Notes under the pieces: model-generated
The model's database searches: none
What the model saw: the letters and a program-made list of their open reading frames with translations, nothing else
Told to the model about the DNA's origin: nothing
Position numbers and translations under genes: made by a program
DNA from: a virus
Virus genome (UHGV): UHGV-0332176
Direction: 5' to 3' (one strand)
Length of the DNA: 64,000 nucleotides
Shown here: positions 1 through 64,000 of the stretch, piece by piece
Layout of the letters: every line of letters begins with the position of its first letter
Position numbering within the stretch: the stretch's first letter is position 1

Positions 1-623
1 AATTCAAATTTATTTTCTTTATCATAAAAATCATTATTATTAAAATCCTCAATGGATAAAATTGAATTTTCTAAAAATTGTTTATCATCATCATTATGAT
101 TATATTTAGAATGATACATTAATGGTGTACCTGTTAAAGTTATTTTTTTTAAATATTCAGAATTTAAATCAATTGTACGAAATTGTTTATTTAATTCTGT
201 TTGCTTTGTAGGATTAATTTCTCCACCATATTTTTTAAAAGCATCAGCAAATGTTATGGGTTTTTCTTTCTTTTTAATTTTTTTTAAAATTTTTTTTGTA
301 AAATCTTTAACTTTTGAAAAGAAAATATCTAATTTTTTATTATTTTTTGAAATTTTATTAATTGGATTTTTAAAATTAGAATTTTGATAATATTTTTCTA
401 ACGCATCCATAACATCATTATTAATATAATTTGTTATAATATCATTTGAAATACCTGAATTTACAATTTGTTCATATTCTATATTCTCTTTAATAGACTG
501 CGGTGATACTCCTGAATTATATAAAATTTTTGCAATAAGTTGAAGAAATTCATTTTTATATTTCTTCCATATTTTATCATCATTTTTATACATATTTTTA
601 TATACTTTAAATAAACTAAACAT
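1..623 (-). CDS. Hypothetical protein, partial (C-terminal part runs off the window start)
   Basis: ATG at 623-621 preceded by strong RBS (minus strand ...TTAAGGAGAGATAAAAAATG); long open frame to position 1; no complete ORF listed here on either strand. Confidence 0.5.
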   Translation of the reverse strand, partial: MFSLFKVYKNMYKNDDKIWKKYKNEFLQLIAKILYNSGVSPQSIKENIEYEQIVNSGISNDIITNYINNDVMDALEKYYQNSNFKNPINKISKNNKKLDIFFSKVKDFTKKILKKIKKKEKPITFADAFKKYGGEINPTKQTELNKQFRTIDLNSEYLKKITLTGTPLMYHSKYNHNDDDKQFLENSILSIEDFNNNDFYDKENKFE

Positions 624-813
624 TTTTTATCTCTCCTTAAAAAGTTAATAAGCAAAGTTAAACTTTTTACTCGTAAAAGTTAAATTTTAAATCTAACTTT
701 GCTCAATTAGTTTATTTAGTATAATAAATAGGAAAAAATTAATCAAAATAAAAAATAGTATTTTTTACTTCTATTTTTGCAAGTATATTGGGGAAATTAA
801 ATCAAAGATAAAA

Positions 814-900
814 TGGTGGGCATACCGAGAGTCGAACTCGGATGAGGATACCCCCGACAGATTTTAAGTCTGTTGCGTCTACCAATTCCGCCATACGCCC
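814..900 (-). tRNA. tRNA-Leu (anticodon TAA), type II with long variable arm, CCA encoded
   Basis: Reverse complement folds as a cloverleaf: acceptor GGGCGTA..., D-arm with GG, anticodon stem-loop ACAGA-CTTAAAA-TCTGT (anticodon UAA), long variable arm CGGGGGTATCCTCATCCG, T-arm GAGTTCGACTCTC, 3' ...CCCACCA. Confidence 0.8.
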
Positions 901-910
901 TTAATAATTT

Positions 911-918
911 TATTTATA
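911..918 (-). promoter_or_regulatory. T4-late-type promoter core TATAAATA (minus strand), 10 nt upstream of tRNA-Leu 5' end
   Basis: Plus-strand tatttata = minus TATAAATA, followed by AAAATTATTAA. The same extended motif (TTAATAATTTTATTTAT) precedes the second tRNA cluster at 3532-3549. Confidence 0.45.
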
Positions 919-1138
919 TTATATTTAAATATTATTATCAATATATTATAAATCACTTCTGCTCTGCAAAAACATTTTTGCTTGTATATTTAAATTATCA
1001 TCCTTATTTAACTGCTACCTCAATTAACGGACATATTATTTGCAAGAGTAATTAATCCTTGGAAAATAAATGGTAGCTTTATTTCTGTAACTAATTACTG
1101 TGATTACCTCTACGTTCATATATATAACATTATATTTT

Positions 1139-1669
1139 TTAATTGTCAATACTTTTTTTATTATTTTTTTTACTTACTAATTTATTTAAAAATTTCATTA
1201 ATTGTTGTTTATCACAATCCATTAAATCGTTAAAATTTTTATAACTCATATGATTAAGTAAATCGTGATAACATCCTTCACAAACCTCTATTCCAAATAA
1301 ATCAAATAAAGGTTCATCATCTTCATTCGGACATAAAAAACATCTTCCTTTTTTATTTAAATTATCTTTTTCATAAACAGTCTTTGTAAATAAATTTAAA
1401 AATTTATTAAACATTGATTTTTTCTCCTCTTTTACTTGATTCCATTCTTGAATATTACGATTATAATATTCAGTATCTGATTTATTTAATTGATTTGTAT
1501 ATATTTTAAAATTACAATCATTACAAATAGTATATGTATAAGCTAATGCTTTTTCAGGTTGCTGATAACATAAAGCTACAATTAAATCAATACCTGACCC
1601 AAAACCTAAATTTGTTGACCCACATTTAGGACAAGGTTTATATGGATAGATGTTACTATAATTATTCAT
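1139..1669 (-). CDS. Zinc-ribbon protein with four CxxC pairs; hypothetical
   Basis: 176 aa; CPKCG...CNDC...CFLCP...CEGC. Minus-strand TATAAT and GGAG RBS upstream of ATG at 1669. Confidence 0.6.
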   Translation of the reverse strand: MNNYSNIYPYKPCPKCGSTNLGFGSGIDLIVALCYQQPEKALAYTYTICNDCNFKIYTNQLNKSDTEYYNRNIQEWNQVKEEKKSMFNKFLNLFTKTVYEKDNLNKKGRCFLCPNEDDEPLFDLFGIEVCEGCYHDLLNHMSYKNFNDLMDCDKQQLMKFLNKLVSKKNNKKSIDN

Positions 1670-1713
1670 TAAAAATCTCCATAAATTATATATGGAGATT
1701 ACACTATATTTAA

Positions 1714-2550
1714 TTATTTGTCAACAATTTTTTCTTCCGTTTTTTTATTCCATAAACCTTTTGCTTTTCTTTCTGCAAACGTTTCTTTAACAAAATGTTT
1801 AGAAATTTCATTTTCATAAATTTCTTTTTCTTGTTCATAATTATTAATTCTTTCATTTGCCATATCAATATATTCTTGTGAATTATCAATACCAATATAA
1901 TTATGATTAAGAAATTTACAAGCTATCGCTGTTGTTCCTGAACCTATATATGGGTCAATAATTAATTTATTTGTTTCATTATCCAGTATAGAATATATGC
2001 ATCTTAATGGAATTTGTAATGGAAAAGGTGCAGGATGATTTGACTTTTTTTCTGGTGATATTTCCCATACTGATGTTAGTAATGAATGTTTTGATTTCAT
2101 TTCTGAACCAATTAAATTATTATTAATTGGTTTATATAGCCAATAAATTCGTTCTTCTATTTGCCAAAATCTATAACCTCTAATATTAGATGCTATTTTT
2201 CTATTCCAAATAATTTCTTGTCGTATTGTCCAATCAGTTTTTCTTAACCAATCCATTGGATGAATCATATACCCTTTATCCCATCTTAATTTATGATTAT
2301 AAAAAAATGAACCGCCAGGTTTTATTATTCTATATAATTCATTTAATACTTTAATTTGTAATTCTTGATAATTATTTTCAGGCATTGAATCATTATAAGA
2401 ATTGTATTGAACATCTTTAACTAACCAACCTTTATTTTTTTTCCCAAACTTATTATAAGGCGGAGAAGTTATACCCATATCTACACTATTAGAATCAAAT
2501 TGTTTTAATGTTTCTAATGTATCACCAAAATATATTTTATTTACATTCAC
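1714..2550 (-). CDS. DNA amino-methyltransferase, beta-class (motif IV SPPY before motif I DPYIGSGTT); likely N4-cytosine (or N6-adenine) MTase
   Basis: DMGITSPPYNK near N-terminus and FxGSGTT AdoMet motif near C-terminus; the order IV->I marks the beta class; SPPY is typical of N4C enzymes. Confidence 0.85.
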   Translation of the reverse strand: MNVNKIYFGDTLETLKQFDSNSVDMGITSPPYNKFGKKNKGWLVKDVQYNSYNDSMPENNYQELQIKVLNELYRIIKPGGSFFYNHKLRWDKGYMIHPMDWLRKTDWTIRQEIIWNRKIASNIRGYRFWQIEERIYWLYKPINNNLIGSEMKSKHSLLTSVWEISPEKKSNHPAPFPLQIPLRCIYSILDNETNKLIIDPYIGSGTTAIACKFLNHNYIGIDNSQEYIDMANERINNYEQEKEIYENEISKHFVKETFAERKAKGLWNKKTEEKIVDK

Positions 2551-3172
2551 TTAAAAGCCTTTCATATAAATCTTTAACAATATAAGATTTATAATATTCT
2601 AATTTAGTTTTTGATGCAATATAAATTAATTCTGCATCATCAATATAAGATTTATAATTAAATTGTAAACTTCGTAAATAATGATTTGGCTTTCTTGGTA
2701 AATGTGAATCACCAAAATAATTATATAACTTATTATAAAAATGTGTTTTTAATTTTGGAGAATCATACTTTATTTTAAAAATATAAATTAATTTTCCATC
2801 TATAAAACCACCTATTAATAATGTTGGATTTTCTTTTAAATGCTTATGGTATCTATCCCAAGTATAATCACTATAAGAACCAGACCCATTTAATTTTTCA
2901 GGTTTTTGCTTGGAAGTATCACAATTACTTAATTTAACTTCACAAAATCCTTCTTCATTTTGTCCATCATATCCTAATTTAGATAATAATGGTTGATAAT
3001 TACATTCATATAAAATAGTTCTTTCACGAGCAGTAGATGAATTTTTATCATTAATAAATTGCTTTATTAATTGTATAATAATTTCTTTATTATTTTCTTT
3101 ATTTAATGTTTGATTAAATTCTTGAATTTTATCAGTTGAATAAAAATATATTAATTTATCTATGATATTCAT
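2537..3172 (-). CDS. Hypothetical protein co-oriented with and overlapping the MTase start by 14 nt; candidate cognate restriction endonuclease (alternatively a small KxNG nucleotidyltransferase)
   Basis: 211 aa. Possible PD-(D/E)xK-like YDGQNEEGFCEVK segment and a KLNG motif. Operon-like overlap with the MTase. No recognisable family. Confidence 0.35.
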   Translation of the reverse strand: MNIIDKLIYFYSTDKIQEFNQTLNKENNKEIIIQLIKQFINDKNSSTARERTILYECNYQPLLSKLGYDGQNEEGFCEVKLSNCDTSKQKPEKLNGSGSYSDYTWDRYHKHLKENPTLLIGGFIDGKLIYIFKIKYDSPKLKTHFYNKLYNYFGDSHLPRKPNHYLRSLQFNYKSYIDDAELIYIASKTKLEYYKSYIVKDLYERLLSECK

Positions 3173-3202
3173 TTAATATCAATAACTCCCACATAAAAAT
3201 TT

Positions 3203-3289
3203 TGGAAGTCTGGACGAGATTCGAACTCGCATCATCTTTTCAGATATACGGTTTTGCAGACCGCTGTATAGCCATTCTACCACCAGACT
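3203..3289 (-). tRNA. tRNA with anticodon GCA (Cys) and U73 discriminator but type-II architecture (17-nt variable arm), CCA encoded
   Basis: RC: AGTCTGG/CCAGACT acceptor, GG in D-loop, anticodon stem-loop GCGGT-CTGCAAA-ACCGT, variable arm ATATCTGAAAAGATGAT, T-arm GCGAG-TTCGAAT-CTCGT, then U-CCA. Confidence 0.6.
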
Positions 3290-3296
3290 TATAAAA

Positions 3297-3371
3297 TGGT
3301 ACGGTAAGTGAGAATCGAACTCACATATTCAGCTTGGAAGGCTGACGTAATAGCCATTATACCATTACCGC
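3297..3371 (-). tRNA. tRNA-Gly (anticodon TCC)
   Basis: RC: GCGGTAA...TTACCGT acceptor (G1-U72 wobble), anticodon stem-loop TCAGC-CTTCCAA-GCTGA, T-arm GTGAG-TTCGATT-CTCAC, ACCA end. Confidence 0.75.
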
Positions 3372-3376
3372 ATTAA

Positions 3377-3451
3377 TGGAGCGACTTGCGAGAATCGAAC
3401 TCACATCTAAACCTTGGCAAGGTCTTGTATTAACCATTATACGAAAGTCGC
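3377..3451 (-). tRNA. tRNA-Gly (anticodon GCC)
   Basis: RC: perfect acceptor GCGACTT/AAGTCGC, D-stem GTAT/ATAC, anticodon stem-loop AGACC-TTGCCAA-GGTTT, T-loop TTCGATT, U73-CCA. Confidence 0.75.
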
Positions 3452-3457
3452 AAATAT

Positions 3458-3531
3458 TGGCAGGAGCATAGGGATTTGAACCCCAACAGACAGTTTTGGA
3501 GACTGTAATGCTACCGTTACATCATACTCCT
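3458..3531 (-). tRNA. tRNA-Trp (anticodon CCA)
   Basis: RC: AGGAGTA/TGCTCCT acceptor, U8, D-stem ATGT/GCAT, anticodon stem-loop ACAGT-CTCCAAA-ACTGT, T-loop TTCAAAT, G73-CCA. Confidence 0.75.
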
Positions 3532-3541
3532 TTAATAATTT

Positions 3542-3549
3542 TATTTATT
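3542..3549 (-). promoter_or_regulatory. Late-type promoter core AATAAATA (minus strand), 10 nt upstream of the tRNA-Trp 5' end; same spacing and flanks as the tRNA-Leu promoter
   Basis: Plus tatttatt; conserved 20-nt context tttaataattttatttat shared with 901-918. Confidence 0.4.
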
Positions 3550-3561
3550 ATAATAATATTT

Positions 3562-4098
3562 TTATTTAATAATATCAATATATTTTTTATTAATTTCTTT
3601 AACAAGCCAAACGTTATTATCAGAAATATAAAATTCAATACCATCAGCTAACATTTGTTTAGCATCAATAGATAAAATAATTGTTTTACCTTTTCTTCTA
3701 TCACCAACTTTTTTAGCTGTTTCAATATCATTTGATAAATGAACATATTGCCTTTTCATAGGTAATAATCCTTTTTTCATAATTGAAGGAATATTACTTT
3801 CTTGTGTTCCGTGATATAAAATAATTGGTGGGATAGATTTCTTAAAATGTATATCTACATCTTTTGTTGTATGTCCTTGATTAGCTCTAATTTTTGTACC
3901 ATCTTCTGATATAGAAAATCGTTTCTTATCATTTGTATCAACAATTTCTTTAATTATATCATAAGATAATTTCATTTCAGAATTATCAATAATATATTGT
4001 ATATCTCCCCATCCTTCTTTATCTAATTTCAATTTAATAATTTCTGGTTTATGGCGTAGAATATAACTCAAATACTTACTAATTTCTATATTATTCAT
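3562..4098 (-). CDS. kptA: RNA 2'-phosphotransferase Tpt1/KptA
   Basis: Near-colinear match to E. coli KptA: SKYLSYILRHKPE, DKKRFS, IRANQGHTT, LYHGT, YVHLS, TAKKVG.RR.G, NNVWL. Confidence 0.9.
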   Translation of the reverse strand: MNNIEISKYLSYILRHKPEIIKLKLDKEGWGDIQYIIDNSEMKLSYDIIKEIVDTNDKKRFSISEDGTKIRANQGHTTKDVDIHFKKSIPPIILYHGTQESNIPSIMKKGLLPMKRQYVHLSNDIETAKKVGDRRKGKTIILSIDAKQMLADGIEFYISDNNVWLVKEINKKYIDIIK

Positions 4099-4114
4099 AA
4101 TATATACCTATAAA

Positions 4115-4155
4115 AAAAATAATGAGTGATTCCTAAATAGTTAGGATTAAATCTG
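4115..4155. terminator. Compound stem-loop between convergent/tandem minus-strand genes
   Basis: tgagtga...tcactca outer stem with inner tcctaa/ttagga stem. Confidence 0.3.
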
Positions 4156-4174
4156 TCACTCACAGATTATAATA

Positions 4175-4414
4175 TTATTTTACACCAACAACTTCACGAT
4201 AATCTACAATGTCAGCGTCTTTAACATTTGGTACTTCATTATCTGTATAAATAGTTGCTTCTAGTAATGGACCAAAATTATTAGTATGAGCATTATAATA
4301 TGCAGAATATGCAATACCTTTTTTCTTCAATACAAGCATTGTTTTAGGACGTGTCCAATCAGCATTGCTTTTACCAATTTCACTCAATAATTTTTCTTTT
4401 ACTTCTTCAGTCAT
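4175..4414 (-). CDS. Hypothetical protein (79 aa)
   Basis: Intact ORF in tight minus-strand gene array. Confidence 0.55.
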   Translation of the reverse strand: MTEEVKEKLLSEIGKSNADWTRPKTMLVLKKKGIAYSAYYNAHTNNFGPLLEATIYTDNEVPNVKDADIVDYREVVGVK

Positions 4415-4426
4415 TTTATTCCTCTC

Positions 4427-4666
4427 TTATTTTGATATTTTAATATTTTCTTTTAAAAAACCTGTTACAAATCCTAAAAATGCTCCCACTTGAAACATAG
4501 TAACATTTGTAATACCTAATTGGGCTAAAATTCCAAGAATTGTATCTTCAAATGCAAGTCCAACAATCCAACCTGCAACTCCACCAAAAAATGTTGAAGC
4601 AATACAAGAAACTACAATTAGTATTGGAGTTAAAATAGCAAATAAAACAATCATCATTTTATTCAT
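4427..4666 (-). CDS. Small membrane protein (2 predicted TM helices)
   Basis: Hydrophobic 79-aa ORF; 4-nt overlap with upstream gene. Confidence 0.55.
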   Translation of the reverse strand: MNKMMIVLFAILTPILIVVSCIASTFFGGVAGWIVGLAFEDTILGILAQLGITNVTMFQVGAFLGFVTGFLKENIKISK

Positions 4667-5145
4667 TTTCTTTTAACCTTTTCTGTTACGACAAATGAAG
4701 TTGCTGTTTCAGTAATAACTTCATCTGTTTCCTGAACAATAAATCCTTTAAATTTAATATTATAAATGGTTTCATTTTTTTTAAATAGTTTTCCTTTTTT
4801 AGTTTCCTTAACTATAGAAGCTACTTCATCTTTATATTTGTAGTTTTCAATTATGTCAAGCATTTTTTTAAGTTTTGGATTTGAATTTAATTCAGTTTCA
4901 TCAATTTTAATTTCAACTACATTTTCAAGAATAGAACGAGCAAAATAATAACCATTAATTATTTCACATTTTTTTCCTTTAAAATAAAAGATAGGTGATT
5001 CATTATCTGTTGGAATATGAACAATATCTGCTTTATAAACTTCATATCTCCACCCAATTTTAGAATAAAATTTGTGAATATTTTCATTCCAAATCACTTC
5101 ATATGAAGGAGTTTTTGCTTCACAATCTTTAATTATCCAAACCAT
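4663..5145 (-). CDS. Hypothetical protein (160 aa)
   Basis: Intact ORF, operon-like spacing. Confidence 0.6.
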   Translation of the reverse strand: MVWIIKDCEAKTPSYEVIWNENIHKFYSKIGWRYEVYKADIVHIPTDNESPIFYFKGKKCEIINGYYFARSILENVVEIKIDETELNSNPKLKKMLDIIENYKYKDEVASIVKETKKGKLFKKNETIYNIKFKGFIVQETDEVITETATSFVVTEKVKRK

Positions 5146-5148
5146 TAA

Positions 5149-5442
5149 TTATTCTCCCAAATCATTGAAAGTTAATACACGATTAATATATCTTTCTAAT
5201 GGAACATATGAACCATCTTTCATTTGAATTAAACATTCAGAAAAAATTGGACGTTTTGTATTTTTTTCATATGTGTAACCAGTATAAGCACAAGATACTT
5301 TATCAACCATAAAATTTCCAAAACCAACAAGGCAAAGTAATGCAAGAACAGCAATTACACTAATTTTAAAATCACGTTTAGTAAATATGTCATCATCTTC
5401 CCAATCTTCTTCAATTTTTTTTCTCAAAAACCAATCAAACAT
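5149..5442 (-). CDS. Hypothetical membrane-anchored protein (97 aa)
   Basis: One central TM segment (ISVIAVLALLCLVGFGNF). Confidence 0.55.
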   Translation of the reverse strand: MFDWFLRKKIEEDWEDDDIFTKRDFKISVIAVLALLCLVGFGNFMVDKVSCAYTGYTYEKNTKRPIFSECLIQMKDGSYVPLERYINRVLTFNDLGE

Positions 5443-5830
5443 TTTCTTTACCTTTCTTTTTCAAAGTTGCACATTTCATAAATTCTTCATAAGTTGAATT
5501 CAATTTACCATTATAAAATTTTCGTGCCACATAATCAGATGTAAATGGTGATTTAAAAATACTTTTAAATACATCTTTAATCTGATTCAATGTTTCAGGA
5601 AAACCTACCATTATAACAGATGGAATAAACATCAAAGTCACCCATAATAGTAATAATGGTGTATACCAATGCTCAATTTCTAAATGTTCATCTTTTACAT
5701 AATAACGGTATTTTATCATACCATATCTAAATTTCCTTAAAGGAAATAATTTTTTATGGTCTTTCATTGATAAAGAATATTCATCATATCCTTTTTCTAA
5801 TAACGGAATATACTTATATTCTTTACCCAT
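5435..5830 (-). CDS. Hypothetical membrane protein (131 aa)
   Basis: TM segment WYTPLLLLWVTLMFIPSVIMVGF; 8-nt overlap with the next gene. Confidence 0.55.
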   Translation of the reverse strand: MGKEYKYIPLLEKGYDEYSLSMKDHKKLFPLRKFRYGMIKYRYYVKDEHLEIEHWYTPLLLLWVTLMFIPSVIMVGFPETLNQIKDVFKSIFKSPFTSDYVARKFYNGKLNSTYEEFMKCATLKKKGKENV

Positions 5831-5832
5831 TT

Positions 5833-6063
5833 TTAATTTCCTTCTTTTTTGTCAAGTGTAAAATATCTCTTTAAATCAAATCCTTTTAGAGATGGCATAT
5901 AATAACCATCTTTACCAGTATTTTTTACTCGGTATGTATTACCAGAAACGTCTTGCATCCATATACTTTTTTCAGTTACTTTAGTGACTGTTCTGGTGCT
6001 TATTACTCTATCAGACCAATCGTGATGACTTGAAAATGTATCTCCAACTTTAACTTCAACCAT
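5833..6063 (-). CDS. Hypothetical protein (76 aa)
   Basis: Intact ORF. Confidence 0.5.
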   Translation of the reverse strand: MVEVKVGDTFSSHHDWSDRVISTRTVTKVTEKSIWMQDVSGNTYRVKNTGKDGYYMPSLKGFDLKRYFTLDKKEGN

Positions 6064-6147
6064 TTTAATTTCCTTTCATTAAAAATATCATCATTTGATA
6101 TTGGTACTATAACATACAAAAATAACTTGTCAAGAACTTTTTTTAAT

Positions 6148-6681
6148 TTATTTTATATTTAATTTTTCTTTTATTTCTTCCCACGACCAAGGTTCATAAT
6201 TATGTGTATCAACCCCAATATCCATACAATTGATATTTTGATGTGGCATTAATTTCGTAAAATCAGCTAAATTAAATTTTCCGTGAGTATGACCATACAA
6301 ATGAATTGACCCGTGCCAAGCACAATCCCATTCTGCTATTGGATAATGAGATAATATAATTCTATTGTCATCAATAATAATTCGTTTATATGGAACAATT
6401 TCTGCCCATACATTTGATAATTGATGTGGTATAAGTTTATCGTGATTACCAATTATTAAATATTTAATACCATTCATTTTAGAAAATGTTTGTTGGATTT
6501 TATCAGAATTCCAACCCCAACAAACGTCTCCTAAAACATATATAATATCATTTACACCAACTTTTTTATTCCAACGCTTAATAATTTCTTCATTCATTTG
6601 CTGAACAGATGCAAATGGTCTATTTGAATGTCGTATACTATTTGTATGGTCTAAATGTAAATCACTTGTAAAAAATATCAT
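6148..6681 (-). CDS. Calcineurin-like metallophosphoesterase (binuclear-metal phosphatase); candidate RNA end-healing phosphatase
   Basis: Motifs SDLHLDH, GDVCWGW, GNHD, GHTHG. Start chosen at MIFFTSDLH (ATG 6681), giving a TAAAATG stop/start junction with the upstream gene; the ORF-track start at 6744 would overlap that gene by 62 nt. Confidence 0.8.
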   Translation of the reverse strand: MIFFTSDLHLDHTNSIRHSNRPFASVQQMNEEIIKRWNKKVGVNDIIYVLGDVCWGWNSDKIQQTFSKMNGIKYLIIGNHDKLIPHQLSNVWAEIVPYKRIIIDDNRIILSHYPIAEWDCAWHGSIHLYGHTHGKFNLADFTKLMPHQNINCMDIGVDTHNYEPWSWEEIKEKLNIK

Positions 6682-6682
6682 T

Positions 6683-7492
6683 TTATTCATCACCATACAT
6701 AATTGGTTCAGCATCATAAAAATAAGTTTCAACCTTATTTTCAACTTTTTTCATAATTGGTAATTGTAATTCTTGAACTTCACTACGCATTACCATATTA
6801 TTTTCAGGTCTTTTATCAGTAGGTATTTTAGATAATGTTTCTTCATCAAGAACTTTCATTACATTAACTCTTTTGAAATAAGACCCTCTTTTAAGAAATG
6901 GTTTAATATCATTAAAATTAATACCTTTTTCTTGAAATAGCATTTCATTCATTTCTGCTGTTGATTTACCTTGTAATTCTTTATGACTAAAATTTGCTTG
7001 TGCAACCATACTAACAGCATTTCGTGCAGCATCATTTTCTCGCCATACAAAAGCATTAGCTAATTCTATCATATTTGGTAATTGAAAGACACGACAATCA
7101 AAATTTGGTTTAAGATTTTCAACTTTTTCTTTTAATTTCGGATATTTCATACAATTTAAAACAAAAGATACAGTTGCCATTGATGCAAGAACAGATGTTA
7201 ATTTAAATAATCTTCCATCAAACGGTGCTTTACTCATATCTTCCCAAGCTAATGAAATTTCATCTGACTGAACATATCCAAGTTTTGCATTTGTCTGTTT
7301 TACTAAATCTTGACAAACCTCTCTCATAACTGCAACAAATTCCATATCAAATGGTTTATCTAATCCACGACAAAAAGTATGAAAAGCACGACCATCTAAT
7401 CTAACATATACAGGTAATCTTGGCATTAACATTGTTGATGTTGTTAATGCTTCATAAGTTTTCATACGGTCTCCCAAATTATCATTTATCAT
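6683..7492 (-). CDS. Thg1-like protein (tRNA-His guanylyltransferase family, 3'-5' nucleotidyltransferase)
   Basis: PVYVRLDGRAFHTF (Thg1 RxDGRxFHxF motif), VQSDEISLAW (GQSDEYSF), RLFKLTSVLASMATVSFV. Start placed at internal ATG 7492 (RBS AAGGA); 7465 (RBS GGGAGA) is also possible. The 7594 start in the ORF track would overlap the upstream gene by 100 nt. Confidence 0.8.
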   Translation of the reverse strand: MINDNLGDRMKTYEALTTSTMLMPRLPVYVRLDGRAFHTFCRGLDKPFDMEFVAVMREVCQDLVKQTNAKLGYVQSDEISLAWEDMSKAPFDGRLFKLTSVLASMATVSFVLNCMKYPKLKEKVENLKPNFDCRVFQLPNMIELANAFVWRENDAARNAVSMVAQANFSHKELQGKSTAEMNEMLFQEKGINFNDIKPFLKRGSYFKRVNVMKVLDEETLSKIPTDKRPENNMVMRSEVQELQLPIMKKVENKVETYFYDAEPIMYGDE

Positions 7493-7493
7493 T

Positions 7494-7844
7494 TTAATAT
7501 CCTTTAAATTTACTACAAAAACAAATCCGTTTTTTTCTTCTTTTTTCTCTTTTAAACATTGCAAAATCAATTCTTTTACAAATTGTATTTTCAAATATGT
7601 AATTTTCTAATTCAGTTAAAAAACTGTTATATAAATCATAATTCCAAATTTTACCTTTATATGGTTTTATCATATTTTTAATATGTGCCATTTGTTCTAC
7701 AGAAAAGTAATTTAGTCTAATATATAAACAAGTATTTTTCCATATTCTTAAAGATAAACAAGGTATATTATATGGAAACATTGTATTTGTTAATTTATTA
7801 ATATACCTATCACAAACAAAATTAACTTTTTTCTTATTTCTCAA
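7494..7844 (-). CDS. Hypothetical protein
   Basis: ORF immediately upstream of the Thg1-like gene; several possible internal starts. Confidence 0.4.
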   Translation of the reverse strand: MRNKKKVNFVCDRYINKLTNTMFPYNIPCLSLRIWKNTCLYIRLNYFSVEQMAHIKNMIKPYKGKIWNYDLYNSFLTELENYIFENTICKRIDFAMFKREKRRKKRICFCSKFKGY

Positions 7845-7853
7845 TTAAACTTC

Positions 7854-8012
7854 TCCGTTTATTTCTTTACATTCATATAATTTTAAAGTTAATTCTTTGT
7901 TTTCAAACATTTTCTTTGCTGTTTGAAATTCCTCTACTGAATCACAAGATAAAACTTCAGTATTTATATTACCAACATCATCTCTCATAATCATTTCAAT
8001 AACATATTTCAT
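7854..8012 (-). CDS. Small hypothetical protein (52 aa; MKYVIEMIMRDD...), not in the ORF track (<60 aa)
   Basis: Strong RBS GGAGGAGA; ATG overlaps the stop of the upstream gene (TGATG coupling). Confidence 0.45.
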
Positions 8013-8239
8013 CAGTTTATCTCCTCTCTAAGAGTTTTATTATATTTTGAAGCATTTTTTAAAACTTTATTAAATGTTTCAACTTCAACTTCACCTGTTT
8101 CAGGATTTAAATATTCCGAATAAGTTAAATCACATTTATCGTGATAACTTACATCAAGAATTAAAAGTTGTTTTTTTCCTTCTGTTATTAAACCACTTTC
8201 ACCAGCAGAAACACTATCAATTTTTATAAAGTATCTCAT
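8012..8239 (-). CDS. Hypothetical protein (75 aa)
   Basis: Intact ORF, translationally coupled to the downstream small gene. Confidence 0.5.
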   Translation of the reverse strand: MRYFIKIDSVSAGESGLITEGKKQLLILDVSYHDKCDLTYSEYLNPETGEVEVETFNKVLKNASKYNKTLREEIN

Positions 8240-8248
8240 AAAAACTCC

Positions 8249-8536
8249 TTAATTTGTTTTATAACGACAAGAACCAACTTCATAACCTTTTTCTTTTAAA
8301 AGATTATTAAAATTCCATTGATTTGTACCACCAGTATAATCTTTACGATGTTCAGCAGTCCGATACATAATAAACATTGAATGATTTAATGGACAACTTC
8401 TAACATCAGCAGTAGAAATATAATACAATTGTCCATTCCAATTAAAAAAACCAGAACAATAGTAATAATTGGCGTGCAATTCAATATCTGTTCCACCAAG
8501 AATCTCAATTGCTTTTTTTAAAGATACTTTTTTCAT
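8249..8536 (-). CDS. Hypothetical protein (95 aa)
   Basis: Intact ORF preceded by a sigma70-like promoter. Confidence 0.55.
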   Translation of the reverse strand: MKKVSLKKAIEILGGTDIELHANYYYCSGFFNWNGQLYYISTADVRSCPLNHSMFIMYRTAEHRKDYTGGTNQWNFNNLLKEKGYEVGSCRYKTN

Positions 8537-8572
8537 TGTTATAATCTTTCATTATTTGTTATTGATAAAGTT

Positions 8573-8600
8573 AATATAACATAGAAGAATTATTTGTCAA
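8573..8600 (-). promoter_or_regulatory. Sigma70-like promoter TTGACA-N16-TATATT (minus strand)
   Basis: Plus-strand tgtcaa at 8595-8600 and aatata at 8573-8578; one of many recurrent ATTTGTCAA (minus-strand TTGACAAAT) sites. Confidence 0.45.
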
Positions 8601-8612
8601 TAGAAAAAAATA

Positions 8613-8643
8613 AAAAATCCAAGAATTTTTCTTGGATTTTTAT
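8613..8643. terminator. Rho-independent terminator hairpin (aaaaatccaagaa/ttcttggattttt)
   Basis: Perfect inverted repeat flanked by A/T runs, downstream of the 8660..8959 gene. Confidence 0.6.
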
Positions 8644-8659
8644 AAAATATATTAATTTT

Positions 8660-8959
8660 TTATTTTGTTGGCTTAACTTTTGCATATGAAATAATTCTAA
8701 ATGGATTTTTAAGATACCAATCACGATTAAATTTATGTTTAATAGCGTGATAAAATTTTCCTTTTGATGGTGATTTAATCCATTCAAGATAATCGTGTCT
8801 TGTTAAACCTCTAACGATATATGTTTTTGGATTTTTTTTAACTTTGAAGGTAATTATTTCTTCACCAGGAAAATAACGATTTCTACGTCCATAATAAGAT
8901 ACATCTTGTAACCAAGATGAATTAACTAATTTTTCTTGTAATAATGTACTTATTTTCAT
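8660..8959 (-). CDS. Hypothetical basic protein (99 aa) immediately downstream of the tail fibre gene
   Basis: Intact ORF starting 13 nt after the tail fibre stop. Confidence 0.55.
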   Translation of the reverse strand: MKISTLLQEKLVNSSWLQDVSYYGRRNRYFPGEEIITFKVKKNPKTYIVRGLTRHDYLEWIKSPSKGKFYHAIKHKFNRDWYLKNPFRIISYAKVKPTK

Positions 8960-8971
8960 AAAAATCCTTAA

Positions 8972-11900
8972 TTATTCAATAATAATATTATTTTTTCCAC
9001 GTAAATAATCAATAGTTATCAAAATTGTTCCTGCTGTTGAAACTTGAATAACAGGTAAAGAACCTGCGTCATTTCCAACAGGAATAAATTTTGTAATTAA
9101 CTGCATATTTTCATCTAACAATTCCAAATATAATGTATAATCTGAAAAATTATATTCTAATGTATAATCAGAATCATCATCAATAATTTCAAAAGTTGTT
9201 GGGTCAACTTTCTGTAAATCTCTTTCAAAATTAAATACATATTCAAAACCTGTTTCAGGAATTACCATCCAATATGAAGGATTAAATAATTCGTGAGCAT
9301 CATTTGAAGTATGTGCTTGTTTACATTGATAATATCTATCTTGATAAGCAACTTTATCATCAACTTGATATTGAGTTGCTGTTACCCAATTTTGATAATA
9401 ACTTGAATTAATATCACGTTTAGTAACGTCTAATATATTTCTATTAAATAATAGGCGAGCTGAATCTTCATTATTACTTGCTACAATAGAAATATATTTA
9501 ATATCTTTTAAATCAACCGTTAAACCAGTATCTGAATCTTTACCTTGTTTATAAACATCTTCCCACATAGAAATTTTACCAGTACGTCCTGCATCTTCAT
9601 CAAATGATGTTGATGAAGTATGTGCTTGACTACACATATAATAATATGTTGATGTTACTCCATCATATTCTTCATCGTGTTTTATAATATCACCAACTGC
9701 ATAATATAAATTTGGTTCCCAAGTTAAAGTATTTTCATTAATTTTATTAACTATTGAATAAAATGGTCGTCTAATATTAAATGATAATTGTTTTAAATTT
9801 ACGAAATCTCCATAAATTCCTTTATCAAAAAAGATAATAGGGATTCTTGTTTTCATAATTGTTTGAATAGCTTGATAATCAATACCAACACGATTTTCTG
9901 TTGATGCTAATTTATTAACATATTCAACGTTTGGAATAGCATCATTATCTGAAGCAATTCTTTCGGCATATGATAAATTAGTGTGTGTAGAATCATCAAT
10001 AACTAAATAATTATCACGAGTTGTTTGAAATGTGATTTTTTGACCACTTTCATAGCTACGAATAACATTACCATTTAAGTCCAGAGCTTTATTTAATAAA
10101 ACAGATGGAGTATAATAATTTACTAATTGCCAATATTCAGCATTATTTGTGGTAATATCAGTTGATGAAGTGTGTTCTTTTAAACAAATATAAATATTAT
10201 AACCAATTTCAAAAGGTATTTGAACATAATCATTAACATTATATGTTACACCAACTTCCCAAGTTGAATAAGATGCATTATTTCCACCAAGTTCTAAATG
10301 TCCATAAAAACCAGAACCTAATTCAACATCTCCTGTTAAATTTGTACCACTTATTGTAACTTTATTATTATTAGAAGCATCTCCTTGTTCAATTGTAATA
10401 CCATTAGTTAATGGACGAACAACTTCTTTTCCATCAATAATTTCAGTATTATATAATCCTTTAACTAAATCATCCCCATTTGGAGTAGCTAAATAATCTA
10501 AAAATACCCATTTTGGTTGATAAAAATCAAATTGATAGATTCTTTTGGAACTCATTTCAGGGTCTAATGTGTCAATATTATTTAATGTTGAATTATTTGT
10601 AAAACGAGTAGCAATTGTATTACTTTCTGTAACGTTTTTATCAAATAAAGAATTAATAAATGTTAAATATTCAGTTCTTTCGCTTAAAGTAATAATAGAT
10701 TTTCCTAATGAACAATTACTAAATCTATTTCCAATAAATGAACCATTTGAAGTTTTATTATTTTCATTATAAGAAGTTATATTAATTGCTTGATTTGTAA
10801 TATCTTTAAATAAGCAATTATTAAATAAAAACCAACTTAAATTATTTGAAATATTTACACCATTTCTAGCATTTTCAAAAATGCAATTAAAGAAATGTAC
10901 ATAAGAAGAATCTTGTAAACCTTGTGATTTAAAAATATTAACTAATGTTGAACCATTACCATTTTGTATATCAGAATAACCAATGAATTTAACATTTCTA
11001 AACCAAACATCATATGTTGAACCTAACAATAAAACAGTTTCTAATGTACTTTCAGACACATCAAAAGTCATATCTTCAACAATAATATTGTGTGCAATTT
11101 CTCCATTAACACCATATTTGTTTGTTGATGATAAATCACTTAAAACATAATTACTATCTAATGTTGTTAATAAAACATTCAAACCATTTTCATAACTATT
11201 TGTTTTAATAATAGTTCTATCAATTCCTTCACCTTTTAAATGAATACCAGTTGGTAATGCTAATGGTTTAGAATTAATAATATATTCACCAGCAGGAACT
11301 AACATTGTTTTGAAGCAATCAGGTTTATTATCTGCACAATAAACAGTTAATATAGCATTATAAAAAGCATCTGAATCATCAGTTGTTCCATCGCCCAATA
11401 CACCAAAATTTTTAACTGAACAATAATCATCTAAAACTTCTTGAATTGTTCTATCAGAAGGTGGTGTAGCATTTTCTGTATAACTTGGTTCAGTTGTAAT
11501 ACCAATAATATCAAGAATTCCACCTTGTTCTTGACCTTCACCATTTTCTAAAACAAGTGTTTCTCCATTGCTAATAATTTGAATTTTTCCACCTTCAACA
11601 ACTTGTGCTTTAACACCTAAATTTAAAGAATTTATTTTATCACAAAATCCTTGAGCATCTGTTTCTTTATCAAATGTAATTGTTTGACCATTTATAACAA
11701 TTGTTGTTCCAGCTGGAATAGATGGATACAATTTGGAACCTGTTACAATTATAGGTAATTTACTACCATTACCATTTGAATAAACATATTTAATCATATC
11801 CAAATTATCACTAAATTCAGTTAAAACCTGAATATTACCATATGGAAATGTATTAGATTGAATTCTTTCTTTTAATTTTGGATTATTTGGATTACCAATA

Positions 11901-12016
11901 AACAAACTATTAGTATCAGTTGCTAAACCAAATTCACCTTCGTGTAAATCTGTTAATTCACTTTGATTACCACGTCTATGTTGTATTAATGCAATTTGTT
12001 TTGTATTTTTTGCCAT
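8972..12016 (-). CDS. Tail fibre / tailspike protein with right-handed parallel beta-helix (pectate-lyase-like fold)
   Basis: 1014 aa. Conserved phage-fibre N-terminal motif IALIQHRRGNQSELTDLHEGEFGLATDTNSLFIGN. Repeated N-x-C rung motifs (FNCIFENA, NNCLFKD, SNCSLGK) and Asn/Gly/Thr-rich C-terminal half. Confidence 0.7.
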   Translation of the reverse strand: MAKNTKQIALIQHRRGNQSELTDLHEGEFGLATDTNSLFIGNPNNPKLKERIQSNTFPYGNIQVLTEFSDNLDMIKYVYSNGNGSKLPIIVTGSKLYPSIPAGTTIVINGQTITFDKETDAQGFCDKINSLNLGVKAQVVEGGKIQIISNGETLVLENGEGQEQGGILDIIGITTEPSYTENATPPSDRTIQEVLDDYCSVKNFGVLGDGTTDDSDAFYNAILTVYCADNKPDCFKTMLVPAGEYIINSKPLALPTGIHLKGEGIDRTIIKTNSYENGLNVLLTTLDSNYVLSDLSSTNKYGVNGEIAHNIIVEDMTFDVSESTLETVLLLGSTYDVWFRNVKFIGYSDIQNGNGSTLVNIFKSQGLQDSSYVHFFNCIFENARNGVNISNNLSWFLFNNCLFKDITNQAINITSYNENNKTSNGSFIGNRFSNCSLGKSIITLSERTEYLTFINSLFDKNVTESNTIATRFTNNSTLNNIDTLDPEMSSKRIYQFDFYQPKWVFLDYLATPNGDDLVKGLYNTEIIDGKEVVRPLTNGITIEQGDASNNNKVTISGTNLTGDVELGSGFYGHLELGGNNASYSTWEVGVTYNVNDYVQIPFEIGYNIYICLKEHTSSTDITTNNAEYWQLVNYYTPSVLLNKALDLNGNVIRSYESGQKITFQTTRDNYLVIDDSTHTNLSYAERIASDNDAIPNVEYVNKLASTENRVGIDYQAIQTIMKTRIPIIFFDKGIYGDFVNLKQLSFNIRRPFYSIVNKINENTLTWEPNLYYAVGDIIKHDEEYDGVTSTYYYMCSQAHTSSTSFDEDAGRTGKISMWEDVYKQGKDSDTGLTVDLKDIKYISIVASNNEDSARLLFNRNILDVTKRDINSSYYQNWVTATQYQVDDKVAYQDRYYQCKQAHTSNDAHELFNPSYWMVIPETGFEYVFNFERDLQKVDPTTFEIIDDDSDYTLEYNFSDYTLYLELLDENMQLITKFIPVGNDAGSLPVIQVSTAGTILITIDYLRGKNNIIIE

Positions 12017-12118
12017 CTTAAATAAACCTTTAACATCATATATGATTATTTATTTAATAAATGTTTGAATAAACCTATTGATTGCATTAGAAAAATTAAA
12101 TCATTATTCTCTTTTTAT

Positions 12119-12715
12119 TTAAGTTAAATCAATCCCTAATTCTTTGGCTTTATTTAGTAATTGAACTCTATTATAACATTTCATTCTTTTTAAAATATTT
12201 GTTATATGAACTTTAACAGTAGATTCTGAAATATTCAATTCATATGCTATCTGTTTATTAGATAAACCTTTATTGATTAATTTAATAACATCAATCTGCT
12301 TATTTGTTACAATTTTCTTAAATGAATTAATTACTAAATTATTTGGAAAGTATGTTTCATTTAATAAAATCAAATTAATAATGTTAAAAATTTTATCATT
12401 GGAATACTTTTTAGAAATATATCCAGCAACATTATATCTCATATAATTAACTATATCAGTTGAAATATATTCTGATGTTAAAATAATTAATTTACCATTT
12501 AAATTTTGTTTTTGAAAAAATGATAAAATAGTTAAAATATCAATTTTTGGAGTTTTTGTAATAAAAATCAAATCATATTGGTTAGATAGAATATTATTTT
12601 TGATATTATTATAATCACAGCAAGCATTAATTTCACAATTTTCATCAATATGTGTTAATAATTCTTTTAATCCTGTAATATACAGTTCTTCATCATCTAT
12701 TATAAGTATTTTCAT
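12119..12715 (-). CDS. LuxR/FixJ-family transcriptional regulator with degenerate receiver domain (pseudo-response regulator)
   Basis: C-terminal HTH LSNKQIAYELNISESTVKVHITNILKRMK closely matches NarL/LuxR. N-terminal receiver-like MKILIIDDEE, but the phospho-acceptor position reads DLIFITK (Thr where Asp is expected). Confidence 0.8.
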   Translation of the reverse strand: MKILIIDDEELYITGLKELLTHIDENCEINACCDYNNIKNNILSNQYDLIFITKTPKIDILTILSFFQKQNLNGKLIILTSEYISTDIVNYMRYNVAGYISKKYSNDKIFNIINLILLNETYFPNNLVINSFKKIVTNKQIDVIKLINKGLSNKQIAYELNISESTVKVHITNILKRMKCYNRVQLLNKAKELGIDLT

Positions 12716-12950
12716 TTTTAACCTCTTTTCTGTTATGAAATTAACACAATAATTTAGAAGTTAATAATAATGCTTTTGGAAGTATAACATATAAGACTTA
12801 ATAATTAGTTTCCAATATATAAAAAATTTTATAAAAAAATTATGTAGTAAAATCAATAAGTTAATTAATTAAAGTTATATAAATGATAAAATATTAGACA
12901 ATAAATATTTTTGTAAAAAGAGAGCATCACAATATTTTGAAAGGTTAAAA

Positions 12951-13412
12951 ATGAATACATCTTATGAAAAATTATCATTTTATAATACATTTTTTGGTGG
13001 CTCAATTGATGGCGATAATATTATTTCTACCGATTTTTATGGGAATAAACAAGTCGTTGGTGTAACAATGAAAAAATATCAAGATACATTAGATTTATTA
13101 AACACATATTATAATAAATTAATTGAACTTGGTATTATTGAAAAAGAAAAAACTCCTGAAGATATTGCAAAAGAACAACAACAAATGATGCAAGCTATGT
13201 TTGCACAAATGCAAATGATGCAAGAAAAGTTAGATAGTTTACAATCAAAAAATAATGAAGAAATAATTATGAAAGGTGAAAATGATGAACGTGAATCAAA
13301 TAGCGAATATGTTAGCACAGAAATTCAATCTGAATCCAAATCAGCAGACAAACTTAACCCAGTCAATAGAAAAAGCAAGAACACTTCTAAATTCAGTAAA
13401 CAATCCGACTGA
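12951..13412 (+). CDS. Hypothetical Q/M-rich coiled-coil protein
   Basis: 153 aa; RBS GAAAGG; low-complexity C-terminus overlaps the next ORF. Confidence 0.5.
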   Translation: MNTSYEKLSFYNTFFGGSIDGDNIISTDFYGNKQVVGVTMKKYQDTLDLLNTYYNKLIELGIIEKEKTPEDIAKEQQQMMQAMFAQMQMMQEKLDSLQSKNNEEIIMKGENDERESNSEYVSTEIQSESKSADKLNPVNRKSKNTSKFSKQSD

Positions 13413-13677
13413 TGCATTATCAAAAGCTAATATTGACCAAGGATTTTTAGAAAAAATTAAAGGATACTTAAATAATCCAATGTATAGTTTTTTATTACCT
13501 ATGATTGGAATTGATAAAAAAGTTGCTTTACAAAAAATAGATTCATTAGAACAAATGTTAAATAATCAAACTAATAATCCTATGACATTGCCTAATGAAT
13601 CTCAACAATCATCACTCCCAATGAGTCAGAATGATGATTTAGAAAGATTTAGAAAAGGTCTAAATTCTTTCAAATAG
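13285..13677 (+). CDS. Hypothetical protein (N/Q-rich); start uncertain (ATG 13282/13285 after RBS AAAGGTGA)
   Basis: ORF in the +1 frame relative to the upstream ORF, overlapping it by ~130 nt. Confidence 0.45.
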   Translation: MNVNQIANMLAQKFNLNPNQQTNLTQSIEKARTLLNSVNNPTDALSKANIDQGFLEKIKGYLNNPMYSFLLPMIGIDKKVALQKIDSLEQMLNNQTNNPMTLPNESQQSSLPMSQNDDLERFRKGLNSFK

Positions 13678-13729
13678 GACTCAATTATTATTATGTATAT
13701 TATTCAAATATTATTAAAGGAGAATTATT

Positions 13730-14314
13730 ATGAATGAAATTATGTCAAATGATACAACATTTAGTTGGGGTTGGGTAATCTTCTTAATCTTAATTTTATG
13801 GTTCTTTGTTGGTGGTAATGGCTTTGGCTTTGGTTATGGAAACAGAGCAGGAAGTTTTTTAGCTGGTGATGTATTAGGTCAAATCCAAGGTCGTGATGCT
13901 TCATTAAGCTGTGGTGCTTCAAACTGTGAAGTTGAAAGACGTAGCTTAATTACTGCTGCTGATACAAACTTTAGAATTATTGACCAAGCTCAACAAACTC
14001 GTAGTGTTGTAGAAGCTACAAGTGCAACAACAAATGCTAAAATTGATTTCTATGCTTACCAAGATTTAAGAGATAAATTAGCTGAATCACAAAGAGAAAA
14101 TATGATGTTACAAAACAAATTATATTCTGATGCTAAATTCGGTGCAATTGAAGCTCAATTAGCTTCTATCTCTTGCAAAATGGCTAAACAACCAGAAGTC
14201 TATGCAACAAGTGCTGTTTGTCCAAATGCTGCTGTTGTAAATGGTTTAGGTTTTAATGGCTTTACATATCCTGCTCCATATTCTTATGGTTGCAATGGTA
14301 ATGTTTTAGCTTAA
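13730..14314 (+). CDS. Membrane-anchored Gly-rich protein with GC-rich (high-expression) codon usage
   Basis: N-terminal TM WGWVIFLILILWFFVGG followed by GNGFGFGYGN. Codon usage (GGT/GCT/CGT/AAC) matches the capsid and tube genes. Strong RBS AAAGGAG. Confidence 0.65.
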   Translation: MNEIMSNDTTFSWGWVIFLILILWFFVGGNGFGFGYGNRAGSFLAGDVLGQIQGRDASLSCGASNCEVERRSLITAADTNFRIIDQAQQTRSVVEATSATTNAKIDFYAYQDLRDKLAESQRENMMLQNKLYSDAKFGAIEAQLASISCKMAKQPEVYATSAVCPNAAVVNGLGFNGFTYPAPYSYGCNGNVLA

Positions 14315-14330
14315 TTTAAATAAACTTATC

Positions 14331-14354
14331 GGGTGATGAGTAACATCATCACCC
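14331..14354 (+). terminator. Perfect 9-bp stem-loop (gggtgatga-gtaaca-tcatcaccc) after the highly expressed gene; weak U-tract
   Basis: Inverted repeat read directly; lies between 13730..14314 and 14376..14714, which share identical RBS context. Confidence 0.4.
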
Positions 14355-14375
14355 TTGAATTAAAGGAGAATTATT

Positions 14376-14714
14376 ATGAATTGTTTTTGTGATATTTTAC
14401 ATATTAAAAGCACCTCTGTTGCATATAATGCTGCTACAGCAGATGCTCCATCAAACTTATTAATTACATTACCAAATGTTACTTTAACAAACGGTCAAGT
14501 ATTTACTTTGGATATTTGTCAATCAATACCTGAAATTCCAGCAAGTGATAATCCACAAGTAATGTTAGTAATTAATTCATCACCATATCCTGTTTATTTA
14601 CAAATGGGTAATTATGTGAGAGCAAATAGTTTAAAATGCCGTAGAAGATTAACAATGGTTTATGGAACAGACCCACTTCATATGACTGTTTTATCACCTT
14701 GTTTAAAATATTAA
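14376..14714 (+). CDS. Hypothetical protein (112 aa)
   Basis: Identical RBS context attaaaggagaattattATG to the previous gene. Confidence 0.55.
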   Translation: MNCFCDILHIKSTSVAYNAATADAPSNLLITLPNVTLTNGQVFTLDICQSIPEIPASDNPQVMLVINSSPYPVYLQMGNYVRANSLKCRRRLTMVYGTDPLHMTVLSPCLKY

Positions 14715-14782
14715 TTTAAAGGAATTAAGTTGTTGTATGCCTTTATTCATTTATTGAGTAAAGGCATCTAAAAGGATTAAAA

Positions 14783-15157
14783 ATGAGTTGTAAATTTAAT
14801 GTTAAAAATTGTATTACTTGTCCAAAATATAATGGTTGTTTATTACAAATTGTTTACACAAATACAATAAATTTATTAGATATGATAAATGAATTATCAA
14901 GTAATCAACAAAAAATTGTACAATCATTAATTCATATTCAAAATTCTGTTTATCCGAAATCATTAGAAGATAGTATTGAATTATTTTCAAATGTTGATGA
15001 AATTTCATCAAAGTTAGATATATTAACAAAAATGTTAGAAAATAATGAAGAAGATAAAAATGAAATGAATATTGATTTAAGTCAAATACAAACAGCATTA
15101 GCAAATATAAAATTAAGAATTGATAATCTTTTAATTGAAAGGGATAAAAATGCTTAG
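14783..15157 (+). CDS. Hypothetical protein, N-terminal CxxC pair and coiled-coil C-terminus
   Basis: 124 aa ORF. Confidence 0.55.
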   Translation: MSCKFNVKNCITCPKYNGCLLQIVYTNTINLLDMINELSSNQQKIVQSLIHIQNSVYPKSLEDSIELFSNVDEISSKLDILTKMLENNEEDKNEMNIDLSQIQTALANIKLRIDNLLIERDKNA

Positions 15158-15365
15158 ATTTATTGGAGATATGTTTATTGGATGGATTTTATTTACAGAT
15201 ACTGGTAAAAAAACTATTAATTCATTAGTTAATAAAGCATATAAACACGTTCAATCTAATGTTTTAAAATCTACTCAATTAAAAGAACTTATATCATTAA
15301 AAGATATTTTTATAAAGGGAAATGATGATGTTGAATCTACCGCTAACAACGGAACAAAAAATTGA
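15150..15365 (+). CDS. Small membrane protein (holin-like candidate), start at ATG 15150
   Basis: RBS GAAAGGGA; TM MLRFIGDMFIGWILF; overlaps the upstream stop (ATGCTTAG). Confidence 0.45.
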   Translation: MLRFIGDMFIGWILFTDTGKKTINSLVNKAYKHVQSNVLKSTQLKELISLKDIFIKGNDDVESTANNGTKN

Positions 15366-15579
15366 TGAAATACATAATGAAGTTGTTAAAAATGACAATA
15401 TGCTTGATGCATTAAATTTTATTTCTATTGCATTAGGATTTTATAACTCATATTTAAATATTCAACAAATTGATAATAATTCAATTATGGCAGAATTAAA
15501 TAAGCAAGATAAAATATATTTTGAAAAAATAATTAAATTACTTGAAGAAATTAAAGGAGTTAAAAATGATGATGAGTAA
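15322..15579 (+). CDS. Hypothetical protein (85 aa)
   Basis: ATG triplet after AAAGGGA. Confidence 0.5.
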   Translation: MMMLNLPLTTEQKIDEIHNEVVKNDNMLDALNFISIALGFYNSYLNIQQIDNNSIMAELNKQDKIYFEKIIKLLEEIKGVKNDDE

Positions 15580-15865
15580 TGGAATGATGCGTACTAATGT
15601 TCCTGAAATGTCAGAAGAAAAAACTGAAATTAAAGTTAAAGATGAAGATACAACACAAACTCAAATTTGTGAAAACAATGTTGAAATCAAAAAAGAAAAT
15701 TCATCTAATGAATGGATGGATATTATTAAACTTTATATTCCTATGATTACTTCTATGTATAATAGTAGTAATGAATCTTTTGAAATTAAATGCATAAACG
15801 AAAAGTTGCACGAATTAGATAAGAGAATTGCAGTTTGTGAAGCATTAATACATTCAGGAAAATAA
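15566..15865 (+). CDS. Hypothetical protein, start at ATG 15566 (RBS AAAGGAG)
   Basis: The ORF-track start 15542 is TTG; the ATG with a good RBS is 24 nt downstream. Confidence 0.5.
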   Translation: MMMSNGMMRTNVPEMSEEKTEIKVKDEDTTQTQICENNVEIKKENSSNEWMDIIKLYIPMITSMYNSSNESFEIKCINEKLHELDKRIAVCEALIHSGK

Positions 15866-15895
15866 AAGAAAGAGGGTTATAACCCTCTTTCTTTT
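15864..15895. terminator. Bidirectional Rho-independent terminator (aaaagaaagaggg-ttataa-ccctctttctttt)
   Basis: 13-bp perfect stem between convergent genes. Confidence 0.7.
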
Positions 15896-17132
15896 AAAAT
15901 TTATAATGTTGTGGATAAATGATATAAGGTGCAAGTTCATCTGCATATTTTTTTAATTTAGCATCTAAATCTTTATCTTCAATAATTTTATCAAATTTTT
16001 CAATAGAAATATAATCAATACTTAATGCACCATCTATTTTTCCATCATTATAAATAGGAGCTAATAATATCCCTTTAACACCACGTGTATTAAAACGTTC
16101 AATTGTATTAGCACCAAATTTACTAATATCAGCAGCAATATTACCACTTTTAGCCATAATATTTGTAATATTTTTTTCGTGGTCATCATTTATCATTTGA
16201 ACATTTTCAATTTCACTTGTTACACCAATAATTGTTGATTCATATACTGCGGAATGATAATGTTCTCCGTCTTTACTAAAATATTTAGAAACCATTGCAC
16301 GTGAACCATTAAATTCTCTTAATAAATTATCTAATTTTTCTTTTACAATCATTGTATGCGTTGGATGTGGTGGTTTTAATATTTTATGATAAGATTTACA
16401 CATTGGTTGTCCATCAAACATTTCATCTTTTAAATCTCCATTGATAACACCAATTGTTTCACAAAGATTATTAAAAATAATATTTAAATAACCATCAATT
16501 GTATTAAAAGCAAAATACATTTTAGTTGCAGGACTTGAGTCACACCCACGAGTAAACAAATTTTTTACCGAATTTGCAACTAATTTTTCAGTAATATCTG
16601 ACAACATATAAAATTTATTTAAAAATTTTACAGGTATTCCTCTTTCTAAAAATTTTCGTTTTTGATTAATATTATTTTTTGTTAAACATTCCATTAAATA
16701 AGAACACGCAACATCACAGTCTAAATTATCAATATCAATTTCATCTATAAATGTTTTAAAAGATTCACGAGCATTTTCATATATAATATGAATTACTTCT
16801 TTTGCCATTTTTTCTTTATTTTCCATATAATCTTCGTCTTCTGGATGAAGATTATTTTTTAATTTAATTGCATCAATTCCTGTATTTAACCAATAGTCTA
16901 AATTTCTAAAAATTGGGTGTTTTAATAAATCTTTCTTGGTATAACTTAAAGATGTTTTTTTAAAAGTTATTTTATTAATAATAGCCTTAAATAAGCCACA
17001 TATTTGTTCTTTAAAATAAACTAAACTAAAAATGGTCAAAAATGCCCAAAAAGATGGACCTAAATCTTTAATATCATTCCAAATTAAAAGCCAACCAGAA
17101 TCATTGGCTAATGTTGGTAAATCTGTCATCAA
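15894..17132 (-). CDS. Hypothetical protein (412 aa)
   Basis: Intact ORF; minus-strand TATAAATA late promoter upstream at 17161-17168. Confidence 0.65.
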   Translation of the reverse strand: MMTDLPTLANDSGWLLIWNDIKDLGPSFWAFLTIFSLVYFKEQICGLFKAIINKITFKKTSLSYTKKDLLKHPIFRNLDYWLNTGIDAIKLKNNLHPEDEDYMENKEKMAKEVIHIIYENARESFKTFIDEIDIDNLDCDVACSYLMECLTKNNINQKRKFLERGIPVKFLNKFYMLSDITEKLVANSVKNLFTRGCDSSPATKMYFAFNTIDGYLNIIFNNLCETIGVINGDLKDEMFDGQPMCKSYHKILKPPHPTHTMIVKEKLDNLLREFNGSRAMVSKYFSKDGEHYHSAVYESTIIGVTSEIENVQMINDDHEKNITNIMAKSGNIAADISKFGANTIERFNTRGVKGILLAPIYNDGKIDGALSIDYISIEKFDKIIEDKDLDAKLKKYADELAPYIIYPQHYKF

Positions 17133-17160
17133 ACTATCCTATAATTTCATATACTAAAAG

Positions 17161-17168
17161 TATTTATA
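17161..17168 (-). promoter_or_regulatory. T4-late-type promoter TATAAATA (minus strand)
   Basis: Plus-strand tatttata, ~30 nt upstream of ATG 17132. Confidence 0.45.
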
Positions 17169-17197
17169 CAATATATTTTTTTCTAATTTTTTAAAAA

Positions 17198-17205
17198 TAT
17201 AAATA
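17198..17205 (+). promoter_or_regulatory. T4-late-type promoter TATAAATA (plus strand) upstream of the M15 peptidase gene
   Basis: Exact tataaata 33 nt upstream of ATG 17238; divergent from the minus-strand late promoter. Confidence 0.45.
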
Positions 17206-17237
17206 ATTTAAAGAAACATAAATTTTAAGGATATAAT

Positions 17238-17699
17238 ATGGAAAATCAAATTACAAAAAATTTTACTTTAGCTGAATTAACATATTCTGATACAGCAAAT
17301 ATTAAAAAAATACCAAATATTCCAACAGAAATTGAATATAATAATATGAAAAATTTATGTGAAAATGTTTTACAACCATTAAGAGATGCATTAAAAAAAC
17401 CAATAAGAGTTAATTCTTGTTACCGTGGAAAACAATTAAATGAAGCCGTTGGTGGTTCTAAAACATCTCAACATTGTAAAGGTCAAGCTGCTGATATTGA
17501 AATTATTGGTATGAGTAATTATGATTTAGCTTGTTATATACGTGATAATTTTGATTTTGACCAATTAATTTTGGAATTTACAGATAATATTAAAAACGAT
17601 ATTAATGCTGGTTGGGTTCACGTATCTTATGTATCACCAATAGCAAATCGTAAGCAATGTTTAACTATTAATAAATCAGGAACAAAACTTGGTTTTTAA
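17238..17699 (+). CDS. Peptidase M15 family (zinc D-Ala-D-Ala carboxypeptidase-like) cell-wall hydrolase; endolysin candidate
   Basis: FTLAELTYSDTA...IPN.P N-terminal motif; SCYRGKQLNEAVGGSKTSQHCKGQAADI (SxHxxGxAxD zinc-binding core). Confidence 0.75.
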   Translation: MENQITKNFTLAELTYSDTANIKKIPNIPTEIEYNNMKNLCENVLQPLRDALKKPIRVNSCYRGKQLNEAVGGSKTSQHCKGQAADIEIIGMSNYDLACYIRDNFDFDQLILEFTDNIKNDINAGWVHVSYVSPIANRKQCLTINKSGTKLGF

Positions 17700-18082
17700 T
17701 AACCACATACATACCACATACAAGTATTTTGTCCATTGTTTCTCATACAACAAACTACAGAATTAGTTGTAAATTGTTGAAATGTATAACCATTAACATA
17801 TGGGTCTTGACCAGTATGTCCAATTTCTGATTGGGTTATTGTATAATTAATTGTTGTATAAGGTTTTTTAAAATTAATAGTTATATTTACATCATTACCA
17901 GTAACTCGTCCACCTTGCTCAATCCACCCATCTGACCACACACGATACCATTCAGTTCCTTCTGACCAGGTTTCAATTATATATCTTCTATTTTCTAAAT
18001 TAGTTAATCTTGTATTAATTTCATCTAATTTATTTAATAATTCATCAACACGTGAAATAGGTAATTTACTTGTATCTGTCAT
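17696..18082 (-). CDS. Small protein with N-terminal coiled coil and W-rich WYRVWSDGWIEQGG motif; paralogue of 63579..63974 (tail-fibre-tip/adhesin-like)
   Basis: 128 aa. Shares WY[RK][IV]WSDGWIEQGG, INY[ST]I and C-terminal GY with the other copy. Confidence 0.6.
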   Translation of the reverse strand: MTDTSKLPISRVDELLNKLDEINTRLTNLENRRYIIETWSEGTEWYRVWSDGWIEQGGRVTGNDVNITINFKKPYTTINYTITQSEIGHTGQDPYVNGYTFQQFTTNSVVCCMRNNGQNTCMWYVCGY

Positions 18083-18125
18083 ATTTTATCCTTTATTTCT
18101 ATTTAATAAATAGAAATAAACAATT

Positions 18126-18152
18126 AAAAACCGCCTTTAATAGGCGGTTTTT
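18126..18152. terminator. Rho-independent terminator (aaaaaccgcc-tttaata-ggcggttttt) downstream of groEL
   Basis: GC-rich stem flanked by A and T runs. Confidence 0.7.
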
Positions 18153-18169
18153 ATAAATAATTAAGTATT

Positions 18170-19807
18170 TTACATATTAGGTGTATTTTGTCTTATTGCT
18201 GACATTAACTTTAAATTAGTTTCAGTATCATCAATAATTAATCCTTCAACCGTTAATAATGAACCTGCAATTGAAGACCCATTTTCCAAAGCACAACGAA
18301 CAACTTTGGTTGCATCTAAAATACCTGCATCAACTAAATTACAGAATTTATCGCATTTAGCATCATATCCCCAAGAATAATCATCATTATCTAATACTTT
18401 TTCAACAATGACTTCACCAGATTTTCCAGCATTTTCTGCAATTTTTTTCATTGGAGCACTTAAAGATTTTAATACAATTTCATATCCAACATTTTCATCA
18501 TCTGTTATAACAATATTATTTAATTCCTTAATAAGGTCTTTTTGTGCTCTTACTAATGATACTCCACCACCAGGTAAAATACCTTCTTCTAATGCTGCTC
18601 TCGTTGCACAAACGGCATCATCAACACGGTCTTTCTTTTCTTTAACTTCTGTTTCAGTTGCTCCACCAACTTTAATAACAGCAACACCGCCAATTAATTT
18701 AGCAAGTCTTTCACGAAGTTTTTCTTTATCATATGATGAATCAGTATTTTCAATTTCTTCAGAAATTTGTTTTGCTCTTTCATCAATAGCTTCTTTACTT
18801 CCGTGTCCACCAATAATAATTGTTTCAGTTGGTGTAATTCTAATTTTATCGCAAGAACCCAAATCATCAATAGTTACTTTTTCTAATTGAGCACCAAATT
18901 GAGTTGAAATAAAATTACCACCTGTTAAAATTGCAATATCTTCCATTTGAAATCTACGAATATCACCAAATGAAGGAGCTTTAACAGCACAAACTTTTAA
19001 TCCTGCTTTAATTCTATTAATAACCAATGCTGATAATGGGTCATCTGCCATTTCATCGGCAATCATAATTAATGGACGACCAATTTCCATAACATTTTCT
19101 AACAAAGGAATAATAGATTGAAGATTGTTAATTTTACCATCATATAAGAAAATATATGGATTATCATACTCAACTAATTGTCTTTCTGGATTAGTCATAA
19201 AATATGGTGAAAGATAACCTTGGTCAAATTGTAAACCATCAACAATTTCTAATTCTGTCTTTAATCCCTTTGCTTCTTCAACAGTAACTACACCTTTTTC
19301 ACCAACAACTTCAATTGCTTTAGCAATAAAATCACCAATTTCTGTATCACCATTTGCAGAAATAGTTGCCAATTGACGAATTTCTTCATTTGTTGTTACT
19401 TTTTTTGAATGTGATTTTAATGATTCAACTACAACCTTAACTGCATTTGAAATACCTTTTTGAATTTCAGTAGATTTACGACCTTTAGAAATTGACTTTA
19501 AACCTTCTTCAGCAATTGTAGATGCAATTATACAAGTTGCTGTTGTACCATCACCTGCATCTCTACCAGTTTTTTCAGATGCTTGAATAATCATTTTTGC
19601 ACCTTCACCTTCAGAGTCCATTAGTGTAACAGATTTTGCAACAGTTACACCATCTTTTGTAACTTTTGGTGAACCCCAAGATTGTTGAATAGCAATTGTT
19701 CTACCAGCAGGACCAGCAGTAGCAGAAACAACATCTGCAACTGTTTTCATACCAGAATATAACGTACTACGAGCTTCATCACCTTTAATTACTTTTTTAA
19801 TTGTCAT
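18170..19807 (-). CDS. groEL: Chaperonin GroEL (Cpn60) homologue, no C-terminal GGM repeats
   Basis: 545 aa. N-terminus MTIKKVIKGDEAR; AVKAPSFGDIRRFQMEDIAILTGG; GGGVSLVRA. Ends ...RQNTPNM. RBS AAGGAGA. Confidence 0.93.
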   Translation of the reverse strand: MTIKKVIKGDEARSTLYSGMKTVADVVSATAGPAGRTIAIQQSWGSPKVTKDGVTVAKSVTLMDSEGEGAKMIIQASEKTGRDAGDGTTATCIIASTIAEEGLKSISKGRKSTEIQKGISNAVKVVVESLKSHSKKVTTNEEIRQLATISANGDTEIGDFIAKAIEVVGEKGVVTVEEAKGLKTELEIVDGLQFDQGYLSPYFMTNPERQLVEYDNPYIFLYDGKINNLQSIIPLLENVMEIGRPLIMIADEMADDPLSALVINRIKAGLKVCAVKAPSFGDIRRFQMEDIAILTGGNFISTQFGAQLEKVTIDDLGSCDKIRITPTETIIIGGHGSKEAIDERAKQISEEIENTDSSYDKEKLRERLAKLIGGVAVIKVGGATETEVKEKKDRVDDAVCATRAALEEGILPGGGVSLVRAQKDLIKELNNIVITDDENVGYEIVLKSLSAPMKKIAENAGKSGEVIVEKVLDNDDYSWGYDAKCDKFCNLVDAGILDATKVVRCALENGSSIAGSLLTVEGLIIDDTETNLKLMSAIRQNTPNM

Positions 19808-19879
19808 AATTATTTTTTCTCCTTAACTTAAATTTATTTTTAATAATAACAAAAATTTTATAATTTTACAAAAATAATT

Positions 19880-20182
19880 TTAATGTATAATACCTAAAAT
19901 ATCTGTTTCTCTTAAAATTGTTTTTTCTTCATCGTTTAATTTAATAATTTGACCTGCAAATTTTCCAAATAAAACTCTATCTCCAACTTTAACTGTCATT
20001 GGTTGAATTTTTCCTGTTTCTTCATTATATAAACCATTTCCACACGCAATTACAACACCTGTTGATGGTTTTTCTTTTGCATTATCAGGAATAATAATTC
20101 CGCCGTTAGAAACACTTTTTTCTTCATCTTTTTCAATAACAACGAAATTAAATAAAGGTTGAATTTCTAATTTTTTTTCCAT
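19880..20182 (-). CDS. groES: Co-chaperonin GroES (Cpn10) homologue
   Basis: LEIQPLFNFVVIEK...GGIIIPDNAKEKPSTGVVIACGNG...VGDRVLFGKFAG...ILGI. Start placed at the second ATG (20182), which has RBS GGAG; the ATG at 20194 abuts the terminator U-tract. Confidence 0.88.
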   Translation of the reverse strand: MEKKLEIQPLFNFVVIEKDEEKSVSNGGIIIPDNAKEKPSTGVVIACGNGLYNEETGKIQPMTVKVGDRVLFGKFAGQIIKLNDEEKTILRETDILGIIH

Positions 20183-20198
20183 TTTTTTCTCCATAAAA

Positions 20199-20226
20199 AA
20201 TAAGCTAACTTGTTTGTTAGCTTATT
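20199..20226. terminator. Terminator hairpin (aataagctaac-ttgtttg-ttagcttatt) followed by a T-run on the minus strand
   Basis: Downstream of 20263..20817 and directly upstream of groES. Confidence 0.55.
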
Positions 20227-20262
20227 ATATAGGAGAATAAAAATAATTGTCAAAAATAAAAA

Positions 20263-20817
20263 TTAATTTTTTATTTCAAAACCCATTGTTGATAAATCAA
20301 AATCATCAGATGGAGATTTCATAAATGTTTGATTTGATAAATTTAATTCATCATCTATTAACATATTTTTATAATTATTATATACTCGTTCAAAGTATGT
20401 AATTAATTGTTCTCTGCACGGAAATTTTTTATATTTTCTAAAGAATATAGATAATTTTGGTAAAATAAATTCTTCATCAAATTTCATAAAACAATTATTC
20501 TTAATATAAACATTATTACCTGTTGTTGTCAAATAAAATAAAGGAATAATAAATTTATAATCAACAATAAACTTATGAAATCTTGAACCATAAATACTTC
20601 CTTTTCCATAACGACCAAGACCAAATTGAATTTTAATATTAGTTGTCTGAAAAACTTCACAAATAATTTCATTAATTAAATCAAGTTTTTCCTGTGATAT
20701 AAGTTTAGATAAATTTTTATATTTCTGGTTCGTTTTATAAGCAGTTTTAAATTTTATTTTATTAAAATATTTTGACCCATCATATTTATTATGCCATATA
20801 TTCTTAATTTTTAACAT
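20263..20817 (-). CDS. Hypothetical basic protein (184 aa)
   Basis: Intact ORF preceded by the 37-bp repeat cassette. Confidence 0.6.
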   Translation of the reverse strand: MLKIKNIWHNKYDGSKYFNKIKFKTAYKTNQKYKNLSKLISQEKLDLINEIICEVFQTTNIKIQFGLGRYGKGSIYGSRFHKFIVDYKFIIPLFYLTTTGNNVYIKNNCFMKFDEEFILPKLSIFFRKYKKFPCREQLITYFERVYNNYKNMLIDDELNLSNQTFMKSPSDDFDLSTMGFEIKN

Positions 20818-20826
20818 ATTTAGTAA

Positions 20827-20863
20827 CTTTCATAAAAAAATTAGCACCATTGCTGATGCTAAT
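20827..20863 (-). repeat. Copy 1 of an exact 37-bp intergenic cassette (minus-strand terminator hairpin ATTAGCA-N10-TGCTAAT + T7 + RBS context)
   Basis: ctttcataaaaaaattagcaccattgctgatgctaat identical to 21472-21508. Confidence 0.7.
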
Positions 20864-20895
20864 TTATGATTAAATTTTTAATTTGTCAAGTATTT

Positions 20896-21171
20896 TTAAC
20901 ATAATCTTGTATAAGTAATTGTTGAATCAAGCGAATCAACCATTGAAGAATCAATATTTAGATTAATTAAATCTGAATAGAAACCATCTTCATCTTCAAT
21001 TTCAAAATTTTCAATTGTGTCCAAATCCATTTCTGTTTCATCATCATCAAAAGTATCCATTAAAAATTCTTTAAGGGTAACATTTTCAGAAGATTCAACT
21101 CCTTCGCTGTTATCTGTAATATTATAAATTTGGTTAAGTTGTTCGTTAGAAATAGTAAGAGTTTTAGTCAT
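20896..21171 (-). CDS. Hypothetical acidic protein (91 aa)
   Basis: Intact ORF. Confidence 0.5.
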   Translation of the reverse strand: MTKTLTISNEQLNQIYNITDNSEGVESSENVTLKEFLMDTFDDDETEMDLDTIENFEIEDEDGFYSDLINLNIDSSMVDSLDSTITYTRLC

Positions 21172-21252
21172 TATTTAATCCTTTCAAAAATAAGTTAATA
21201 TCCAATTACGAATATTAACTTATCATAAAAAAATTAAATGTCAAGGATTTTT

Positions 21253-21462
21253 TTATAAATTTTCAATTAAATTTCCTTTTTCTTGCAAATTTTTCATTTG
21301 AGTTTTAATAATTTCTTTTGTTTTGTCATCAATTTCATCATAATATACAAAACCCCACGCACTTGCTTGAGTTACCATATGAATTAATGGCAAGGAATTA
21401 AGAGCATCATCATTAATTTTTAAAATTTTTTTAATTGCATTTTTTGTTTTTTCAAAAGCCAT
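21253..21462 (-). CDS. Hypothetical protein (69 aa)
   Basis: RBS AAAGGAAAC directly after the repeat-cassette terminator. Confidence 0.5.
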   Translation of the reverse strand: MAFEKTKNAIKKILKINDDALNSLPLIHMVTQASAWGFVYYDEIDDKTKEIIKTQMKNLQEKGNLIENL

Positions 21463-21471
21463 TAAAGTTTC

Positions 21472-21508
21472 CTTTCATAAAAAAATTAGCACCATTGCTG
21501 ATGCTAAT
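21472..21508 (-). repeat. Copy 2 of the exact 37-bp terminator/RBS cassette
   Basis: Identical to 20827-20863; flanks differ. Confidence 0.7.
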
Positions 21509-21539
21509 ATAAAAGAAAATATTTGTCAATAAAAATACA

Positions 21540-23354
21540 TTAATTCCATTGCAAATGCCAATAAAATGTTGTTCCTGTATTTTCATTTGTAACTCTTGCT
21601 ATTGAAAATTTTTTAGTTGATTCAAAATAATCAATTACTTGTTGCATTTCATCTTGCAATACATCATTTTCAATTAATTGCTTCCAAACTTGATAATACT
21701 TTTTAGACATAGTTGGAGCTTCCATTACATAATTAATTTCTGGTACTTCAGTATATATACCACCATTAATTAATTTTGTTTCTAAAATTTTATCATTAGT
21801 AATTCTAACAGTTGCACTTGCATCACCCTCATTAAATACAACACTTGTTGGATACATATATCCATCTCCATAATTATCCATAACAATATATTTAATTGTC
21901 CACTCTAAATCACTATCAACTGGAATTCTACCTAATAAATAATCATTTAAATTCCAAACTTTATTAACAAGAGTCCAATGTCCAGCAATTTTAACATAAG
22001 TTGTATAAGGTTCTAATTTACCTGAATAAGCAACAACATCGTGGTCTTCTCCCCAATCATCATAAAGTTTAATTTGGTCAAATCTATATTCATTATTTGT
22101 TTCAACCCATTTATCATTTATTTTAACTCTATAACGACCTTCATCCCAAATGAATATATCTAAATTATTTCCAAATACATCAGGTGGTAAATTATTCCAA
22201 TCATATTCAACTACTATTTCTTGCCAAATTCTATGACAACATTTATAGACTTTATGTGGAATACGATTTATAATATTTCCTTCATCGTCATAAATTAATT
22301 CATTATAATAACCAATATCATAATCTAAACCATCTTCAGCTGTTGGTGTTCTATCTCCAAAATTCCAAATATTATGAGATAAATTCCATCCACAATTTGT
22401 TTTAACATAATTTTTTCCAAACACATTATAACAAACTGTTCCTTCAACTCCAAAATTAAATGGTAATTTAAATGTTTTATAATCATAAATTGTAGAAACT
22501 TCAACCCAACCATTTTCTGTTTTAACATAAATTTTATCTTGTTCCTTTGTATAAGTATCACTTATCATACCAAATGCTTCGGGCGGTAAAGAATTAATAT
22601 CATAAATTGTGTTAATTGGGAACCAATCTGTTTGACCTGGATAAGAAGGATTACCATTTAAATCTTTAACTTGTTGTTCATTATTTCTTGTTATTTGTAA
22701 ATCTGAAATTAATCCATAATCAGAATCTATATCTAACCAAACTGAATCTCCTGGTTTAATTGTTTCATCTGTCCAATATTTCATATTTTTATAAACTAAT
22801 TTTGCAGTATCAAAAATTGTAGTATATTCCCCACGATTAACAATTTCTAAATTAATAATATCTCCATTATTATTAATTTCAGATACTCTGAATTCTAAAG
22901 GTATTGGATTAGTATCATTTTGAACTTGTAAAATTTCACCAACACGAAAATAATTTATTGGATGAACTCTACCTAATGAATCTCCGCCATTAGCAAATAA
23001 CATAAAATCAGTTGTTGTAGAATCTCCACCATAAATATTAGGTTCTTCAAAAGTTTCAGTTGAAGATAATCCACCATATACATATTTTAATAATGGGGTT
23101 TCAATAATATCTTCAAGTTCATAATCTTTATGAATAGTAATTTTAGACAATTCCATAACACAATGAGATTTTGCTTCTTTAATTGGTTCAGCCATTTCAC
23201 GAGCATCGGTCATAACAGTATTATATACATCACATTCAAATTGATTTTCATCAACAGCTTGCATAATATATTCTTCAATATCATTAATTTCTTTTAATAT
23301 ACGAGATTTATTTCGGGCATATTGTTTTGCACTTGTGGCATCATAAAAATCCAT
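21540..23354 (-). CDS. Hypothetical large protein (604 aa), Trp/Asn-rich beta-type composition; possible virion/fibre component
   Basis: Intact ORF; AATAAATA late-like motif upstream; no recognisable catalytic motifs. Confidence 0.6.
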   Translation of the reverse strand: MDFYDATSAKQYARNKSRILKEINDIEEYIMQAVDENQFECDVYNTVMTDAREMAEPIKEAKSHCVMELSKITIHKDYELEDIIETPLLKYVYGGLSSTETFEEPNIYGGDSTTTDFMLFANGGDSLGRVHPINYFRVGEILQVQNDTNPIPLEFRVSEINNNGDIINLEIVNRGEYTTIFDTAKLVYKNMKYWTDETIKPGDSVWLDIDSDYGLISDLQITRNNEQQVKDLNGNPSYPGQTDWFPINTIYDINSLPPEAFGMISDTYTKEQDKIYVKTENGWVEVSTIYDYKTFKLPFNFGVEGTVCYNVFGKNYVKTNCGWNLSHNIWNFGDRTPTAEDGLDYDIGYYNELIYDDEGNIINRIPHKVYKCCHRIWQEIVVEYDWNNLPPDVFGNNLDIFIWDEGRYRVKINDKWVETNNEYRFDQIKLYDDWGEDHDVVAYSGKLEPYTTYVKIAGHWTLVNKVWNLNDYLLGRIPVDSDLEWTIKYIVMDNYGDGYMYPTSVVFNEGDASATVRITNDKILETKLINGGIYTEVPEINYVMEAPTMSKKYYQVWKQLIENDVLQDEMQQVIDYFESTKKFSIARVTNENTGTTFYWHLQWN

Positions 23355-23403
23355 TGTAATATTCCTTATATCATAAACTATATACTATTATTTATTGATA
23401 TGA

Positions 23404-23436
23404 AAAAACCGAGAAGTTATAACTTCTCGGTTTTTA
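23404..23436. terminator. Rho-independent terminator (aaaaaccgagaagtt-ataa-cttctcggttttt)
   Basis: Perfect 10-bp stem with flanking A/T runs. Confidence 0.7.
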
Positions 23437-23985
23437 TTATTTTTTAAATGCCTTTAATGGTATATCAATTGTAATTGGCTTGCCTTCAAGCTGACAAGAA
23501 ATAAATGATTCATTTAAAGTTAAGCAAGGTTTAATTTCTGTTACAATATAATTAATTTTTGATAATCTTGCTCCTTTATGTATATAATAATTATCATCGT
23601 TTTCTGTTAATATAATATCACAAGCAGGAATAATATCTCCAACTTTAACATTTTCTGAAATTTTAATTACTTCAGAATATTCTTTTGATTCAGAAGTTAA
23701 ATTTTCACCAGCTTGGTCAACAGCTGTATCGTGTATATCATTTTGAGTATTATCTTCTTCGTCTTGTTTTTTACCATCAATAATAATTTTATCATCAATT
23801 ATTTCAGTTACTGCACTATTATCTGATAGAACATCTTCTAAACCTTGTTCATCTAATTCAATACGATATTTTTTATTTAATAAGAATAAAAATTTAATAG
23901 TTGAAATTGCTTTTATTCCTTGAGAACGTAACAAATAAATTAAACTATTAATATTTTGAATAATTCTATCTTCAAATGCAGCCAC
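23437..23985 (-). CDS. Hypothetical protein (182 aa)
   Basis: Intact ORF. Confidence 0.55.
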   Translation of the reverse strand: MAAFEDRIIQNINSLIYLLRSQGIKAISTIKFLFLLNKKYRIELDEQGLEDVLSDNSAVTEIIDDKIIIDGKKQDEEDNTQNDIHDTAVDQAGENLTSESKEYSEVIKISENVKVGDIIPACDIILTENDDNYYIHKGARLSKINYIVTEIKPCLTLNESFISCQLEGKPITIDIPLKAFKK

Positions 23986-23987
23986 GA

Positions 23988-24434
23988 TTATTTTTCCTCT
24001 CTATTAATTTCTTCAATTTCAATATCACCTAAATCAATATCATCTTCTGCATTTGGGTCAAAGTCTTCAAAATCTTCTCCACCAAAATCATCTTCAAAGT
24101 CGCCCATATCATCAGATGAATCATCAAGATTTTCACCATTAAATAATTTAACAACTTCATTATCAATTTCACCTTTAATATCGGTAATTGAATTAATAAT
24201 TGTATCTAATTTTTGACTGATTGAATCATTAAAAGCATCTGCTTTTTCAATATCACCATCATATTTAATTTTTTTAACTAAATTTGCTAAATCTTTGGTT
24301 TTAATATTTGAAATTTTTTCAATCATATTTTGTAATTCATCAGAAATTGATTCAACAGCTAAAGCTAATTCAGTTGATTTAATTTCAGATTCACATAAAT
24401 GTTTAATAAAATTTGATTTCATTTGTTTCTCCAT
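23988..24434 (-). CDS. Hypothetical coiled-coil protein with strongly acidic C-terminal tail
   Basis: 148 aa; DDSSDDMGDFEDDFGGEDFEDFD tail. Confidence 0.55.
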   Translation of the reverse strand: MEKQMKSNFIKHLCESEIKSTELALAVESISDELQNMIEKISNIKTKDLANLVKKIKYDGDIEKADAFNDSISQKLDTIINSITDIKGEIDNEVVKLFNGENLDDSSDDMGDFEDDFGGEDFEDFDPNAEDDIDLGDIEIEEINREEK

Positions 24435-24504
24435 ATCAATTTTAATATTATAATTATATTTATATAAAAATTTCTAAACAATATTAACCAAAAATAAAAA
24501 CTTA

Positions 24505-24533
24505 TTGACTTTTATTATTAGATATTTTATTAT
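24505..24533 (+). promoter_or_regulatory. Sigma70-like early promoter TTGACT-N17-TATTAT upstream of the primase/helicase block
   Basis: Read directly, 26 nt upstream of ATG 24560. Confidence 0.5.
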
Positions 24534-24559
24534 GAAAATAAAATTTAAGGTAAAATAAT

Positions 24560-25567
24560 ATGCATACTATTTTAGAAACAATATATAATTTACTACCATC
24601 AGATAAAAAACAACGAAATAATGGTTGGATATATTTTAATTGTCCGTCTTGTTATCATACAGAAAATCCTGATACAAAACATCGGGGTAATATTCTATTT
24701 ACTGATGATGGTTTTGTATATCAATGTTTTAACTGTAAATTTAAATGCGGTTTTTCCTTAGGTCAATATCTTTCTAAAGATACAACTCAATGGTTAAAAG
24801 ATTTAGGAACTTCAACAAAAGATTTAAATGATTTAAGATTATTAATTCGTGAATATAATGAAGCTAATAATGATAATTTAACTTCTAATGAACATAAAAT
24901 TATTATAAAAAAGAGAGAAATTAAGCAAATACCTGTTGGATATAAATCAATTCTTAAATCTTTAAATGAAGGAGAAAATTCTTACACATTTAATGAAGTT
25001 ATAAAATATATTAATAACCGTAATCCATATCTACTTGAATGGACAGATTTATTATGGTGTCCAAAACAATTTAATTTTTTAATACCTTGCTATGAATATG
25101 ATGAAATTGTTGGTTATTCGCTAAGAAAATTACGAGATGATGTAGATAGTAAATATATTCATTATATTCCGCAAGGATATATTTTTAATTATGATAATTT
25201 ATTAAAAGAAAGAAAATATGAAATTGTTTGCGAAGGTCAAACTGATGCATTAGCAATAAATGGGACATCTATATTAAGCAATGTATTTACACCTGATAGA
25301 TTAAAAAGAATTTTACCATTTACAAAAGATAAAGAAATTATACTATTACCCGATAGAGATAAATCTGGGAAAAAAATGATTACACAATTATTAGAAGAAA
25401 ATTTACCATTTAGTGTTGCTTTTCCTAATTGGGAAAGAGGTATAAAAGATGCTGAACAAGCTGCAAAAAAATATGGAAGATTATATACATTATATAGTAT
25501 ATTATCAACAAAAGAACAAAATAAAGAAATAATTAAATTAAAATCAATGAAATGGTTTAATATATGA
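24560..25567 (+). CDS. gp61: DNA primase (T4 gp61-like; zinc-ribbon + TOPRIM)
   Basis: CPSCYH...CFNCKFKCG zinc finger; TOPRIM EIVCEGQTDALAI ... LLPDRDKSGKKM. Confidence 0.8.
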   Translation: MHTILETIYNLLPSDKKQRNNGWIYFNCPSCYHTENPDTKHRGNILFTDDGFVYQCFNCKFKCGFSLGQYLSKDTTQWLKDLGTSTKDLNDLRLLIREYNEANNDNLTSNEHKIIIKKREIKQIPVGYKSILKSLNEGENSYTFNEVIKYINNRNPYLLEWTDLLWCPKQFNFLIPCYEYDEIVGYSLRKLRDDVDSKYIHYIPQGYIFNYDNLLKERKYEIVCEGQTDALAINGTSILSNVFTPDRLKRILPFTKDKEIILLPDRDKSGKKMITQLLEENLPFSVAFPNWERGIKDAEQAAKKYGRLYTLYSILSTKEQNKEIIKLKSMKWFNI

Positions 25568-25797
25568 AAAGTATGTTATTAAATAGTAATATAGCTTATG
25601 AAAAAATTAAAAAAAATTTATCTAAAAATATTACTGATGAAAAATTAAAAAAATTATTTAATGATTTTTTAGATAAACTACGGAACGAATTTAAAAATCA
25701 AAATTTAAATTCATATGATATATCATTTTTTAATAAAATTATATTACCACTAACAAAAAGAGTTTATTATTTAGGAGATATTAATGATGAAAGTTAA
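25564..25797 (+). CDS. Hypothetical protein (77 aa)
   Basis: Overlaps the primase stop by 4 nt. Confidence 0.45.
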   Translation: MKSMLLNSNIAYEKIKKNLSKNITDEKLKKLFNDFLDKLRNEFKNQNLNSYDISFFNKIILPLTKRVYYLGDINDES

Positions 25798-26062
25798 AGA
25801 TAGAAAATTAACAGAAAAAGAATGTATTAATTCTGGTGGACATTTTTGGAAATATTGGGATTCTACACAAGGAATTAATGAAGATACCTTTGAAAAAAAT
25901 GGATATATTTTTGATGTTTATTATCCAAATGGAGCACCAAATTATAGAGGTTGTCCTTTATGTGGAAGAATTGAATCAATGATTCCTGCCCAATGGATAG
26001 AATGCATAAAAGGTAAAGAAGATGAGGAAAATAAAGAAGATGAGGAAAATAAGGGGAAATAA
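25784..26062 (+). CDS. Small Cys-rich protein with tandem EDEENK repeat at the C-terminus
   Basis: CPLCG motif; 18-bp tandem DNA repeat x2 at 26020-26058. Confidence 0.5.
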   Translation: MMKVKDRKLTEKECINSGGHFWKYWDSTQGINEDTFEKNGYIFDVYYPNGAPNYRGCPLCGRIESMIPAQWIECIKGKEDEENKEDEENKGK

Positions 26063-26580
26063 TGAATTTATTTACTATAAGTGATAATACTCAATATTGT
26101 GCTCGGAATTTAGATGATGTTTTATTACGTAAAACAATCGTGGAATCAGCTCAAATGCTTTCAACAGCAATTATTTTAAATGATAAAATTAAAGAAAAAC
26201 CTGAAGGAATCTATAAAAAATATAATGCTAATGAAGAACATAATAAGTGGGTAAGAGAATCTAAATATAACTATAAATGGACATATATGTATCTTATTGA
26301 TTGTTTAAAAGAATATCAATATAGATTTAGTAAAACTCACGATACTCATAAATTAGCATATATTTTTCCTCAATATGAAAATGATTTTCCATTAATTGAT
26401 ATGACACCTTTTACAAGAAAATTTAATCAATCTTATGAAAATTATCAAGAATTAATGAATATGAAAGATACGTGTAATGCTTATAAAACATATTTAATTA
26501 CAAAATGGAAAAAAGAAACAATTGATGGAAAAGAACCATTATGGACTAATAGAGAAAAACCTGATTTTTATAAAGGATAA
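26062..26580 (+). CDS. Hypothetical protein; weak resemblance to the T4 DenV pyrimidine-dimer glycosylase family
   Basis: ARNLDDVLL...E segment and C-terminal EPLW...FYKG loosely resemble DenV; not conclusive. Confidence 0.5.
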   Translation: MNLFTISDNTQYCARNLDDVLLRKTIVESAQMLSTAIILNDKIKEKPEGIYKKYNANEEHNKWVRESKYNYKWTYMYLIDCLKEYQYRFSKTHDTHKLAYIFPQYENDFPLIDMTPFTRKFNQSYENYQELMNMKDTCNAYKTYLITKWKKETIDGKEPLWTNREKPDFYKG

Positions 26581-26582
26581 AA

Positions 26583-26849
26583 ATGAATAATTTATATTTG
26601 TTTTTAAAATATAAATGGTATGATTTAATTGAATCTGGTCAAAAAACATCCGAATATAGAGAAATAAAACCATATTGGATTAATAGATTAGAAAATAAAC
26701 ATTATGATACCGTTACATTTCAAAGAGGATTTACAAAAAATCCACCAAAAATGATGTTTAAAATACTTGAAATTAAAAAAACAACTTTGCCTAATGATTT
26801 AAAAAAAGCAGAAGTTTATGAAATTAAATTAGGAGAAAGGATAAAATAA
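26583..26849 (+). CDS. Small ASCH/PUA-like protein (hypothetical)
   Basis: LIESGQKTSEYREIKPYW pattern resembles the ASCH beta-barrel. Confidence 0.45.
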   Translation: MNNLYLFLKYKWYDLIESGQKTSEYREIKPYWINRLENKHYDTVTFQRGFTKNPPKMMFKILEIKKTTLPNDLKKAEVYEIKLGERIK

Positions 26850-27067
26850 TGTTAGATACACGAACAATAAAATGCCCTAAATGTGGATGGGATTCTTTAT
26901 TTCCTTTAAATCAACCTATGTTAATTGTTTTAACGCACGATATTATATGCCCTCATTGCGGAACTATTGTAATTCAAGCGTTTTCTACAACAATTTTATC
27001 AGATGGTTATTTTTTAGATGAACATAATGATTATTATAAACATAATCCTATAACCCGAAAATTTTAA
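26849..27067 (+). CDS. Zinc-ribbon protein (CPKCG...CPHCG)
   Basis: 72 aa. Confidence 0.45.
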   Translation: MLDTRTIKCPKCGWDSLFPLNQPMLIVLTHDIICPHCGTIVIQAFSTTILSDGYFLDEHNDYYKHNPITRKF

Positions 27068-27077
27068 GGAATAATGA

Positions 27078-27533
27078 ATGAGTAATTTTACAAATGATTT
27101 ACATAAACATAAATTAATTTTACAAGCACTTTTATATAATTTAGCTAATCAATTAAAAGAAAGAGCTGATAATCACGATAATTCAAAATTAGACCCAAAA
27201 GAAAAAGAAGTTTTTGAAAGTATTGATAATATTAAAAGAGAAGATTTTGATTCATATGAAGAATATTATAATTGTACAAAACCTCTTATTCAAAAGGCAT
27301 TAGACCATCATTATGCTAATAATAGACATCATCCTGAACATTTTGAACACGGGATTGAAGATATGAATTTATTAGATATTTTAGAAATGATTGTAGATTG
27401 GGATACATCAGCATCTTGCAGAGGAACTAAATTAGACCCTGAATATTCTTTTAAACGCTTTAAAATTGAGCCACAACTTCAAAAAATTATTTTAAATACT
27501 TTAAAAATTCTTTATGATGAAGATGAAAAATAA
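27078..27533 (+). CDS. Small His-rich protein, possible HD-domain phosphohydrolase
   Basis: H...NHDNSK (HDxxK-like), HHYANNRHHPEHFEH, IVDWD. Confidence 0.45.
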   Translation: MSNFTNDLHKHKLILQALLYNLANQLKERADNHDNSKLDPKEKEVFESIDNIKREDFDSYEEYYNCTKPLIQKALDHHYANNRHHPEHFEHGIEDMNLLDILEMIVDWDTSASCRGTKLDPEYSFKRFKIEPQLQKIILNTLKILYDEDEK

Positions 27534-27587
27534 TGAAAAAGTATTATAAATTATATATAATACTACCAATTTAATGAAGGATTTAAA

Positions 27588-28934
27588 ATGATTATACCAA
27601 ATAATTTTGATGAACAAGACCAAAAAACACTAATTCAATTTTTGTTTAGTGAACCTTCTTTATTTGTTCGTGCAAAACCAATTTTAAAACCTGAATATTT
27701 TGATAAAAAATTTCAAGAAACAATTCAATATTTGTTAGATTTTTCTACTGAATATGGAATTTTACCAACAATTGAACAATTAAATAATAATTCTCGTTTA
27801 GAATATCAAAAAATTAATAACCTATCTGATGAAAATATTCAACAATCTATTTTGGATATGGCAGAATGGTTTTGTAAAAAAAGAGGATTAGAATTAGCAA
27901 TTGAAGAATGCTATGAAAGGATTGCTAAAGGAGATACTTCTGGTATTGACCAAAGAATTCGTGAAGCTCAAATGATTTCATTAAGTCGTGATTTAGGTAT
28001 TAATTATTGGGAAAATACTGCTGAATGGTTACATAAAATTGATAAAGAAATGGGAGTTATTCCAACAGGATGGACAGAATTTGATAGATTATTTAACGGT
28101 GGTTTTTCTTGGGGTCAATTAAATTATGTAGTTTCACCTTCGGGTGGTGGTAAATCTCTTTGTATGGCAAATTTAGCTTTAAATTGGTCATTAATGGGCT
28201 ATAATGTTTTATATTTTACATTAGAATTAGATAGGGAACTTGTTGGTAAAAGAATAATGGCAATGGAAAGAAATATTGCATATTCTGAAATTACTCCAAA
28301 AGCTGATGCTTTATGTGAACAAGTTCAAATTAGAAAAATCAAAGAACATCCAGGAATTATTCAAATTATTGATTTACCACGTGGAGCAACACCCACAGAT
28401 GTTCGTTCTCAAATTCAAAATTTTGAATTAGAAACTAAAATTATTCCTGAAATTTTAATTTTTGATTACGCTGGTATTATGAATCCAAGTGATAGAAAAA
28501 TTGATGTTAATAATATTCATTTAAGAGATAAACACGTAGCTGAAGAATTAAGAGAAATTGCAAGAGAAAGAACACATAAAAACAAAAGAACTATGTGCAT
28601 ATCAGCAAATCAAATTACAAAAGACGGAGCTTCAGAAATGGAATTTACACAAAGTGATATTGCTGGTGGTTCAACATTAGTTCATACTTGTGATAATTTA
28701 TTTTCTGTTAGAACAAATGATAGTATGCGACAACGTGGAGAATATGAATTCAAAATTATTAAAAGTCGTAATGCTGGATGTACAGATGTTAAATTCAAAA
28801 TGGGTTATAATGCTAAAACTTTAAGAATTTCTGATTTTCAAATGATAGGTAAAAATACTCCTGAAATTCAAAATAATTCATCGGTTTTATCGGCTTTACA
28901 AACATTAGAACAATATAAAGAAAAGGGGGAATAA
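27588..28934 (+). CDS. gp41: Replicative DNA helicase, DnaB/T4 gp41 family
   Basis: Walker A SPSGGGKSL; Walker B ILIFDYAGIM; RecA-like C-terminal domain. Confidence 0.88.
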   Translation: MIIPNNFDEQDQKTLIQFLFSEPSLFVRAKPILKPEYFDKKFQETIQYLLDFSTEYGILPTIEQLNNNSRLEYQKINNLSDENIQQSILDMAEWFCKKRGLELAIEECYERIAKGDTSGIDQRIREAQMISLSRDLGINYWENTAEWLHKIDKEMGVIPTGWTEFDRLFNGGFSWGQLNYVVSPSGGGKSLCMANLALNWSLMGYNVLYFTLELDRELVGKRIMAMERNIAYSEITPKADALCEQVQIRKIKEHPGIIQIIDLPRGATPTDVRSQIQNFELETKIIPEILIFDYAGIMNPSDRKIDVNNIHLRDKHVAEELREIARERTHKNKRTMCISANQITKDGASEMEFTQSDIAGGSTLVHTCDNLFSVRTNDSMRQRGEYEFKIIKSRNAGCTDVKFKMGYNAKTLRISDFQMIGKNTPEIQNNSSVLSALQTLEQYKEKGE

Positions 28935-28947
28935 ATCCCCCTTTTTC
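28922..28947. terminator. Bidirectional terminator (aaaggggg-aataaat-cccccttttt)
   Basis: Between convergent helicase and 577-aa genes. Confidence 0.65.
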
Positions 28948-28950
28948 TTA

Positions 28951-30684
28951 TTAAATTTCAATACCTGCTATTCTTAATGTTTCAGTTATTTCATCATCAA
29001 AATCTTCTGATTCAGAAACTTTATAACCATTAGCAAACATTGCTTTACGTTGAGCATCAGCCCCTTTTTTAGTTTTAAATTTACCGTGAGTTCCTTCTTT
29101 TCCTTTATTAGTCCATCCAGAACCAGATTTAACAGTATCTTCGTCTAATTCATCATCTTTTTCAAATAATTCTTCTTTATTTGTTTCTCTTTTATTTTTA
29201 TAATCAGCAAAATCTTTTTTTAATTTATTATGTTTTTCTTTAATTCTTTTCATTTGTTCATCTTCACAAGAATTACATTCTTCATCAGAATTTTCTGCTT
29301 CATCAAAAGGTTGTGTAGCACCATCATAATATGGGTCTTCACCATTAATTAAATCTTGTAATTCTTCATCGGATAAACCTTGTTCTTTTTGAATTTGTTT
29401 TAATTCTGGCATTGTATATTCAATTCCATTAATTTCATAAACTTGTTCATAAGAACTATCAGGTTGTGTAGCACCATCATAATATGGGTCTTCCATACCG
29501 TGTGCATTTCCAGCTAAAGCACCAGCCATAGCAGCACCAGCAATTGCACCCTTAGCAAATTTACCAGCTTTTTTTAAACCACTTTTAAAATCTTCATCTA
29601 AATTAGAATTTTGATGTTGCTTAGATTGTTCATATTTTTTACGAAAATATTCAACTTTTTCTCTATCACCATCTTTTGTTCCTAATTTTTTAACTTCATC
29701 TTCAAACCATTTTTTCCAAGTTTCTGGTTCAATATCATCATATCCTAAATAAGATTGTGTAACATATGATTTATCATCTAAATGATTAGCTTCATTTAAT
29801 TCATTACCAAAAATTTGTTTATATTGACGATAATACTCATCAAAATTATCTAAATCTTCATTAGTAACTCTACCCATTCTATCGCCATTGGCAAATTTAA
29901 CTTTAGCAATAATTTTAGCTTTTCTTAATTGTTCATCTGTTCCTTGTCCAGCAAATGCTCCTATTTTTTTAGAAGATTTATCATTATCATCATTTCTAAT
30001 AAAACCTGCTCTTGGAAGATAATCTTTAATTCCTTCATCTAATTCTTCATCAGATTTATCTTTTTCTTTATTTTTATTTTTTTCTTTATCTTTTTGTTTT
30101 TTAATAAATTCATTTGATGACTTAAAGAAATCATCAATATCTTTATCCATATCATCAAAAACTGATTCTTTAACTTCATCAGATTTATCTTTATCTTTTT
30201 CTTTTTCTTTATTGTTATCTTCTTTATTATCTTCTTTTGAATCTGATTTATCTTCATATTTAAATTCTGAAAAATTTGGGCTTGTTTTTTCAGATTTTGA
30301 AGAATTAGAATTATCAGTTTTAACAGGAGAATTTTCAATTTTTGGAGTTTCAGCTTTATCAGCTGTTTCACTTGATTTTGAAAATTCAAAAGATGCATTA
30401 TTTTTAAATACACCTTGTGAACATTTAGGTAAAATTTGTTCACCTTTTTCTCCATCACCATCAATATCTCCAAATGCAGAAGCATCTAATTGTTCCCAAC
30501 CTTTTGATTGAGATACTTTTGGTAATTTAACTGGTTTATCATTATAAGGCATATCTGCTTCCATAACAGCTTTAATTTTATGATTATTATTTGTCATAAA
30601 ATCAACAAATTCATTTAAGTCATTGAATTTTTTAATTCCTTTACGACCAGAATTTGTTTCAAAAATCATTTTAAATTTACTCAT
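28951..30684 (-). CDS. Low-complexity K/D/E-rich protein with duplicated DPYYDGATQP module; possible packaged/internal protein
   Basis: 577 aa; ~38-bp direct DNA repeats at ~29303 and ~29462 encode the duplicated module. Confidence 0.6.
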   Translation of the reverse strand: MSKFKMIFETNSGRKGIKKFNDLNEFVDFMTNNNHKIKAVMEADMPYNDKPVKLPKVSQSKGWEQLDASAFGDIDGDGEKGEQILPKCSQGVFKNNASFEFSKSSETADKAETPKIENSPVKTDNSNSSKSEKTSPNFSEFKYEDKSDSKEDNKEDNNKEKEKDKDKSDEVKESVFDDMDKDIDDFFKSSNEFIKKQKDKEKNKNKEKDKSDEELDEGIKDYLPRAGFIRNDDNDKSSKKIGAFAGQGTDEQLRKAKIIAKVKFANGDRMGRVTNEDLDNFDEYYRQYKQIFGNELNEANHLDDKSYVTQSYLGYDDIEPETWKKWFEDEVKKLGTKDGDREKVEYFRKKYEQSKQHQNSNLDEDFKSGLKKAGKFAKGAIAGAAMAGALAGNAHGMEDPYYDGATQPDSSYEQVYEINGIEYTMPELKQIQKEQGLSDEELQDLINGEDPYYDGATQPFDEAENSDEECNSCEDEQMKRIKEKHNKLKKDFADYKNKRETNKEELFEKDDELDEDTVKSGSGWTNKGKEGTHGKFKTKKGADAQRKAMFANGYKVSESEDFDDEITETLRIAGIEI

Positions 30685-30819
30685 AAGTATTATCCTTTAA
30701 CATATATGTTATTTGATATTAATATTTATAATAAATTCTATTGTTTATATATTTTTTTAGATTTATAATAAATATATTCAGATACAAAAAATTGTATCAT
30801 TATTTTAAGGAGAAATACT

Positions 30820-31227
30820 ATGGATTACGGTTTTGGAAAAACTTATACATTACCTAATAAATTTACTGCTTTAAACGGTTGTGCTCAATATTATACAGTA
30901 GTTTTCACAAATGTTATTATTGATAAAACACAATCTTCATTAGATACAGATGCTAAAAAAGCAGAAGCAGAAGCAAACTTATTAAGAGTTTTAGAAGTAT
31001 TAAGAACTTATGGTGGTCAACCAATTATCACAACTGTTGATAATAAAACTCTTAAATTCACATTAGAACAAGCAAATGTTTATGGTGATGCTTCTAAAAA
31101 ACAACCATCTGCAAAAGATTTATTAGCAGATGCAAAAGTTCAAATTGAAGCATTATTTGCTAACTTAAAAGCAGTTGATGGTTCTACATCACTTGCTTGC
31201 ACAGCTACTGTTGAAGCAGTATTTTAA
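30820..31227 (+). CDS. Small abundant protein (GC-rich codon usage), hypothetical virion/decoration protein
   Basis: 135 aa; RBS AAGGAG; followed by a very strong terminator. Confidence 0.6.
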   Translation: MDYGFGKTYTLPNKFTALNGCAQYYTVVFTNVIIDKTQSSLDTDAKKAEAEANLLRVLEVLRTYGGQPIITTVDNKTLKFTLEQANVYGDASKKQPSAKDLLADAKVQIEALFANLKAVDGSTSLACTATVEAVF

Positions 31228-31254
31228 TTTAGATTTATAAGTTAAAATAATTTA

Positions 31255-31288
31255 AAAAGAGAGAGTTTAATAACTCTCTCTTTTATTT
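31255..31288 (+). terminator. Rho-independent terminator (aaaagagagagtt-taat-aactctctctttt + T-run)
   Basis: 13-bp perfect stem then ttttatttta. Confidence 0.75.
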
Positions 31289-31349
31289 TATCTCACAATG
31301 TATTAAATAAATAATTCTATATAGAATAAATTTTATTAGAGGATTAATT

Positions 31350-33839
31350 ATGAATCAATTATATAAACTTTTTAATGTTAAATCTGATAGAGAATATCAA
31401 AAAATTATGGAGCAATTAGATTTAACACCATATTATATGTTTAAAATTGAAGATATTGCTAATAATGGTCAAGATTTAATGGAACAACGTCAATCAATTT
31501 TAAGTTTATTAGCATTAACAACAGGAGAAAATTATAATTTTTGTAAAAAACAATTTAATAGAACACCAAGAATTAAAAAACTTAAAGAAAATATTAATAC
31601 TCCAAATCAACAATCATTAACATTAAATGATATTATGGAATTAAACGATTTAATTGATTCGGTTGCAAAAAAATGCCAACATAATAAAATGGCATATCAA
31701 CAATTATATCAAATGATTGTTAAATCTACTAATAAAAATATTGCAAATGCATTTTTTAATATGGCTTTTAACGCTCAAAATACTGATGATAATTTAAAAT
31801 TTAATACAGATTTAGTTATTAATGGTCAAAATGTTGCACAAACAATTTATCCATTAAAAACATCAATTATTTCTGCTCTTAATTCTATACAAGAACCAAA
31901 AAAAGAGCAACCTGTTACTGAATCAGTATTAAATGAAGAACAATTTATTGATACAATAAAAAATATTCATTTATTATTTCATAAGAGCAATAATGAAAAT
32001 GAATTAGAAAATATTATAAAATTATTAGATAAAAAAATTGTTAATTCAAAATCAACAAAAGAAAAAAATACTTTTAATTCAATTAAAACAAATGTTATTG
32101 CTAAATTAAATAAATTAAAAGAAAATATTAATGAATGTTTAGCAAGTAATGTTGTTGCAAGTGCAGTTGAAGAAGATACATTTGATGGGTTATTAGATTC
32201 ATTAACCACTCCAACAGTTATTAATATTACTGTTAATAAAGAAACTGGTGATTGTGAAAACATTGAAACACAACCAGTTTTAAATAATACACTAAATATG
32301 GATTTAATTAATGGAATTCAGTCAGTTCAACCATTAACTTTATCTCCAACTGCAATTGATGCTCCAATTTTACAAAAACCTGATTCAGCATCTGTTGTAT
32401 CAGCTATTTCTGCTCTATCTTCGCACGTTAATGATGTTAAATCAGATTCACGAGAAAATAATATTGAATGTCTGCAAACTATTAATACTCTCTTAAACCA
32501 AATATCAACTTACTTTAATAGTTTGTTATCAGAAAATAAAAAACCTAATATTACTTACGTAACTTCTGAATCAAAATACAGTCCTATATTATCTAATAAT
32601 ATTAAAAGAATGTTTGAAACAGGCAGAGCAACTGTTAATAATGATGGTGTATTAATAATTGATGAAGCTATATTTGATGCTTATGAAAAAAAACCATATT
32701 TCACATATACTTTTAAAACACCAACTGATGATTATTTTGAATTTACGGGTTATAAAATTGATGATGAATCTGTTGATGTTGATTTAATGGATGCAGATTA
32801 CAAATATATTGAAACCTCTGAATTTACAGAAAATGGTGCTAAAGATAATTATATTAAAGAATATTTTATTAAAAATAATTTAGGTAAATATTGGTCAACA
32901 ATTGAAAAATCTATTATTAACAAAATTAAAACTGCTAAAGAAGATAATCAAATAACTGAAACTATTAATTCTGAAAAATTATTTAAAAATGATGATGCAA
33001 TAGCTTCTTTACAAAATGAAATTATTAATTTAAAACAAAAATTAAATAATCGTACATCAAATAAAGAAGAAATTATGATGAGATTATCAATAGCTCAATC
33101 AAAATTAAAAAAATTACAAAATAAAAACGAACAATTAATGAATGAGGAAACAGTTTTTGACCATTCTTGGTATGAAAATGATGATGGTGATTTTCCAAAA
33201 AGAACAAAAGAAGGAGTAATTATTGAAGATGAACAAGTTGATGAAACTTGTTCAGCAGGTGCAACTTGTGCAGGAAATGTAGCAACAATTTCTCGTCCTG
33301 TTGGTAAAAAGAAAAAAAGAAAATTATCAATTGACGAATCTTTATTATTAACATTTGTAAAAGAAGGTCGTGATTGTACATCTTCGTTTAATGGTCATCA
33401 TTATATGTTAAAAAATGGTTATCTTTATAAAGATGACCAATTAGTTAAAACAAAAAATTTAAATGAAATGGTTGAATTTATACAAGGTAATATTGATTTA
33501 CCAATTCTTGAAGGATTTTTACCAATGCATTTAGATATGATGTTAGAAGATATTAATAATCCAAATGAACTTTCAGATATGGATTTAACTCCTGAACAAC
33601 GACAATTAAAACAAAAACAAGAACAAAATTTAGATTCTCAACTTAATGCAGGAGCTAATCCAAAAGTATCTGTTGAAGATTCAAAAGATACTAATAAAAT
33701 TGAAACAAATCAAGAATTAGTTGGTGTAGATGATACAGATATTAATAATAAACAATATGTTGTTAAAAATCCAGCTACAAATAAAATAAAAATTGTAAAA
33801 TCAAATCAAATAAAAACTAATGATGAACAAGGAATTTAA
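31350..33839 (+). CDS. Large hypothetical protein (829 aa), N/Q-rich with coiled-coil segments
   Basis: Intact ORF; no recognisable catalytic motifs. Confidence 0.6.
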   Translation: MNQLYKLFNVKSDREYQKIMEQLDLTPYYMFKIEDIANNGQDLMEQRQSILSLLALTTGENYNFCKKQFNRTPRIKKLKENINTPNQQSLTLNDIMELNDLIDSVAKKCQHNKMAYQQLYQMIVKSTNKNIANAFFNMAFNAQNTDDNLKFNTDLVINGQNVAQTIYPLKTSIISALNSIQEPKKEQPVTESVLNEEQFIDTIKNIHLLFHKSNNENELENIIKLLDKKIVNSKSTKEKNTFNSIKTNVIAKLNKLKENINECLASNVVASAVEEDTFDGLLDSLTTPTVINITVNKETGDCENIETQPVLNNTLNMDLINGIQSVQPLTLSPTAIDAPILQKPDSASVVSAISALSSHVNDVKSDSRENNIECLQTINTLLNQISTYFNSLLSENKKPNITYVTSESKYSPILSNNIKRMFETGRATVNNDGVLIIDEAIFDAYEKKPYFTYTFKTPTDDYFEFTGYKIDDESVDVDLMDADYKYIETSEFTENGAKDNYIKEYFIKNNLGKYWSTIEKSIINKIKTAKEDNQITETINSEKLFKNDDAIASLQNEIINLKQKLNNRTSNKEEIMMRLSIAQSKLKKLQNKNEQLMNEETVFDHSWYENDDGDFPKRTKEGVIIEDEQVDETCSAGATCAGNVATISRPVGKKKKRKLSIDESLLLTFVKEGRDCTSSFNGHHYMLKNGYLYKDDQLVKTKNLNEMVEFIQGNIDLPILEGFLPMHLDMMLEDINNPNELSDMDLTPEQRQLKQKQEQNLDSQLNAGANPKVSVEDSKDTNKIETNQELVGVDDTDINNKQYVVKNPATNKIKIVKSNQIKTNDEQGI

Positions 33840-33848
33840 GGATATAAA

Positions 33849-36377
33849 ATGAAATTAGAACATATTATCACAGAAAACTTTCAAACTGTTTCAATAAATG
33901 GTATTCTTTATTCATTAAATACAGATGAAAAAGCAATTTATGATAAAATTAAAAATAATGAAAATAAAAAATTATTTAAAAAAGATTTAGATGAATTTAA
34001 TCAACGTATTGCTTCTGGATTAGTTACAAAAGGGATTTTACAAAGAAGAAAAAATCCTCAACACGAAATTTATTTTACAACTCGTGGAAGAAGAAAAAAT
34101 GCTGTTTATAATAGACCATTAGATGAAGTTGCTCCACCTGATACTGCAAGTGAAAAATGGATTAATAAAAATAAAGATAAATTTAAAGAAAAATATGGTA
34201 AAGATTATAAAAAATATTTATATGGCAAGGCTTGGAATATGTATAATGGTTCAACCATTAAAGAAACTTATGAATTACAAGCTATTTTAGACCGTTATAC
34301 ACTTATGGAAGCAACAACAGCTTATCACGGCTCACCTTATGATTTTGATGAATTTAATGTTAAATTTATTGGTAAAGGTGAAGGACATCAAGTTCACGGT
34401 TGGGGATTATATTTCGCAGAAGATATGAATACATCTAATTCATATTATAGAGATATGGGAAAAATTGATGCTATTAAATCTTTTACTTTAAATGGTAAAA
34501 GTTATGCAAAAGGTACTGTAATGTATAAAATATTATCTCTTATCTCACAAACAGGTAAAAAGAAATATGCTGTTGATAAATTAAATGAAATATTAAATAA
34601 TAAAGAATGGATTGATGCTCATCCAGATTATAAAACTAAAATTAAAGATTTAATTAAATTTATTCGTGGCATTAAGCAAAATGATTTAAAAGCCAATATT
34701 TCTATGAAAACTGGACAATTATTTACAGTTGAATTACCAGATAAGCAATACTATTTAGATGAAGATTTGCCTTTTGATAAACAATCACCAAATGTTCAAA
34801 AAGCAATTACAAATATATATAAATCTAATTCTAAATTTGATTTTTCATATTTAAAAAAATCCTCTTATACTGGTGACCAAATTTACAAATATATGTCTAA
34901 TGTATTGGGGGGGGATAAAAACGCTTCTTTGGCATTATATAACGAAAAAGTTCCAGGCATTCGTTATGATGGTTATCGTGATAATTTTTGCTTCGTAATA
35001 TTTAATGGCAAAGATGTTAAAATTGTTAATAAAGAAATTAATATATCTGATAATCTTTTATTACCAGAAAAAGAAATGATTGATGATGACCCATTTTTAA
35101 TTGCAAATATTGATAATCCTTCAGAAGAATTACAGTTATATGCATTAAATAGAAATTTTTCTGTATTTAAATATATTAAAAATCCAACAGAAAAAGTAAT
35201 TGAAAAAGCATTAGAATTAGATAGTAATAATTTAGTATATGTTCAAAATCCAACTTCTGAACAAATTTCTATTGCTATTAAAGATAATTATGATTTAGCA
35301 GTAGATATAGCTCCTAAATTAACTAAAGACCAAATATTTAATATTATTAAGGATGATGATACTTATTTTCCTCTTTTTTATAATAAAGTTCCAGAAATAT
35401 TTGATTTACAATTTTTTAAAAAATGCTTAAACCAAATTAACTCTTTTTCATATGATTTAAGTGAACAAATATTCCCATTAGAATATTTTGAATTAATAAT
35501 TGATAAACTTTTTGATAAAGATATTAATAATAACTTTTCATATATGGTAAAATTTGTTGAAAAAAATATTGACAATAATAATATTGATATTAATAATTTA
35601 TCAGATAAATTACGTTATATTTATATATACACAAATTATAAAAACATTACAACCTTTAAAGAAATTAAAGACCAAGATGTTCAAGCAATTATTGATTATA
35701 TAAATAACAATGGTAGTATTTATGATTATATTGTTTTAAATGAAAATCAAGCTAAATCACTTTCAATATCTATTGTTAATAAATTATTAAAATTAGTTAA
35801 AGTATTAAAAACAGATGCATCTAAGTTAAAAGCTGATTTATTTGTTCCATATTTAAATATGAAACAAATTGTTGCTTTTACTGAAGCCTATTTTTATTAT
35901 TTTCCTTCTTTTGTTTATCAATTATCTCATAATGATGAAACTAAATATATTGAATATTTAAATGAATTTTTTACTTACATTTATAATAAAGATAAAAAAA
36001 TAGTTAAGCAATTTTGTATATCAAATTCACAATGTAGAGAAATTATTAAAAATAATATATTACCAATTAAAGATAAATTAGATGCTGATGCATTACAAAA
36101 TTTTATGTCTATTATTATTTCTTTAATAACTACTGTTGCTTCAAAAACAAGAAAAGAATTAATATCTCAACTTGGGGAATTATCTTATCCACTTCAAAAA
36201 CAATTAGTTAATCAAAATATTATATATTCATTAGATATTCCAAATTTAGATAAAAGAATTCAAATGAAGTTGATTGAAAAAAATCCATTTAATATTAAAT
36301 ATATAAACAATCCGCTTCCTGAAATTGTTAAATTAGCTTATGAAAAAAATCCAGAAACTAAAAATTATATTAGATAG
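33849..36377 (+). CDS. Large hypothetical protein (842 aa) with internal ~30-aa helical repeats resembling DUF4116-type repeats
   Basis: Repeats LYALNRNFSVFKYIKNPTEKVIEKALELDSNNLVYVQNPTSEQISIAIKDNYDL and C-terminal NIKYINNPLPEIVKLAYEKNPE. Confidence 0.6.
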   Translation: MKLEHIITENFQTVSINGILYSLNTDEKAIYDKIKNNENKKLFKKDLDEFNQRIASGLVTKGILQRRKNPQHEIYFTTRGRRKNAVYNRPLDEVAPPDTASEKWINKNKDKFKEKYGKDYKKYLYGKAWNMYNGSTIKETYELQAILDRYTLMEATTAYHGSPYDFDEFNVKFIGKGEGHQVHGWGLYFAEDMNTSNSYYRDMGKIDAIKSFTLNGKSYAKGTVMYKILSLISQTGKKKYAVDKLNEILNNKEWIDAHPDYKTKIKDLIKFIRGIKQNDLKANISMKTGQLFTVELPDKQYYLDEDLPFDKQSPNVQKAITNIYKSNSKFDFSYLKKSSYTGDQIYKYMSNVLGGDKNASLALYNEKVPGIRYDGYRDNFCFVIFNGKDVKIVNKEINISDNLLLPEKEMIDDDPFLIANIDNPSEELQLYALNRNFSVFKYIKNPTEKVIEKALELDSNNLVYVQNPTSEQISIAIKDNYDLAVDIAPKLTKDQIFNIIKDDDTYFPLFYNKVPEIFDLQFFKKCLNQINSFSYDLSEQIFPLEYFELIIDKLFDKDINNNFSYMVKFVEKNIDNNNIDINNLSDKLRYIYIYTNYKNITTFKEIKDQDVQAIIDYINNNGSIYDYIVLNENQAKSLSISIVNKLLKLVKVLKTDASKLKADLFVPYLNMKQIVAFTEAYFYYFPSFVYQLSHNDETKYIEYLNEFFTYIYNKDKKIVKQFCISNSQCREIIKNNILPIKDKLDADALQNFMSIIISLITTVASKTRKELISQLGELSYPLQKQLVNQNIIYSLDIPNLDKRIQMKLIEKNPFNIKYINNPLPEIVKLAYEKNPETKNYIR

Positions 36378-36386
36378 GAAATAACA

Positions 36387-37445
36387 ATGATTAGAATGTC
36401 AAAATTAATTAATAAAAAATTTTTAAAAGAAGATTGGGGTGATTTAATTGCAATAAGTCCAAGTATTCGTAGTTCATTAAAAAATAGATTTGGTAGTCGG
36501 TATAGTAATAAAACATTTGGAAAAAATTCAACTGTTAAAGTATTACATTTATCAGGAAAAGAATTATATGAATTATTAACAGCAGGCGAAGATAATGGAC
36601 GTAACAATGATATATTAAGTGTTGTAATTCGTTATGGTCAACAAGATATGATTTTATTAATCAATGATTCATCCAGTTGGAAAGTAGAAATTGATGTTAG
36701 AATGGCAGATGATTTAGATGACATATGTGATGAACTTTCTTGGCAAGACCGTATTAGTTTACCTAACACCGTTAAAAGTGAATCTGGTTGTGTTAAATTA
36801 TGTAATAATTTAATAAACTTTTTATATGGTATATCTCATTTAGATAATTTTTCATATATTCCATACGATAAAAAAGCAATTGCACAAAAAATTAATTTTC
36901 AAGTAATATATAGTGATAAAGATAAAATTGCTATACGACAAAATCGTGAAAAATTAAAAAATAATAATTATTATGCAACTGTTAATAATATTCGTACACC
37001 ATCTAATACAACTCTTTTACAAAAAGATTTAAAATTAAGATTAAAAAATTATATTCAAAGTAAACTTCCACAATATGATGATGTATCTAAATTACCAAAA
37101 GATATGAAATTATTTAAAGAAAATTCACAATTTAAATTATTTGGATGTGTTTATAAATATGATGATAGTGAAACAAAATTGAAAAATCTTCTTAATACTC
37201 AAAAAGGATATGTGGCATTTGAAAATGAATTTAGATACCAAAGTAATATTTTTAGTGACTATCCAAGATATATTATTTTTGAAATTATTTTAAATAACCA
37301 ATATCAACTTTCTGTTGGAGATATTTTCTTTAATAAAGATACTGGTCGTTATTCAGTAGATTTAGATGACCTTCATCCTATTAATGAATTGCCTGAATAT
37401 ATTAAACAAATTAAAAGTAAATATTCAGATGAATATTCAAATTAA
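36387..37445 (+). CDS. Hypothetical protein (352 aa)
   Basis: Intact ORF 10 nt after the previous gene. Confidence 0.55.
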   Translation: MIRMSKLINKKFLKEDWGDLIAISPSIRSSLKNRFGSRYSNKTFGKNSTVKVLHLSGKELYELLTAGEDNGRNNDILSVVIRYGQQDMILLINDSSSWKVEIDVRMADDLDDICDELSWQDRISLPNTVKSESGCVKLCNNLINFLYGISHLDNFSYIPYDKKAIAQKINFQVIYSDKDKIAIRQNREKLKNNNYYATVNNIRTPSNTTLLQKDLKLRLKNYIQSKLPQYDDVSKLPKDMKLFKENSQFKLFGCVYKYDDSETKLKNLLNTQKGYVAFENEFRYQSNIFSDYPRYIIFEIILNNQYQLSVGDIFFNKDTGRYSVDLDDLHPINELPEYIKQIKSKYSDEYSN

Positions 37446-37493
37446 TAAATTATTCTAATTAAAAAATATAAAAAATCCATCATAAATAATTTT

Positions 37494-37934
37494 ATGATGG
37501 ATTTTTCTGAAATTAAACATAAAATTTTAACTGATGACAAGATTGCATCAGCTTTTGAATATATGCTTTCTAAAATGGTTTTTGAAAACCCAATAAAACC
37601 TTTAAAATTCATATATAAAAAATGTAAAATTGTAACTGAAAGAAATAATTTATATTCAATTTATGATACAAAAACAGGAATTAAATTATATAGTAAAATT
37701 CACTTTCAAGAAGTAGCTAAATATATCGTTGATAATTTAAAAAGTTATGGTAAAGTATCATATATAATATTTTTAGAAAATGAATTATTTAGATATAAAG
37801 AAAAAATTGATTTTTTTAAAAATTATTATTTACAAAAAAAGACAGATATTTTAGAAATTAAATTATCTGCAATGTATGATTCATATTATAAAATAAAAAA
37901 TAGTTTATTAAATACTCTTAAAGAGAATACTTAA
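37494..37934 (+). CDS. Hypothetical protein (146 aa)
   Basis: Intact ORF; 3' end overlaps the convergent greA-like gene by 17 nt. Confidence 0.45.
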   Translation: MMDFSEIKHKILTDDKIASAFEYMLSKMVFENPIKPLKFIYKKCKIVTERNNLYSIYDTKTGIKLYSKIHFQEVAKYIVDNLKSYGKVSYIIFLENELFRYKEKIDFFKNYYLQKKTDILEIKLSAMYDSYYKIKNSLLNTLKENT

Positions 37935-38397
37935 TATCAACTATCTCATATTCAGTATCATTATATTCAAAATAATCATTAAATGTTAATCCAAGCATTT
38001 CTTTAACAAATGGAGCTTGAATAGATATTAATCCATTATTTATATCTGTTTCATACGTACTAACAATTGTATATGTTTTATTTACATTTGTCTCTGTATT
38101 AACAAAAGTAACTGTTGCCCCAAAACCAACTTTGTAATCTCCATAACTATTGTAACTAATCATTGATTTATCCCATAAAACACAATCACTTAAAATTAAT
38201 TGTAAATCATTAATTTTTCTTTCAATGCGGTCTTGGCATTCAATAGCTTGCAAATATTCAGGTGGAAATTCATCAGATACCCCTATTGGTCGTGTTTCTT
38301 CCAATAATTGATATGCTTGTGGACGTTCAACACGAATTAATTCATTTAATTCATTATTTAATTTATCAAATCCTTTTTTCGTTATAATTGTTTTCAT
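37918..38397 (-). CDS. Transcript cleavage factor GreA/GreB-family homologue
   Basis: Colinear with E. coli GreA: ITKKGFDKLNNELNEL..RP (TLRGAEKLREELDFL..RP), EYLQAIECQDRIERKINDL, GATVTFVN...TYTIVS, EYEIVDIKY. Confidence 0.7.
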   Translation of the reverse strand: MKTIITKKGFDKLNNELNELIRVERPQAYQLLEETRPIGVSDEFPPEYLQAIECQDRIERKINDLQLILSDCVLWDKSMISYNSYGDYKVGFGATVTFVNTETNVNKTYTIVSTYETDINNGLISIQAPFVKEMLGLTFNDYFEYNDTEYEIVDIKYSL

Positions 38398-38477
38398 AAA
38401 AATAAACCTTTAAAAACAATGATTGGAAATTAATTTGAATCCCCAATCATTGTAAACTCAAATTATGGTAGTATTTA

Positions 38478-38777
38478 TTATAAATTGTAAATAAGTTCTA
38501 AACCTGTTTCAACTTCATCTAATGCAGTTTTAGATTTTTCAATATCTTCTTTATTTTTCATTTTAGATTTAGCCATTTTTTTAATTAATGCTGGCTTAAT
38601 CATTAAATCTTTATCATCAATTCCTTCATTTAATGCTTCACAGCGAGATTTAATATCGTCATTCATACTATCTGTTAAATCTTTAATTTCTTCCATAGCA
38701 ACAATAACACTTTCAATGACATTTTTTAATTTATTTCTGTCATCTACATTAAAATTTCTTTCTTCAAAAATATTCAT
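38478..38777 (-). CDS. Hypothetical coiled-coil protein (99 aa)
   Basis: Intact ORF. Confidence 0.5.
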   Translation of the reverse strand: MNIFEERNFNVDDRNKLKNVIESVIVAMEEIKDLTDSMNDDIKSRCEALNEGIDDKDLMIKPALIKKMAKSKMKNKEDIEKSKTALDEVETGLELIYNL

Positions 38778-38786
38778 ATTATTCCT

Positions 38787-39098
38787 TTATTCTAAATTTG
38801 TAGTAATCCAGTTCTCTAAATCATCTTCATCCATCGCAATTGAACTATCAGTCAATTCAATTTTTTTATGTGGAGTTAAAAGCATAATAACAGGAACTGC
38901 ATTATATCCTAATTTCGTGATAATATTTATATCAGAACATTCATAATAAATCAAATTAAATTTATTATTTTTCTCAAAATTATCTAAATTTTCTTGTGTC
39001 ATTTTACAAGGAATGCAATTTGGTTGTCCAAATTTAATAATTGATGGTTCTTGACCAGTAATTGCATTTAATTCATCCATTGTTTTAATTTCTTTCAT
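38787..39098 (-). CDS. Thioredoxin-fold protein (CxxC active site C-I-P-C)
   Basis: IIKFGQPNCIPCK (cf. FWAEWCGPCK) and VPVIMLL (cf. VPTLLLF). Confidence 0.65.
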   Translation of the reverse strand: MKEIKTMDELNAITGQEPSIIKFGQPNCIPCKMTQENLDNFEKNNKFNLIYYECSDINIITKLGYNAVPVIMLLTPHKKIELTDSSIAMDEDDLENWITTNLE

Positions 39099-39605
39099 TT
39101 AAAATTCTCCATATTTAATTTTATTATAACTGTTGCAAATAAGAGTAACCATATTAAATATATCATCTTTACCATTATGAACTTTTTTAATCATTGGAAA
39201 TCCAGCCATCCACGATAATGTACTTATATCTTTAAATTTATACATTGTTGGTCCTTTAAAATTTAATGTATTATAAGCATTTAATATAATAGGAGCATCA
39301 AATGCAGTATTACACCAAACATTTGTTTCCCATATATTATCTTTATTAAGTTCATTTAAAACATTAAAAAATATTTGTGGATTTTCAACAAAAGTTTGTT
39401 GAATTTTTACATCTAATTTACTTATCCAATCTAAAACTTCCATATCAAAATCAAATAATGTTTCATCAACCGTATTTGAATCAATAACTAAATGCTTTTC
39501 AAGAAATATTTCAGATGTTTCAATATCAAATTGTGCATATGATATACGGGCTATTGCAGCATTTCTTTTTAAAGAATAAGTTTCCAATGTTAAGACAGTT
39601 TCCAT
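39099..39605 (-). CDS. Hypothetical protein; weak DEDD-type 3'-5' exonuclease (T4 DexA-like) resemblance
   Basis: FDIETSE (Exo I-like DxE) and FDAPIIL; incomplete motif set. Confidence 0.5.
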   Translation of the reverse strand: METVLTLETYSLKRNAAIARISYAQFDIETSEIFLEKHLVIDSNTVDETLFDFDMEVLDWISKLDVKIQQTFVENPQIFFNVLNELNKDNIWETNVWCNTAFDAPIILNAYNTLNFKGPTMYKFKDISTLSWMAGFPMIKKVHNGKDDIFNMVTLICNSYNKIKYGEF

Positions 39606-39612
39606 AAATATT

Positions 39613-39813
39613 TTAATCCTTTAATTGTGATTTTATTCTATTTAAAATATCAAAGTCAATATTTTCTAAATAATTATCAGAATTTTCTTTTTTAACAATC
39701 CATCCTAATGTTTTTTTCCCATTACCTTTATCTATTCTTCTTCGTAAAAATAAATAATTTTCTCTTTTTGATGTTTGTTTTAAATACTTAATTGTTTTTT
39801 CTAAATCATTCAT
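39613..39813 (-). CDS. Hypothetical basic protein (66 aa)
   Basis: Intact ORF. Confidence 0.45.
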   Translation of the reverse strand: MNDLEKTIKYLKQTSKRENYLFLRRRIDKGNGKKTLGWIVKKENSDNYLENIDFDILNRIKSQLKD

Positions 39814-39825
39814 TTTATTCCTTTT

Positions 39826-40110
39826 TTAATGTAAATGTAAATAACTATTAATTGAATATGCTTCAATTTTTAATTCAAGAATATCAGCATCATCACCAAA
39901 AAATTTATAAGTATTTGTACTTTCATCATATTTTATTCCTTGAAGCCAAGTACCATTACTACAAATATCTAATTCTTCATTATAAAGCTGAATTAAGTGT
40001 TTATTTGCTAATTCAAATGTTGAAAATACACCAATAATTTTTGTGTAATTTAAATCCCCAGTATAAGATTTTATTAAAACAAAAGCTAAATCACCTTCAA
40101 ATGTAATCAT
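39826..40110 (-). CDS. Hypothetical protein (94 aa)
   Basis: Intact ORF. Confidence 0.45.
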   Translation of the reverse strand: MITFEGDLAFVLIKSYTGDLNYTKIIGVFSTFELANKHLIQLYNEELDICSNGTWLQGIKYDESTNTYKFFGDDADILELKIEAYSINSYLHLH

Positions 40111-40242
40111 TTAATAATCCTTTGAGAAAGTTAATATATTTATATATAATATATGTGAATATTAACAAAGAATAAAAAAAACTTCAATATTAATATAAAA
40201 AAATAAGTAATAAATATATCTATAAAGAATTAAGGAAATTCA

Positions 40243-41427
40243 ATGGGGACAAATAATTATCATTTATACCAAAAAGAAAGAAGTCAAAATTATAATTATA
40301 TTGACCGTGTTGTTAAAAGTTATTTAGAACAAGGTGGTGGTTTATTTCATATATATCCAATGAAAGCTATTGTTGATAATAATGGTAAAGAACACGAAAT
40401 TGGTTCATCGGGATTTTATGTAACAGACGCTGTATTTAATGAAAATTCTAAACGTAAATATTCAAGAGAAACATTTGATTTATGGGGTGTTACAATGATG
40501 AATACTCCAACATTTTCATTTAATTTTGATGGATTATCTTTATTAGATGGTGACCAAAAAGAAATTTCATTTCATTATAACTCAATGGTAGCTCAATTAG
40601 GAAGAAAAATTTTAGTTGGTGATGTTATTGAATGGTCTTGGTTACGAGATTTAGATATTCTTGGTTATGATGAAGCAGCTAATAAATTTTATCAAGTTAC
40701 ATCTTCCGAAAGAGATGAAAAAGGATGGGCAGCCAATTATAAATATCATTTATGGAAAGTTAAATGTAAACCTATTACTAATTCTCCTGAATTTGAAGAT
40801 TTATTTAATCACGATAAAGAAAATGATTTTTATGAAGATGTTAATTCACCTAATGGTGGTGGTGGATTAGACCCAAATAATACAGCTGAAGAAAATGAAT
40901 TAAATATTAATGACCAAGTATTAGAAGAAGCTGAATTAAATGGTCCTTCATTTAGATTACACGATGAACATCATATCTATTTAGATGAAAATAATTGTTT
41001 ATATGATACTCACGGACGATTTATTCCACAAGGAATAGATGGTATTCCAAATATTGATAATTGTGTTGATATTCCTTTTGGAAAATTCTTTCCAGATTCA
41101 TCAACCGTTAAAGATGGTGATTATTTCTTACGTGTTGATATAAATCCACCACGCTTATTTAAAAGATTTACAAATGAAACAACAAAAGAAGGTGGTTGGA
41201 GAATGGTTGAATATGATAATAGAGAAAAATGGACAGGTGTTCCTGTTATTCTTCGTAGTGTTATTAATAATGATACTACTGTTAAATTTGAAGATGGAGA
41301 AATACAACCTGCTCGTCAAAATATTAAAGATTTGGTTAAAGCAAGAGTTAAAAAAGAACACAATAAACCAAGACCTTGGAAAGATATTACAATTATTGAG
41401 CCAGATAAAACTCCAACTGGTATTTAA
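40243..41427 (+). CDS. Hypothetical protein (394 aa), possibly virion-associated
   Basis: Intact ORF with RBS AAGGAAA; no family recognised. Confidence 0.6.
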   Translation: MGTNNYHLYQKERSQNYNYIDRVVKSYLEQGGGLFHIYPMKAIVDNNGKEHEIGSSGFYVTDAVFNENSKRKYSRETFDLWGVTMMNTPTFSFNFDGLSLLDGDQKEISFHYNSMVAQLGRKILVGDVIEWSWLRDLDILGYDEAANKFYQVTSSERDEKGWAANYKYHLWKVKCKPITNSPEFEDLFNHDKENDFYEDVNSPNGGGGLDPNNTAEENELNINDQVLEEAELNGPSFRLHDEHHIYLDENNCLYDTHGRFIPQGIDGIPNIDNCVDIPFGKFFPDSSTVKDGDYFLRVDINPPRLFKRFTNETTKEGGWRMVEYDNREKWTGVPVILRSVINNDTTVKFEDGEIQPARQNIKDLVKARVKKEHNKPRPWKDITIIEPDKTPTGI

Positions 41428-41429
41428 TT

Positions 41430-41460
41430 AAAAGGTCAGGCATTGCCTGACCTTTTAAAA
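41430..41460. terminator. Bidirectional terminator (aaaaggtcaggc-attg-cctgacctttt)
   Basis: Between convergent genes. Confidence 0.7.
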
Positions 41461-42027
41461 TTCTTCTAATTCTGTTTCCCAATATTCTTTAGAAAACCAA
41501 TCATTTTCATCATATTCTTTAAATTTACGATTTTTACGATTGTTTTCTTCTAATTGTCTAATTGTTGGTACTTTTGGTTCGTGAATTAATTTCATATGCG
41601 ATTCTTCAAGCGTTTTTCCACCTTTTTTACCATTACATTCACGACAAGCAGTAACAATATTATCCCACGTTGTTTTTCCACCTTTACATCTTGGCATTAC
41701 GTGGTCAAATGTTAAATCATCGGCTTTAAATTTATTTCCACAATATTGACAAATATAATTATCTCTTAAATATACATTTCTTCGAGAAAATTTTGGTGTA
41801 TGTGTTACATTAATATACTTTTTCAAAACAACAATTTTTGGCAATTTCATTTCTTTGTTTTGAATAATAATTGTATCATCATATTCTTTAACAACCGATA
41901 ATCTTCCTTTAAGGAGAGATTTAATAACCTTTTTCATACTATTTAAAGATAAAGGATATTTACTTAATGGTTGATAATCACCATTAAGAATTAAAACTGG
42001 TCTATTCATAATATTTTTATTTGTCAT
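41455..42027 (-). CDS. HNH endonuclease (phage HNH family with N-terminal RPVLILNGDYQPL motif)
   Basis: CQYCGNKFKADDLTFDHVMPRCKGGKTTWDNIVTACRECNGKKG. N-terminal motif typical of phage terminase-associated/homing HNH proteins. Confidence 0.85.
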   Translation of the reverse strand: MTNKNIMNRPVLILNGDYQPLSKYPLSLNSMKKVIKSLLKGRLSVVKEYDDTIIIQNKEMKLPKIVVLKKYINVTHTPKFSRRNVYLRDNYICQYCGNKFKADDLTFDHVMPRCKGGKTTWDNIVTACRECNGKKGGKTLEESHMKLIHEPKVPTIRQLEENNRKNRKFKEYDENDWFSKEYWETELEEF

Positions 42028-43222
42028 TGTTAATCATCTTTTCAAAATCTGTTATTGTTATTTTTTTCCATTTTACCTGTCTAATTAATTCTTGTAATGT
42101 TGCAGGATTAATTGAACATTTTTTAAATAAATTGTCAAGTCCTAATTTATCATATATCATTTTATTTGCTGTTATATTATCTAAATTAGATAATTCAACC
42201 TTATAATCCATTCTTCCATCTCGTAAGAAAGCATCATCTAAATGCTCAATATGATTAGTTGTAAAAAAGCAAATTGCTCCTTCAGATGTATAAAGACCAT
42301 CTAAAACATTTAAAATATCTGATAATGTTAATTTATCTTTATTATTTCCAGCTACACCAAAATCATCAGAAGATTCATTTCTTTCAAGAACTAAATTAGA
42401 CATTGCATCAATATCTTCAAAAACATAAAATGTCTGCTTTGTATCTTTAATAGAATATAATAAACTATTAACATCAGTAATTGATTTTAAATTAATAACA
42501 TTTATTTTAAAATTCAATTCACTTGCTAATGCTAATATTAAAGAACTTTTTCCTGTACCAGGTGAGCCATAAAGTAAATAATTTCTTTTATAAAGAATAT
42601 TATCATTAATATATTCATTTTGTGAAGATAGAAAATATTTAATATCCTTTAATAAATCAGCAGCAATATTATTATTAGTATAAATTGTTGAAAGAGGTCT
42701 TTTATTTCTTTTAATAGAATTATAATCATATTTAATTGTAATTTTATTCTCATAAATTTCAGATACATTTTTCATTTGAGAAGTCATTTTTTTAATAAAC
42801 TTCTTTTTATTAGCAAAAAATACTCTCATAGTTGTATAAATTGTCAACGATGATGATGCTGGTTCTTCTTTATATTCTTTATTAACTATGACAATGTGAT
42901 TAAAAATCCAATACCAAGTTTTTCCATATCCTTCTTTAATTTTATTTGTATTAGTAATTTCATATGAACGTTGGATTAAATGTTTTTGATTTTGTAAAAA
43001 TGTATCTAAATCTGTACATTCATTCATTCCAAAATCTAATGCTTTTGAAACATTCGTTATATTAAAAGAAATTAAATTAATTAAATGTTGCCAAATAAAT
43101 TCAAGGATTATACGACTGTGCATTACTAAAATAGCAATTATACCGCCACTATACATTGTTGTTATTAAAGGATTATTTTTAATTAATTCTTGAATAAAAC
43201 TTAACATTAAATATCTCCACAA
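42017..43222 (-). CDS. AAA+ ATPase, BCS1-like
   Basis: Walker A LLYGSPGTGKSS; Walker B YVFEDID; second region of homology DAFLRDGRMDYKVEL; hydrophobic N-terminal segment; 11-nt overlap with the HNH gene. Confidence 0.8.
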   Translation of the reverse strand: MWRYLMLSFIQELIKNNPLITTMYSGGIIAILVMHSRIILEFIWQHLINLISFNITNVSKALDFGMNECTDLDTFLQNQKHLIQRSYEITNTNKIKEGYGKTWYWIFNHIVIVNKEYKEEPASSSLTIYTTMRVFFANKKKFIKKMTSQMKNVSEIYENKITIKYDYNSIKRNKRPLSTIYTNNNIAADLLKDIKYFLSSQNEYINDNILYKRNYLLYGSPGTGKSSLILALASELNFKINVINLKSITDVNSLLYSIKDTKQTFYVFEDIDAMSNLVLERNESSDDFGVAGNNKDKLTLSDILNVLDGLYTSEGAICFFTTNHIEHLDDAFLRDGRMDYKVELSNLDNITANKMIYDKLGLDNLFKKCSINPATLQELIRQVKWKKITITDFEKMINNDK

Positions 43223-43238
43223 AAATTATTTTTATTAC

Positions 43239-43266
43239 ATAATAATCTAAAAATATTATTTGTCAA
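43239..43266 (-). promoter_or_regulatory. Sigma70-like promoter TTGACA-N16-TATTAT (minus strand) for the AAA+/HNH operon
   Basis: Plus tgtcaa 43261-43266 and ataata 43239-43244; RBS GGAGATATTTAATG follows. Confidence 0.45.
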
Positions 43267-43275
43267 GTATTATAT

Positions 43276-43313
43276 AAAAAAAGAGGTTGATTTTTATAAC
43301 CAACCTCTTTTAA
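43276..43313. terminator. Terminator downstream of the major capsid gene (aagaggttg-N11-caacctctt, T-run on minus strand)
   Basis: Inverted repeat read directly. Confidence 0.6.
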
Positions 43314-43331
43314 AACACTCTTTTCAGCTAA

Positions 43332-44537
43332 TTAGATGAAACGTAAGTTAGCAACTTTAATTTTAGCTAAGAAGTCACCAGCGTTACCTAAAGAGTTAGC
43401 TGGGTTAGTTAAAGCAAAGAAACCATAACGTGTGCTTAATGCCATAACGTGTTCGAATGTATTAGGGTCTAAGATAGTACCTGATGACATTACTGGAATG
43501 TATGGGCAGTAATAAGCAGCAGCATCAATTTCATCTGAACCTTTATAACCAATTAAGATGTCGTCATCTTTTGCATATGTGTTAACATATACTTTTAATG
43601 TGTTATTTAAAGTACCAACGTATTTGTTATTTGTTGGAGCTTCAAATGTACCTTCTGTAGTTCTTACGAATTGAGAAGCAGTAGCTGATTGTAATACTGA
43701 TAATACTGTATGTGAAACTACTGACCAGTTAGCTGATGCTTTTCTGATTTTACGAGCAATTTCATTTGAGTATCTGTTAATCATAACAGCTAAAGCAGCG
43801 TGTTCGTCAACAACTGATGTAGCAACACCTGAAATTTTGTTTTGGTCATATGTTGCAACTGGTAAACCAGCAATAGCTTGTAATTTACCTAAAATTTCTT
43901 GGTCAATATCTAATACGATTTCTTGAGCTAAAGCAGAAGTTAATTCTTGTTCAATATTAGCACCGTATTGAGATTGAGCATCTTGCATAGCTTCTAATGT
44001 AAATCTTGCTTTTAATTTACGTGAGCCAGCTTTAACATCTTCTTTTACGAATTCAATGTTAATATCGTTACCACCTGTACCTTCTAATACAGCTGTATCA
44101 GCAGCACCTGGGTTAACCATATCTTCATTACCAGAATACCAAGCACCAACTAAGAATGGTGATAATGCTTCTTGACCAGCGATGATACCAGAACCATCAA
44201 CAGGAGAATTTGTAGCATATCTAATTCTCATAGTTGTAATTGTACCAGAAGGACCTGATAATGGTTGAACACCTACTAATTCGTGAGCCATAACTGTTGG
44301 CATAATACGTTTAATTAAAGGCATCATAACTTTGTTAATAATTGCTACGTTAGCAGCAACTGTTGAACCTTGTGTTGCGTGTTCTGCTAAGAATTGTCTA
44401 CGAACATTTTCTAAAACAGATTCTGTGATACGTCTACGAGATGCACCTTTAATATCAGAAACCATACCTTTTTTCAATCTATTCCAAGCGGTTGGGCTTT
44501 CTAATAATAACACGCCTTTATCAATATTTGTTGTCAT
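43332..44537 (-). CDS. gp23: Major capsid protein, T4 gp23 family
   Basis: HELVGVQPLSGPSG (cf. T4 FDICGVQPMNSPTG); GYKGSDEIDAAAYYCPYIP (cf. GYKGPNEMDAGIYYAPYV); GC-rich codon usage; RBS AGGAGAAAAAA. Confidence 0.93.
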   Translation of the reverse strand: MTTNIDKGVLLLESPTAWNRLKKGMVSDIKGASRRRITESVLENVRRQFLAEHATQGSTVAANVAIINKVMMPLIKRIMPTVMAHELVGVQPLSGPSGTITTMRIRYATNSPVDGSGIIAGQEALSPFLVGAWYSGNEDMVNPGAADTAVLEGTGGNDINIEFVKEDVKAGSRKLKARFTLEAMQDAQSQYGANIEQELTSALAQEIVLDIDQEILGKLQAIAGLPVATYDQNKISGVATSVVDEHAALAVMINRYSNEIARKIRKASANWSVVSHTVLSVLQSATASQFVRTTEGTFEAPTNNKYVGTLNNTLKVYVNTYAKDDDILIGYKGSDEIDAAAYYCPYIPVMSSGTILDPNTFEHVMALSTRYGFFALTNPANSLGNAGDFLAKIKVANLRFI

Positions 44538-44562
44538 TATTTTTTTCTCCTAAAAAATTACT

Positions 44563-45822
44563 TTAAAATTTACAGTTAGCAATAACTTTATTAATTTCTT
44601 CTTCTAAGTCACTACTTAGACTTCCTTCATTTAAGTCTATTGCATTTTTATTTTTATTTTCACCTGTTAAAAATGTAACTTTCTTACCCTCTTTTAACAC
44701 CTTGTCATTTTTATTTATTTGTTTTTGTGAAGAATTGCCTAAAATCATAGGAATGTATCTTTTAATTGATTCATTCAATTTTTCTGTAGGTACTTCTTTA
44801 ACCAAATTTTTAATCATATCTTGTTTATCAATGCCTAAATGTGCAATTGATTCATTAATGATTTTATCTCTTGACAATTTATTATTTAATTCAGTCAATT
44901 GATTAATTTGATTTTTTGATTCATTTAATTGCTTTTCTAACACTTTATTTGAATGCATTAATTTATTTTGTGATGCTTTTACTGATTCAAACATTGATTT
45001 AACAATTTTATCTTCATTAAAGAATTTAACAGCATATTCTCTTGCAAATGATTCAAAAATTTTCATACCAAATGCTTTTTTACGATTTTCAGCAATATCT
45101 TGACGGAATTGTTTTAATTCACGTGTAATAGTTTCTTGCATAAATTGTTGCATTTTGTTTGATGCATTTGCAAAAAATTCTTTTTTAGCATCAGAAATTT
45201 TTTCTTTTTGTTCTTGAACCAAACGAACACGTAATGAATCTAATGATTTCATTTCTTCTTTATGTGCTTTTGTTTGCATAGCAACTTGTTCAGAAATAAA
45301 TTTACCAAATTGATTTAATGCTTCACCTAATTGTTTACGGTCATTATAATGTTCAGTCATTTCTTTTTTAACTGATTCATTTAACCATTTAGATGCAGTA
45401 TCAATAAATTTTGATTTTTCTTCATCTAATTTATGTTGCATTGATTCTTGAATATTTTTTAATTTGCGATTAAAGTTTTCTTTAATCATTGCAGCTTTAT
45501 CAGCAACTTCTTTTGCAACATTTGCTTTTGCTTTTTGTAATGCAAGTTTTTCTTCAATTAATTTTTTTCTATGAATATCAATTTTTTTCATTTCTTCATT
45601 AATAGTTTGACGAGTTAATGTATCCATAGATTCAATAATTTTTTCTTTATCTTGTTTAGCTTGTTTAGATAATTCTTCATAAACTTCTTTACGAGCTTCA
45701 TTTTTAAGTTCTTTATATTTTTCTGTCATTAAAGCATTAAATGCATTTTTAGCATCAGCAGTTGTGATATTTAAACTTTCCATAAGTTTTTCATTTAATT
45801 CTTTATCTGTTAATCTTGCCAT
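44563..45822 (-). CDS. gp22: Prohead core scaffold protein (T4 gp22-like)
   Basis: 419-aa K/E-rich all-helical protein immediately upstream of gp23, in T4 order. Confidence 0.75.
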   Translation of the reverse strand: MARLTDKELNEKLMESLNITTADAKNAFNALMTEKYKELKNEARKEVYEELSKQAKQDKEKIIESMDTLTRQTINEEMKKIDIHRKKLIEEKLALQKAKANVAKEVADKAAMIKENFNRKLKNIQESMQHKLDEEKSKFIDTASKWLNESVKKEMTEHYNDRKQLGEALNQFGKFISEQVAMQTKAHKEEMKSLDSLRVRLVQEQKEKISDAKKEFFANASNKMQQFMQETITRELKQFRQDIAENRKKAFGMKIFESFAREYAVKFFNEDKIVKSMFESVKASQNKLMHSNKVLEKQLNESKNQINQLTELNNKLSRDKIINESIAHLGIDKQDMIKNLVKEVPTEKLNESIKRYIPMILGNSSQKQINKNDKVLKEGKKVTFLTGENKNKNAIDLNEGSLSSDLEEEINKVIANCKF

Positions 45823-45845
45823 TGTAATGGTCTCCTTTAAACCTT

Positions 45846-46529
45846 TTATTTACAACTCCAATTTCTAAACCAAGATACAATATCTTCATTTAGTTTTGAT
45901 TCATATTTATTGGAATTACTTTTTATTAAATCTTGTGCATTGTTTAATAATTTTTGACCTGCTCCTGTATACATTAATTTTTCATAAATTGGAGTTGGTC
46001 TTGCATCTTGAGCCGAAGGAGTTGCCACAATATCAACTGTAACAATTTCAAAATCTGAAACTGTGTTATCATAATCACTTACATTTCCTGAACCACGTGA
46101 TGAAACACCAAGTGGAACACCATCTTGTAATAATCCTTCAACTATTTTACCTGATGGAGTGCTTGATAAAATTCTCATTTTACCAATACCATCATTTCCT
46201 CTCATATGAATTTCTTCAATCGTATGAGAAACATTATGAACATTGATAACTAATGTATCTGGGTGGTCTAATTCTCCCAAAACACCACCGTAACTTTGGA
46301 TTTGTTCAGACAAATCATTTACTGCTCGTTCAATTTCGTGTCTTGGGTAAATACGACCATTAAGATTTTGAATTTCTCCTTGAATAAAGATACCTTTCAA
46401 ATACCAATGTTTTTTTCTATTACCATTTGCATCAACATAATCAGTTGGGTCAGCCATCATTTGTGACTGACCTGAACTGATATATTCTTGAAGAACTGGT
46501 TTATTTAAAATATTACCCATTCTTATCAA
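45846..46529 (-). CDS. gp21: Prohead protease (T4 gp21 family)
   Basis: YLKGIFIQGEIQNLNGRIYPRHEIERAV (cf. T4 YIEGIFLQAEVVNRNKRLYPKRILEKAV), GELDHP, GVSSRGSG. Confidence 0.88.
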   Translation of the reverse strand: MIRMGNILNKPVLQEYISSGQSQMMADPTDYVDANGNRKKHWYLKGIFIQGEIQNLNGRIYPRHEIERAVNDLSEQIQSYGGVLGELDHPDTLVINVHNVSHTIEEIHMRGNDGIGKMRILSSTPSGKIVEGLLQDGVPLGVSSRGSGNVSDYDNTVSDFEIVTVDIVATPSAQDARPTPIYEKLMYTGAGQKLLNNAQDLIKSNSNKYESKLNEDIVSWFRNWSCK

Positions 46530-46535
46530 TCCTTA

Positions 46536-47579
46536 TTAGTTACCCATCATTGATTTACCAGCAGCAGGTTTATTTGCTGGTTTTTCAACTTTATGCCATT
46601 GTTTAGTGCCTTTATTTTCAATAGAATCAACTTTTGGTTTTTTATCTGCTGATTGACCTTTTGAATCTGTTGAACTTACACCTAAACGTGGTTTTTTATT
46701 TAATTTCATATCAGGTAATTTACCAAAGTTCATTGTGCCTTTTTTATTAACACCTTCTTCTTCAGAAGTCATTTTTTTACGAGGGTCTGGAATATTTGAC
46801 CAACCTTCTTCAATGGCATCATCTGAACCATTTTCAGCTTCTAAACGATTTAAAATATCTAATAAATCGTCATAAGTTTCTTCTTTAATTTCAACTGTAT
46901 CATCTTCTGCTTCTGAATCTGATTCCATATCACCAGCTTCTAATTCATCTTCAATGCCAGCATTAATATCAGCTTCACCTTCTGCTTCTAAATCAGAAGC
47001 TAAATCATCACCTTCAGCTTCATCAACTTCAACATCAGTTTCAACATCTAAATCTGAATCATCATCTTCAACATCAATTTCTTCAATATCTGAATCACCT
47101 TGTAATTTTGATACAATTTCATCAAATAAATCATTGATTTCATCTGAATCAGCACCAGCTACTTCATAATCACTTCTTAAATCTTCAATAATTACCATTG
47201 CATCATCAATAGAAGCACCTTCTTCGCCATCACTTAATTTTAATTCATCAACAATATTTCTTAATTCATCTAATCTACCACGAACTTCATCAGGCATTTC
47301 ACCAGGGAATTTATCTTCTAATTCATCAATAGCTACTAAAACTTGGTCATATTGTTCATTTTTATCATCAATTACATCACCAGAAATTTCACTATTTAAA
47401 TCATCTCCCATATCAGAAACTTCCATACTTTCATCTTCTGCTTCTAATAAAGAATAACAATTTTTAGCTTTTAAATCCCATTGACGTTTGAAAAGACGTG
47501 TAGCCTTAGCTATATCATTATCATTAACCAAAGCATCAAATGCTTCTGCTAATAATTTTCTTTCTAATTCATTAGTCAT
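46536..47579 (-). CDS. Highly acidic prohead core/internal protein (gp68/gp67/internal-protein-like position)
   Basis: 347 aa; D/E-rich tracts; positioned between the portal and protease genes as in T4. Confidence 0.6.
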   Translation of the reverse strand: MTNELERKLLAEAFDALVNDNDIAKATRLFKRQWDLKAKNCYSLLEAEDESMEVSDMGDDLNSEISGDVIDDKNEQYDQVLVAIDELEDKFPGEMPDEVRGRLDELRNIVDELKLSDGEEGASIDDAMVIIEDLRSDYEVAGADSDEINDLFDEIVSKLQGDSDIEEIDVEDDDSDLDVETDVEVDEAEGDDLASDLEAEGEADINAGIEDELEAGDMESDSEAEDDTVEIKEETYDDLLDILNRLEAENGSDDAIEEGWSNIPDPRKKMTSEEEGVNKKGTMNFGKLPDMKLNKKPRLGVSSTDSKGQSADKKPKVDSIENKGTKQWHKVEKPANKPAAGKSMMGN

Positions 47580-47622
47580 TTAATTAACTCCTTAATTGTT
47601 AAAAAATTTTTTGTTCTATTTG

Positions 47623-47630
47623 TATTTATA
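47623..47630 (-). promoter_or_regulatory. T4-late-type promoter TATAAATA (minus strand) upstream of the core-protease-scaffold-capsid gene block
   Basis: Plus tatttata; 43 nt upstream of ATG 47579. Confidence 0.5.
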
Positions 47631-47715
47631 AAAACTTATTAAGTTTTAATGGAAATTAGTATTTTTTCATTGACAATTAAAATTTATATGTTATATTTCT
47701 TCATATAAGGAGATA

Positions 47716-48027
47716 ATGACAATGAAAAAACACATAGTTATTAAAAAGAATGATAATGAAAAACTTTATCAAGAGATTTTTAAAAAAGTTAAAAATCAAT
47801 ATGATTGGGCAATGAAAAATTCTGCTGAATGTCATTTTCCTTGGATGCCTTATTTTCAACAATATTTCTTTTCCAATATGGAAAAACCAAACTTTAATTC
47901 GGAAAAAATTAAAGATAAATTATATATTAAAGCATTAAGAGAGCTTAAAATTCTTCCTAGTGAAGGTGAAAAAGTTCGTGAATATATGTATAATGCATAT
48001 GAAACAAAATTTGGAAAGGATAACTAA
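47716..48027 (+). CDS. Hypothetical protein (~100 aa)
   Basis: Sigma70-like TTGACA-N17-ATATTT upstream; RBS AAGGAG. Confidence 0.5.
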   Translation: MTMKKHIVIKKNDNEKLYQEIFKKVKNQYDWAMKNSAECHFPWMPYFQQYFFSNMEKPNFNSEKIKDKLYIKALRELKILPSEGEKVREYMYNAYETKFGKDN

Positions 48028-48028
48028 A

Positions 48029-48373
48029 ATGCTATTTCATTATCAACTGGGTTTACCAAAAATTATTAATACAAATTTTGGTATTATGACATTAAAATAC
48101 GGAAAACATTCTTTAAAAGAATCTATATCAGACAAATATAGTAAAATTAATTTACCATTAACATTAGATACTTCAAAAGCAAAAGTAATTGAAATTGAAG
48201 CCAAAAATCGTTACGCTGAAAAAATATTGTATAGAATTCCGTACAATGATAATTATGATTTATTGTTAGCTGTTATGCCTGCTACTCAATTTGTTAAAAC
48301 TGTTTGGTTAAATAATAAAAATGATAAACATTATACATTAGATAAAACAAAATATGTTAATTTATTAAAATAA
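48029..48373 (+). CDS. Hypothetical protein, start at ATG 48029 (RBS AAGGA)
   Basis: The ORF-track start 47960 would overlap the upstream gene by 68 nt; an internal ATG with a good RBS follows the upstream stop. Confidence 0.5.
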   Translation: MLFHYQLGLPKIINTNFGIMTLKYGKHSLKESISDKYSKINLPLTLDTSKAKVIEIEAKNRYAEKILYRIPYNDNYDLLLAVMPATQFVKTVWLNNKNDKHYTLDKTKYVNLLK

Positions 48374-48396
48374 AGAGGGGAATTTCCCCTCTTTAT
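48372..48396. terminator. Bidirectional terminator (aaagagggg-aattt-cccctcttt)
   Basis: Between convergent genes. Confidence 0.7.
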
Positions 48397-48677
48397 TACA
48401 TTGGTATTCCTGCTCCTAAATCACCACCCATTTCTTCAGGATTTTCCAAAGAAGGTCCATATAAAATAGGAACAAAAACAGAATCTTGTGCTAATTCTTC
48501 TCTTTTTTGATTACGAATTTTTTTTAATCTGTTAATATCAGATAATTTTAATACTTTTTTTCTTTTTTTATACATTTGAGGAACATTTTTATCATCAATT
48601 CTATTATATGGTGAATCATTATTTGAATTATTATCTGTTTCTAATAAAATTGTTAATTCTTTTAACATTTCTTTCAT
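48396..48677 (-). CDS. Small protein between portal and acidic core gene (gp67-like position)
   Basis: 93 aa; 12 nt after the portal stop. Confidence 0.55.
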   Translation of the reverse strand: MKEMLKELTILLETDNNSNNDSPYNRIDDKNVPQMYKKRKKVLKLSDINRLKKIRNQKREELAQDSVFVPILYGPSLENPEEMGGDLGAGIPM

Positions 48678-48688
48678 TTTAATTTCCT

Positions 48689-50476
48689 TTATACAACTGG
48701 ATTTCCAGAAACACCTGTTGTTGGAGCTACACCCATACCACCTGCTTCTCCTGCTGGCATACCATTACCCATTTCTCCACCAAGCATACCACCTGCTTCT
48801 CCTGCTGGCATACCACCTAATGATTCTATGCCAGCATTCATATCAGCAGCCATATCATTTAAATAATCCATTGAAATATCTTCAATACCAACAGTTCTTA
48901 ATCCAGGAATTTGATTTTTATCTTCTGTTGGCAATTCAACATCTTCATTTTTAAATCTTTCTTGATTTTCAATAATTAATAAACGTTGATTTTCATTAAA
49001 TTCTTCTTCTGAAAGTTTTAAATAAAATTTTAATGCAAATTGTTTTGAAATATATTGATTTCCTGAAGCTGTAATAAAAGCATTTAATCTATTAAGTTTT
49101 ATTTCATCTTCTGATATTTCGGTAATATTTGATGGTTCATTAAAACTTAAATTAAAGCTATCTTCATTAACATTAACACCACGATGCTGTAAAAATTTTT
49201 TAAATTCTATATCTAATTCTGGACTTAAAATTTCTTGAATACGACAACATAATTTAAAAAATCTTAATTCTTGAACATATGTATTTGTTTTATTTGTTGG
49301 AAGTGTTCTTTCTCCATCAGTAGGTCCATAAGGAACCCAACATTGTGGAACATTCATTCCACGGATTAATAAATTTTCCCAATAAACCATATCATTGATT
49401 TCACCAAGAGCTTGTCCACCAGGTAATTTTTCAATTTTTGGCTGAATACCATCTGAATCAACAGGCAACCAATAATCTTCATTCATTGGAATAGAATTAT
49501 AAGCTACATCAATAGTATTAAATACACCATCTGTATCTTTTGCTGGCATACGTCTTTGAGATAATTCATTTTTTGCTTTTTCAAGCATTTGCTTACGTTT
49601 ATAACGTGGAATTCCACCAACAGGTATATAAAATACTAATTTTTCTGTTGCATTTTTAATTCTATATAATAAAATACAATCTTGTAAAAGCATTTTTTGA
49701 ATATAGATTTTATAAATTTTTTCTAATATTGATAAACCAAATGGAAAAAGTAAAACGTTATCTACATTCATTGATAAATGAATGACATTATCAGCAGAAA
49801 CTGGTAAAGTTGTATTATCATCTGTTGGATTTGGTGATGTAGATGCATTTGCTGTATTGCTTGCATTAACAACACCTGGAAAATTAGAGTTAATTGTATT
49901 TAATAAATTACGAGTAGTAACATCTGATTGGGCTGTTGTTGCAACTTTTAAAGGCACATTTAATTCAACATTTTTAATAACATAATGTGTTGGATTTTTC
50001 AAATCATCAACTACAACACCCAATACATCATATATATTAACTTTTTGTAATTCAAATGTATCTGGGTCACGAACAAAAAATACATCCCCGTATTTTAAAA
50101 CATCTCTAATGGTTGGATACATTCTTTTTTTCCATTCATTTGTTTTAATCCAATCATCCAATTCTTTTTCAATTGTTAATGTTTGAGAATCAGGTAATTT
50201 TTCATTAGCTACATAATTAATTTTAAATGGCTTATCTTTATCTGCTTGAATAATATAATCAACAATAGTATCTAATGACCACGAAATAATAGGGTCTTGT
50301 TCCATACCATCATAAATTGTATATCTTTCGCAACGATTATTTGGTCCTTGATAAACAACAGGAAGATAATTTTTATATCTATCATAAATAGAAGTCGTAC
50401 CATCTCCTGAATTACTTCTTACACCAAGTTTTGCTTTTGGTAATGTTACCGCTTTTAAAAATTTTTTATAAGACAT
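48689..50476 (-). CDS. gp20: Portal vertex protein (T4 gp20 family) with Gly/Met-rich C-terminal repeats
   Basis: LLYRIKNATEK...MNEDYWLPVDSDG (cf. T4 VIYRITRAPDRR...MTEDYWLQRRDG); C-terminal GMPAGEAGGM x2. Confidence 0.88.
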   Translation of the reverse strand: MSYKKFLKAVTLPKAKLGVRSNSGDGTTSIYDRYKNYLPVVYQGPNNRCERYTIYDGMEQDPIISWSLDTIVDYIIQADKDKPFKINYVANEKLPDSQTLTIEKELDDWIKTNEWKKRMYPTIRDVLKYGDVFFVRDPDTFELQKVNIYDVLGVVVDDLKNPTHYVIKNVELNVPLKVATTAQSDVTTRNLLNTINSNFPGVVNASNTANASTSPNPTDDNTTLPVSADNVIHLSMNVDNVLLFPFGLSILEKIYKIYIQKMLLQDCILLYRIKNATEKLVFYIPVGGIPRYKRKQMLEKAKNELSQRRMPAKDTDGVFNTIDVAYNSIPMNEDYWLPVDSDGIQPKIEKLPGGQALGEINDMVYWENLLIRGMNVPQCWVPYGPTDGERTLPTNKTNTYVQELRFFKLCCRIQEILSPELDIEFKKFLQHRGVNVNEDSFNLSFNEPSNITEISEDEIKLNRLNAFITASGNQYISKQFALKFYLKLSEEEFNENQRLLIIENQERFKNEDVELPTEDKNQIPGLRTVGIEDISMDYLNDMAADMNAGIESLGGMPAGEAGGMLGGEMGNGMPAGEAGGMGVAPTTGVSGNPVV

Positions 50477-50527
50477 TTAAATTCCTTATTATTTAATAAA
50501 AATATTTATTTTATAAAATTTTTATTT

Positions 50528-52729
50528 TTAAATTACACCAGTATTCTTTTCTCTTGCAACAAATCCAAGATTTTCTAATTGTTGTGTTTGTCTTTGTTGT
50601 CCTCTTTCAATTCTTTCTAATGCATCTAACATTAATGAATTTAATTCTTTTATATCTTTTTGAATATTATTAGAATTATTAAAACGTTGAGCTTCAACAT
50701 TTTGATTTGTTTGGTTACTTGTTGATGAACTATTTGAATTAAATGAAGGTTGTGAAGGTGGTACAACATTTTGAGATTGTAAAAACTGTTGTCTTTGTTT
50801 AAATAATTCTTCATTTTTTCTCATTAAGGCAGCTCGTTCTTCAGCTGACATTGTTTTTTGACCAGTTAATGCTAATTGAATTTTAGCAATTGATTCACCA
50901 ATCCAATTACCAGCTATATCTGCTCCTTCACCAGCCATTCCTAATAATGGACCATTAGCCCATAAATAAGCCTTTAAAGCATCAGAAGTTGCATCCAAAT
51001 AATTACCTTGACGAATATTTTGATAAGCCGAATAACCTTCTAATCCAACTCCCGCAACTGTTGCAGCTCCACCAACCATTTTTCCTATTCCAGCAAGTCT
51101 GCCCATTTTACCAATTTTGCCTATTTTTCCACGACCACCTTTTTTCCCTCTTTTTTTAGAATTTCCAAATAAATCCCCAATACCATCTAACGCACTATTA
51201 ACTGTAACTGTACCTGCATTAACTATCATTGAACCGACAGATTTAAATAAACTTGTTAATAAATTACCACCTAGAGTAGCACCAATTGTTAAAAATAAAT
51301 CTGTCCAATAATTACGTGAAAAATCATCTTTCATACGACTTATTGATAACAATACATCATTAACTTTATCTAATCCATTAGCTAAAACATCTAATTCTTT
51401 TCCAAAATTTTGTAAACTTTGTGTTTTAATATTTTCAATAGCAAGTGTTGCTCTATCTAATTCATCAGAAAAATGACGAGCAGATGATAATATTTGACTA
51501 TCAGTTGAATTTTCATTGTATGTTGAAAGTTTTTGACCCCTTGTTCCAACTGTTATTTGACCAAATAAAGCACTATTTTCAGGTCTATAAACTAAATTTG
51601 AATTTAATGCATCATTAACTAATGCTTGATTCATACGATTTCGTTCACTTTGATTTCTTTCAATTGAAGCATTAATAAATGCTATCATATCATTCATTTG
51701 CATATTTGGATTCCGAGCAACCATATTTCTTAATTGAGCATAATCTCTACCTTGCTGAGTTGCCATTGCTCCTAAATACTTTTCACTTGTAACATCATTT
51801 AGTATTAATGCACGAGCCATTTCTGGTCCAACTTGCTGTATAAGTAATTTTTCAAGCATTTCCATTGCAGGATTTGCATTACGTAATGCCTGAACTGCAA
51901 ATTCATCTTCTTTTAATTTATTTTCTTGCAAAATTAATTCAATACTTTTACCAGTTGCCATACTTAATTGTTTAAGATTTTTAGTATATAATTCAGTTTC
52001 TTTTCTTAAACGGTCTCTATCTAATTGTTCTAAGTTAGCATATTTTGTTCGGGTTTCAATATATTCTGATAAAATTGCTTCTTCTTCTTGACGGGTTGTA
52101 TTAAATTTACCAGAAATATCACCTAATGTTTGATTAAAAAAATTAACTCCGTCACCAAAAGAAGCGTTTAATCGTTGAATTGTTTGTGAATTTTTTGTAT
52201 ATAATTTAACTAATTGTTCTTGTGGTCTTGCTAATTCTTCTGATGCTTTACGTAAACTATCAAATCCTTGAGTAACTGAAACACCAGCACTTTCTAAATC
52301 TCTTAAAAAGCCCATTCTTTCCATATTTTTTTGGAAACTTGTTGCAAAACTTTCAACAATACCTTGAACAATTTTTGCTCCAATAGCTTTATTTCCAGCA
52401 TCTTCTTTAGTTTTATCTTTTTTCTTATTATCTTTATCTTCTTTAATGGCATTGTTAATATTATTAACAGCAGAAACAATTTTTTCAAAAGAAGTTTTTC
52501 TTTCATTTTTTTCAATATCAGATAATTTAATATATTTGTTCAAATTAACTGTTAATTCTTGAACATTCTTTTGTAAATCCTTACCATATTTTTTTGGAAA
52601 ATAACGACTTAATAATTCATCTAGTGGTTGAATTGAACCTAAATCATTAAAGCCAACAGCAACTTCTTTTCCTCTATGTAATACAGGAATACGAGAAGAA
52701 GTTTCCATTTCAATATAATCTTCTGCCAT
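50528..52729 (-). CDS. Coiled-coil structural protein with Gly/Lys-rich C-terminal segment (tape-measure-like or internal virion protein)
   Basis: 733 aa; long heptad-like helical regions; GKKGGRGKIGKIGKMGRLAGIGKMVGGAATVAGVGLEG. Confidence 0.6.
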   Translation of the reverse strand: MAEDYIEMETSSRIPVLHRGKEVAVGFNDLGSIQPLDELLSRYFPKKYGKDLQKNVQELTVNLNKYIKLSDIEKNERKTSFEKIVSAVNNINNAIKEDKDNKKKDKTKEDAGNKAIGAKIVQGIVESFATSFQKNMERMGFLRDLESAGVSVTQGFDSLRKASEELARPQEQLVKLYTKNSQTIQRLNASFGDGVNFFNQTLGDISGKFNTTRQEEEAILSEYIETRTKYANLEQLDRDRLRKETELYTKNLKQLSMATGKSIELILQENKLKEDEFAVQALRNANPAMEMLEKLLIQQVGPEMARALILNDVTSEKYLGAMATQQGRDYAQLRNMVARNPNMQMNDMIAFINASIERNQSERNRMNQALVNDALNSNLVYRPENSALFGQITVGTRGQKLSTYNENSTDSQILSSARHFSDELDRATLAIENIKTQSLQNFGKELDVLANGLDKVNDVLLSISRMKDDFSRNYWTDLFLTIGATLGGNLLTSLFKSVGSMIVNAGTVTVNSALDGIGDLFGNSKKRGKKGGRGKIGKIGKMGRLAGIGKMVGGAATVAGVGLEGYSAYQNIRQGNYLDATSDALKAYLWANGPLLGMAGEGADIAGNWIGESIAKIQLALTGQKTMSAEERAALMRKNEELFKQRQQFLQSQNVVPPSQPSFNSNSSSTSNQTNQNVEAQRFNNSNNIQKDIKELNSLMLDALERIERGQQRQTQQLENLGFVAREKNTGVI

Positions 52730-52739
52730 TTATTAACCT

Positions 52740-54143
52740 TTATAGTTTTTTATCTAAATTATTATAAGCATTTTTTAAACCAGAAGTGTCAATACCTTTA
52801 AAAAATTGTTTTAATGCACCGAATGTTGGTTCAATAACTAATATAAACATTACTTCACGTGTTGAATTATCAGTAAAAGTTAAAATAGTTCTTTGCTGAC
52901 CCATTGTTGTTGCACGTTCTGTTCTTGTAACAGTAAAAATACCATCTAAAACATCATCATAACGAATAACTTTAATATATTCATTTATATCTCCGTGAAC
53001 TAATAATCTTTTTGAAATTTGTTTAAATAATTCATTATCAGCTTCTCTAATTTCATCAATTTTTTTAAGTTCAATCTCTCTATCTTCTCCAAAAGAAGCA
53101 CTTGTTTGCAATTCAGACAAATAATATTTTTTAACTGTGCTTAAATTTGGAACATCTGTAAATATATAATTAACATAATTAACTTTACCAACATTTCTCA
53201 TAATATCTTTAATACGTTTAATAATATCATTTGCTGCTTTCCCTTTTAAAGCAAATTCTTGTTGTAAATCATAATCTTCATCTTCTTTACGAGTAGTTCC
53301 AACTAATTGATTAAGTAATTTAACCTGATTTGGCTTTTTTTCTTCAATAATTTCATATACATTATTAAACCATTTTTTTGTTACATTATCAAATAAATCT
53401 TGGGTTAAATTATTTTTATTTTTAACATATTCTTCTAAATTATCACCATACTTATTTTTTAATTCATTTAATTTAGCTTTTGATTCTGCTAAAGATGCTC
53501 CGCAATAATATAACTCATTATATGCTTTAATTAAATTTTCAATATTATCTCTACCAACAATATCTTGAAATTGTTCATTTGTTAAAGGAATTTTATTATT
53601 TGATAATGCCTGTTTAACAAATACCAATCTTTTATCATTTTCAATATCACTATCTTTATCAAATTCTTTATTATCAACATTTTCAATATTTTCATCAGAC
53701 GTATTTAAATTATCTTCATCTTTAAACAAATTTTGTTGAGAATTTTTAATTTGTTGTTCTTCTTCAGCAGCTTTTCTTTTATCATTTAAACGATTCATTG
53801 ATGCATCAGCCAAACGAGATGCTTGTTTATATAATGTTTTATAAACTTCTCGTTGGTTATTTGATTTAAATAAATTTGGTGTAACCATTTTATTGATTTC
53901 ATATTGAATTGCTTGTGGTTCTTCCATATCAATTAATTCATTTAATGTATTAACATCGTAACCTGCTCGTTCTTTTAATTTACCCCAAGCATAATCATAT
54001 AAATCTCTTTTATATTCTTTGATTTCATCATCAGACAATGTAATATCTTCCAATAAAAATTTATTACCATTTTTTTGTAATGCTTCATACAATTCATCGG
54101 TAACAACAAATTTTTCTTCATTTTTTAAGATATATTTAACCAT
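52740..54143 (-). CDS. Hypothetical structural-module protein (467 aa)
   Basis: Intact ORF between the 312-aa and 733-aa genes; AATAAATA late-like motif upstream. Confidence 0.6.
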   Translation of the reverse strand: MVKYILKNEEKFVVTDELYEALQKNGNKFLLEDITLSDDEIKEYKRDLYDYAWGKLKERAGYDVNTLNELIDMEEPQAIQYEINKMVTPNLFKSNNQREVYKTLYKQASRLADASMNRLNDKRKAAEEEQQIKNSQQNLFKDEDNLNTSDENIENVDNKEFDKDSDIENDKRLVFVKQALSNNKIPLTNEQFQDIVGRDNIENLIKAYNELYYCGASLAESKAKLNELKNKYGDNLEEYVKNKNNLTQDLFDNVTKKWFNNVYEIIEEKKPNQVKLLNQLVGTTRKEDEDYDLQQEFALKGKAANDIIKRIKDIMRNVGKVNYVNYIFTDVPNLSTVKKYYLSELQTSASFGEDREIELKKIDEIREADNELFKQISKRLLVHGDINEYIKVIRYDDVLDGIFTVTRTERATTMGQQRTILTFTDNSTREVMFILVIEPTFGALKQFFKGIDTSGLKNAYNNLDKKL

Positions 54144-54208
54144 TATATTTCCTCAATTTTATATGTATATGAATATTTATTACATCTAATTAAAATAAAA
54201 AAGCACCT

Positions 54209-54406
54209 TTAAGTGATGCTTTTTGCTTTTGCTTCATTAATTTTTTTATCATAATCAGTTTTTAATTTTATATATCTTTCTCTTAATTTATAGGGCATTC
54301 CATATAATTCTTGTAATGTTATTTGACCATTAGAATATATTTGTATATTTAATAAAGAATTTTCAATTTCATCTCGTTGTTTATCTAAACGCTCAATAAA
54401 TTCCAT
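54209..54406 (-). CDS. Small hypothetical protein (65 aa)
   Basis: Intact ORF. Confidence 0.45.
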   Translation of the reverse strand: MEFIERLDKQRDEIENSLLNIQIYSNGQITLQELYGMPYKLRERYIKLKTDYDKKINEAKAKSIT

Positions 54407-54426
54407 AACTTGTTCATCATTGGAAT

Positions 54427-55365
54427 TTAAGAGCTTAAACCGAAAAAATCAGATTGATTAAATCCATAAAAAACATCTTTCCATTTATAATTACAATAAG
54501 GACATATATACTCTAATTCTTTTGGTAATCCAATATCATTCAATTCTTTAATTTTTGTATGTATTTCACTAACAAATGATGCACTTGAATTAGATACAAA
54601 TTCATAAATTAAATTTTTATCATCAACAAAACTACCATCTGGTAATTCAACTTTTTTTATACCATTTGTAACAATTTTATTTCCAATTTCACTAATATTC
54701 ATATAAATTCCAGAAACAGTTGAAACAAATTCTTTTCTATCATTTTCAGTCTGATTATCATTATCAAATTTATAATCTTTAAATTGTTTTAAAATAGATT
54801 TTTCTTTAAAATTTAATAAATTAAATAAATTCTTATCTTTTGTTGTATTTGGACTAATATAAATTTGTAATCCATTTTCTGCTTTTATTATATATTCTTT
54901 CTCTAATAAAGATATTTGTTCTAAAATTTCACGGCAAGAATATGTAAACATTTGAGGATGGAGACAAATTCTATTTTCTTTTTCTAATTTTGTTATTTCT
55001 TCAGGTTTATCTTTTAATTGTTCTTTAATTTCTAAACAATGTGGACAAGTTATTTCTAATTTTAATTCATCTCCATATGTTGCTGCCTTAATAGCTAACA
55101 ATAACACATTTAAATCAGGATATAATAATAATTCTGGATTTGAAATAGCTGGAACACAAGATTTAATAACATCTATATTTGCTTGACCTGACAATAAAGC
55201 ATCAGGATTAATAAGAGTTAATTCATCTTTTGGTAACATTGGATATACTTCAACTTCTTTTAATGGATTTAATTTAACAATATCAGAAGTATACCAATTA
55301 CCGTCTGATGGTAATTTAACTGAAAGTTCTGCTTTACGTGCATAATCAAGTAATGGATTATTCAT
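54427..55365 (-). CDS. Hypothetical protein with two CxxC pairs (CPHC...CPYC), structural-module position
   Basis: 312 aa; exact late promoter TATAAATAAAAT upstream. Confidence 0.6.
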   Translation of the reverse strand: MNNPLLDYARKAELSVKLPSDGNWYTSDIVKLNPLKEVEVYPMLPKDELTLINPDALLSGQANIDVIKSCVPAISNPELLLYPDLNVLLLAIKAATYGDELKLEITCPHCLEIKEQLKDKPEEITKLEKENRICLHPQMFTYSCREILEQISLLEKEYIIKAENGLQIYISPNTTKDKNLFNLLNFKEKSILKQFKDYKFDNDNQTENDRKEFVSTVSGIYMNISEIGNKIVTNGIKKVELPDGSFVDDKNLIYEFVSNSSASFVSEIHTKIKELNDIGLPKELEYICPYCNYKWKDVFYGFNQSDFFGLSS

Positions 55366-55392
55366 ATTATCTCCTTTTAAACATTTTATTTT

Positions 55393-55400
55393 ATTTATAT
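55393..55400 (-). promoter_or_regulatory. T4-late-type promoter TATAAATA (minus strand)
   Basis: Plus tatttata; extended match TATAAATAAAAT identical to the tRNA-Leu promoter context. Confidence 0.5.
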
Positions 55401-55423
55401 CAAAAAAAATTTAAAAAAACAAT

Positions 55424-55449
55424 AAAAAAGGAGTTTAAACTCCTTTTTT
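55424..55449. terminator. Terminator palindrome aaaaaaggagttt/aaactcctttttt downstream of the giant ORF
   Basis: Perfect 13-bp palindrome. Confidence 0.65.
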
Positions 55450-58400
55450 ATTGTTCAAAATATTCTAATATTTTTTGAATAACAATTGCACTTTCAGTAT
55501 TCAAATAATCATATTTTGTTTGATTACCAATGAAAATTGAATCATCTCTTAAATCATATTCACCATTCCAGAAATTTAATGTTACATTAAATCCTTCAGC
55601 AACTGTAATTTTACTTCCACTTGGAACAGTTGATTTAGTAAATGGTAATTCATTACTTAAATATTCAAGAGTATCATTGCTTCCTGTTTTTAATCCTAAC
55701 ACAATAGCAGGAGTTGAAACACCAGAAACTAATGAAAATGTAATAGGATATTGATTAAATCCTTCTCCTGAAATATCAGGAATATAAATTTTAACGTTAT
55801 TAGCAAAACTATTTTTCATATAAGATGCATCTAAAACGCCATCTTTTGTAATATTAATACCCATATAATCATAACTATTCCATAAATCATCAGTAACTAT
55901 AAAATCAGATGTTCTTGGTTTTTCATCTCTATACCAATTAGGAACATTATTTTTTAATTCGGCATCTTCCATATAAGTATATAAAGATTCAGATACATTA
56001 ATTGTACCATCCTGCAAACCAACTGTATGGAAAATTGGTGAATTTCCTTGCATACCTTCATATTGTTTTAATATCCATTTACCATCAGAATATATTTTAA
56101 CAATATCTCCTGATTCAAAATGATATTCTTCAAAATGTTCTTGTAAATCTATTTCTGATTCAAATGTTGCTCTTGGAGTTATCATTGGAATTGAATCGTC
56201 AGCATATAAATCTTTATATGTCCAATATTTTGAAACGTCATATGTTTGATATTTTATTAACGTATAATCATTTAAATTATCCATTCTCCATAATGTCCAA
56301 ATATTATCATAAACTTCATCAGTTTTTACTAAAATATTTTTTCCAATTAATGCAGTATCTTCACTTGAAATCATCTCTAAATGAGTATCAAATGAAAAAT
56401 CATATTCTGGATATGGTTCTTTACTTAAAAAGATATTATTAAATTCTGTTGAACCAACATCAATATCAGATAAGACATCACGAGTATTAAAAATATGATT
56501 TAAAATATCAACTAAATTTTGTCTTGCTCTAACAATATTTTCAAACATTGTTTGTCTTGGTCTAATATATATACCAATTTTATTTCTTGGTAATAATTCT
56601 GGGTCAGGAACAGTTTGTCCTAAACTATCATATCCAACTAAACTTGCTTTCATTTTATCCCATAATGAATCAGGAATTTCAGCATCAGTATTTTCTTTAA
56701 CTAATACCCATTCTTCGTGTTCAGTTACATCATTATCACCTAAGAAATTTAATTGAATAACAAAATCTCTACCTGCATTTAATGTATCAAAATTACCAAC
56801 AATCATTGAACTATATTGAGTTTCTCCATCATATGCATATATTGGAGAATACCAAATAACTCCTTCATCTTGTGGTGAATTAATTATTTGTGAAATATAT
56901 AATGCACTTGTATGTCTAAATGAAACATTTGGTATACTTGATGGATTCTTTACCCAATAATAGTAATAAATTTCATTCTTTTCAGTAGCTTTATTATAAA
57001 TTTCTTTTTTAACATAAGAAGTTACTGTTTGTGGAAGATTAATTGATTTAGTCCATTCCATAATAGCTATTTCTGAACCAGGCATTTGTTTACCCCAATT
57101 ATTTCTTCTATAAGTAATATCTCCTTGTGAATAATCTAAATATTTAACTTTTGAAATATCCCACCATAATTGACCAACTTTATTATCTCCCCAAGTTGAA
57201 TAATTATTATAATCAGCAGGGTCTTGGGCAATTATATAATTTACTTCTTTTAATAAATTATTTGGAATAATACCTTGAATTGGGTCAAATGGTTGAATAA
57301 TTGCCATTGTTTTATTATTATCATCGTTTACCATATAACAAGATTTAATTTCTTTAATATTAATTTTTCTATTTTGTAAACGATATAATGAATAAGTTTT
57401 ATCAATAGTTGGTTTATAATCTATATCTGTTTCTATTTCATTATAAACTTCACCTTGTTGTTCATCAATAAATTTAAAAACTGACCACGCCATTTTATCA
57501 ATAATATTTTGTGAATCATTGATTAAATAAGAAGGGTCATATATTTTCTTTAAATTATCAACATTATTAATAACATCTCTTAAAACATAAATTAAATCAC
57601 CAATCTCTAAATGAGTTTTATCAAAAGAATATACATCAGAAATTTTATTAACAACCATTGAAATATAATCATCATCAGATATTTTCTTTCTAATATCCCA
57701 ACCTTGATTTGTTTCAGCAAAAGATACCCAAACTTTTTCTCCAACTTTCATATTTTCAAAAGTTGTCTTAAAAGTTGCTTCATTATCTACTATATAATTT
57801 GTTTCTCCAATTTGTGCAAATCCTGCTGTTGGATAAAATTTAAAATCATTTGTGAAATTAAATTTATTTTCAGATTTATTCTCTTTTTGCTTTAACCAAT
57901 CTTGATTATTCCAAGTAATATCAACAATTGAACTATTAGCTTTAACATTATCAGCAGTTGTAAATGAAATAATTTGAGGGTCTTGAGTAATTAAATCTGG
58001 TTGAATTTTTAATTCAATTACTGAACTATTTGATGTATATCCAAATTCTCCAATTTTAAATGCCCAGTTTTCAAATAATTCTATTTCATTATTTTCAGCA
58101 TCCATAATATAAGTTGAACGATTTAATTTACCAAATGAACGTTTTGTTCCTTTTTCTTTTAGTAATCCTTTATAGAAATCAAATATATTTCTATCATCAA
58201 TTAAAAGTCTTTCCATAGATGGTAATTTTTGAAAACCTATTGTTCTTTTAGCATAATCACCAAATACACCTTGTGAACGTACATCATCTGTATTATAAAA
58301 ATATTTAAAATCATTAGCTAATTTATCGTAGTTTGGATATGCTCCATCTTTATCAATTAAATAACCTGGTGCAAAATAAGTTCCATTCCATCCATCAACT

Positions 58401-61400
58401 TTAATTCCTAAAAGTTTTAATCTTTGAGCTTTAATACAAAGTAGTGGGTCATAAATAACATCACCATAAATTGTTTGATTATCAAATAAAATGATATGTT
58501 CATTTTCAATTTCTTTAATTTTTAAACAAGTAACGGCTTTATCTAATGACATTATATAAGTATCGCCATCTTTACGATATACATCTAAATCCTCGTTAAA
58601 AATTGGTAATGATGCAGTATTTAAAATTGACCAATAACCATTTATATATTGTCCAACTTTATCAATAAATGCATCGTGAAAAATACCAATACCATCAGCA
58701 CCAGGATTTAACATAATAATAGAATCAATATCAATTTGAGTTGTTGTCCACAATAAGAAATCTCTTGATTTACTTCTAAAATTAATAATTTCTCCATTTG
58801 CATCTAATATATTAAAATACCAACCTTCAACATCCTCTAAATATTTTCCATACCCATTAATAACATTATAAACATCTTGAATTGAAGAATATACTGTTTT
58901 ATAATTTACTTTTTGAAGATTATCTGTCCATTCATTATAATAAATAATATTTCTTCCTGAAATATTAACAGTTGACTTTTTACCATTATATTGAGGAACT
59001 TTAACTATAAAATATGGTTTTTCATAATCAAATCCATCAATCATATATCCTGATTCAACTTTTTGAATAACAATAGCTGAATAAGAATATTGTTTATCAG
59101 TAATAGTTTTATATAAATCTAATTCATAATTTTGTGATGGAATTACTCCAAAATTATCAGATAATATTTTAATACTATCATACTTATAAAAGCCTGCACA
59201 TTTATATGATAATTTCATAGAAATATCACGAATAGATTTAGCAATATAATTTGTTATATCAACATTTTCGTGTAATAAAAAGTCTGAAATCCATTGTTGA
59301 ATACCTATTTTTTGAACATATTCATTATCAATATACTCATTATGCATAATTATATCAGAAGGTGAAGGACGTTTACCTAAATCATCATAAATAATTTGTT
59401 CATATGAAGTATCTTTAAAAATTGTTTTAATATTTTTAGTATCCCAATTATTTTCAACCCATTCTGTTGGTCTCATCATATATAAAATTGTTTGTATTGA
59501 ATATCTATATTCAGATGTATACATCCAAGCGAATTCCCAACGACCTATATCACCAACTTTCCAAGATTGTTTAGCATAATATGGAATTGGTGCATTTAAA
59601 ACAATACCAATTTCAACTGGATTTAATAATTCACCATTTTCATTAACTGGTAAATACTTTTCAATTAAATTTGGACGTTTTAAAAATTCATATATACCTT
59701 TTGATTCACCATCAGCAACATATCCATTTTCAATATCTTGCCACATAGGTAAATTTGAAGATGTATAAGGAGCAGAACCATAATGGTCTTCCCACCAAGA
59801 TGGTTGTGAACCAAAACCTAACATTTCCCAAGGATGTGTATGTGGTCTATAAGTATCATAATAATATATATAAATTGATTTATATGAACCATATAATTGT
59901 TCACCATCCGCATCTACACAAGTTGAATAATTCCAACTAAATGGGTCATTTTGGTCAAAACCATCATTAATAGTGTAGTCAACTCCTTTATCTTGACACC
60001 ATTTTTCAAAAATTGGAGTTAAAAATTCTTTATATTCAACTTGATTATAATCTGTTGTTCTAAATTTTCCTGGTATATATTCCAATTTATTATATGAAGG
60101 CAAACTATTTTTAAACTTATCTAAAATAGAATTGTAAATTGCTGTTTCAATTTCTATTAAAGCATTATCACGATAATCATTAAATAACATTTGATATGAA
60201 CCATCGTGGCATAATAATACTTTTGGTTTATTAGGATTTTCTTCAAATGTAATAATTTGTGGTTTATAATAAGAATCTAAACCTAAATATGCAGGAGTTG
60301 CTGGAATATAACAATCTCCATATTCAGATGCAACTCCATTATTATAAAATGAATCTAATCCTTCCTTACCTAGATTAATTTTATTTAATGCACTTTGAAC
60401 AATTTTTTTAACATCCGTTTCTTGAGTTACGTGTGAAATTGAACCACTTGGACTTACAATATCAACTGTTTCAAATTCATCATATTCACCATTATTACTC
60501 ATTGTTGTAATAATATTTTTAAATTTAGTTTTAAATTTAGTATATTCATTAGTTATATATGTTAAAACAGTTCTAATATTAGAAAATTCTCTTGAATTTA
60601 ATAACATTGTTTTAAGTGCTGGACTTTCGTGTTGTAAAATTTCTGTACCTAATGATAAATCTTTTTTTGTATTATTATAATTATTATTTCCTGAAGAATT
60701 ACCACTAAATGCACTTTGGTTTTCAATGATACTTCTTAATTGGTCAAAACATTCATTATAATTAATTTGTGAAATATCTTCATTCATCGCATTTGATGTT
60801 ATTGTTAAAGGCAAATCATAAAAATAACCATCAGCAATTGTATTAGTTAATTTTTTAACTAATAATTTAATATATAAATTATCATCTGCATTTAAAATAC
60901 TTGTTTCAGAAATCATAAGTTTTTTATTTTTGATAATATAATCTGTACCATCATTTAATAAAACACCATTTAAATAAACAAAAGATGATTTTTTATTTGA
61001 AACTTCATCTGGCTGATATGCTAAATTAAATACAGTATATTTAACATCATCAATTATTTCATAAATTTTATTATCTGTAACAGTTATTTCAGTTGTAATA
61101 TATTGTGTTGTTGTATCTTTAGATATATACCAGTTATTTAAATATATATCTTGACCATTTAATTTAAAAAATTTAAAACCTTCATAATCTTTTAATATTG
61201 TATAATCATAATATGTAAAAGTTTGAGTTCTAATTATATTATCAAAAATGTAATTTCCATAGCCATCAGTAACAATTGCTTTATTTAAATCTTCATCAAT
61301 TGTTGCACCAGAATCATCAGTTGTAACATAATCAAATAATTTACTACCTTTAAATGATGATTGATTGTAATATAATTGATTATCTAATGCATTTTTTTCA

Positions 61401-62809
61401 TCATCATAAAGTTGAAATAAAGGTGATTGGTTAACACTAACTTTTTGTTGTCCAGTTACCCATTCTCCATTATTATAGTAATAATAAACACCTGCATAAC
61501 GTCCTTTACGAACAGTTATACCTTCTCCTTCAACTGGTGAGCCATCAGTTGATAAACCATTAATCACAGGTTGTAAAATAACAGTATTAATAGATGAAAC
61601 ACCTGATACTTGATAAATTCTATTATTAGACATTTCATCAGAATCACCAGTAATTAAAACAGTCATTCCATCTTTTAAATCAACACCTTGAATAGGTTGA
61701 GGAACAATACCATTTAAATCATTTTTTCTTGTGTTAACAATTAAATCTACAAATCCTCTATTATATGTGCCATAATTATATAATTGAATATCTTTATTAA
61801 AGCATAAAATTGGTTTTTTAGCTTGAATATATTGAATTTTACGTGTATTATCAGTATATTGAATATTTTCAAATTCTCCAAAAGTTTTAACTTTAATAGT
61901 TAAATCCATATCAGCATAAATCATTGTATCATCAGTCATATCTTCAGGAGAAGAATTTGTATAATATAATACATTATTACTAATTAATTGATATATAATT
62001 GTATTTTCAATTTTATCTAAAACAGAACGATGAAACCATCTATTTCTTAATGACCACGCATTACCATCAATAGCTCCTCTTTCCATTACATAATAATCAG
62101 GCATTTTTGATGTTGAAGAAAGAATTTCACTATCATTAATTAATTGTATTGATTTTCCAACACCTTCAACAATAAAAGGAATATTATTATATTCTGGATT
62201 TTCATCATTAATAAATAAAATTCTCATACCTGATGAAAAATTAATTGTTACTTCATTTTCATTTTCATCTACACCTTTATAAGTATAATTTTCTTTACCA
62301 ATAATATCTGTTACAGCATTAGTTTTAGATAATAATTCAACTGGTGGCTGTCCATCTTCAACCCAATAATAAAAATTATAATTTAAAAACATATCAACAT
62401 TAATTGGCGGACACCAAGACCAATATGTATCAGATAATAATCTATTTTGGTCATTAATTTCACAACCTTGTAATTTTAATGTATTTAAAAAATTACTAAA
62501 ATCAACAACTGAATTATTTGATTCTAAAGAAGTATCATTTGGATTAGTTGTTACTAATACAGGCGATAATTGATATGTTTTTCTTTCACTTGATGGTTCA
62601 GGAAGATAAAAATCTCCTTCTTCTAAAGCTACAGACTTTTTACCAATATATCCGTTAATATAACTTTCATATGATTTTTGAAAAAATGGATTTAAAACAT
62701 AATCAATATATTTGCTAATTAATCTTCTATTTGAAAATTCTGCTGGAAAAATTTCTTTTAAATCTTTTTTAACAATTTGTTTAACAGAAGTTGATTCATT
62801 AATTGCCAT
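55448..62809 (-). CDS. Giant virion protein (2453 aa), probable tail fibre/baseplate-associated
   Basis: Uninterrupted 7.4-kb ORF heading the minus-strand structural block; Asn/Tyr/Trp-rich beta-type composition. Confidence 0.75.
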   Translation of the reverse strand: MAINESTSVKQIVKKDLKEIFPAEFSNRRLISKYIDYVLNPFFQKSYESYINGYIGKKSVALEEGDFYLPEPSSERKTYQLSPVLVTTNPNDTSLESNNSVVDFSNFLNTLKLQGCEINDQNRLLSDTYWSWCPPINVDMFLNYNFYYWVEDGQPPVELLSKTNAVTDIIGKENYTYKGVDENENEVTINFSSGMRILFINDENPEYNNIPFIVEGVGKSIQLINDSEILSSTSKMPDYYVMERGAIDGNAWSLRNRWFHRSVLDKIENTIIYQLISNNVLYYTNSSPEDMTDDTMIYADMDLTIKVKTFGEFENIQYTDNTRKIQYIQAKKPILCFNKDIQLYNYGTYNRGFVDLIVNTRKNDLNGIVPQPIQGVDLKDGMTVLITGDSDEMSNNRIYQVSGVSSINTVILQPVINGLSTDGSPVEGEGITVRKGRYAGVYYYYNNGEWVTGQQKVSVNQSPLFQLYDDEKNALDNQLYYNQSSFKGSKLFDYVTTDDSGATIDEDLNKAIVTDGYGNYIFDNIIRTQTFTYYDYTILKDYEGFKFFKLNGQDIYLNNWYISKDTTTQYITTEITVTDNKIYEIIDDVKYTVFNLAYQPDEVSNKKSSFVYLNGVLLNDGTDYIIKNKKLMISETSILNADDNLYIKLLVKKLTNTIADGYFYDLPLTITSNAMNEDISQINYNECFDQLRSIIENQSAFSGNSSGNNNYNNTKKDLSLGTEILQHESPALKTMLLNSREFSNIRTVLTYITNEYTKFKTKFKNIITTMSNNGEYDEFETVDIVSPSGSISHVTQETDVKKIVQSALNKINLGKEGLDSFYNNGVASEYGDCYIPATPAYLGLDSYYKPQIITFEENPNKPKVLLCHDGSYQMLFNDYRDNALIEIETAIYNSILDKFKNSLPSYNKLEYIPGKFRTTDYNQVEYKEFLTPIFEKWCQDKGVDYTINDGFDQNDPFSWNYSTCVDADGEQLYGSYKSIYIYYYDTYRPHTHPWEMLGFGSQPSWWEDHYGSAPYTSSNLPMWQDIENGYVADGESKGIYEFLKRPNLIEKYLPVNENGELLNPVEIGIVLNAPIPYYAKQSWKVGDIGRWEFAWMYTSEYRYSIQTILYMMRPTEWVENNWDTKNIKTIFKDTSYEQIIYDDLGKRPSPSDIIMHNEYIDNEYVQKIGIQQWISDFLLHENVDITNYIAKSIRDISMKLSYKCAGFYKYDSIKILSDNFGVIPSQNYELDLYKTITDKQYSYSAIVIQKVESGYMIDGFDYEKPYFIVKVPQYNGKKSTVNISGRNIIYYNEWTDNLQKVNYKTVYSSIQDVYNVINGYGKYLEDVEGWYFNILDANGEIINFRSKSRDFLLWTTTQIDIDSIIMLNPGADGIGIFHDAFIDKVGQYINGYWSILNTASLPIFNEDLDVYRKDGDTYIMSLDKAVTCLKIKEIENEHIILFDNQTIYGDVIYDPLLCIKAQRLKLLGIKVDGWNGTYFAPGYLIDKDGAYPNYDKLANDFKYFYNTDDVRSQGVFGDYAKRTIGFQKLPSMERLLIDDRNIFDFYKGLLKEKGTKRSFGKLNRSTYIMDAENNEIELFENWAFKIGEFGYTSNSSVIELKIQPDLITQDPQIISFTTADNVKANSSIVDITWNNQDWLKQKENKSENKFNFTNDFKFYPTAGFAQIGETNYIVDNEATFKTTFENMKVGEKVWVSFAETNQGWDIRKKISDDDYISMVVNKISDVYSFDKTHLEIGDLIYVLRDVINNVDNLKKIYDPSYLINDSQNIIDKMAWSVFKFIDEQQGEVYNEIETDIDYKPTIDKTYSLYRLQNRKINIKEIKSCYMVNDDNNKTMAIIQPFDPIQGIIPNNLLKEVNYIIAQDPADYNNYSTWGDNKVGQLWWDISKVKYLDYSQGDITYRRNNWGKQMPGSEIAIMEWTKSINLPQTVTSYVKKEIYNKATEKNEIYYYYWVKNPSSIPNVSFRHTSALYISQIINSPQDEGVIWYSPIYAYDGETQYSSMIVGNFDTLNAGRDFVIQLNFLGDNDVTEHEEWVLVKENTDAEIPDSLWDKMKASLVGYDSLGQTVPDPELLPRNKIGIYIRPRQTMFENIVRARQNLVDILNHIFNTRDVLSDIDVGSTEFNNIFLSKEPYPEYDFSFDTHLEMISSEDTALIGKNILVKTDEVYDNIWTLWRMDNLNDYTLIKYQTYDVSKYWTYKDLYADDSIPMITPRATFESEIDLQEHFEEYHFESGDIVKIYSDGKWILKQYEGMQGNSPIFHTVGLQDGTINVSESLYTYMEDAELKNNVPNWYRDEKPRTSDFIVTDDLWNSYDYMGINITKDGVLDASYMKNSFANNVKIYIPDISGEGFNQYPITFSLVSGVSTPAIVLGLKTGSNDTLEYLSNELPFTKSTVPSGSKITVAEGFNVTLNFWNGEYDLRDDSIFIGNQTKYDYLNTESAIVIQKILEYFEQ

Positions 62810-62880
62810 CTTTATTATCCTTTAATATTCATAATAATATTTATGAAATCCAAATGATGAATTTCATAGTATAAAATAAT

Positions 62881-62888
62881 CATAAATA
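62881..62888 (+). promoter_or_regulatory. Late-promoter-like CATAAATA upstream of the tail-tube-like gene
   Basis: 7/8 match to TATAAATA, ~50 nt upstream of ATG 62940. Confidence 0.3.
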
Positions 62889-62939
62889 CAAGTAGAAACA
62901 ATTTAATAAATATGTTTATACAGATTAATGGAGAAAATT

Positions 62940-63548
62940 ATGGTAGATTATGTAAATACTCTTTCTAAGTTCGGTACAAAATTAGCTGACCGAAATCAAA
63001 GAACTAAATTTAATCACTTAAAAACTCGTTATAGAGTTACTTTTGAAGGATTTGCTGCACCTATTGGTGGTGAAAATATTACTATGGATATGAGAAGTTT
63101 TACAACACCAAAAGGAGCATTTGAAGAACAAGTTATTGAAACAGTTAACGGTCCAATTTATTATCCAGGTAAATGGACTTGGGAAGCAACAAACTTTACT
63201 GTTTATGATTCTTATGATAATATGAATTATAAAGAATTATATCGTCAAATTCAATTACAAAGAGATTTATCTGAACAAGTTACTGGTACTGTTTCAGAAA
63301 ACTACAAATATACAACATTATTTGAATATACCGATGGTCACCAAAATGCAATTGCAACTTGGGTAATGGAAGGTTGTTGGTTAATGCAAGCTCAACCTGA
63401 AGATGGTGATAATGGTAATCACGAATCAATGTTAATTAACTGTTCACAACGTTTTGATAATGCTTGCTTATATGACTATGATGGAACATTAATTACTGGT
63501 GATGGTGCTGTATCAACCTTAATGTCAAAAGTTTTAGCTTACAATTAA
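62940..63548 (+). CDS. Tail tube protein family (T4 gp19/gp48/gp54-like)
   Basis: RSFTTPKGAFEEQVIETVNGPIYYPGKWTWEATNFTVYD parallels T4 gp19 ATALPAGIVEKIPVGFMNRKINVAGDRTFDDWTVTVMN. GC-rich codon usage. Start placed at ATG 62940 (RBS GGAGAAAATT) rather than 62928. Confidence 0.65.
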   Translation: MVDYVNTLSKFGTKLADRNQRTKFNHLKTRYRVTFEGFAAPIGGENITMDMRSFTTPKGAFEEQVIETVNGPIYYPGKWTWEATNFTVYDSYDNMNYKELYRQIQLQRDLSEQVTGTVSENYKYTTLFEYTDGHQNAIATWVMEGCWLMQAQPEDGDNGNHESMLINCSQRFDNACLYDYDGTLITGDGAVSTLMSKVLAYN

Positions 63549-63550
63549 TA

Positions 63551-63580
63551 AAAAAGAGAGGTTTAAAACCTCTCTTTTTT
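63551..63580. terminator. Bidirectional terminator (aaaaagagaggtt-taaa-aacctctctttttt)
   Basis: Between convergent genes. Confidence 0.7.
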
Positions 63581-63974
63581 AATATCCTTTTACTTCCCAA
63601 TAAAATGGAACTGGATAACTACCATTCCAACTATCTAAATTAGATGCCCCAGTTCTAACCATAAAAGTTGAATTTGTTTTATTTCCTACTGATAAAAAAC
63701 GACCTGTTAAATTTGAATCGTGAGCATATTGACATTGTATACTATAATTAATATTATTATAAGATTTTAATAATGTAACTGTTTCATTTGAAGATGGATT
63801 ACTAACATATCCACCTTGTTCAATCCAACCATCGCTCCATATCTTATACCATTGTGTTCCTGAATGATATTCTTCAATAATATGTTTCATTGAATTAAGA
63901 TTATTGGATACTTCTTCTAATTTATCAAGTAATCCATTGATTCTTTCCATATCTATTTTACTTATATCAGCCAT
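63579..63974 (-). CDS. Paralogue of 17696..18082 (coiled-coil N-terminus + WYKIWSDGWIEQGG motif)
   Basis: 131 aa; RBS AGGGGA; conserved motif shared with the other copy. Confidence 0.6.
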   Translation of the reverse strand: MADISKIDMERINGLLDKLEEVSNNLNSMKHIIEEYHSGTQWYKIWSDGWIEQGGYVSNPSSNETVTLLKSYNNINYSIQCQYAHDSNLTGRFLSVGNKTNSTFMVRTGASNLDSWNGSYPVPFYWEVKGY

Positions 63975-64000
63975 CATTTATCCCCTTTGTTTGTATTTAA

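Follow-up and report, generated by a model that had tools for sequence, protein, structure and literature searches.

Known Systems

Among the described systems closest to the locus considered here is BtTLP of Bacillus thuringiensis (PDB 4KGK/4KGM), the best solved relative of its Thg1-like protein (TLP). Enzymes of the BtTLP type prefer 5'-truncated tRNAs of many kinds, and residues R28, D30, D75, E76, K99, and R131 of BtTLP have been described (PMC3701042). Phages carry TLPs as well. A 2010 analysis that took in gp319 of phage 201phi2-1 predicted a role in tRNA repair from gene neighbourhoods (PMC2904730), and in 2021 an RNA-repair role was proposed for the TLPs of jumbo phages, in a paper that also notes calcineurin-like phosphatases in jumbo-phage RNA repair (PMC7824862). 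No biochemical study of a phage TLP was found in the literature searched. Such work on any of these enzymes would probe a long-standing prediction of phage tRNA 5'-end repair, and the locus described below offers no special advantage for it.

An earlier sequence-only reading of this DNA called Thg1-like enzymes rare in phages. That is true only in part. They are uncommon, occurring in 164 of 50,697 phage records, but most of these are from jumbo phages, where annotation of the gene is routine (PHROG 4717). A metagenome protein collection contains 7,804 or more homologues at E<=1e-10. Jumbo phages from metagenomes carry TLPs in abundance, and genes for RNA ligase, kinase, Tpt1, and tRNAs are often close by. 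The TLP described here thus joins an already annotated family, for which a tRNA-repair role had been proposed before.

Damaged tRNA ends are also restored by T4 Pnkp with Rnl1 and by bacterial Pnkp (kinase, calcineurin-like phosphatase, and ligase), a theme they would share with the phage TLP. Unlike these systems, the TLP would mend 5' ends through polymerisation and not ligation. Another difference is that neither an RNA ligase nor a polynucleotide kinase gene turned up in the window (the whole stretch of DNA analysed, positions 1-64,000) plus ~3 kb of a genome of >200 kb.

The Phage and Its Thg1-Like Gene

The window comes from UHGV-0332176, a T4-like gut myovirus of roughly 200-290 kb. Its major capsid protein is 53% identical to that of the 121Q/PBECO4 jumbo phages, and its TLP shares 39-46% identity over 88-99% of the length with PHROG 4717 proteins of jumbo phages (201phi2-1 gp319, GAP32, CBB_152, CcrColossus, and Bc431v3 gp143). 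The local order in phage CBB (structural protein, TLP, N4/N6 methyltransferase) is similar to that found here. Unlike those isolates, this phage belongs to an uncultivated human-gut lineage, and the genes that flank its TLP are different; a nucleotide search of the region against an isolate phage collection gave no match. Three adjoining genes are central to what follows:

7494..7844, minus strand: 116-aa ORF with a TTG start, upstream of the TLP gene; a single base separates its TAA stop from the TLP ATG
6683..7492, minus strand: Thg1-like protein (TLP) gene, 269 aa, beginning MINDNLGDRMK at ATG 7492, as placed by alignment, stop codons in a relative, and an SD-like site
6148..6681, minus strand: calcineurin-like metallophosphoesterase (PE) gene, 177 aa, beginning MIFFTSDLH at ATG 6681; aq_1665 / PHROG 547 family

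The TLP carries both motifs by which the sequence-only reading had recognised it, RLDGRAFHTF at residues 31-40 (7373..7402) and QSDE at residues 75-78 (7259..7270), with the catalytic residues R31/D33 within RLDG and D77/E78 within QSDE. It scores far above the cutoff for Pfam Thg1 (PF04446; 3.3e-31, 108.4 bits, cutoff 29.2) and also passes that for Thg1C over residues 167-244 (2.8e-7, 31.2 bits, cutoff 26.3), and PHROG 4717, named "tRNA-His guanylyltransferase," matches at 4.6e-82. The match to BtTLP (4KGK) reaches E=5e-41 over residues 4-204, compared to 4e-18 and 1.1e-14 for the eukaryotic Thg1 structures 3WBZ and 3OTB. Residues R31, D33, D77, E78, K97, and R134 align to the metal-binding and triphosphate-binding residues of BtTLP named above and are invariant across 24 homologues. 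Like BtTLP, the protein lacks the eukaryotic anticodon-recognition segment; where 3WBZ has HINNLYN, the alignment shows DAARNAV and then a gap. Unlike BtTLP, it is virus-encoded, and it has a conserved C-terminal stretch of ~65 aa (205-269) outside the 4KGK alignment, part of it covered by Thg1C. On these grounds it is classed as a genuine Thg1-family 3'-5' nucleotidyltransferase of the bacterial TLP type, with predicted activity.

The longest reading frame of the gene is a 303-aa ORF with a TTG start (6683..7594, minus strand). It overlaps the upstream ORF, as had been remarked, and the overlap counts to 101 nt. Two in-frame ATGs, at 7492 and 7465, lie inside it, and the earlier reading had left the choice between them open. 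Alignment, which it had proposed for fixing the starts, settles on 7492 as the start. In the 24 sequences a D-x-LG-x-R-x-K motif near the N-terminus is invariant, with homologues beginning 3-4 aa before it, and a start at 7465 would drop its invariant D, L, G, and R. The SD-like AAAGGA lies 7 nt upstream of ATG 7492. The 34-aa extension of the 303-aa form has no counterpart in 23 homologues, and in the related locus L009 the corresponding ATG is preceded by stop codons at distances of 1 and 5 codons. Gene calls in 374 blocks of the metagenome collection give exactly this 269-aa product. The annotation is corrected accordingly, from 303 to 269 aa.

The Phosphoesterase Gene

The PE is matched by PHROG 547 (7.8e-44), a family found in 1,526 phage records, and by Aquifex aeolicus aq_1665 (PDB 1XM7), at 8.8e-11 by sequence and, for the predicted structure (pLDDT 96.8), at a Foldseek E of 2.2e-11 and TM of 0.77. 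Pfam Metallophos_2 is sub-threshold (17.4 bits, cutoff 27). With aq_1665 and PHROG 547 the protein shares its N-terminus, its fold, and its metal-binding motifs. On an alpha/beta sandwich fold, the model carries the calcineurin-superfamily motifs D-x-H, G51-D52, G78-N79-H80-D81, H112, and G130-H131-x-H133, and D7, H9, H12, D52, N79, H80, D81, H112, H131, and H133 are invariant in 47 homologues. The PE is classed as a separate accessory gene with an intact predicted two-metal site.

The MIFFTSDLH start favoured earlier is also the one adopted here. Nearly all of the 47 homologues begin 0-2 aa before the MIFF methionine. Longer forms of 189 aa (from automatic callers in the lineage) and 198 aa (the longest ORF) were rejected because 46 homologues and 1XM7 begin at the MIFF position, because a different gene precedes the same start in the related loci L009 and L092, and because the sole SD-like element, GGTGA, serves ATG 6681. 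At 177 aa, the predicted product is shorter than either.

What the PE does is less readily drawn from its relatives. Because no substrate is known for any member of the aq_1665/PHROG 547 family, the likeness does not point to a function for the PE. Beyond 1XM7, the Foldseek matches are of the generic calcineurin fold (YfcE, LpxH, MJ0936, Vps29, and Mre11), and an attempt to assign function from structure was abandoned on that account. No specific sequence or fold likeness to RNA end-healing phosphatases was found by blastp or Foldseek.

Gene Arrangement

The TLP stop passes into the PE start as GAT GAA TAA A ATG, giving the TAAAATG junction that the earlier reading had described, with one base between the genes. 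The same TAAAATG joins the upstream 116-aa ORF, which has no Pfam or PHROG family match, to the TLP. That ORF is called as a gene in L001-L006; in L009 an unrelated 281-aa ORF takes its place. Further signals were found on both sides:

8613..8641, minus strand: terminator-like hairpin, preceding the promoter-like site at 8573..8600
8573..8600, minus strand: promoter-like TTGACA-16-TATATT with TG, from a consensus scan only
6106..6133, minus strand: promoter-like TTGACA-16-TATAGT with TG, immediately past the PE stop; 11/12 consensus matches

A six-gene unit (ORFs of 95, 75, 55, and 116 aa, the TLP, and the PE) may start at 8573..8600, and the site at 6106..6133 would then be the start of the next unit, although the consensus scan finds promoter-like sites in the region at a count not above that of shuffles. 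Of 65 junctions between same-strand genes in the phage, 23 either overlap or are spaced by <=3 nt. Junctions of this kind are usual for the genome, and the reading of TAAAATG as a mark of functional pairing is not supported. The TLP and the PE are probably co-transcribed and translationally coupled, by way of tight gene packing only. In a tightly packed phage genome, operon-like adjacency is no proof of functional coupling without comparative support.

Comparison With Relatives

The relatives do not provide that support. At TLP identities of 95, 89, 75, and 66%, other genes adjoin the TLP. In L009 and L010 (93-95% identical) a 97-aa ORF lies between TLP and PE, and a NUMOD3 ORF interrupts the PE after codon 12; a 149-aa remnant without D7/H9/H12 is left, and the TLP is intact. 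In L091 (89%) a NADAR gene is downstream of the TLP, and no PE occurs within 5 kb of it. In L092 (75%) the PE is 2 kb from the TLP, past an opposite-strand gene. The gene directly upstream of the TLP in L093 (66%) encodes a 738-aa protein with kinase, Metallophos, and RNA_lig_T4_1 domains. More widely, the PE family lies <=8 kb from the TLP in 3 of 80 viral TLP loci and is directly adjacent in 0. Four isolates checked (FADO, D181, CBB, and 201phi2-1) have no PE adjoining the TLP. In CBB, the TLP gene shares 35 nt with CBB_153; the latter was considered as a hidden PE homologue and showed no similarity.

Viewed from the PE side, a TLP lies <=8 kb away in 13 of 80 loci, 10 of these coming from one metagenome in one arrangement with the genes 5-7.6 kb apart. 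The two genes may thus be loosely associated by region in a small number of lineages. Direct adjacency is seen in this sub-lineage only, and the PE is a lineage-specific neighbour of the TLP, not a conserved partner.

RNA-Repair Surroundings

Other genes for RNA metabolism lie 2.6-4 kb downstream of the TLP:

3562..4098, minus strand: Tpt1/KptA RNA 2'-phosphotransferase gene, 178 aa (Pfam PTS_2-RNA, 3e-50)
3203..3531, minus strand: tRNA cluster Trp(CCA), Gly(GCC), Gly(UCC), Cys(GCA) (ARAGORN; Rfam tRNA 54-68 bits)

The Tpt1 gene is ~2 kb downstream of the PE gene and ~2.6 kb from the TLP stop. PHROG 5470 matches its product at 7.1e-63, and NCBIfam NF002014 at 1.3e-67 (227 bits, slightly below the 239-bit cutoff). 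Each of the five tRNAs of the window has an acceptor stem that is paired throughout, with no non-canonical pairs, and an encoded CCA. For this reason the idea that mismatched phage tRNAs undergo 5' editing of the kind known from protist mitochondria was rejected, and no built-in substrate for the TLP is visible in the window.

Among relatives, L093 has a CCA-adding enzyme gene near the TLP, and Vibrio phage D181 has RNA ligase and polynucleotide kinase genes <=3.5 kb from it. As raw counts with no matched control, RNA-ligase-like genes lie <=8 kb from the TLP in 10 of 80 viral loci, Tpt1 in 5 of 80, and tRNA genes in 17 of 60. Repair of tRNA 5' ends is in keeping with the Tpt1 gene and tRNA cluster here and with the Pnkp-like, RNA ligase, and kinase genes of relatives, and an RNA-repair setting for the TLP locus is plausible. 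For the PE the signs are mixed. An RNA-ligase-like gene lies <=8 kb away in 17 of 80 PE loci (again a raw count with no matched control), and in 2 of 3 isolates checked PE-family genes are ~1 kb or less from annotated RNA ligase genes, so the PE may have an RNA-related function of its own. Its commonest neighbours, assigned by eye from sequence, are ThyX-like and uracil-DNA-glycosylase (UDG)-like proteins, which points to nucleotide or DNA metabolism.

What the TLP and the Phosphoesterase May Do

It appears reasonably likely that the TLP is an active tRNA maintenance or repair enzyme of the bacterial type and that the PE is a separate accessory gene beside it. The TLP would activate an RNA 5'-monophosphate using ATP or GTP and then add nucleotides in the 3'-5' direction, copying the acceptor stem's 3' strand, so that 5'-truncated tRNAs would be rebuilt. 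With Tpt1/KptA and the nearby phage tRNA genes, it would most likely form an accessory set for tRNA maintenance and repair, with the job of keeping host or phage tRNAs usable during infection. One could consider instead that the PE heals RNA ends and is translationally coupled to the TLP in a two-enzyme tRNA-end repair module, as the sequence-only reading had suggested from the tight junction. The one-base spacing in one apparent transcription unit, the intact active-site motifs of the PE, and its occurrence near RNA-ligase-like genes and, in some loci, near a TLP are all in keeping with this idea. Also, some RNA-repair enzymes have a calcineurin-like domain for their phosphatase, the 738-aa protein that adjoins the TLP in L093 being an example, and calcineurin-like phosphatases have been noted in jumbo-phage RNA repair (PMC7824862). 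However, blastp detects no likeness between the PE and the Metallophos domain of that Pnkp-like protein (E>=0.24), and its best structural matches (1XM7, YfcE, LpxH, and MJ0936) are not RNA end-healing enzymes. The ThyX-like and UDG-like neighbours, the prevalence of tight junctions, the restriction of the adjacency to one sub-lineage, and the truncated PE beside an intact TLP in the closest relatives all argue against the pairing, and we consider it quite unlikely. Thg1/TLP chemistry itself needs a 5'-monophosphate or 5'-triphosphate and has no phosphatase step. It is very improbable that in this lineage TLP, PE, Tpt1, and the tRNA cluster make up a pathway that repairs tRNA ends without a ligase and counters a host nuclease acting on tRNA acceptor ends; if this were true, the PE would process an RNA end (for example by 5'-triphosphate or cyclic-phosphate trimming) before or after 3'-5' polymerisation.

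The substrate of the TLP can also be viewed differently. Its public annotation and the PHROG 4717 name would make it a tRNA-His guanylyltransferase that adds G-1 to phage or host tRNA-His, a maturation step rather than general repair. Bacterial-type TLPs are able to add G-1 opposite C73 in a templated manner, and in L091 a tRNA-His gene lies 1.2 kb upstream of the TLP. In that tRNA, however, G-1 opposite C73 is already encoded in the genome, the usual bacterial arrangement, and the 64-kb window has no tRNA-His gene. The grouping with BtTLP, the missing HINNLYN segment, and the preference of BtTLP-type enzymes for many 5'-truncated tRNAs likewise make this maturation role unlikely. Another proposal is that the targets of the TLP are not tRNAs: it might, for example, rebuild or extend phage transcripts or small RNAs at their 5' ends, or make 5'-App ends for ligation. 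Generation of 5'-App and repair of small RNAs were raised as possibilities in PMC2904730, 43 of 60 TLP loci are without a tRNA gene within 8 kb, and TROVE/Ro60-like and NADAR proteins are among the TLP neighbours in relatives (L091 and L092). Yet the TLP here is near tRNA genes and Tpt1, and the best substrates of all characterised TLPs are tRNA-like acceptor stems (PMC3701042, PMC4820378), which leaves non-tRNA targets doubtful at best. Repair of truncated tRNAs is therefore the reading preferred for the TLP.

The Split Phosphoesterase Gene

The interrupted PE of L009 was also considered as the product of a group I intron. This was rejected since no Rfam match was obtained and the non-ORF flanks of the NUMOD3 ORF amount to just ~37 and ~35 nt. 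A free-standing homing-endonuclease insertion is the more likely cause. A 150-aa product nearly identical to the 149-aa remnant (P0128) has been recorded in 4 contigs.

The TLP gene and its reading frame

Three tightly packed minus-strand open reading frames (ORFs) lie between 6148 and 7844 of the window:

7494..7844, minus strand: upstream ORF, 116 aa
6683..7594, minus strand: middle ORF in its longest version, TTG start, 303 aa
6148..6681, minus strand: downstream ORF from ATG 6681, 177 aa

The middle ORF codes for the Thg1-like protein (TLP). Its 303-aa form overlaps the upstream ORF by 101 nt, and in-frame ATGs occur at 7492 and 7465; counted from ATG 7492, RLDGRAFHTF occupies residues 31–40 and QSDE residues 75–78. 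In the downstream ORF, which codes for a calcineurin-like phosphoesterase (PE), MIFFTSDLH is encoded from ATG 6681. The TLP–PE junction is TAAAATG, and the same motif joins the 116-aa ORF to ATG 7492. The sequence-only reading of the locus (ORFs, overlap, ATGs, motifs, and TAAAATG) was correct in all its descriptive statements.

Its assignment to the Thg1 family is borne out by matches of the 269-aa product to Pfam Thg1 (3.3e-31; 108 bits, cutoff 29) and PHROG 4717, “tRNA-His guanylyltransferase” (4.6e-82), with Pfam Thg1C matching at 2.8e-7. By far the best match among solved structures is the Bacillus thuringiensis TLP (BtTLP, 4KGK; 5e-41), with eukaryotic Thg1 at 4e-18 to 1e-14 and archaeal TLP at 4e-12. 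Residues R31, D33, D77, E78, K97, and R134 align to R28, D30, D75, E76, K99, and R131 of BtTLP, which bind metal and triphosphate (PMC3701042). In the alignment, unrelated residues and a gap take the place of the HINNLYN segment of Candida Thg1. Based on the best match, the aligned catalytic residues, and the replaced HINNLYN segment, the window protein is a bacterial-type TLP.

The start had been left between 7492 and 7465, and four observations point to 7492. Most of 23 aligned homologues (56–88% identity) start 3–4 residues ahead of an invariant D-x-LG-x-R-x-K, and the 34-residue extension of the 303-aa form has no counterpart among them. In the relative L009 (TLP 95% identical), the equivalent ATG is preceded by stop codons at distances of 1 and 5 codons, which forces its use there. 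AAAGGA stands 7 nt upstream of ATG 7492, and the same element precedes neighbouring genes. A start at 7465 was rejected, as it would cost the protein four invariant residues (D, L, G, and R). In the metagenome collection, gene callers give exactly this 269-aa product in 374 blocks; the contigs are 200–290 kb long and belong to ENA metagenome assemblies, apparently of human gut origin.

Phage TLPs are already known: they have their own PHROG family, and publications of 2010 and 2021 discuss them. Of 50,697 phage records, 164 contain one, and TLPs abound in large phages from metagenomes; the literature searched yielded no paper on the biochemical characterisation of a phage TLP.

The phosphoesterase

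The 177-aa PE matches PHROG 547 (7.8e-44) and Aquifex aq_1665 (PDB 1XM7; 8.8e-11), with Pfam Metallophos_2 below threshold. Nearly all of 46 homologues begin 0–2 residues before MIFFTSDLH, so that the start proposed there, ATG 6681, can be taken as settled by homologue N-termini. The 189-aa version that automatic pipelines call runs 35 nt into the TLP gene and is an over-extension. The residues invariant in the alignment (D7, H9, H12, D52, N79, H80, D81, H112, H131, and H133) include all five calcineurin-like motifs. An AlphaFold model (pLDDT 96.8) has a TM of 0.77 to 1XM7; its other structural matches are generic fold members only (YfcE, LpxH, MJ0936, Vps29, Mre11, and Rv0805). No similarity is detectable between the PE and the Metallophos domain of the Pnkp-like RNA-repair protein of a related phage. 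Some close homologues (P0121 and P0131; 73–91% identical) have about 50 additional C-terminal residues with many cysteine pairs (CDICGKE...C..NC), which may form a zinc ribbon and are absent from the window PE.

Does the pair form a module?

What made the earlier interpretation interesting was a coupled phosphatase–polymerase module, which comparative evidence does not support: the PE is broken in two close relatives, the TLP has other neighbours in three more, few TLP loci have a PE nearby, and tight junctions are common in this phage. In L009 and L010 (TLP 95% and 93% identical), a 97-aa ORF follows the TLP. Their PE gene begins MIWFTSDLHLDH and then meets a stop codon, after which come a homing-endonuclease-like 293-aa ORF bearing a NUMOD3 motif, a hairpin, and the PE remainder with an in-frame TGA. 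Since the longest intact remnant, beginning MNEEIIKRW, is without the first metal-binding motif, the PE appears to be inactivated there, while the TLP and the RNA 2'-phosphotransferase Tpt1 are intact. A near-identical 150-aa protein (P0128) is recorded from four contigs of up to 281 kb.

The NUMOD3 ORF splits the PE after codon 12 (9116..10617 in both contigs) and is bordered by a 12-nt repeat (CATTTAGACCAT). On its 3' side is a degenerate second copy of the PE 5' end (YFFTSDL*LHLDH), part of which is a perfect 9-bp hairpin. Rfam finds no group I intron at the split.

In L091 (TLP 89% identical), a NADAR protein gene lies immediately downstream of the TLP, with no PE within 5 kb. In L092 (75%), the PE (76% identical) is 2 kb away, with four genes between, one of them on the opposite strand. 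In L093 (66%), the gene upstream of the TLP encodes a protein of 738 aa and the downstream one a 186-aa protein with no assigned family. Among 80 viral TLP loci surveyed with 8-kb flanks, the PE family occurs in 3 (L009, L010, and L075, the last at 6 kb), and it is beside the TLP in none of the four annotated isolates FADO, D181, CBB, and 201phi2-1. The TAAAATG junction carries no special meaning, since at 23 of 65 same-strand junctions in the window phage the genes overlap or are at most 3 nt apart. From the PE side, a TLP is within 8 kb in 13 of 80 loci; one of these is the L009 contig, and 10 come from a single metagenome with one shared arrangement (TLP at 5–7.6 kb). Of the rest, L145 and L165 alone seem to be independent. 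In a few lineages the two genes may be loosely associated by region; an operon is excluded.

The TLP-adjacent genes differ at each divergence step in the three relatives, and the TLP seems to lie within an island of accessory genes, related to RNA and ADP-ribose, that turns over fast:

L091 5813..6289 (89%): NADAR-domain protein, directly downstream of TLP
L092 2285..3613 (75%): TROVE/Ro60-like protein, about 1.4 kb upstream of TLP
L093 2706..4922 (66%): the 738-aa protein, a trifunctional kinase–Metallophos–RNA ligase, directly upstream of TLP

Phage context and likely function

The window phage has a T4-type portal, capsid, and prohead protease, along with GroEL/GroES, DnaB, and GreA, and its capsid protein shares 53% identity with the capsid proteins of 121Q/PBECO4 jumbo phages. 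Other jumbo phages, e.g., GAP32 and CBB, already have an annotated TLP. Window genes include:

18170..20194, minus strand: GroEL and GroES homologues
37918..38397, minus strand: GreA/GreB-like factor
12119..12715, minus strand: response-regulator/GerE protein
55448..62809, minus strand: 2,453-aa protein, no Pfam match
3562..4098, minus strand: Tpt1/KptA RNA 2'-phosphotransferase, downstream of the TLP–PE pair
3203..3531, minus strand: cluster of four tRNA genes, downstream of the pair and directly after Tpt1/KptA

The window showed no RNA ligase that could produce a 2'-phosphate junction. Tpt1 is also beside or near the TLP in L018 and L067, two unrelated viral contigs, and L063 has a partial match. 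In L093, a CCA-adding enzyme gene is near the TLP, and in Vibrio phage D181, RNA ligase and polynucleotide kinase genes are. Within 8 kb of viral TLPs, RNA-ligase-like genes occur at 10 of 80 loci, Tpt1 at 5 of 80, and tRNA genes at 17 of 60; these counts, only suggestive and with no matched control, agree with published tRNA-repair predictions. Kinase, Macro, and RNA ligase genes in Thg1 neighbourhoods led to a tRNA-repair proposal in 2010 (PMC2904730), and a survey of 224 jumbo phages names Thg1, a 5'-end restoration enzyme of sporadic occurrence, next to KptA and the occasional calcineurin-like phosphatase (PMC7824862). In vitro, bacterial-type TLPs restore 5'-truncated tRNAs via templated 3'-5' addition (PMC3701042; PMC4820378).

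The window protein is most likely an active TLP that would rebuild tRNA 5' ends during infection. As is established for the family, TLPs work on a 5'-monophosphate or 5'-triphosphate end, and their chemistry is not known to require a phosphatase. The PE is probably an independent accessory enzyme; judged by eye, its family's neighbours across phages are mostly ThyX-like and uracil-DNA-glycosylase-like, with RNA ligases rarer, so it could act in the metabolism of nucleotides or DNA, or in that of RNA ends.

tRNA genes

Built-in 5' editing of the window tRNAs is excluded, because their acceptor stems are fully paired and CCA is encoded. The tRNA-His of a relative encodes G-1 opposite C73, so G-1 addition by the TLP is not obviously required. 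The tRNA-Cys(GCA) (3203..3289, minus strand) has an unusual type-II-like shape (84–87 nt, 14-nt variable arm, U73 discriminator), kept in L001 (14941..15027) and L009 (14254..14340); the unrelated contig L019 has a 90-nt tRNA-Cys (13487..13576) next to a normal 74-nt one. L001 (14005..14694), L003, and L004, otherwise near-identical to the window, contain an additional gene (229 aa) that separates Tpt1 from tRNA-Trp (window counterpart about 3532..3561), the tRNA-Trp being called at 88 nt versus 74 nt. Within 8 kb of their TLP, several unrelated viral contigs have CUA-anticodon tRNAs (amber suppressor-like, called “Pyl”) or tmRNA genes:

L060 9266..9359
L061 16579..16652
L062 4676..4749
L065 9895..9971
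L011 7882..8291
L028 9924..10323

Follow-up and report, generated by a model that had tools for sequence, protein, structure and literature searches.

The phage genome UHGV-0332176 carries its own pair of chaperonin genes, groES and groEL, both real and intact. They were found in a 64,000 nt stretch of its DNA, which we will call the window. It is quite probable that they form a functional group I chaperonin operon owned by the phage, with GroES first, GroEL second and the capsid protein as the likeliest client. Chaperonin pairs of phages are a class already known, which includes a cultured phage with a matching head type; as annotation this is an ordinary auxiliary gene of a known class, correctly recognised. 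What differs, as far as it can be read from sequence, is the clade to which this GroEL belongs: it keeps the residues for catalysis and for the binding of GroES and substrate, it loses the allosteric salt bridges and usually T91, and its inter-ring contacts are altered. The coordinates of all features are given in Table 1.

Table 1. Features of the chaperonin locus and related genes in the window
Feature	Position	Strand	Size	Basis and remarks
groES (Cpn10)	19880..20182	(-)	100 aa from second ATG	Pfam Cpn10 and solved chains
groEL (Cpn60)	18170..19807, including stop codon	(-)	545 aa	ORF, Pfam and alignment with solved structures
Shine-Dalgarno GGAG for groES	20189..20192	(-)		6 nt before ATG 20182; read from sequence
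Shine-Dalgarno AAGGAG for groEL	19819..19824	(-)		11 nt before ATG 19807; read from sequence
Sigma-70-type promoter TTGACA-18-TATAAT	20224..20253	(-)		12/12 consensus matches; inferred driver of groES-groEL
Terminator-like hairpin	20199..20226	(-)	11 pairs and T-run	Ends upstream gene of 184 aa; overlaps promoter -10 element
Intrinsic terminator 3' of groEL	18125..18153	(-)	12-pair stem, then T-run	5 G-C pairs in stem
Gp23-type major capsid protein	43332..44537	(-)	401 aa	Pfam Gp23 1.5e-82; PHROG major head protein 1.9e-83; outside operon
Peptidase_M15_3, likely endolysin	17238..17699	(+)		Pfam 2.4e-18; convergent, about 470 bp beyond groEL

The product of groEL matches the Pfam family Cpn60_TCP1 in residues 23–526 (E = 1.8e-70, 238.5 bits, with a curated cut-off of 34.3 bits). 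It is colinear with solved GroELs over its full length: residues 3–526 align on chain residues 2–526 (E = 6.9e-155). The product of groES matches Pfam Cpn10 (E = 6.6e-28, 97 bits, cut-off 21.1 bits) and solved GroES/Cpn10 chains (e.g. 1.6e-22). Since both Pfam matches exceed their curated cut-offs and 105 full-length homologues of GroEL are found, the identity of the two proteins is far beyond chance. The groES reading frame reaches a first ATG at 20194 (19880–20194, 104 aa), which has no Shine-Dalgarno site, while the second ATG has one. Gene callers picked the form with 100 aa in five of six independent contigs, and a start at the second ATG would fit this length. The first-pass annotation had described adjacent and co-oriented genes for a GroES of 100 aa and a GroEL of 545 aa, each with a ribosome-binding site; both frames are indeed on the minus strand at that place, with the Shine-Dalgarno sites listed in the table. 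Motifs of this kind precede 52 of the 63 reading frames of the window, as compared with a background of 7%.

The same annotation noted that this GroEL lacks the C-terminal GGM repeat, which is correct: the sequence ends in ...IIDDTETNLKLMSAIRQNTPNM, and in place of the repeat there is a tail of 19 residues containing Met, Gln and Pro. None of the 105 clade homologues has a GGM tail, as compared with 61 out of 79 bacterial GroELs; the tail is not universal among bacteria and does not define a group I chaperonin. An antisense reading frame of 160 aa within groEL (18408–18890) was discarded as an artefact: it is rich in Ser, Pro and Phe, it lies inside a conserved gene and is called in no contig.

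Both genes are universal in bacteria, and several "phage" records of the collection which match at 44–46% resemble mis-binned bacterial contigs. It might be thought that the locus is bacterial DNA, either a contaminant, a chimera or a very recent and possibly decaying host capture, a reading whose probability we consider negligible. The locus recurs in six independent assemblies of 237–288 kb with 99.7–99.9% nucleotide identity, and the contig also carries head genes of T4 type. The GC3 of groEL is 0.086, in line with other phage genes. Bacterial GroELs reach at most 54% identity with it among the GTDB species genomes returned by the search, a comparison set skewed to Alphaproteobacteria by the way in which the search tool selects candidates. 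The 105 intact homologues form a single clade with 100% bootstrap (NJ), and several of them are on contigs of 200–390 kb. Contaminant, chimera and pseudogene origins are thus excluded. Two outcomes had been proposed as fatal to the pair, a truncated or pseudogenised GroEL and a GroEL which groups with bacteria. Neither was found: there is no frameshift, the identical 545 aa protein is present in 481 collection blocks, and identity and bootstrap values place it apart from bacteria. The NJ tree also joins the clade to GroELs of Bacteroides, Flavobacterium and 735-kb phages with 95% bootstrap. We do not rely on this link to other phages, because Alphaproteobacteria give the higher raw identity and an artefact of long-branch attraction is likely.

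The signals around the two genes suggest that they form one transcription unit, with promoter, Shine-Dalgarno sites and terminator. Nowhere else in the 64-kb window is the promoter consensus matched perfectly; at least one such match also appears in 31 of 100 shuffled sequences, so that by itself the match is not significant. In two relatives (L009 and L012) with GroELs of just 67–70% identity, a promoter TTGACA-17-TATTAT is found in the equivalent position. Terminator-like sites are four in the region scanned, with 0.5 expected. The hairpin which overlaps the -10 element deserves a comment. With transcription initiated some 7 nt beyond the -10 element, the first nucleotide would fall within the left arm of the hairpin, so that groES transcripts would not form it. 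The hairpin is missing in L009 and L012 and is therefore not a conserved regulatory element. We also considered its perfect 9-bp inverted repeat (20226–20199) as a CIRCE-like operator. The CIRCE heat-shock operator has the consensus TTAGCACTC-N9-GAGTGCTAA; the repeat found here, TAAGCTAAC-N6-GTTAGCTTA, does not fit it and has no counterpart in the two relatives. It is better read as the terminator of the upstream gene, with the promoter overlapping it. The next upstream intergenic region (20889–20838) has the same layout as the one before groES.

The source of this DNA is a large, uncultured jumbo phage of about 288 kb, apparently associated with the gut. Its contigs have 237–290 kb and a GC content of 25.5%. 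The first-pass annotation called it a T4-like genome, which holds for the head module only. Besides the Gp23 capsid protein, the window contains Portal_T4 (Gp20, 4.7e-74) and Peptidase_S77 (Gp21, 7.8e-25) in Pfam; the order on the minus strand is portal, protease, a protein of 419 aa and capsid, as in T4. The closest capsids (53%) are not those of T4: they belong to jumbo phages of 310–373 kb, the 121Q/PBECO4 group and Vibrio phage 2.275.O. At the nucleotide level no relative was found among 50,697 phage records. With its closest capsid relatives outside the T4 group, the phage does not appear to be T4-like in the narrow sense.

As for the host, there is a weak hint of an alphaproteobacterium: the nearest cellular homologues of GroEL (52–54%) and of a response regulator (33–36%) are found in Alphaproteobacteria, in searches which both favour particular candidates. 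Gut or rumen contigs of this group have 43–45% GC. The almost universal use of Shine-Dalgarno sites and the TTGACA/TATAAT promoter would argue against a host in the Bacteroidota. A group of gut jumbo phages named "Jug" has 360–402 kb, 27–30% GC and Bacteroides hosts, and chaperonins go unmentioned in the main text of its description (PMC12880540). Identity with these phages is not established; the contig size and GC content of our phage are different.

We will now consider the residues of GroEL. The identity with E. coli GroEL is 43.9%; the two systems agree in gene order and domain architecture, and they share ATP-site and apical residues. At the nucleotide site the window protein has T30, K51, D52, D87, G88, T89, T90, D398, G415, G416 and D495, while T91 is replaced by Ala. 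On the apical surface, positions Y199, Y203, F204, L234, L237, L259, V263 and V264 are occupied by Y, Y, F, I, L, L, V and I. All 105 GroELs of the clade keep D52, D87, T89, D398, E386, Y203, F204, L237 and L259, and 104 keep T90. K80, D155 and R395 are also invariant in the clade, E409 and R501 nearly so: the E. coli pairs K80-E386, D155-R395 and E409-R501 are retained. T91 is kept in only nine of the 105; its change to Ala affects the phosphate-binding loop and might weaken or alter the ATPase activity.

The differences with E. coli include D83, T91, R197, K327, E461 and the GGM tail. The T-state salt bridges D83-K327 and R197-E386 are absent from the window protein, which has R83, P327 and Q197. 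D83 and K327 are found in none of the 105 clade members and R197 in three, as compared with 79 out of 79 bacterial sequences. These salt bridges are functional hallmarks and do not define the family. D83, T91, R197 and K327 are among the 44 positions substituted in the clade out of 265 invariant in the bacterial sample, where "invariant" leans partly on general knowledge of GroEL and the sample is skewed to Alphaproteobacteria. Contacts between rings are also altered in the window protein and its clade: R452K, E461S, S463E and A109K. Because both T-state bridges are lost and the R-state pair K80-E386 is kept, an altered allostery is predicted for the whole clade, with rings that would cooperate less than those of E. 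coli GroEL.

GroES has the features expected of a lid. Its mobile loop ...SNGGIIIPDNAKEKP... (NGGIIIP, a Gly and three hydrophobic residues) and its roof hairpin segment GNGLYNEETGKIQP are present and can be aligned to their counterparts in E. coli GroES. Immediately 5' of Cpn60 there is a Cpn10 gene in all six phage contigs and in the relatives with 67–70% identity, in the three lineages examined. A check for gp31 elsewhere had been suggested: in the 64-kb window there is no gp31-like gene, second Cpn10 or second GroEL, and T4 gp31 compared with the six-frame segments of the window by phmmer gives a best E of 1.5.

The two proteins might still not work as a pair. GroES could re-tool the GroEL of the host in the manner of gp31, and the phage GroEL could be a holdase independent of a lid, possibly in single rings. 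The clade-wide loss of D83-K327 and R197-E386 is in favour of such an arrangement, as it is found in EL and OBP, which need no co-chaperonin, and so are the changed inter-ring contacts. Two related jumbo phages, each with one of the two genes, point in the same direction: Vibrio phage 2.275.O has a GroEL and no GroES detected; for Escherichia phage EJP2 a GroES is annotated, and the phage is not among the GroEL matches listed. We consider this arrangement quite improbable, since the two genes are adjacent and share a transcription unit in every lineage examined, the apical residues which bind GroES and substrate are invariant, and the GroES, unlike gp31, has a canonical loop and keeps the roof hairpin.

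The comparison with the jumbo-phage GroEL homologues EL gp146, OBP gp246 and AR9 gp228 also argues for a true pair. They lack GGM tails, as the window protein does. EL shares the loss of both salt bridges and OBP that of R197-E386; in EL gp146, where neither bridge is conserved, cooperativity is weak (PMC7185714). These chaperonins have about 25% identity with GroEL, a value reported for EL (PMC9598537); they lack a gene for a co-chaperonin and occur as single rings or come apart into such rings. The window GroEL differs from them by its much closer identity with E. coli GroEL, a dedicated and conserved GroES and intact GroES-binding residues. By its sequence it would not be of the lid-independent type, with which salt-bridge loss is the only trait in common.

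A tentative idea, which we find doubtful, is that the clade could be a third type of viral chaperonin, which uses a lid, lacks the concerted T-to-R allostery and has a rebuilt interface between rings. The use of a lid would follow from the dedicated GroES, the intact GroES-binding residues and the canonical mobile loop; the loss of T-to-R allostery from the absence of D83-K327 and R197-E386, the retention of K80-E386 and the replacement of T91. Such a machine could work with weak cooperativity or as a single ring, and its place would be intermediate between cellular GroEL/GroES and the chaperonins of EL and OBP, which have no lid. Its carrier is a phage of about 288 kb which recurs in many metagenome assemblies, apparently from the human gut.

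The first-pass annotation presented the pair as unusual by contrast with T4, which does not stand: viral operons with the order GroES>GroEL are known. Marine et al. (2017) found GroES in 133 out of 337 virome contigs with GroEL, 63 of them in this order (PMC5649160). The order, orientation, viral context and divergence from cellular GroELs place the operon of the window in this class, as judged from its sequence. As in the marine virioplankton operons, the order is canonical, the phages have large genomes and their GroELs diverge from the cellular ones (PMC5649160). The marine operons come from the sea and our phage apparently from the gut; the mobile-loop Gly is changed to Asn or Ser in those marine clusters which have the order GroES>GroEL (PMC5649160), whereas here it is kept (GGIII). 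Another difference is that no gene for a small heat-shock protein is called among the upstream neighbours of the operon.

Flavobacterium phage vB_FspM_immuto_2-6A (NC_055915, cultured, in RefSeq) combines such a pair with a head of T4 type: it has adjacent annotated Cpn10 and Cpn60 genes in the same order as here, and head proteins Gp23, Portal_T4 and Peptidase_S77. Its GroEL also lacks the GGM tail, and its endolysin is at most about 2 kb from groEL, a neighbour found in the window too. The GroELs are 43% identical, the capsids 32% over the aligned part. The immuto genome is smaller (160 kb) and its host belongs to the Bacteroidota; it keeps R197, K327 and T91, with only D83 changed, whereas the window protein is changed at all four. 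Bacteroides phage SJC03 also has the pair, but we do not retain it as a precedent of T4 type: tblastn with the head proteins of the window gave no match in the approximately 156 kb fetched.

How the operon would work can be described as follows. Host polymerase would read it from the sigma-70-type promoter and stop at the intrinsic terminator, giving a message in which groES precedes groEL. The likeliest form of GroEL is a heptameric ring, which would hold non-native protein on its conserved hydrophobic apical surface; GroES would cap the ring through the Gly and Ile-Ile-Ile of its mobile loop, in a cycle driven by ATP hydrolysis. The oligomeric state, the use of the GroES lid, the identity of the client and the timing of expression are inferred. 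The phage would thus gain a folding capacity independent of host GroEL/GroES, most likely for its Gp23-type capsid protein in the first place and possibly for the neighbouring endolysin.

The capsid protein is suggested as client by analogy with T4, in which the folding of gp23 by host GroEL with gp31 is the textbook case. T4 gp31 and RB49 CocO are also chaperonin components brought by phages with Gp23 capsids. T4 encodes the lid alone, while our phage has lid and barrel, and its lid is a true Cpn10 with the roof hairpin; gp31 has no roof hairpin and no sequence similarity to the proteins of the window, and a longer mobile loop is typical of the gp31/CocO co-chaperonins. The capsid protein has 401 aa, below the size of T4 gp23, so that the argument of cavity size used for gp31 need not apply. 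Capsid folding has already been proposed as a rationale for viral chaperonin operons (PMC5649160). It is plausible, as the first-pass annotation proposed, that the capsid protein has outgrown the host chaperonin or that the latter is limiting. The endolysin as second client is a weak lead: EL, OBP and AR9 act on endolysin in vitro (PMC9598537), and its adjacency to groEL is not kept in relatives.

The operon is about 23 kb away from the head module. It might instead be a general booster of proteostasis for hundreds of phage proteins, not specific for the capsid, of use when gene expression of the host is shut off, its chaperonin titrated, or its GroEL weak or absent. This role seems somewhat unlikely as the main explanation, and it can coexist with capsid folding. 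The size of the genome, about 288 kb, speaks for it, as Marine et al. have argued for viruses with large genomes (PMC5649160), and so do the separation from the head genes and the host-type promoter, which suggests an expression earlier than that of late genes. The residue changes found throughout the clade suggest instead a specialisation rather than a mere extra copy.

The phage chaperonins with biochemical studies in the literature consulted, EL, OBP and AR9, are all independent of a lid (PMC9598537, PMC7185714); in the literature searched we found no biochemical study of any phage GroES/GroEL pair. The clade described here is a compact test case, near enough to E. coli GroEL for modelling. 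It poses two questions: to what extent GroEL can do without its allosteric wiring and still encapsulate under a lid, and whether co-evolution has taken place between a Gp23-type capsid protein and a chaperonin private to the phage.

The genes groES and groEL lie side by side, as the first-pass annotation had reported, and both on the minus strand: their reading frames, Pfam domains and matches to solved structures agree. The GroEL can be aligned over its whole length with solved GroELs (best E=6.9e-155; about 1e-141 for E. coli GroEL) and the GroES also matches solved GroES/Cpn10 chains. The 100 aa attributed to GroES correspond to a start at the second ATG (20182), which has GGAG 6 nt upstream and was chosen by gene callers in five of six independent contigs; the first ATG (20194) has no Shine-Dalgarno site. 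In groEL the motif is AAGGAG, 11 nt upstream of the start. The GroEL C-terminus, ...DDTETNLKLMSAIRQNTPNM, has no GGM repeat, as had been claimed. The suggested search for gp31 found neither a gp31-like gene nor a second chaperonin gene in the 64-kb window.

Features of the window discussed in the text
Feature	Position	Strand	Remarks
Five-tRNA cluster	814-3531	minus	Leu-taa, Cys, Gly-tcc, Gly-gcc, Trp
Thg1-like tRNA-His guanylyltransferase	6683-7594	minus	PHROG 4717, 6.9e-82; near tRNA cluster
NarL/FixJ-type response regulator	12119-12715	minus	receiver and GerE domains
Indel 2	12483-14117		segment missing in near-identical assembly L005
Peptidase_M15_3, likely endolysin	17238-17699	plus	about 470 bp beyond groEL, convergent
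Terminator	18153-18125	minus	12-pair stem and T-run, after groEL
groEL	18170-19807	minus	545 aa; Cpn60_TCP1 E=1.8e-70, residues 23-526
groES ORF	19880-20194	minus	104 aa; Cpn10 E=6.6e-28
Terminator-like hairpin	20226-20199	minus	ends upstream gene; overlapped by promoter -10
Promoter	20253-20224	minus	TTGACA-18-TATAAT, perfect; upstream of groES
184-aa protein	20263-20817	minus	upstream of groES
Indel 1	20890-21471		69-aa and 91-aa ORFs missing in near-identical assemblies L004, L007
604-aa protein	21540-23354	minus	several Trp-containing repeats; upstream of groES

The promoter is the sole perfect consensus match in the window. Since at least one such match is present in 31 of 100 shuffled windows, it is not significant alone; its function is supported by its conserved position, as TTGACA-17-TATTAT is found at the equivalent site 5' of groES in two relatives with GroELs only 67-70% identical. 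If transcription begins some 7 nt beyond the -10, the RNA would be missing the hairpin's left arm and would read through. From the promoter and terminator signals we conclude that the two genes make up one bicistronic operon, self-contained and transcribed by a polymerase of host type. The same compact layout is present in two consecutive intergenic regions (20889-20838 and 20253-20199, minus strand): in each, the -10 of a TTGACA-type promoter lies over the 5' arm of the upstream gene's terminator hairpin. In both of them upstream transcripts would end and new ones would begin within the stem.

The operon is real, functional-looking and owned by the phage. The index of the assembly collection lists an identical 545-aa GroEL in 481 blocks, of which 92 contain contigs of 0.2-1 Mb, and the protein belongs to a separate clade; it is neither a truncated or pseudogenised fragment nor grouped with a bacterial contaminant, the alternatives raised in the first-pass annotation. 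The groES-groEL neighbourhood is common to six contigs (237-288 kb) from separate samples, whose labels suggest human-gut projects; over 13.6 kb they are 99.7-99.9% identical to the window except for two strain-level indels. The third-position GC of groEL, 0.086, resembles that of the genes for capsid, portal and helicase (0.07-0.17). GroELs from those GTDB species genomes that were returned reach at most 54% identity, the nearest being mostly from Alphaproteobacteria. In a collection of 5.8 billion proteins, identity falls gradually through unnamed homologues, starting at 100% and reaching about 52% by the point where named bacterial GroELs first turn up, and in a neighbour-joining tree the homologues form one clade with 100% bootstrap and a long stem. 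The six assemblies, the GC, the low bacterial identity and this clade exclude contamination, chimerism, a pseudogene or recent capture.

Relatives P0015 (70% GroEL identity) and P0031 (67%), on contigs of 260-270 kb, keep Cpn10 followed by Cpn60, preceded by a 592-604-aa and a 168-169-aa gene. The corresponding 604-aa and 184-aa genes keep their position directly upstream of groES across the clade, in the relatives examined. Neither protein has a Pfam match above threshold; the former also has no PHROG match. The GroES of two relatives (L009:5599-5982 and L012:5604-5987) has a conserved 27-residue N-terminal extension, MKVGYTIYD.EKTIKLTSAPENGWNVVFEGFDT, before a normal Cpn10 domain, whereas the window GroES does not have it.

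The carrier is an uncultured jumbo phage of about 288 kb and 25.5% GC. Among the proteins encoded in the window are a major capsid protein of the Gp23 type (1.5e-82), a Portal_T4/Gp20 portal (4.7e-74), a prohead protease of the Peptidase_S77/Gp21 type (7.8e-25) and a T4_baseplate protein, besides a DnaB-like helicase and a primase. The minus-strand head genes follow the T4 order: portal, protease, a 419-aa protein, capsid. The closest capsids (53%) are found in jumbo phages of 310-373 kb, from the 121Q/PBECO4 group and Vibrio phage 2.275.O, and there is no nucleotide-level relative among 50,697 phage records. The description "T4-like genome" therefore applies to nothing more than the head module. 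An AAA+ ATPase (42017-43222, minus; Pfam AAA 4.9e-15) is found immediately 3' of the major capsid gene, and a 2453-aa ORF (55448-62809, minus) follows a baseplate-hub-like gene.

Of the 63 ORFs, 52 have a Shine-Dalgarno-like motif in front of them (background 7%); this frequency, together with the consensus sigma-70 promoter, argues for a host which would use such sites and against Bacteroidota, although Bacteroides has been given as the host of gut jumbo phages with comparable GC (PMC12880540). The nearest named cellular homologues of the response regulator are from alphaproteobacterial MAGs (33-36%); in near-identical assemblies its gene is split in two (L006) or largely deleted (L005).

Viral GroES-GroEL operons are a known class, to which the window adds another member. 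As of 2017 ten sequenced phages had GroEL, two of them with both genes; GroES was present on 133 of 337 GroEL-bearing virome contigs, 63 of these in the order GroES>GroEL, and full operons were argued to mark large-genome viruses, possibly folding capsid protein (Marine et al. 2017, PMC5649160). In the present phage collection 236 records match the window GroEL and 41 its GroES, some of them mis-binned bacterial contigs. The cultured Flavobacterium phage immuto (NC_055915) also has adjacent annotated GroES and GroEL, a homologous capsid and portal, and the same head families (Gp23 6.3e-84, Portal_T4 4.5e-71, Peptidase_S77 8.9e-35). Bacteroides phages SJC03/DAC have an unannotated pair, with no T4-type head detectable within the approximately 156 kb examined. 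The near capsid relatives are mixed: a GroEL, but no detected GroES, occurs in Vibrio phage 2.275.O, and an annotated GroES in Escherichia phage EJP2. In Vibrio phages of about 191 kb, such as phiKT1024 (L099:1495-3075), a GroEL homologue is flanked by the genes for tail sheath and tail tube, a context unlike the operon of the window; no GroES was detected in them.

The role inferred as most probable for the pair is capsid folding. The M15 endolysin is a candidate secondary client, since phages EL, OBP and AR9 have chaperonins that act on an endolysin in vitro (PMC9598537). In immuto an endolysin and a holin are found about 1.5 kb downstream of groEL; the relatives at 67-70% do not keep groEL and endolysin adjacent.

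In E. coli numbering, the window GroEL retains T30, K51, D52, D87, G88, T89, T90, D398, G415, G416 and D495, and the apical residues Y199, Y203, F204, L237, L259 and V263. Positions D52, D87, T89, D398, E386, Y203, F204, L237 and L259 are invariant in all 105 clade GroELs, as is K80; the pairs D155-R395 and E409-R501 are kept. In the window GroES the mobile loop (NGGIIIP) and the roof hairpin are both present. Compared with 79 bacterial GroELs, a sample skewed to Alphaproteobacteria so that "invariant" rests partly on general knowledge of GroEL, the clade has replacements at 44 of the 265 positions that do not vary in that sample.

Residues that differ between clade and bacterial GroELs (counts of sequences that keep the residue)
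Position	Clade	Bacteria	Usual in clade
D83	0/105	79/79	K, R, N, S
K327	0/105	79/79	P, Q
R197	3/105	79/79	Q
T91	9/105	79/79	A, N
A109		77/79	K
R452	8/105	77/79	K
E/D461	E 9/105	79/79 (D 65, E 14)	S
GGM tail	0/105	61/79	absent

The pairs D83-K327 and R197-E386 are salt bridges described as important to the allostery of GroEL; neither is conserved in gp146 of phage EL, in which cooperativity is weak and ATP induces single rings (PMC7185714). OBP gp246 also has no R197-E386 (PMC9598537). The clade shares both losses with the former and the second with the latter, but it adds a dedicated lid. Since T-state salt bridges are lost throughout the clade in a lid-bearing chaperonin, altered allostery is predicted for its GroELs; this loss is the only feature beyond routine annotation, and it is directly testable.
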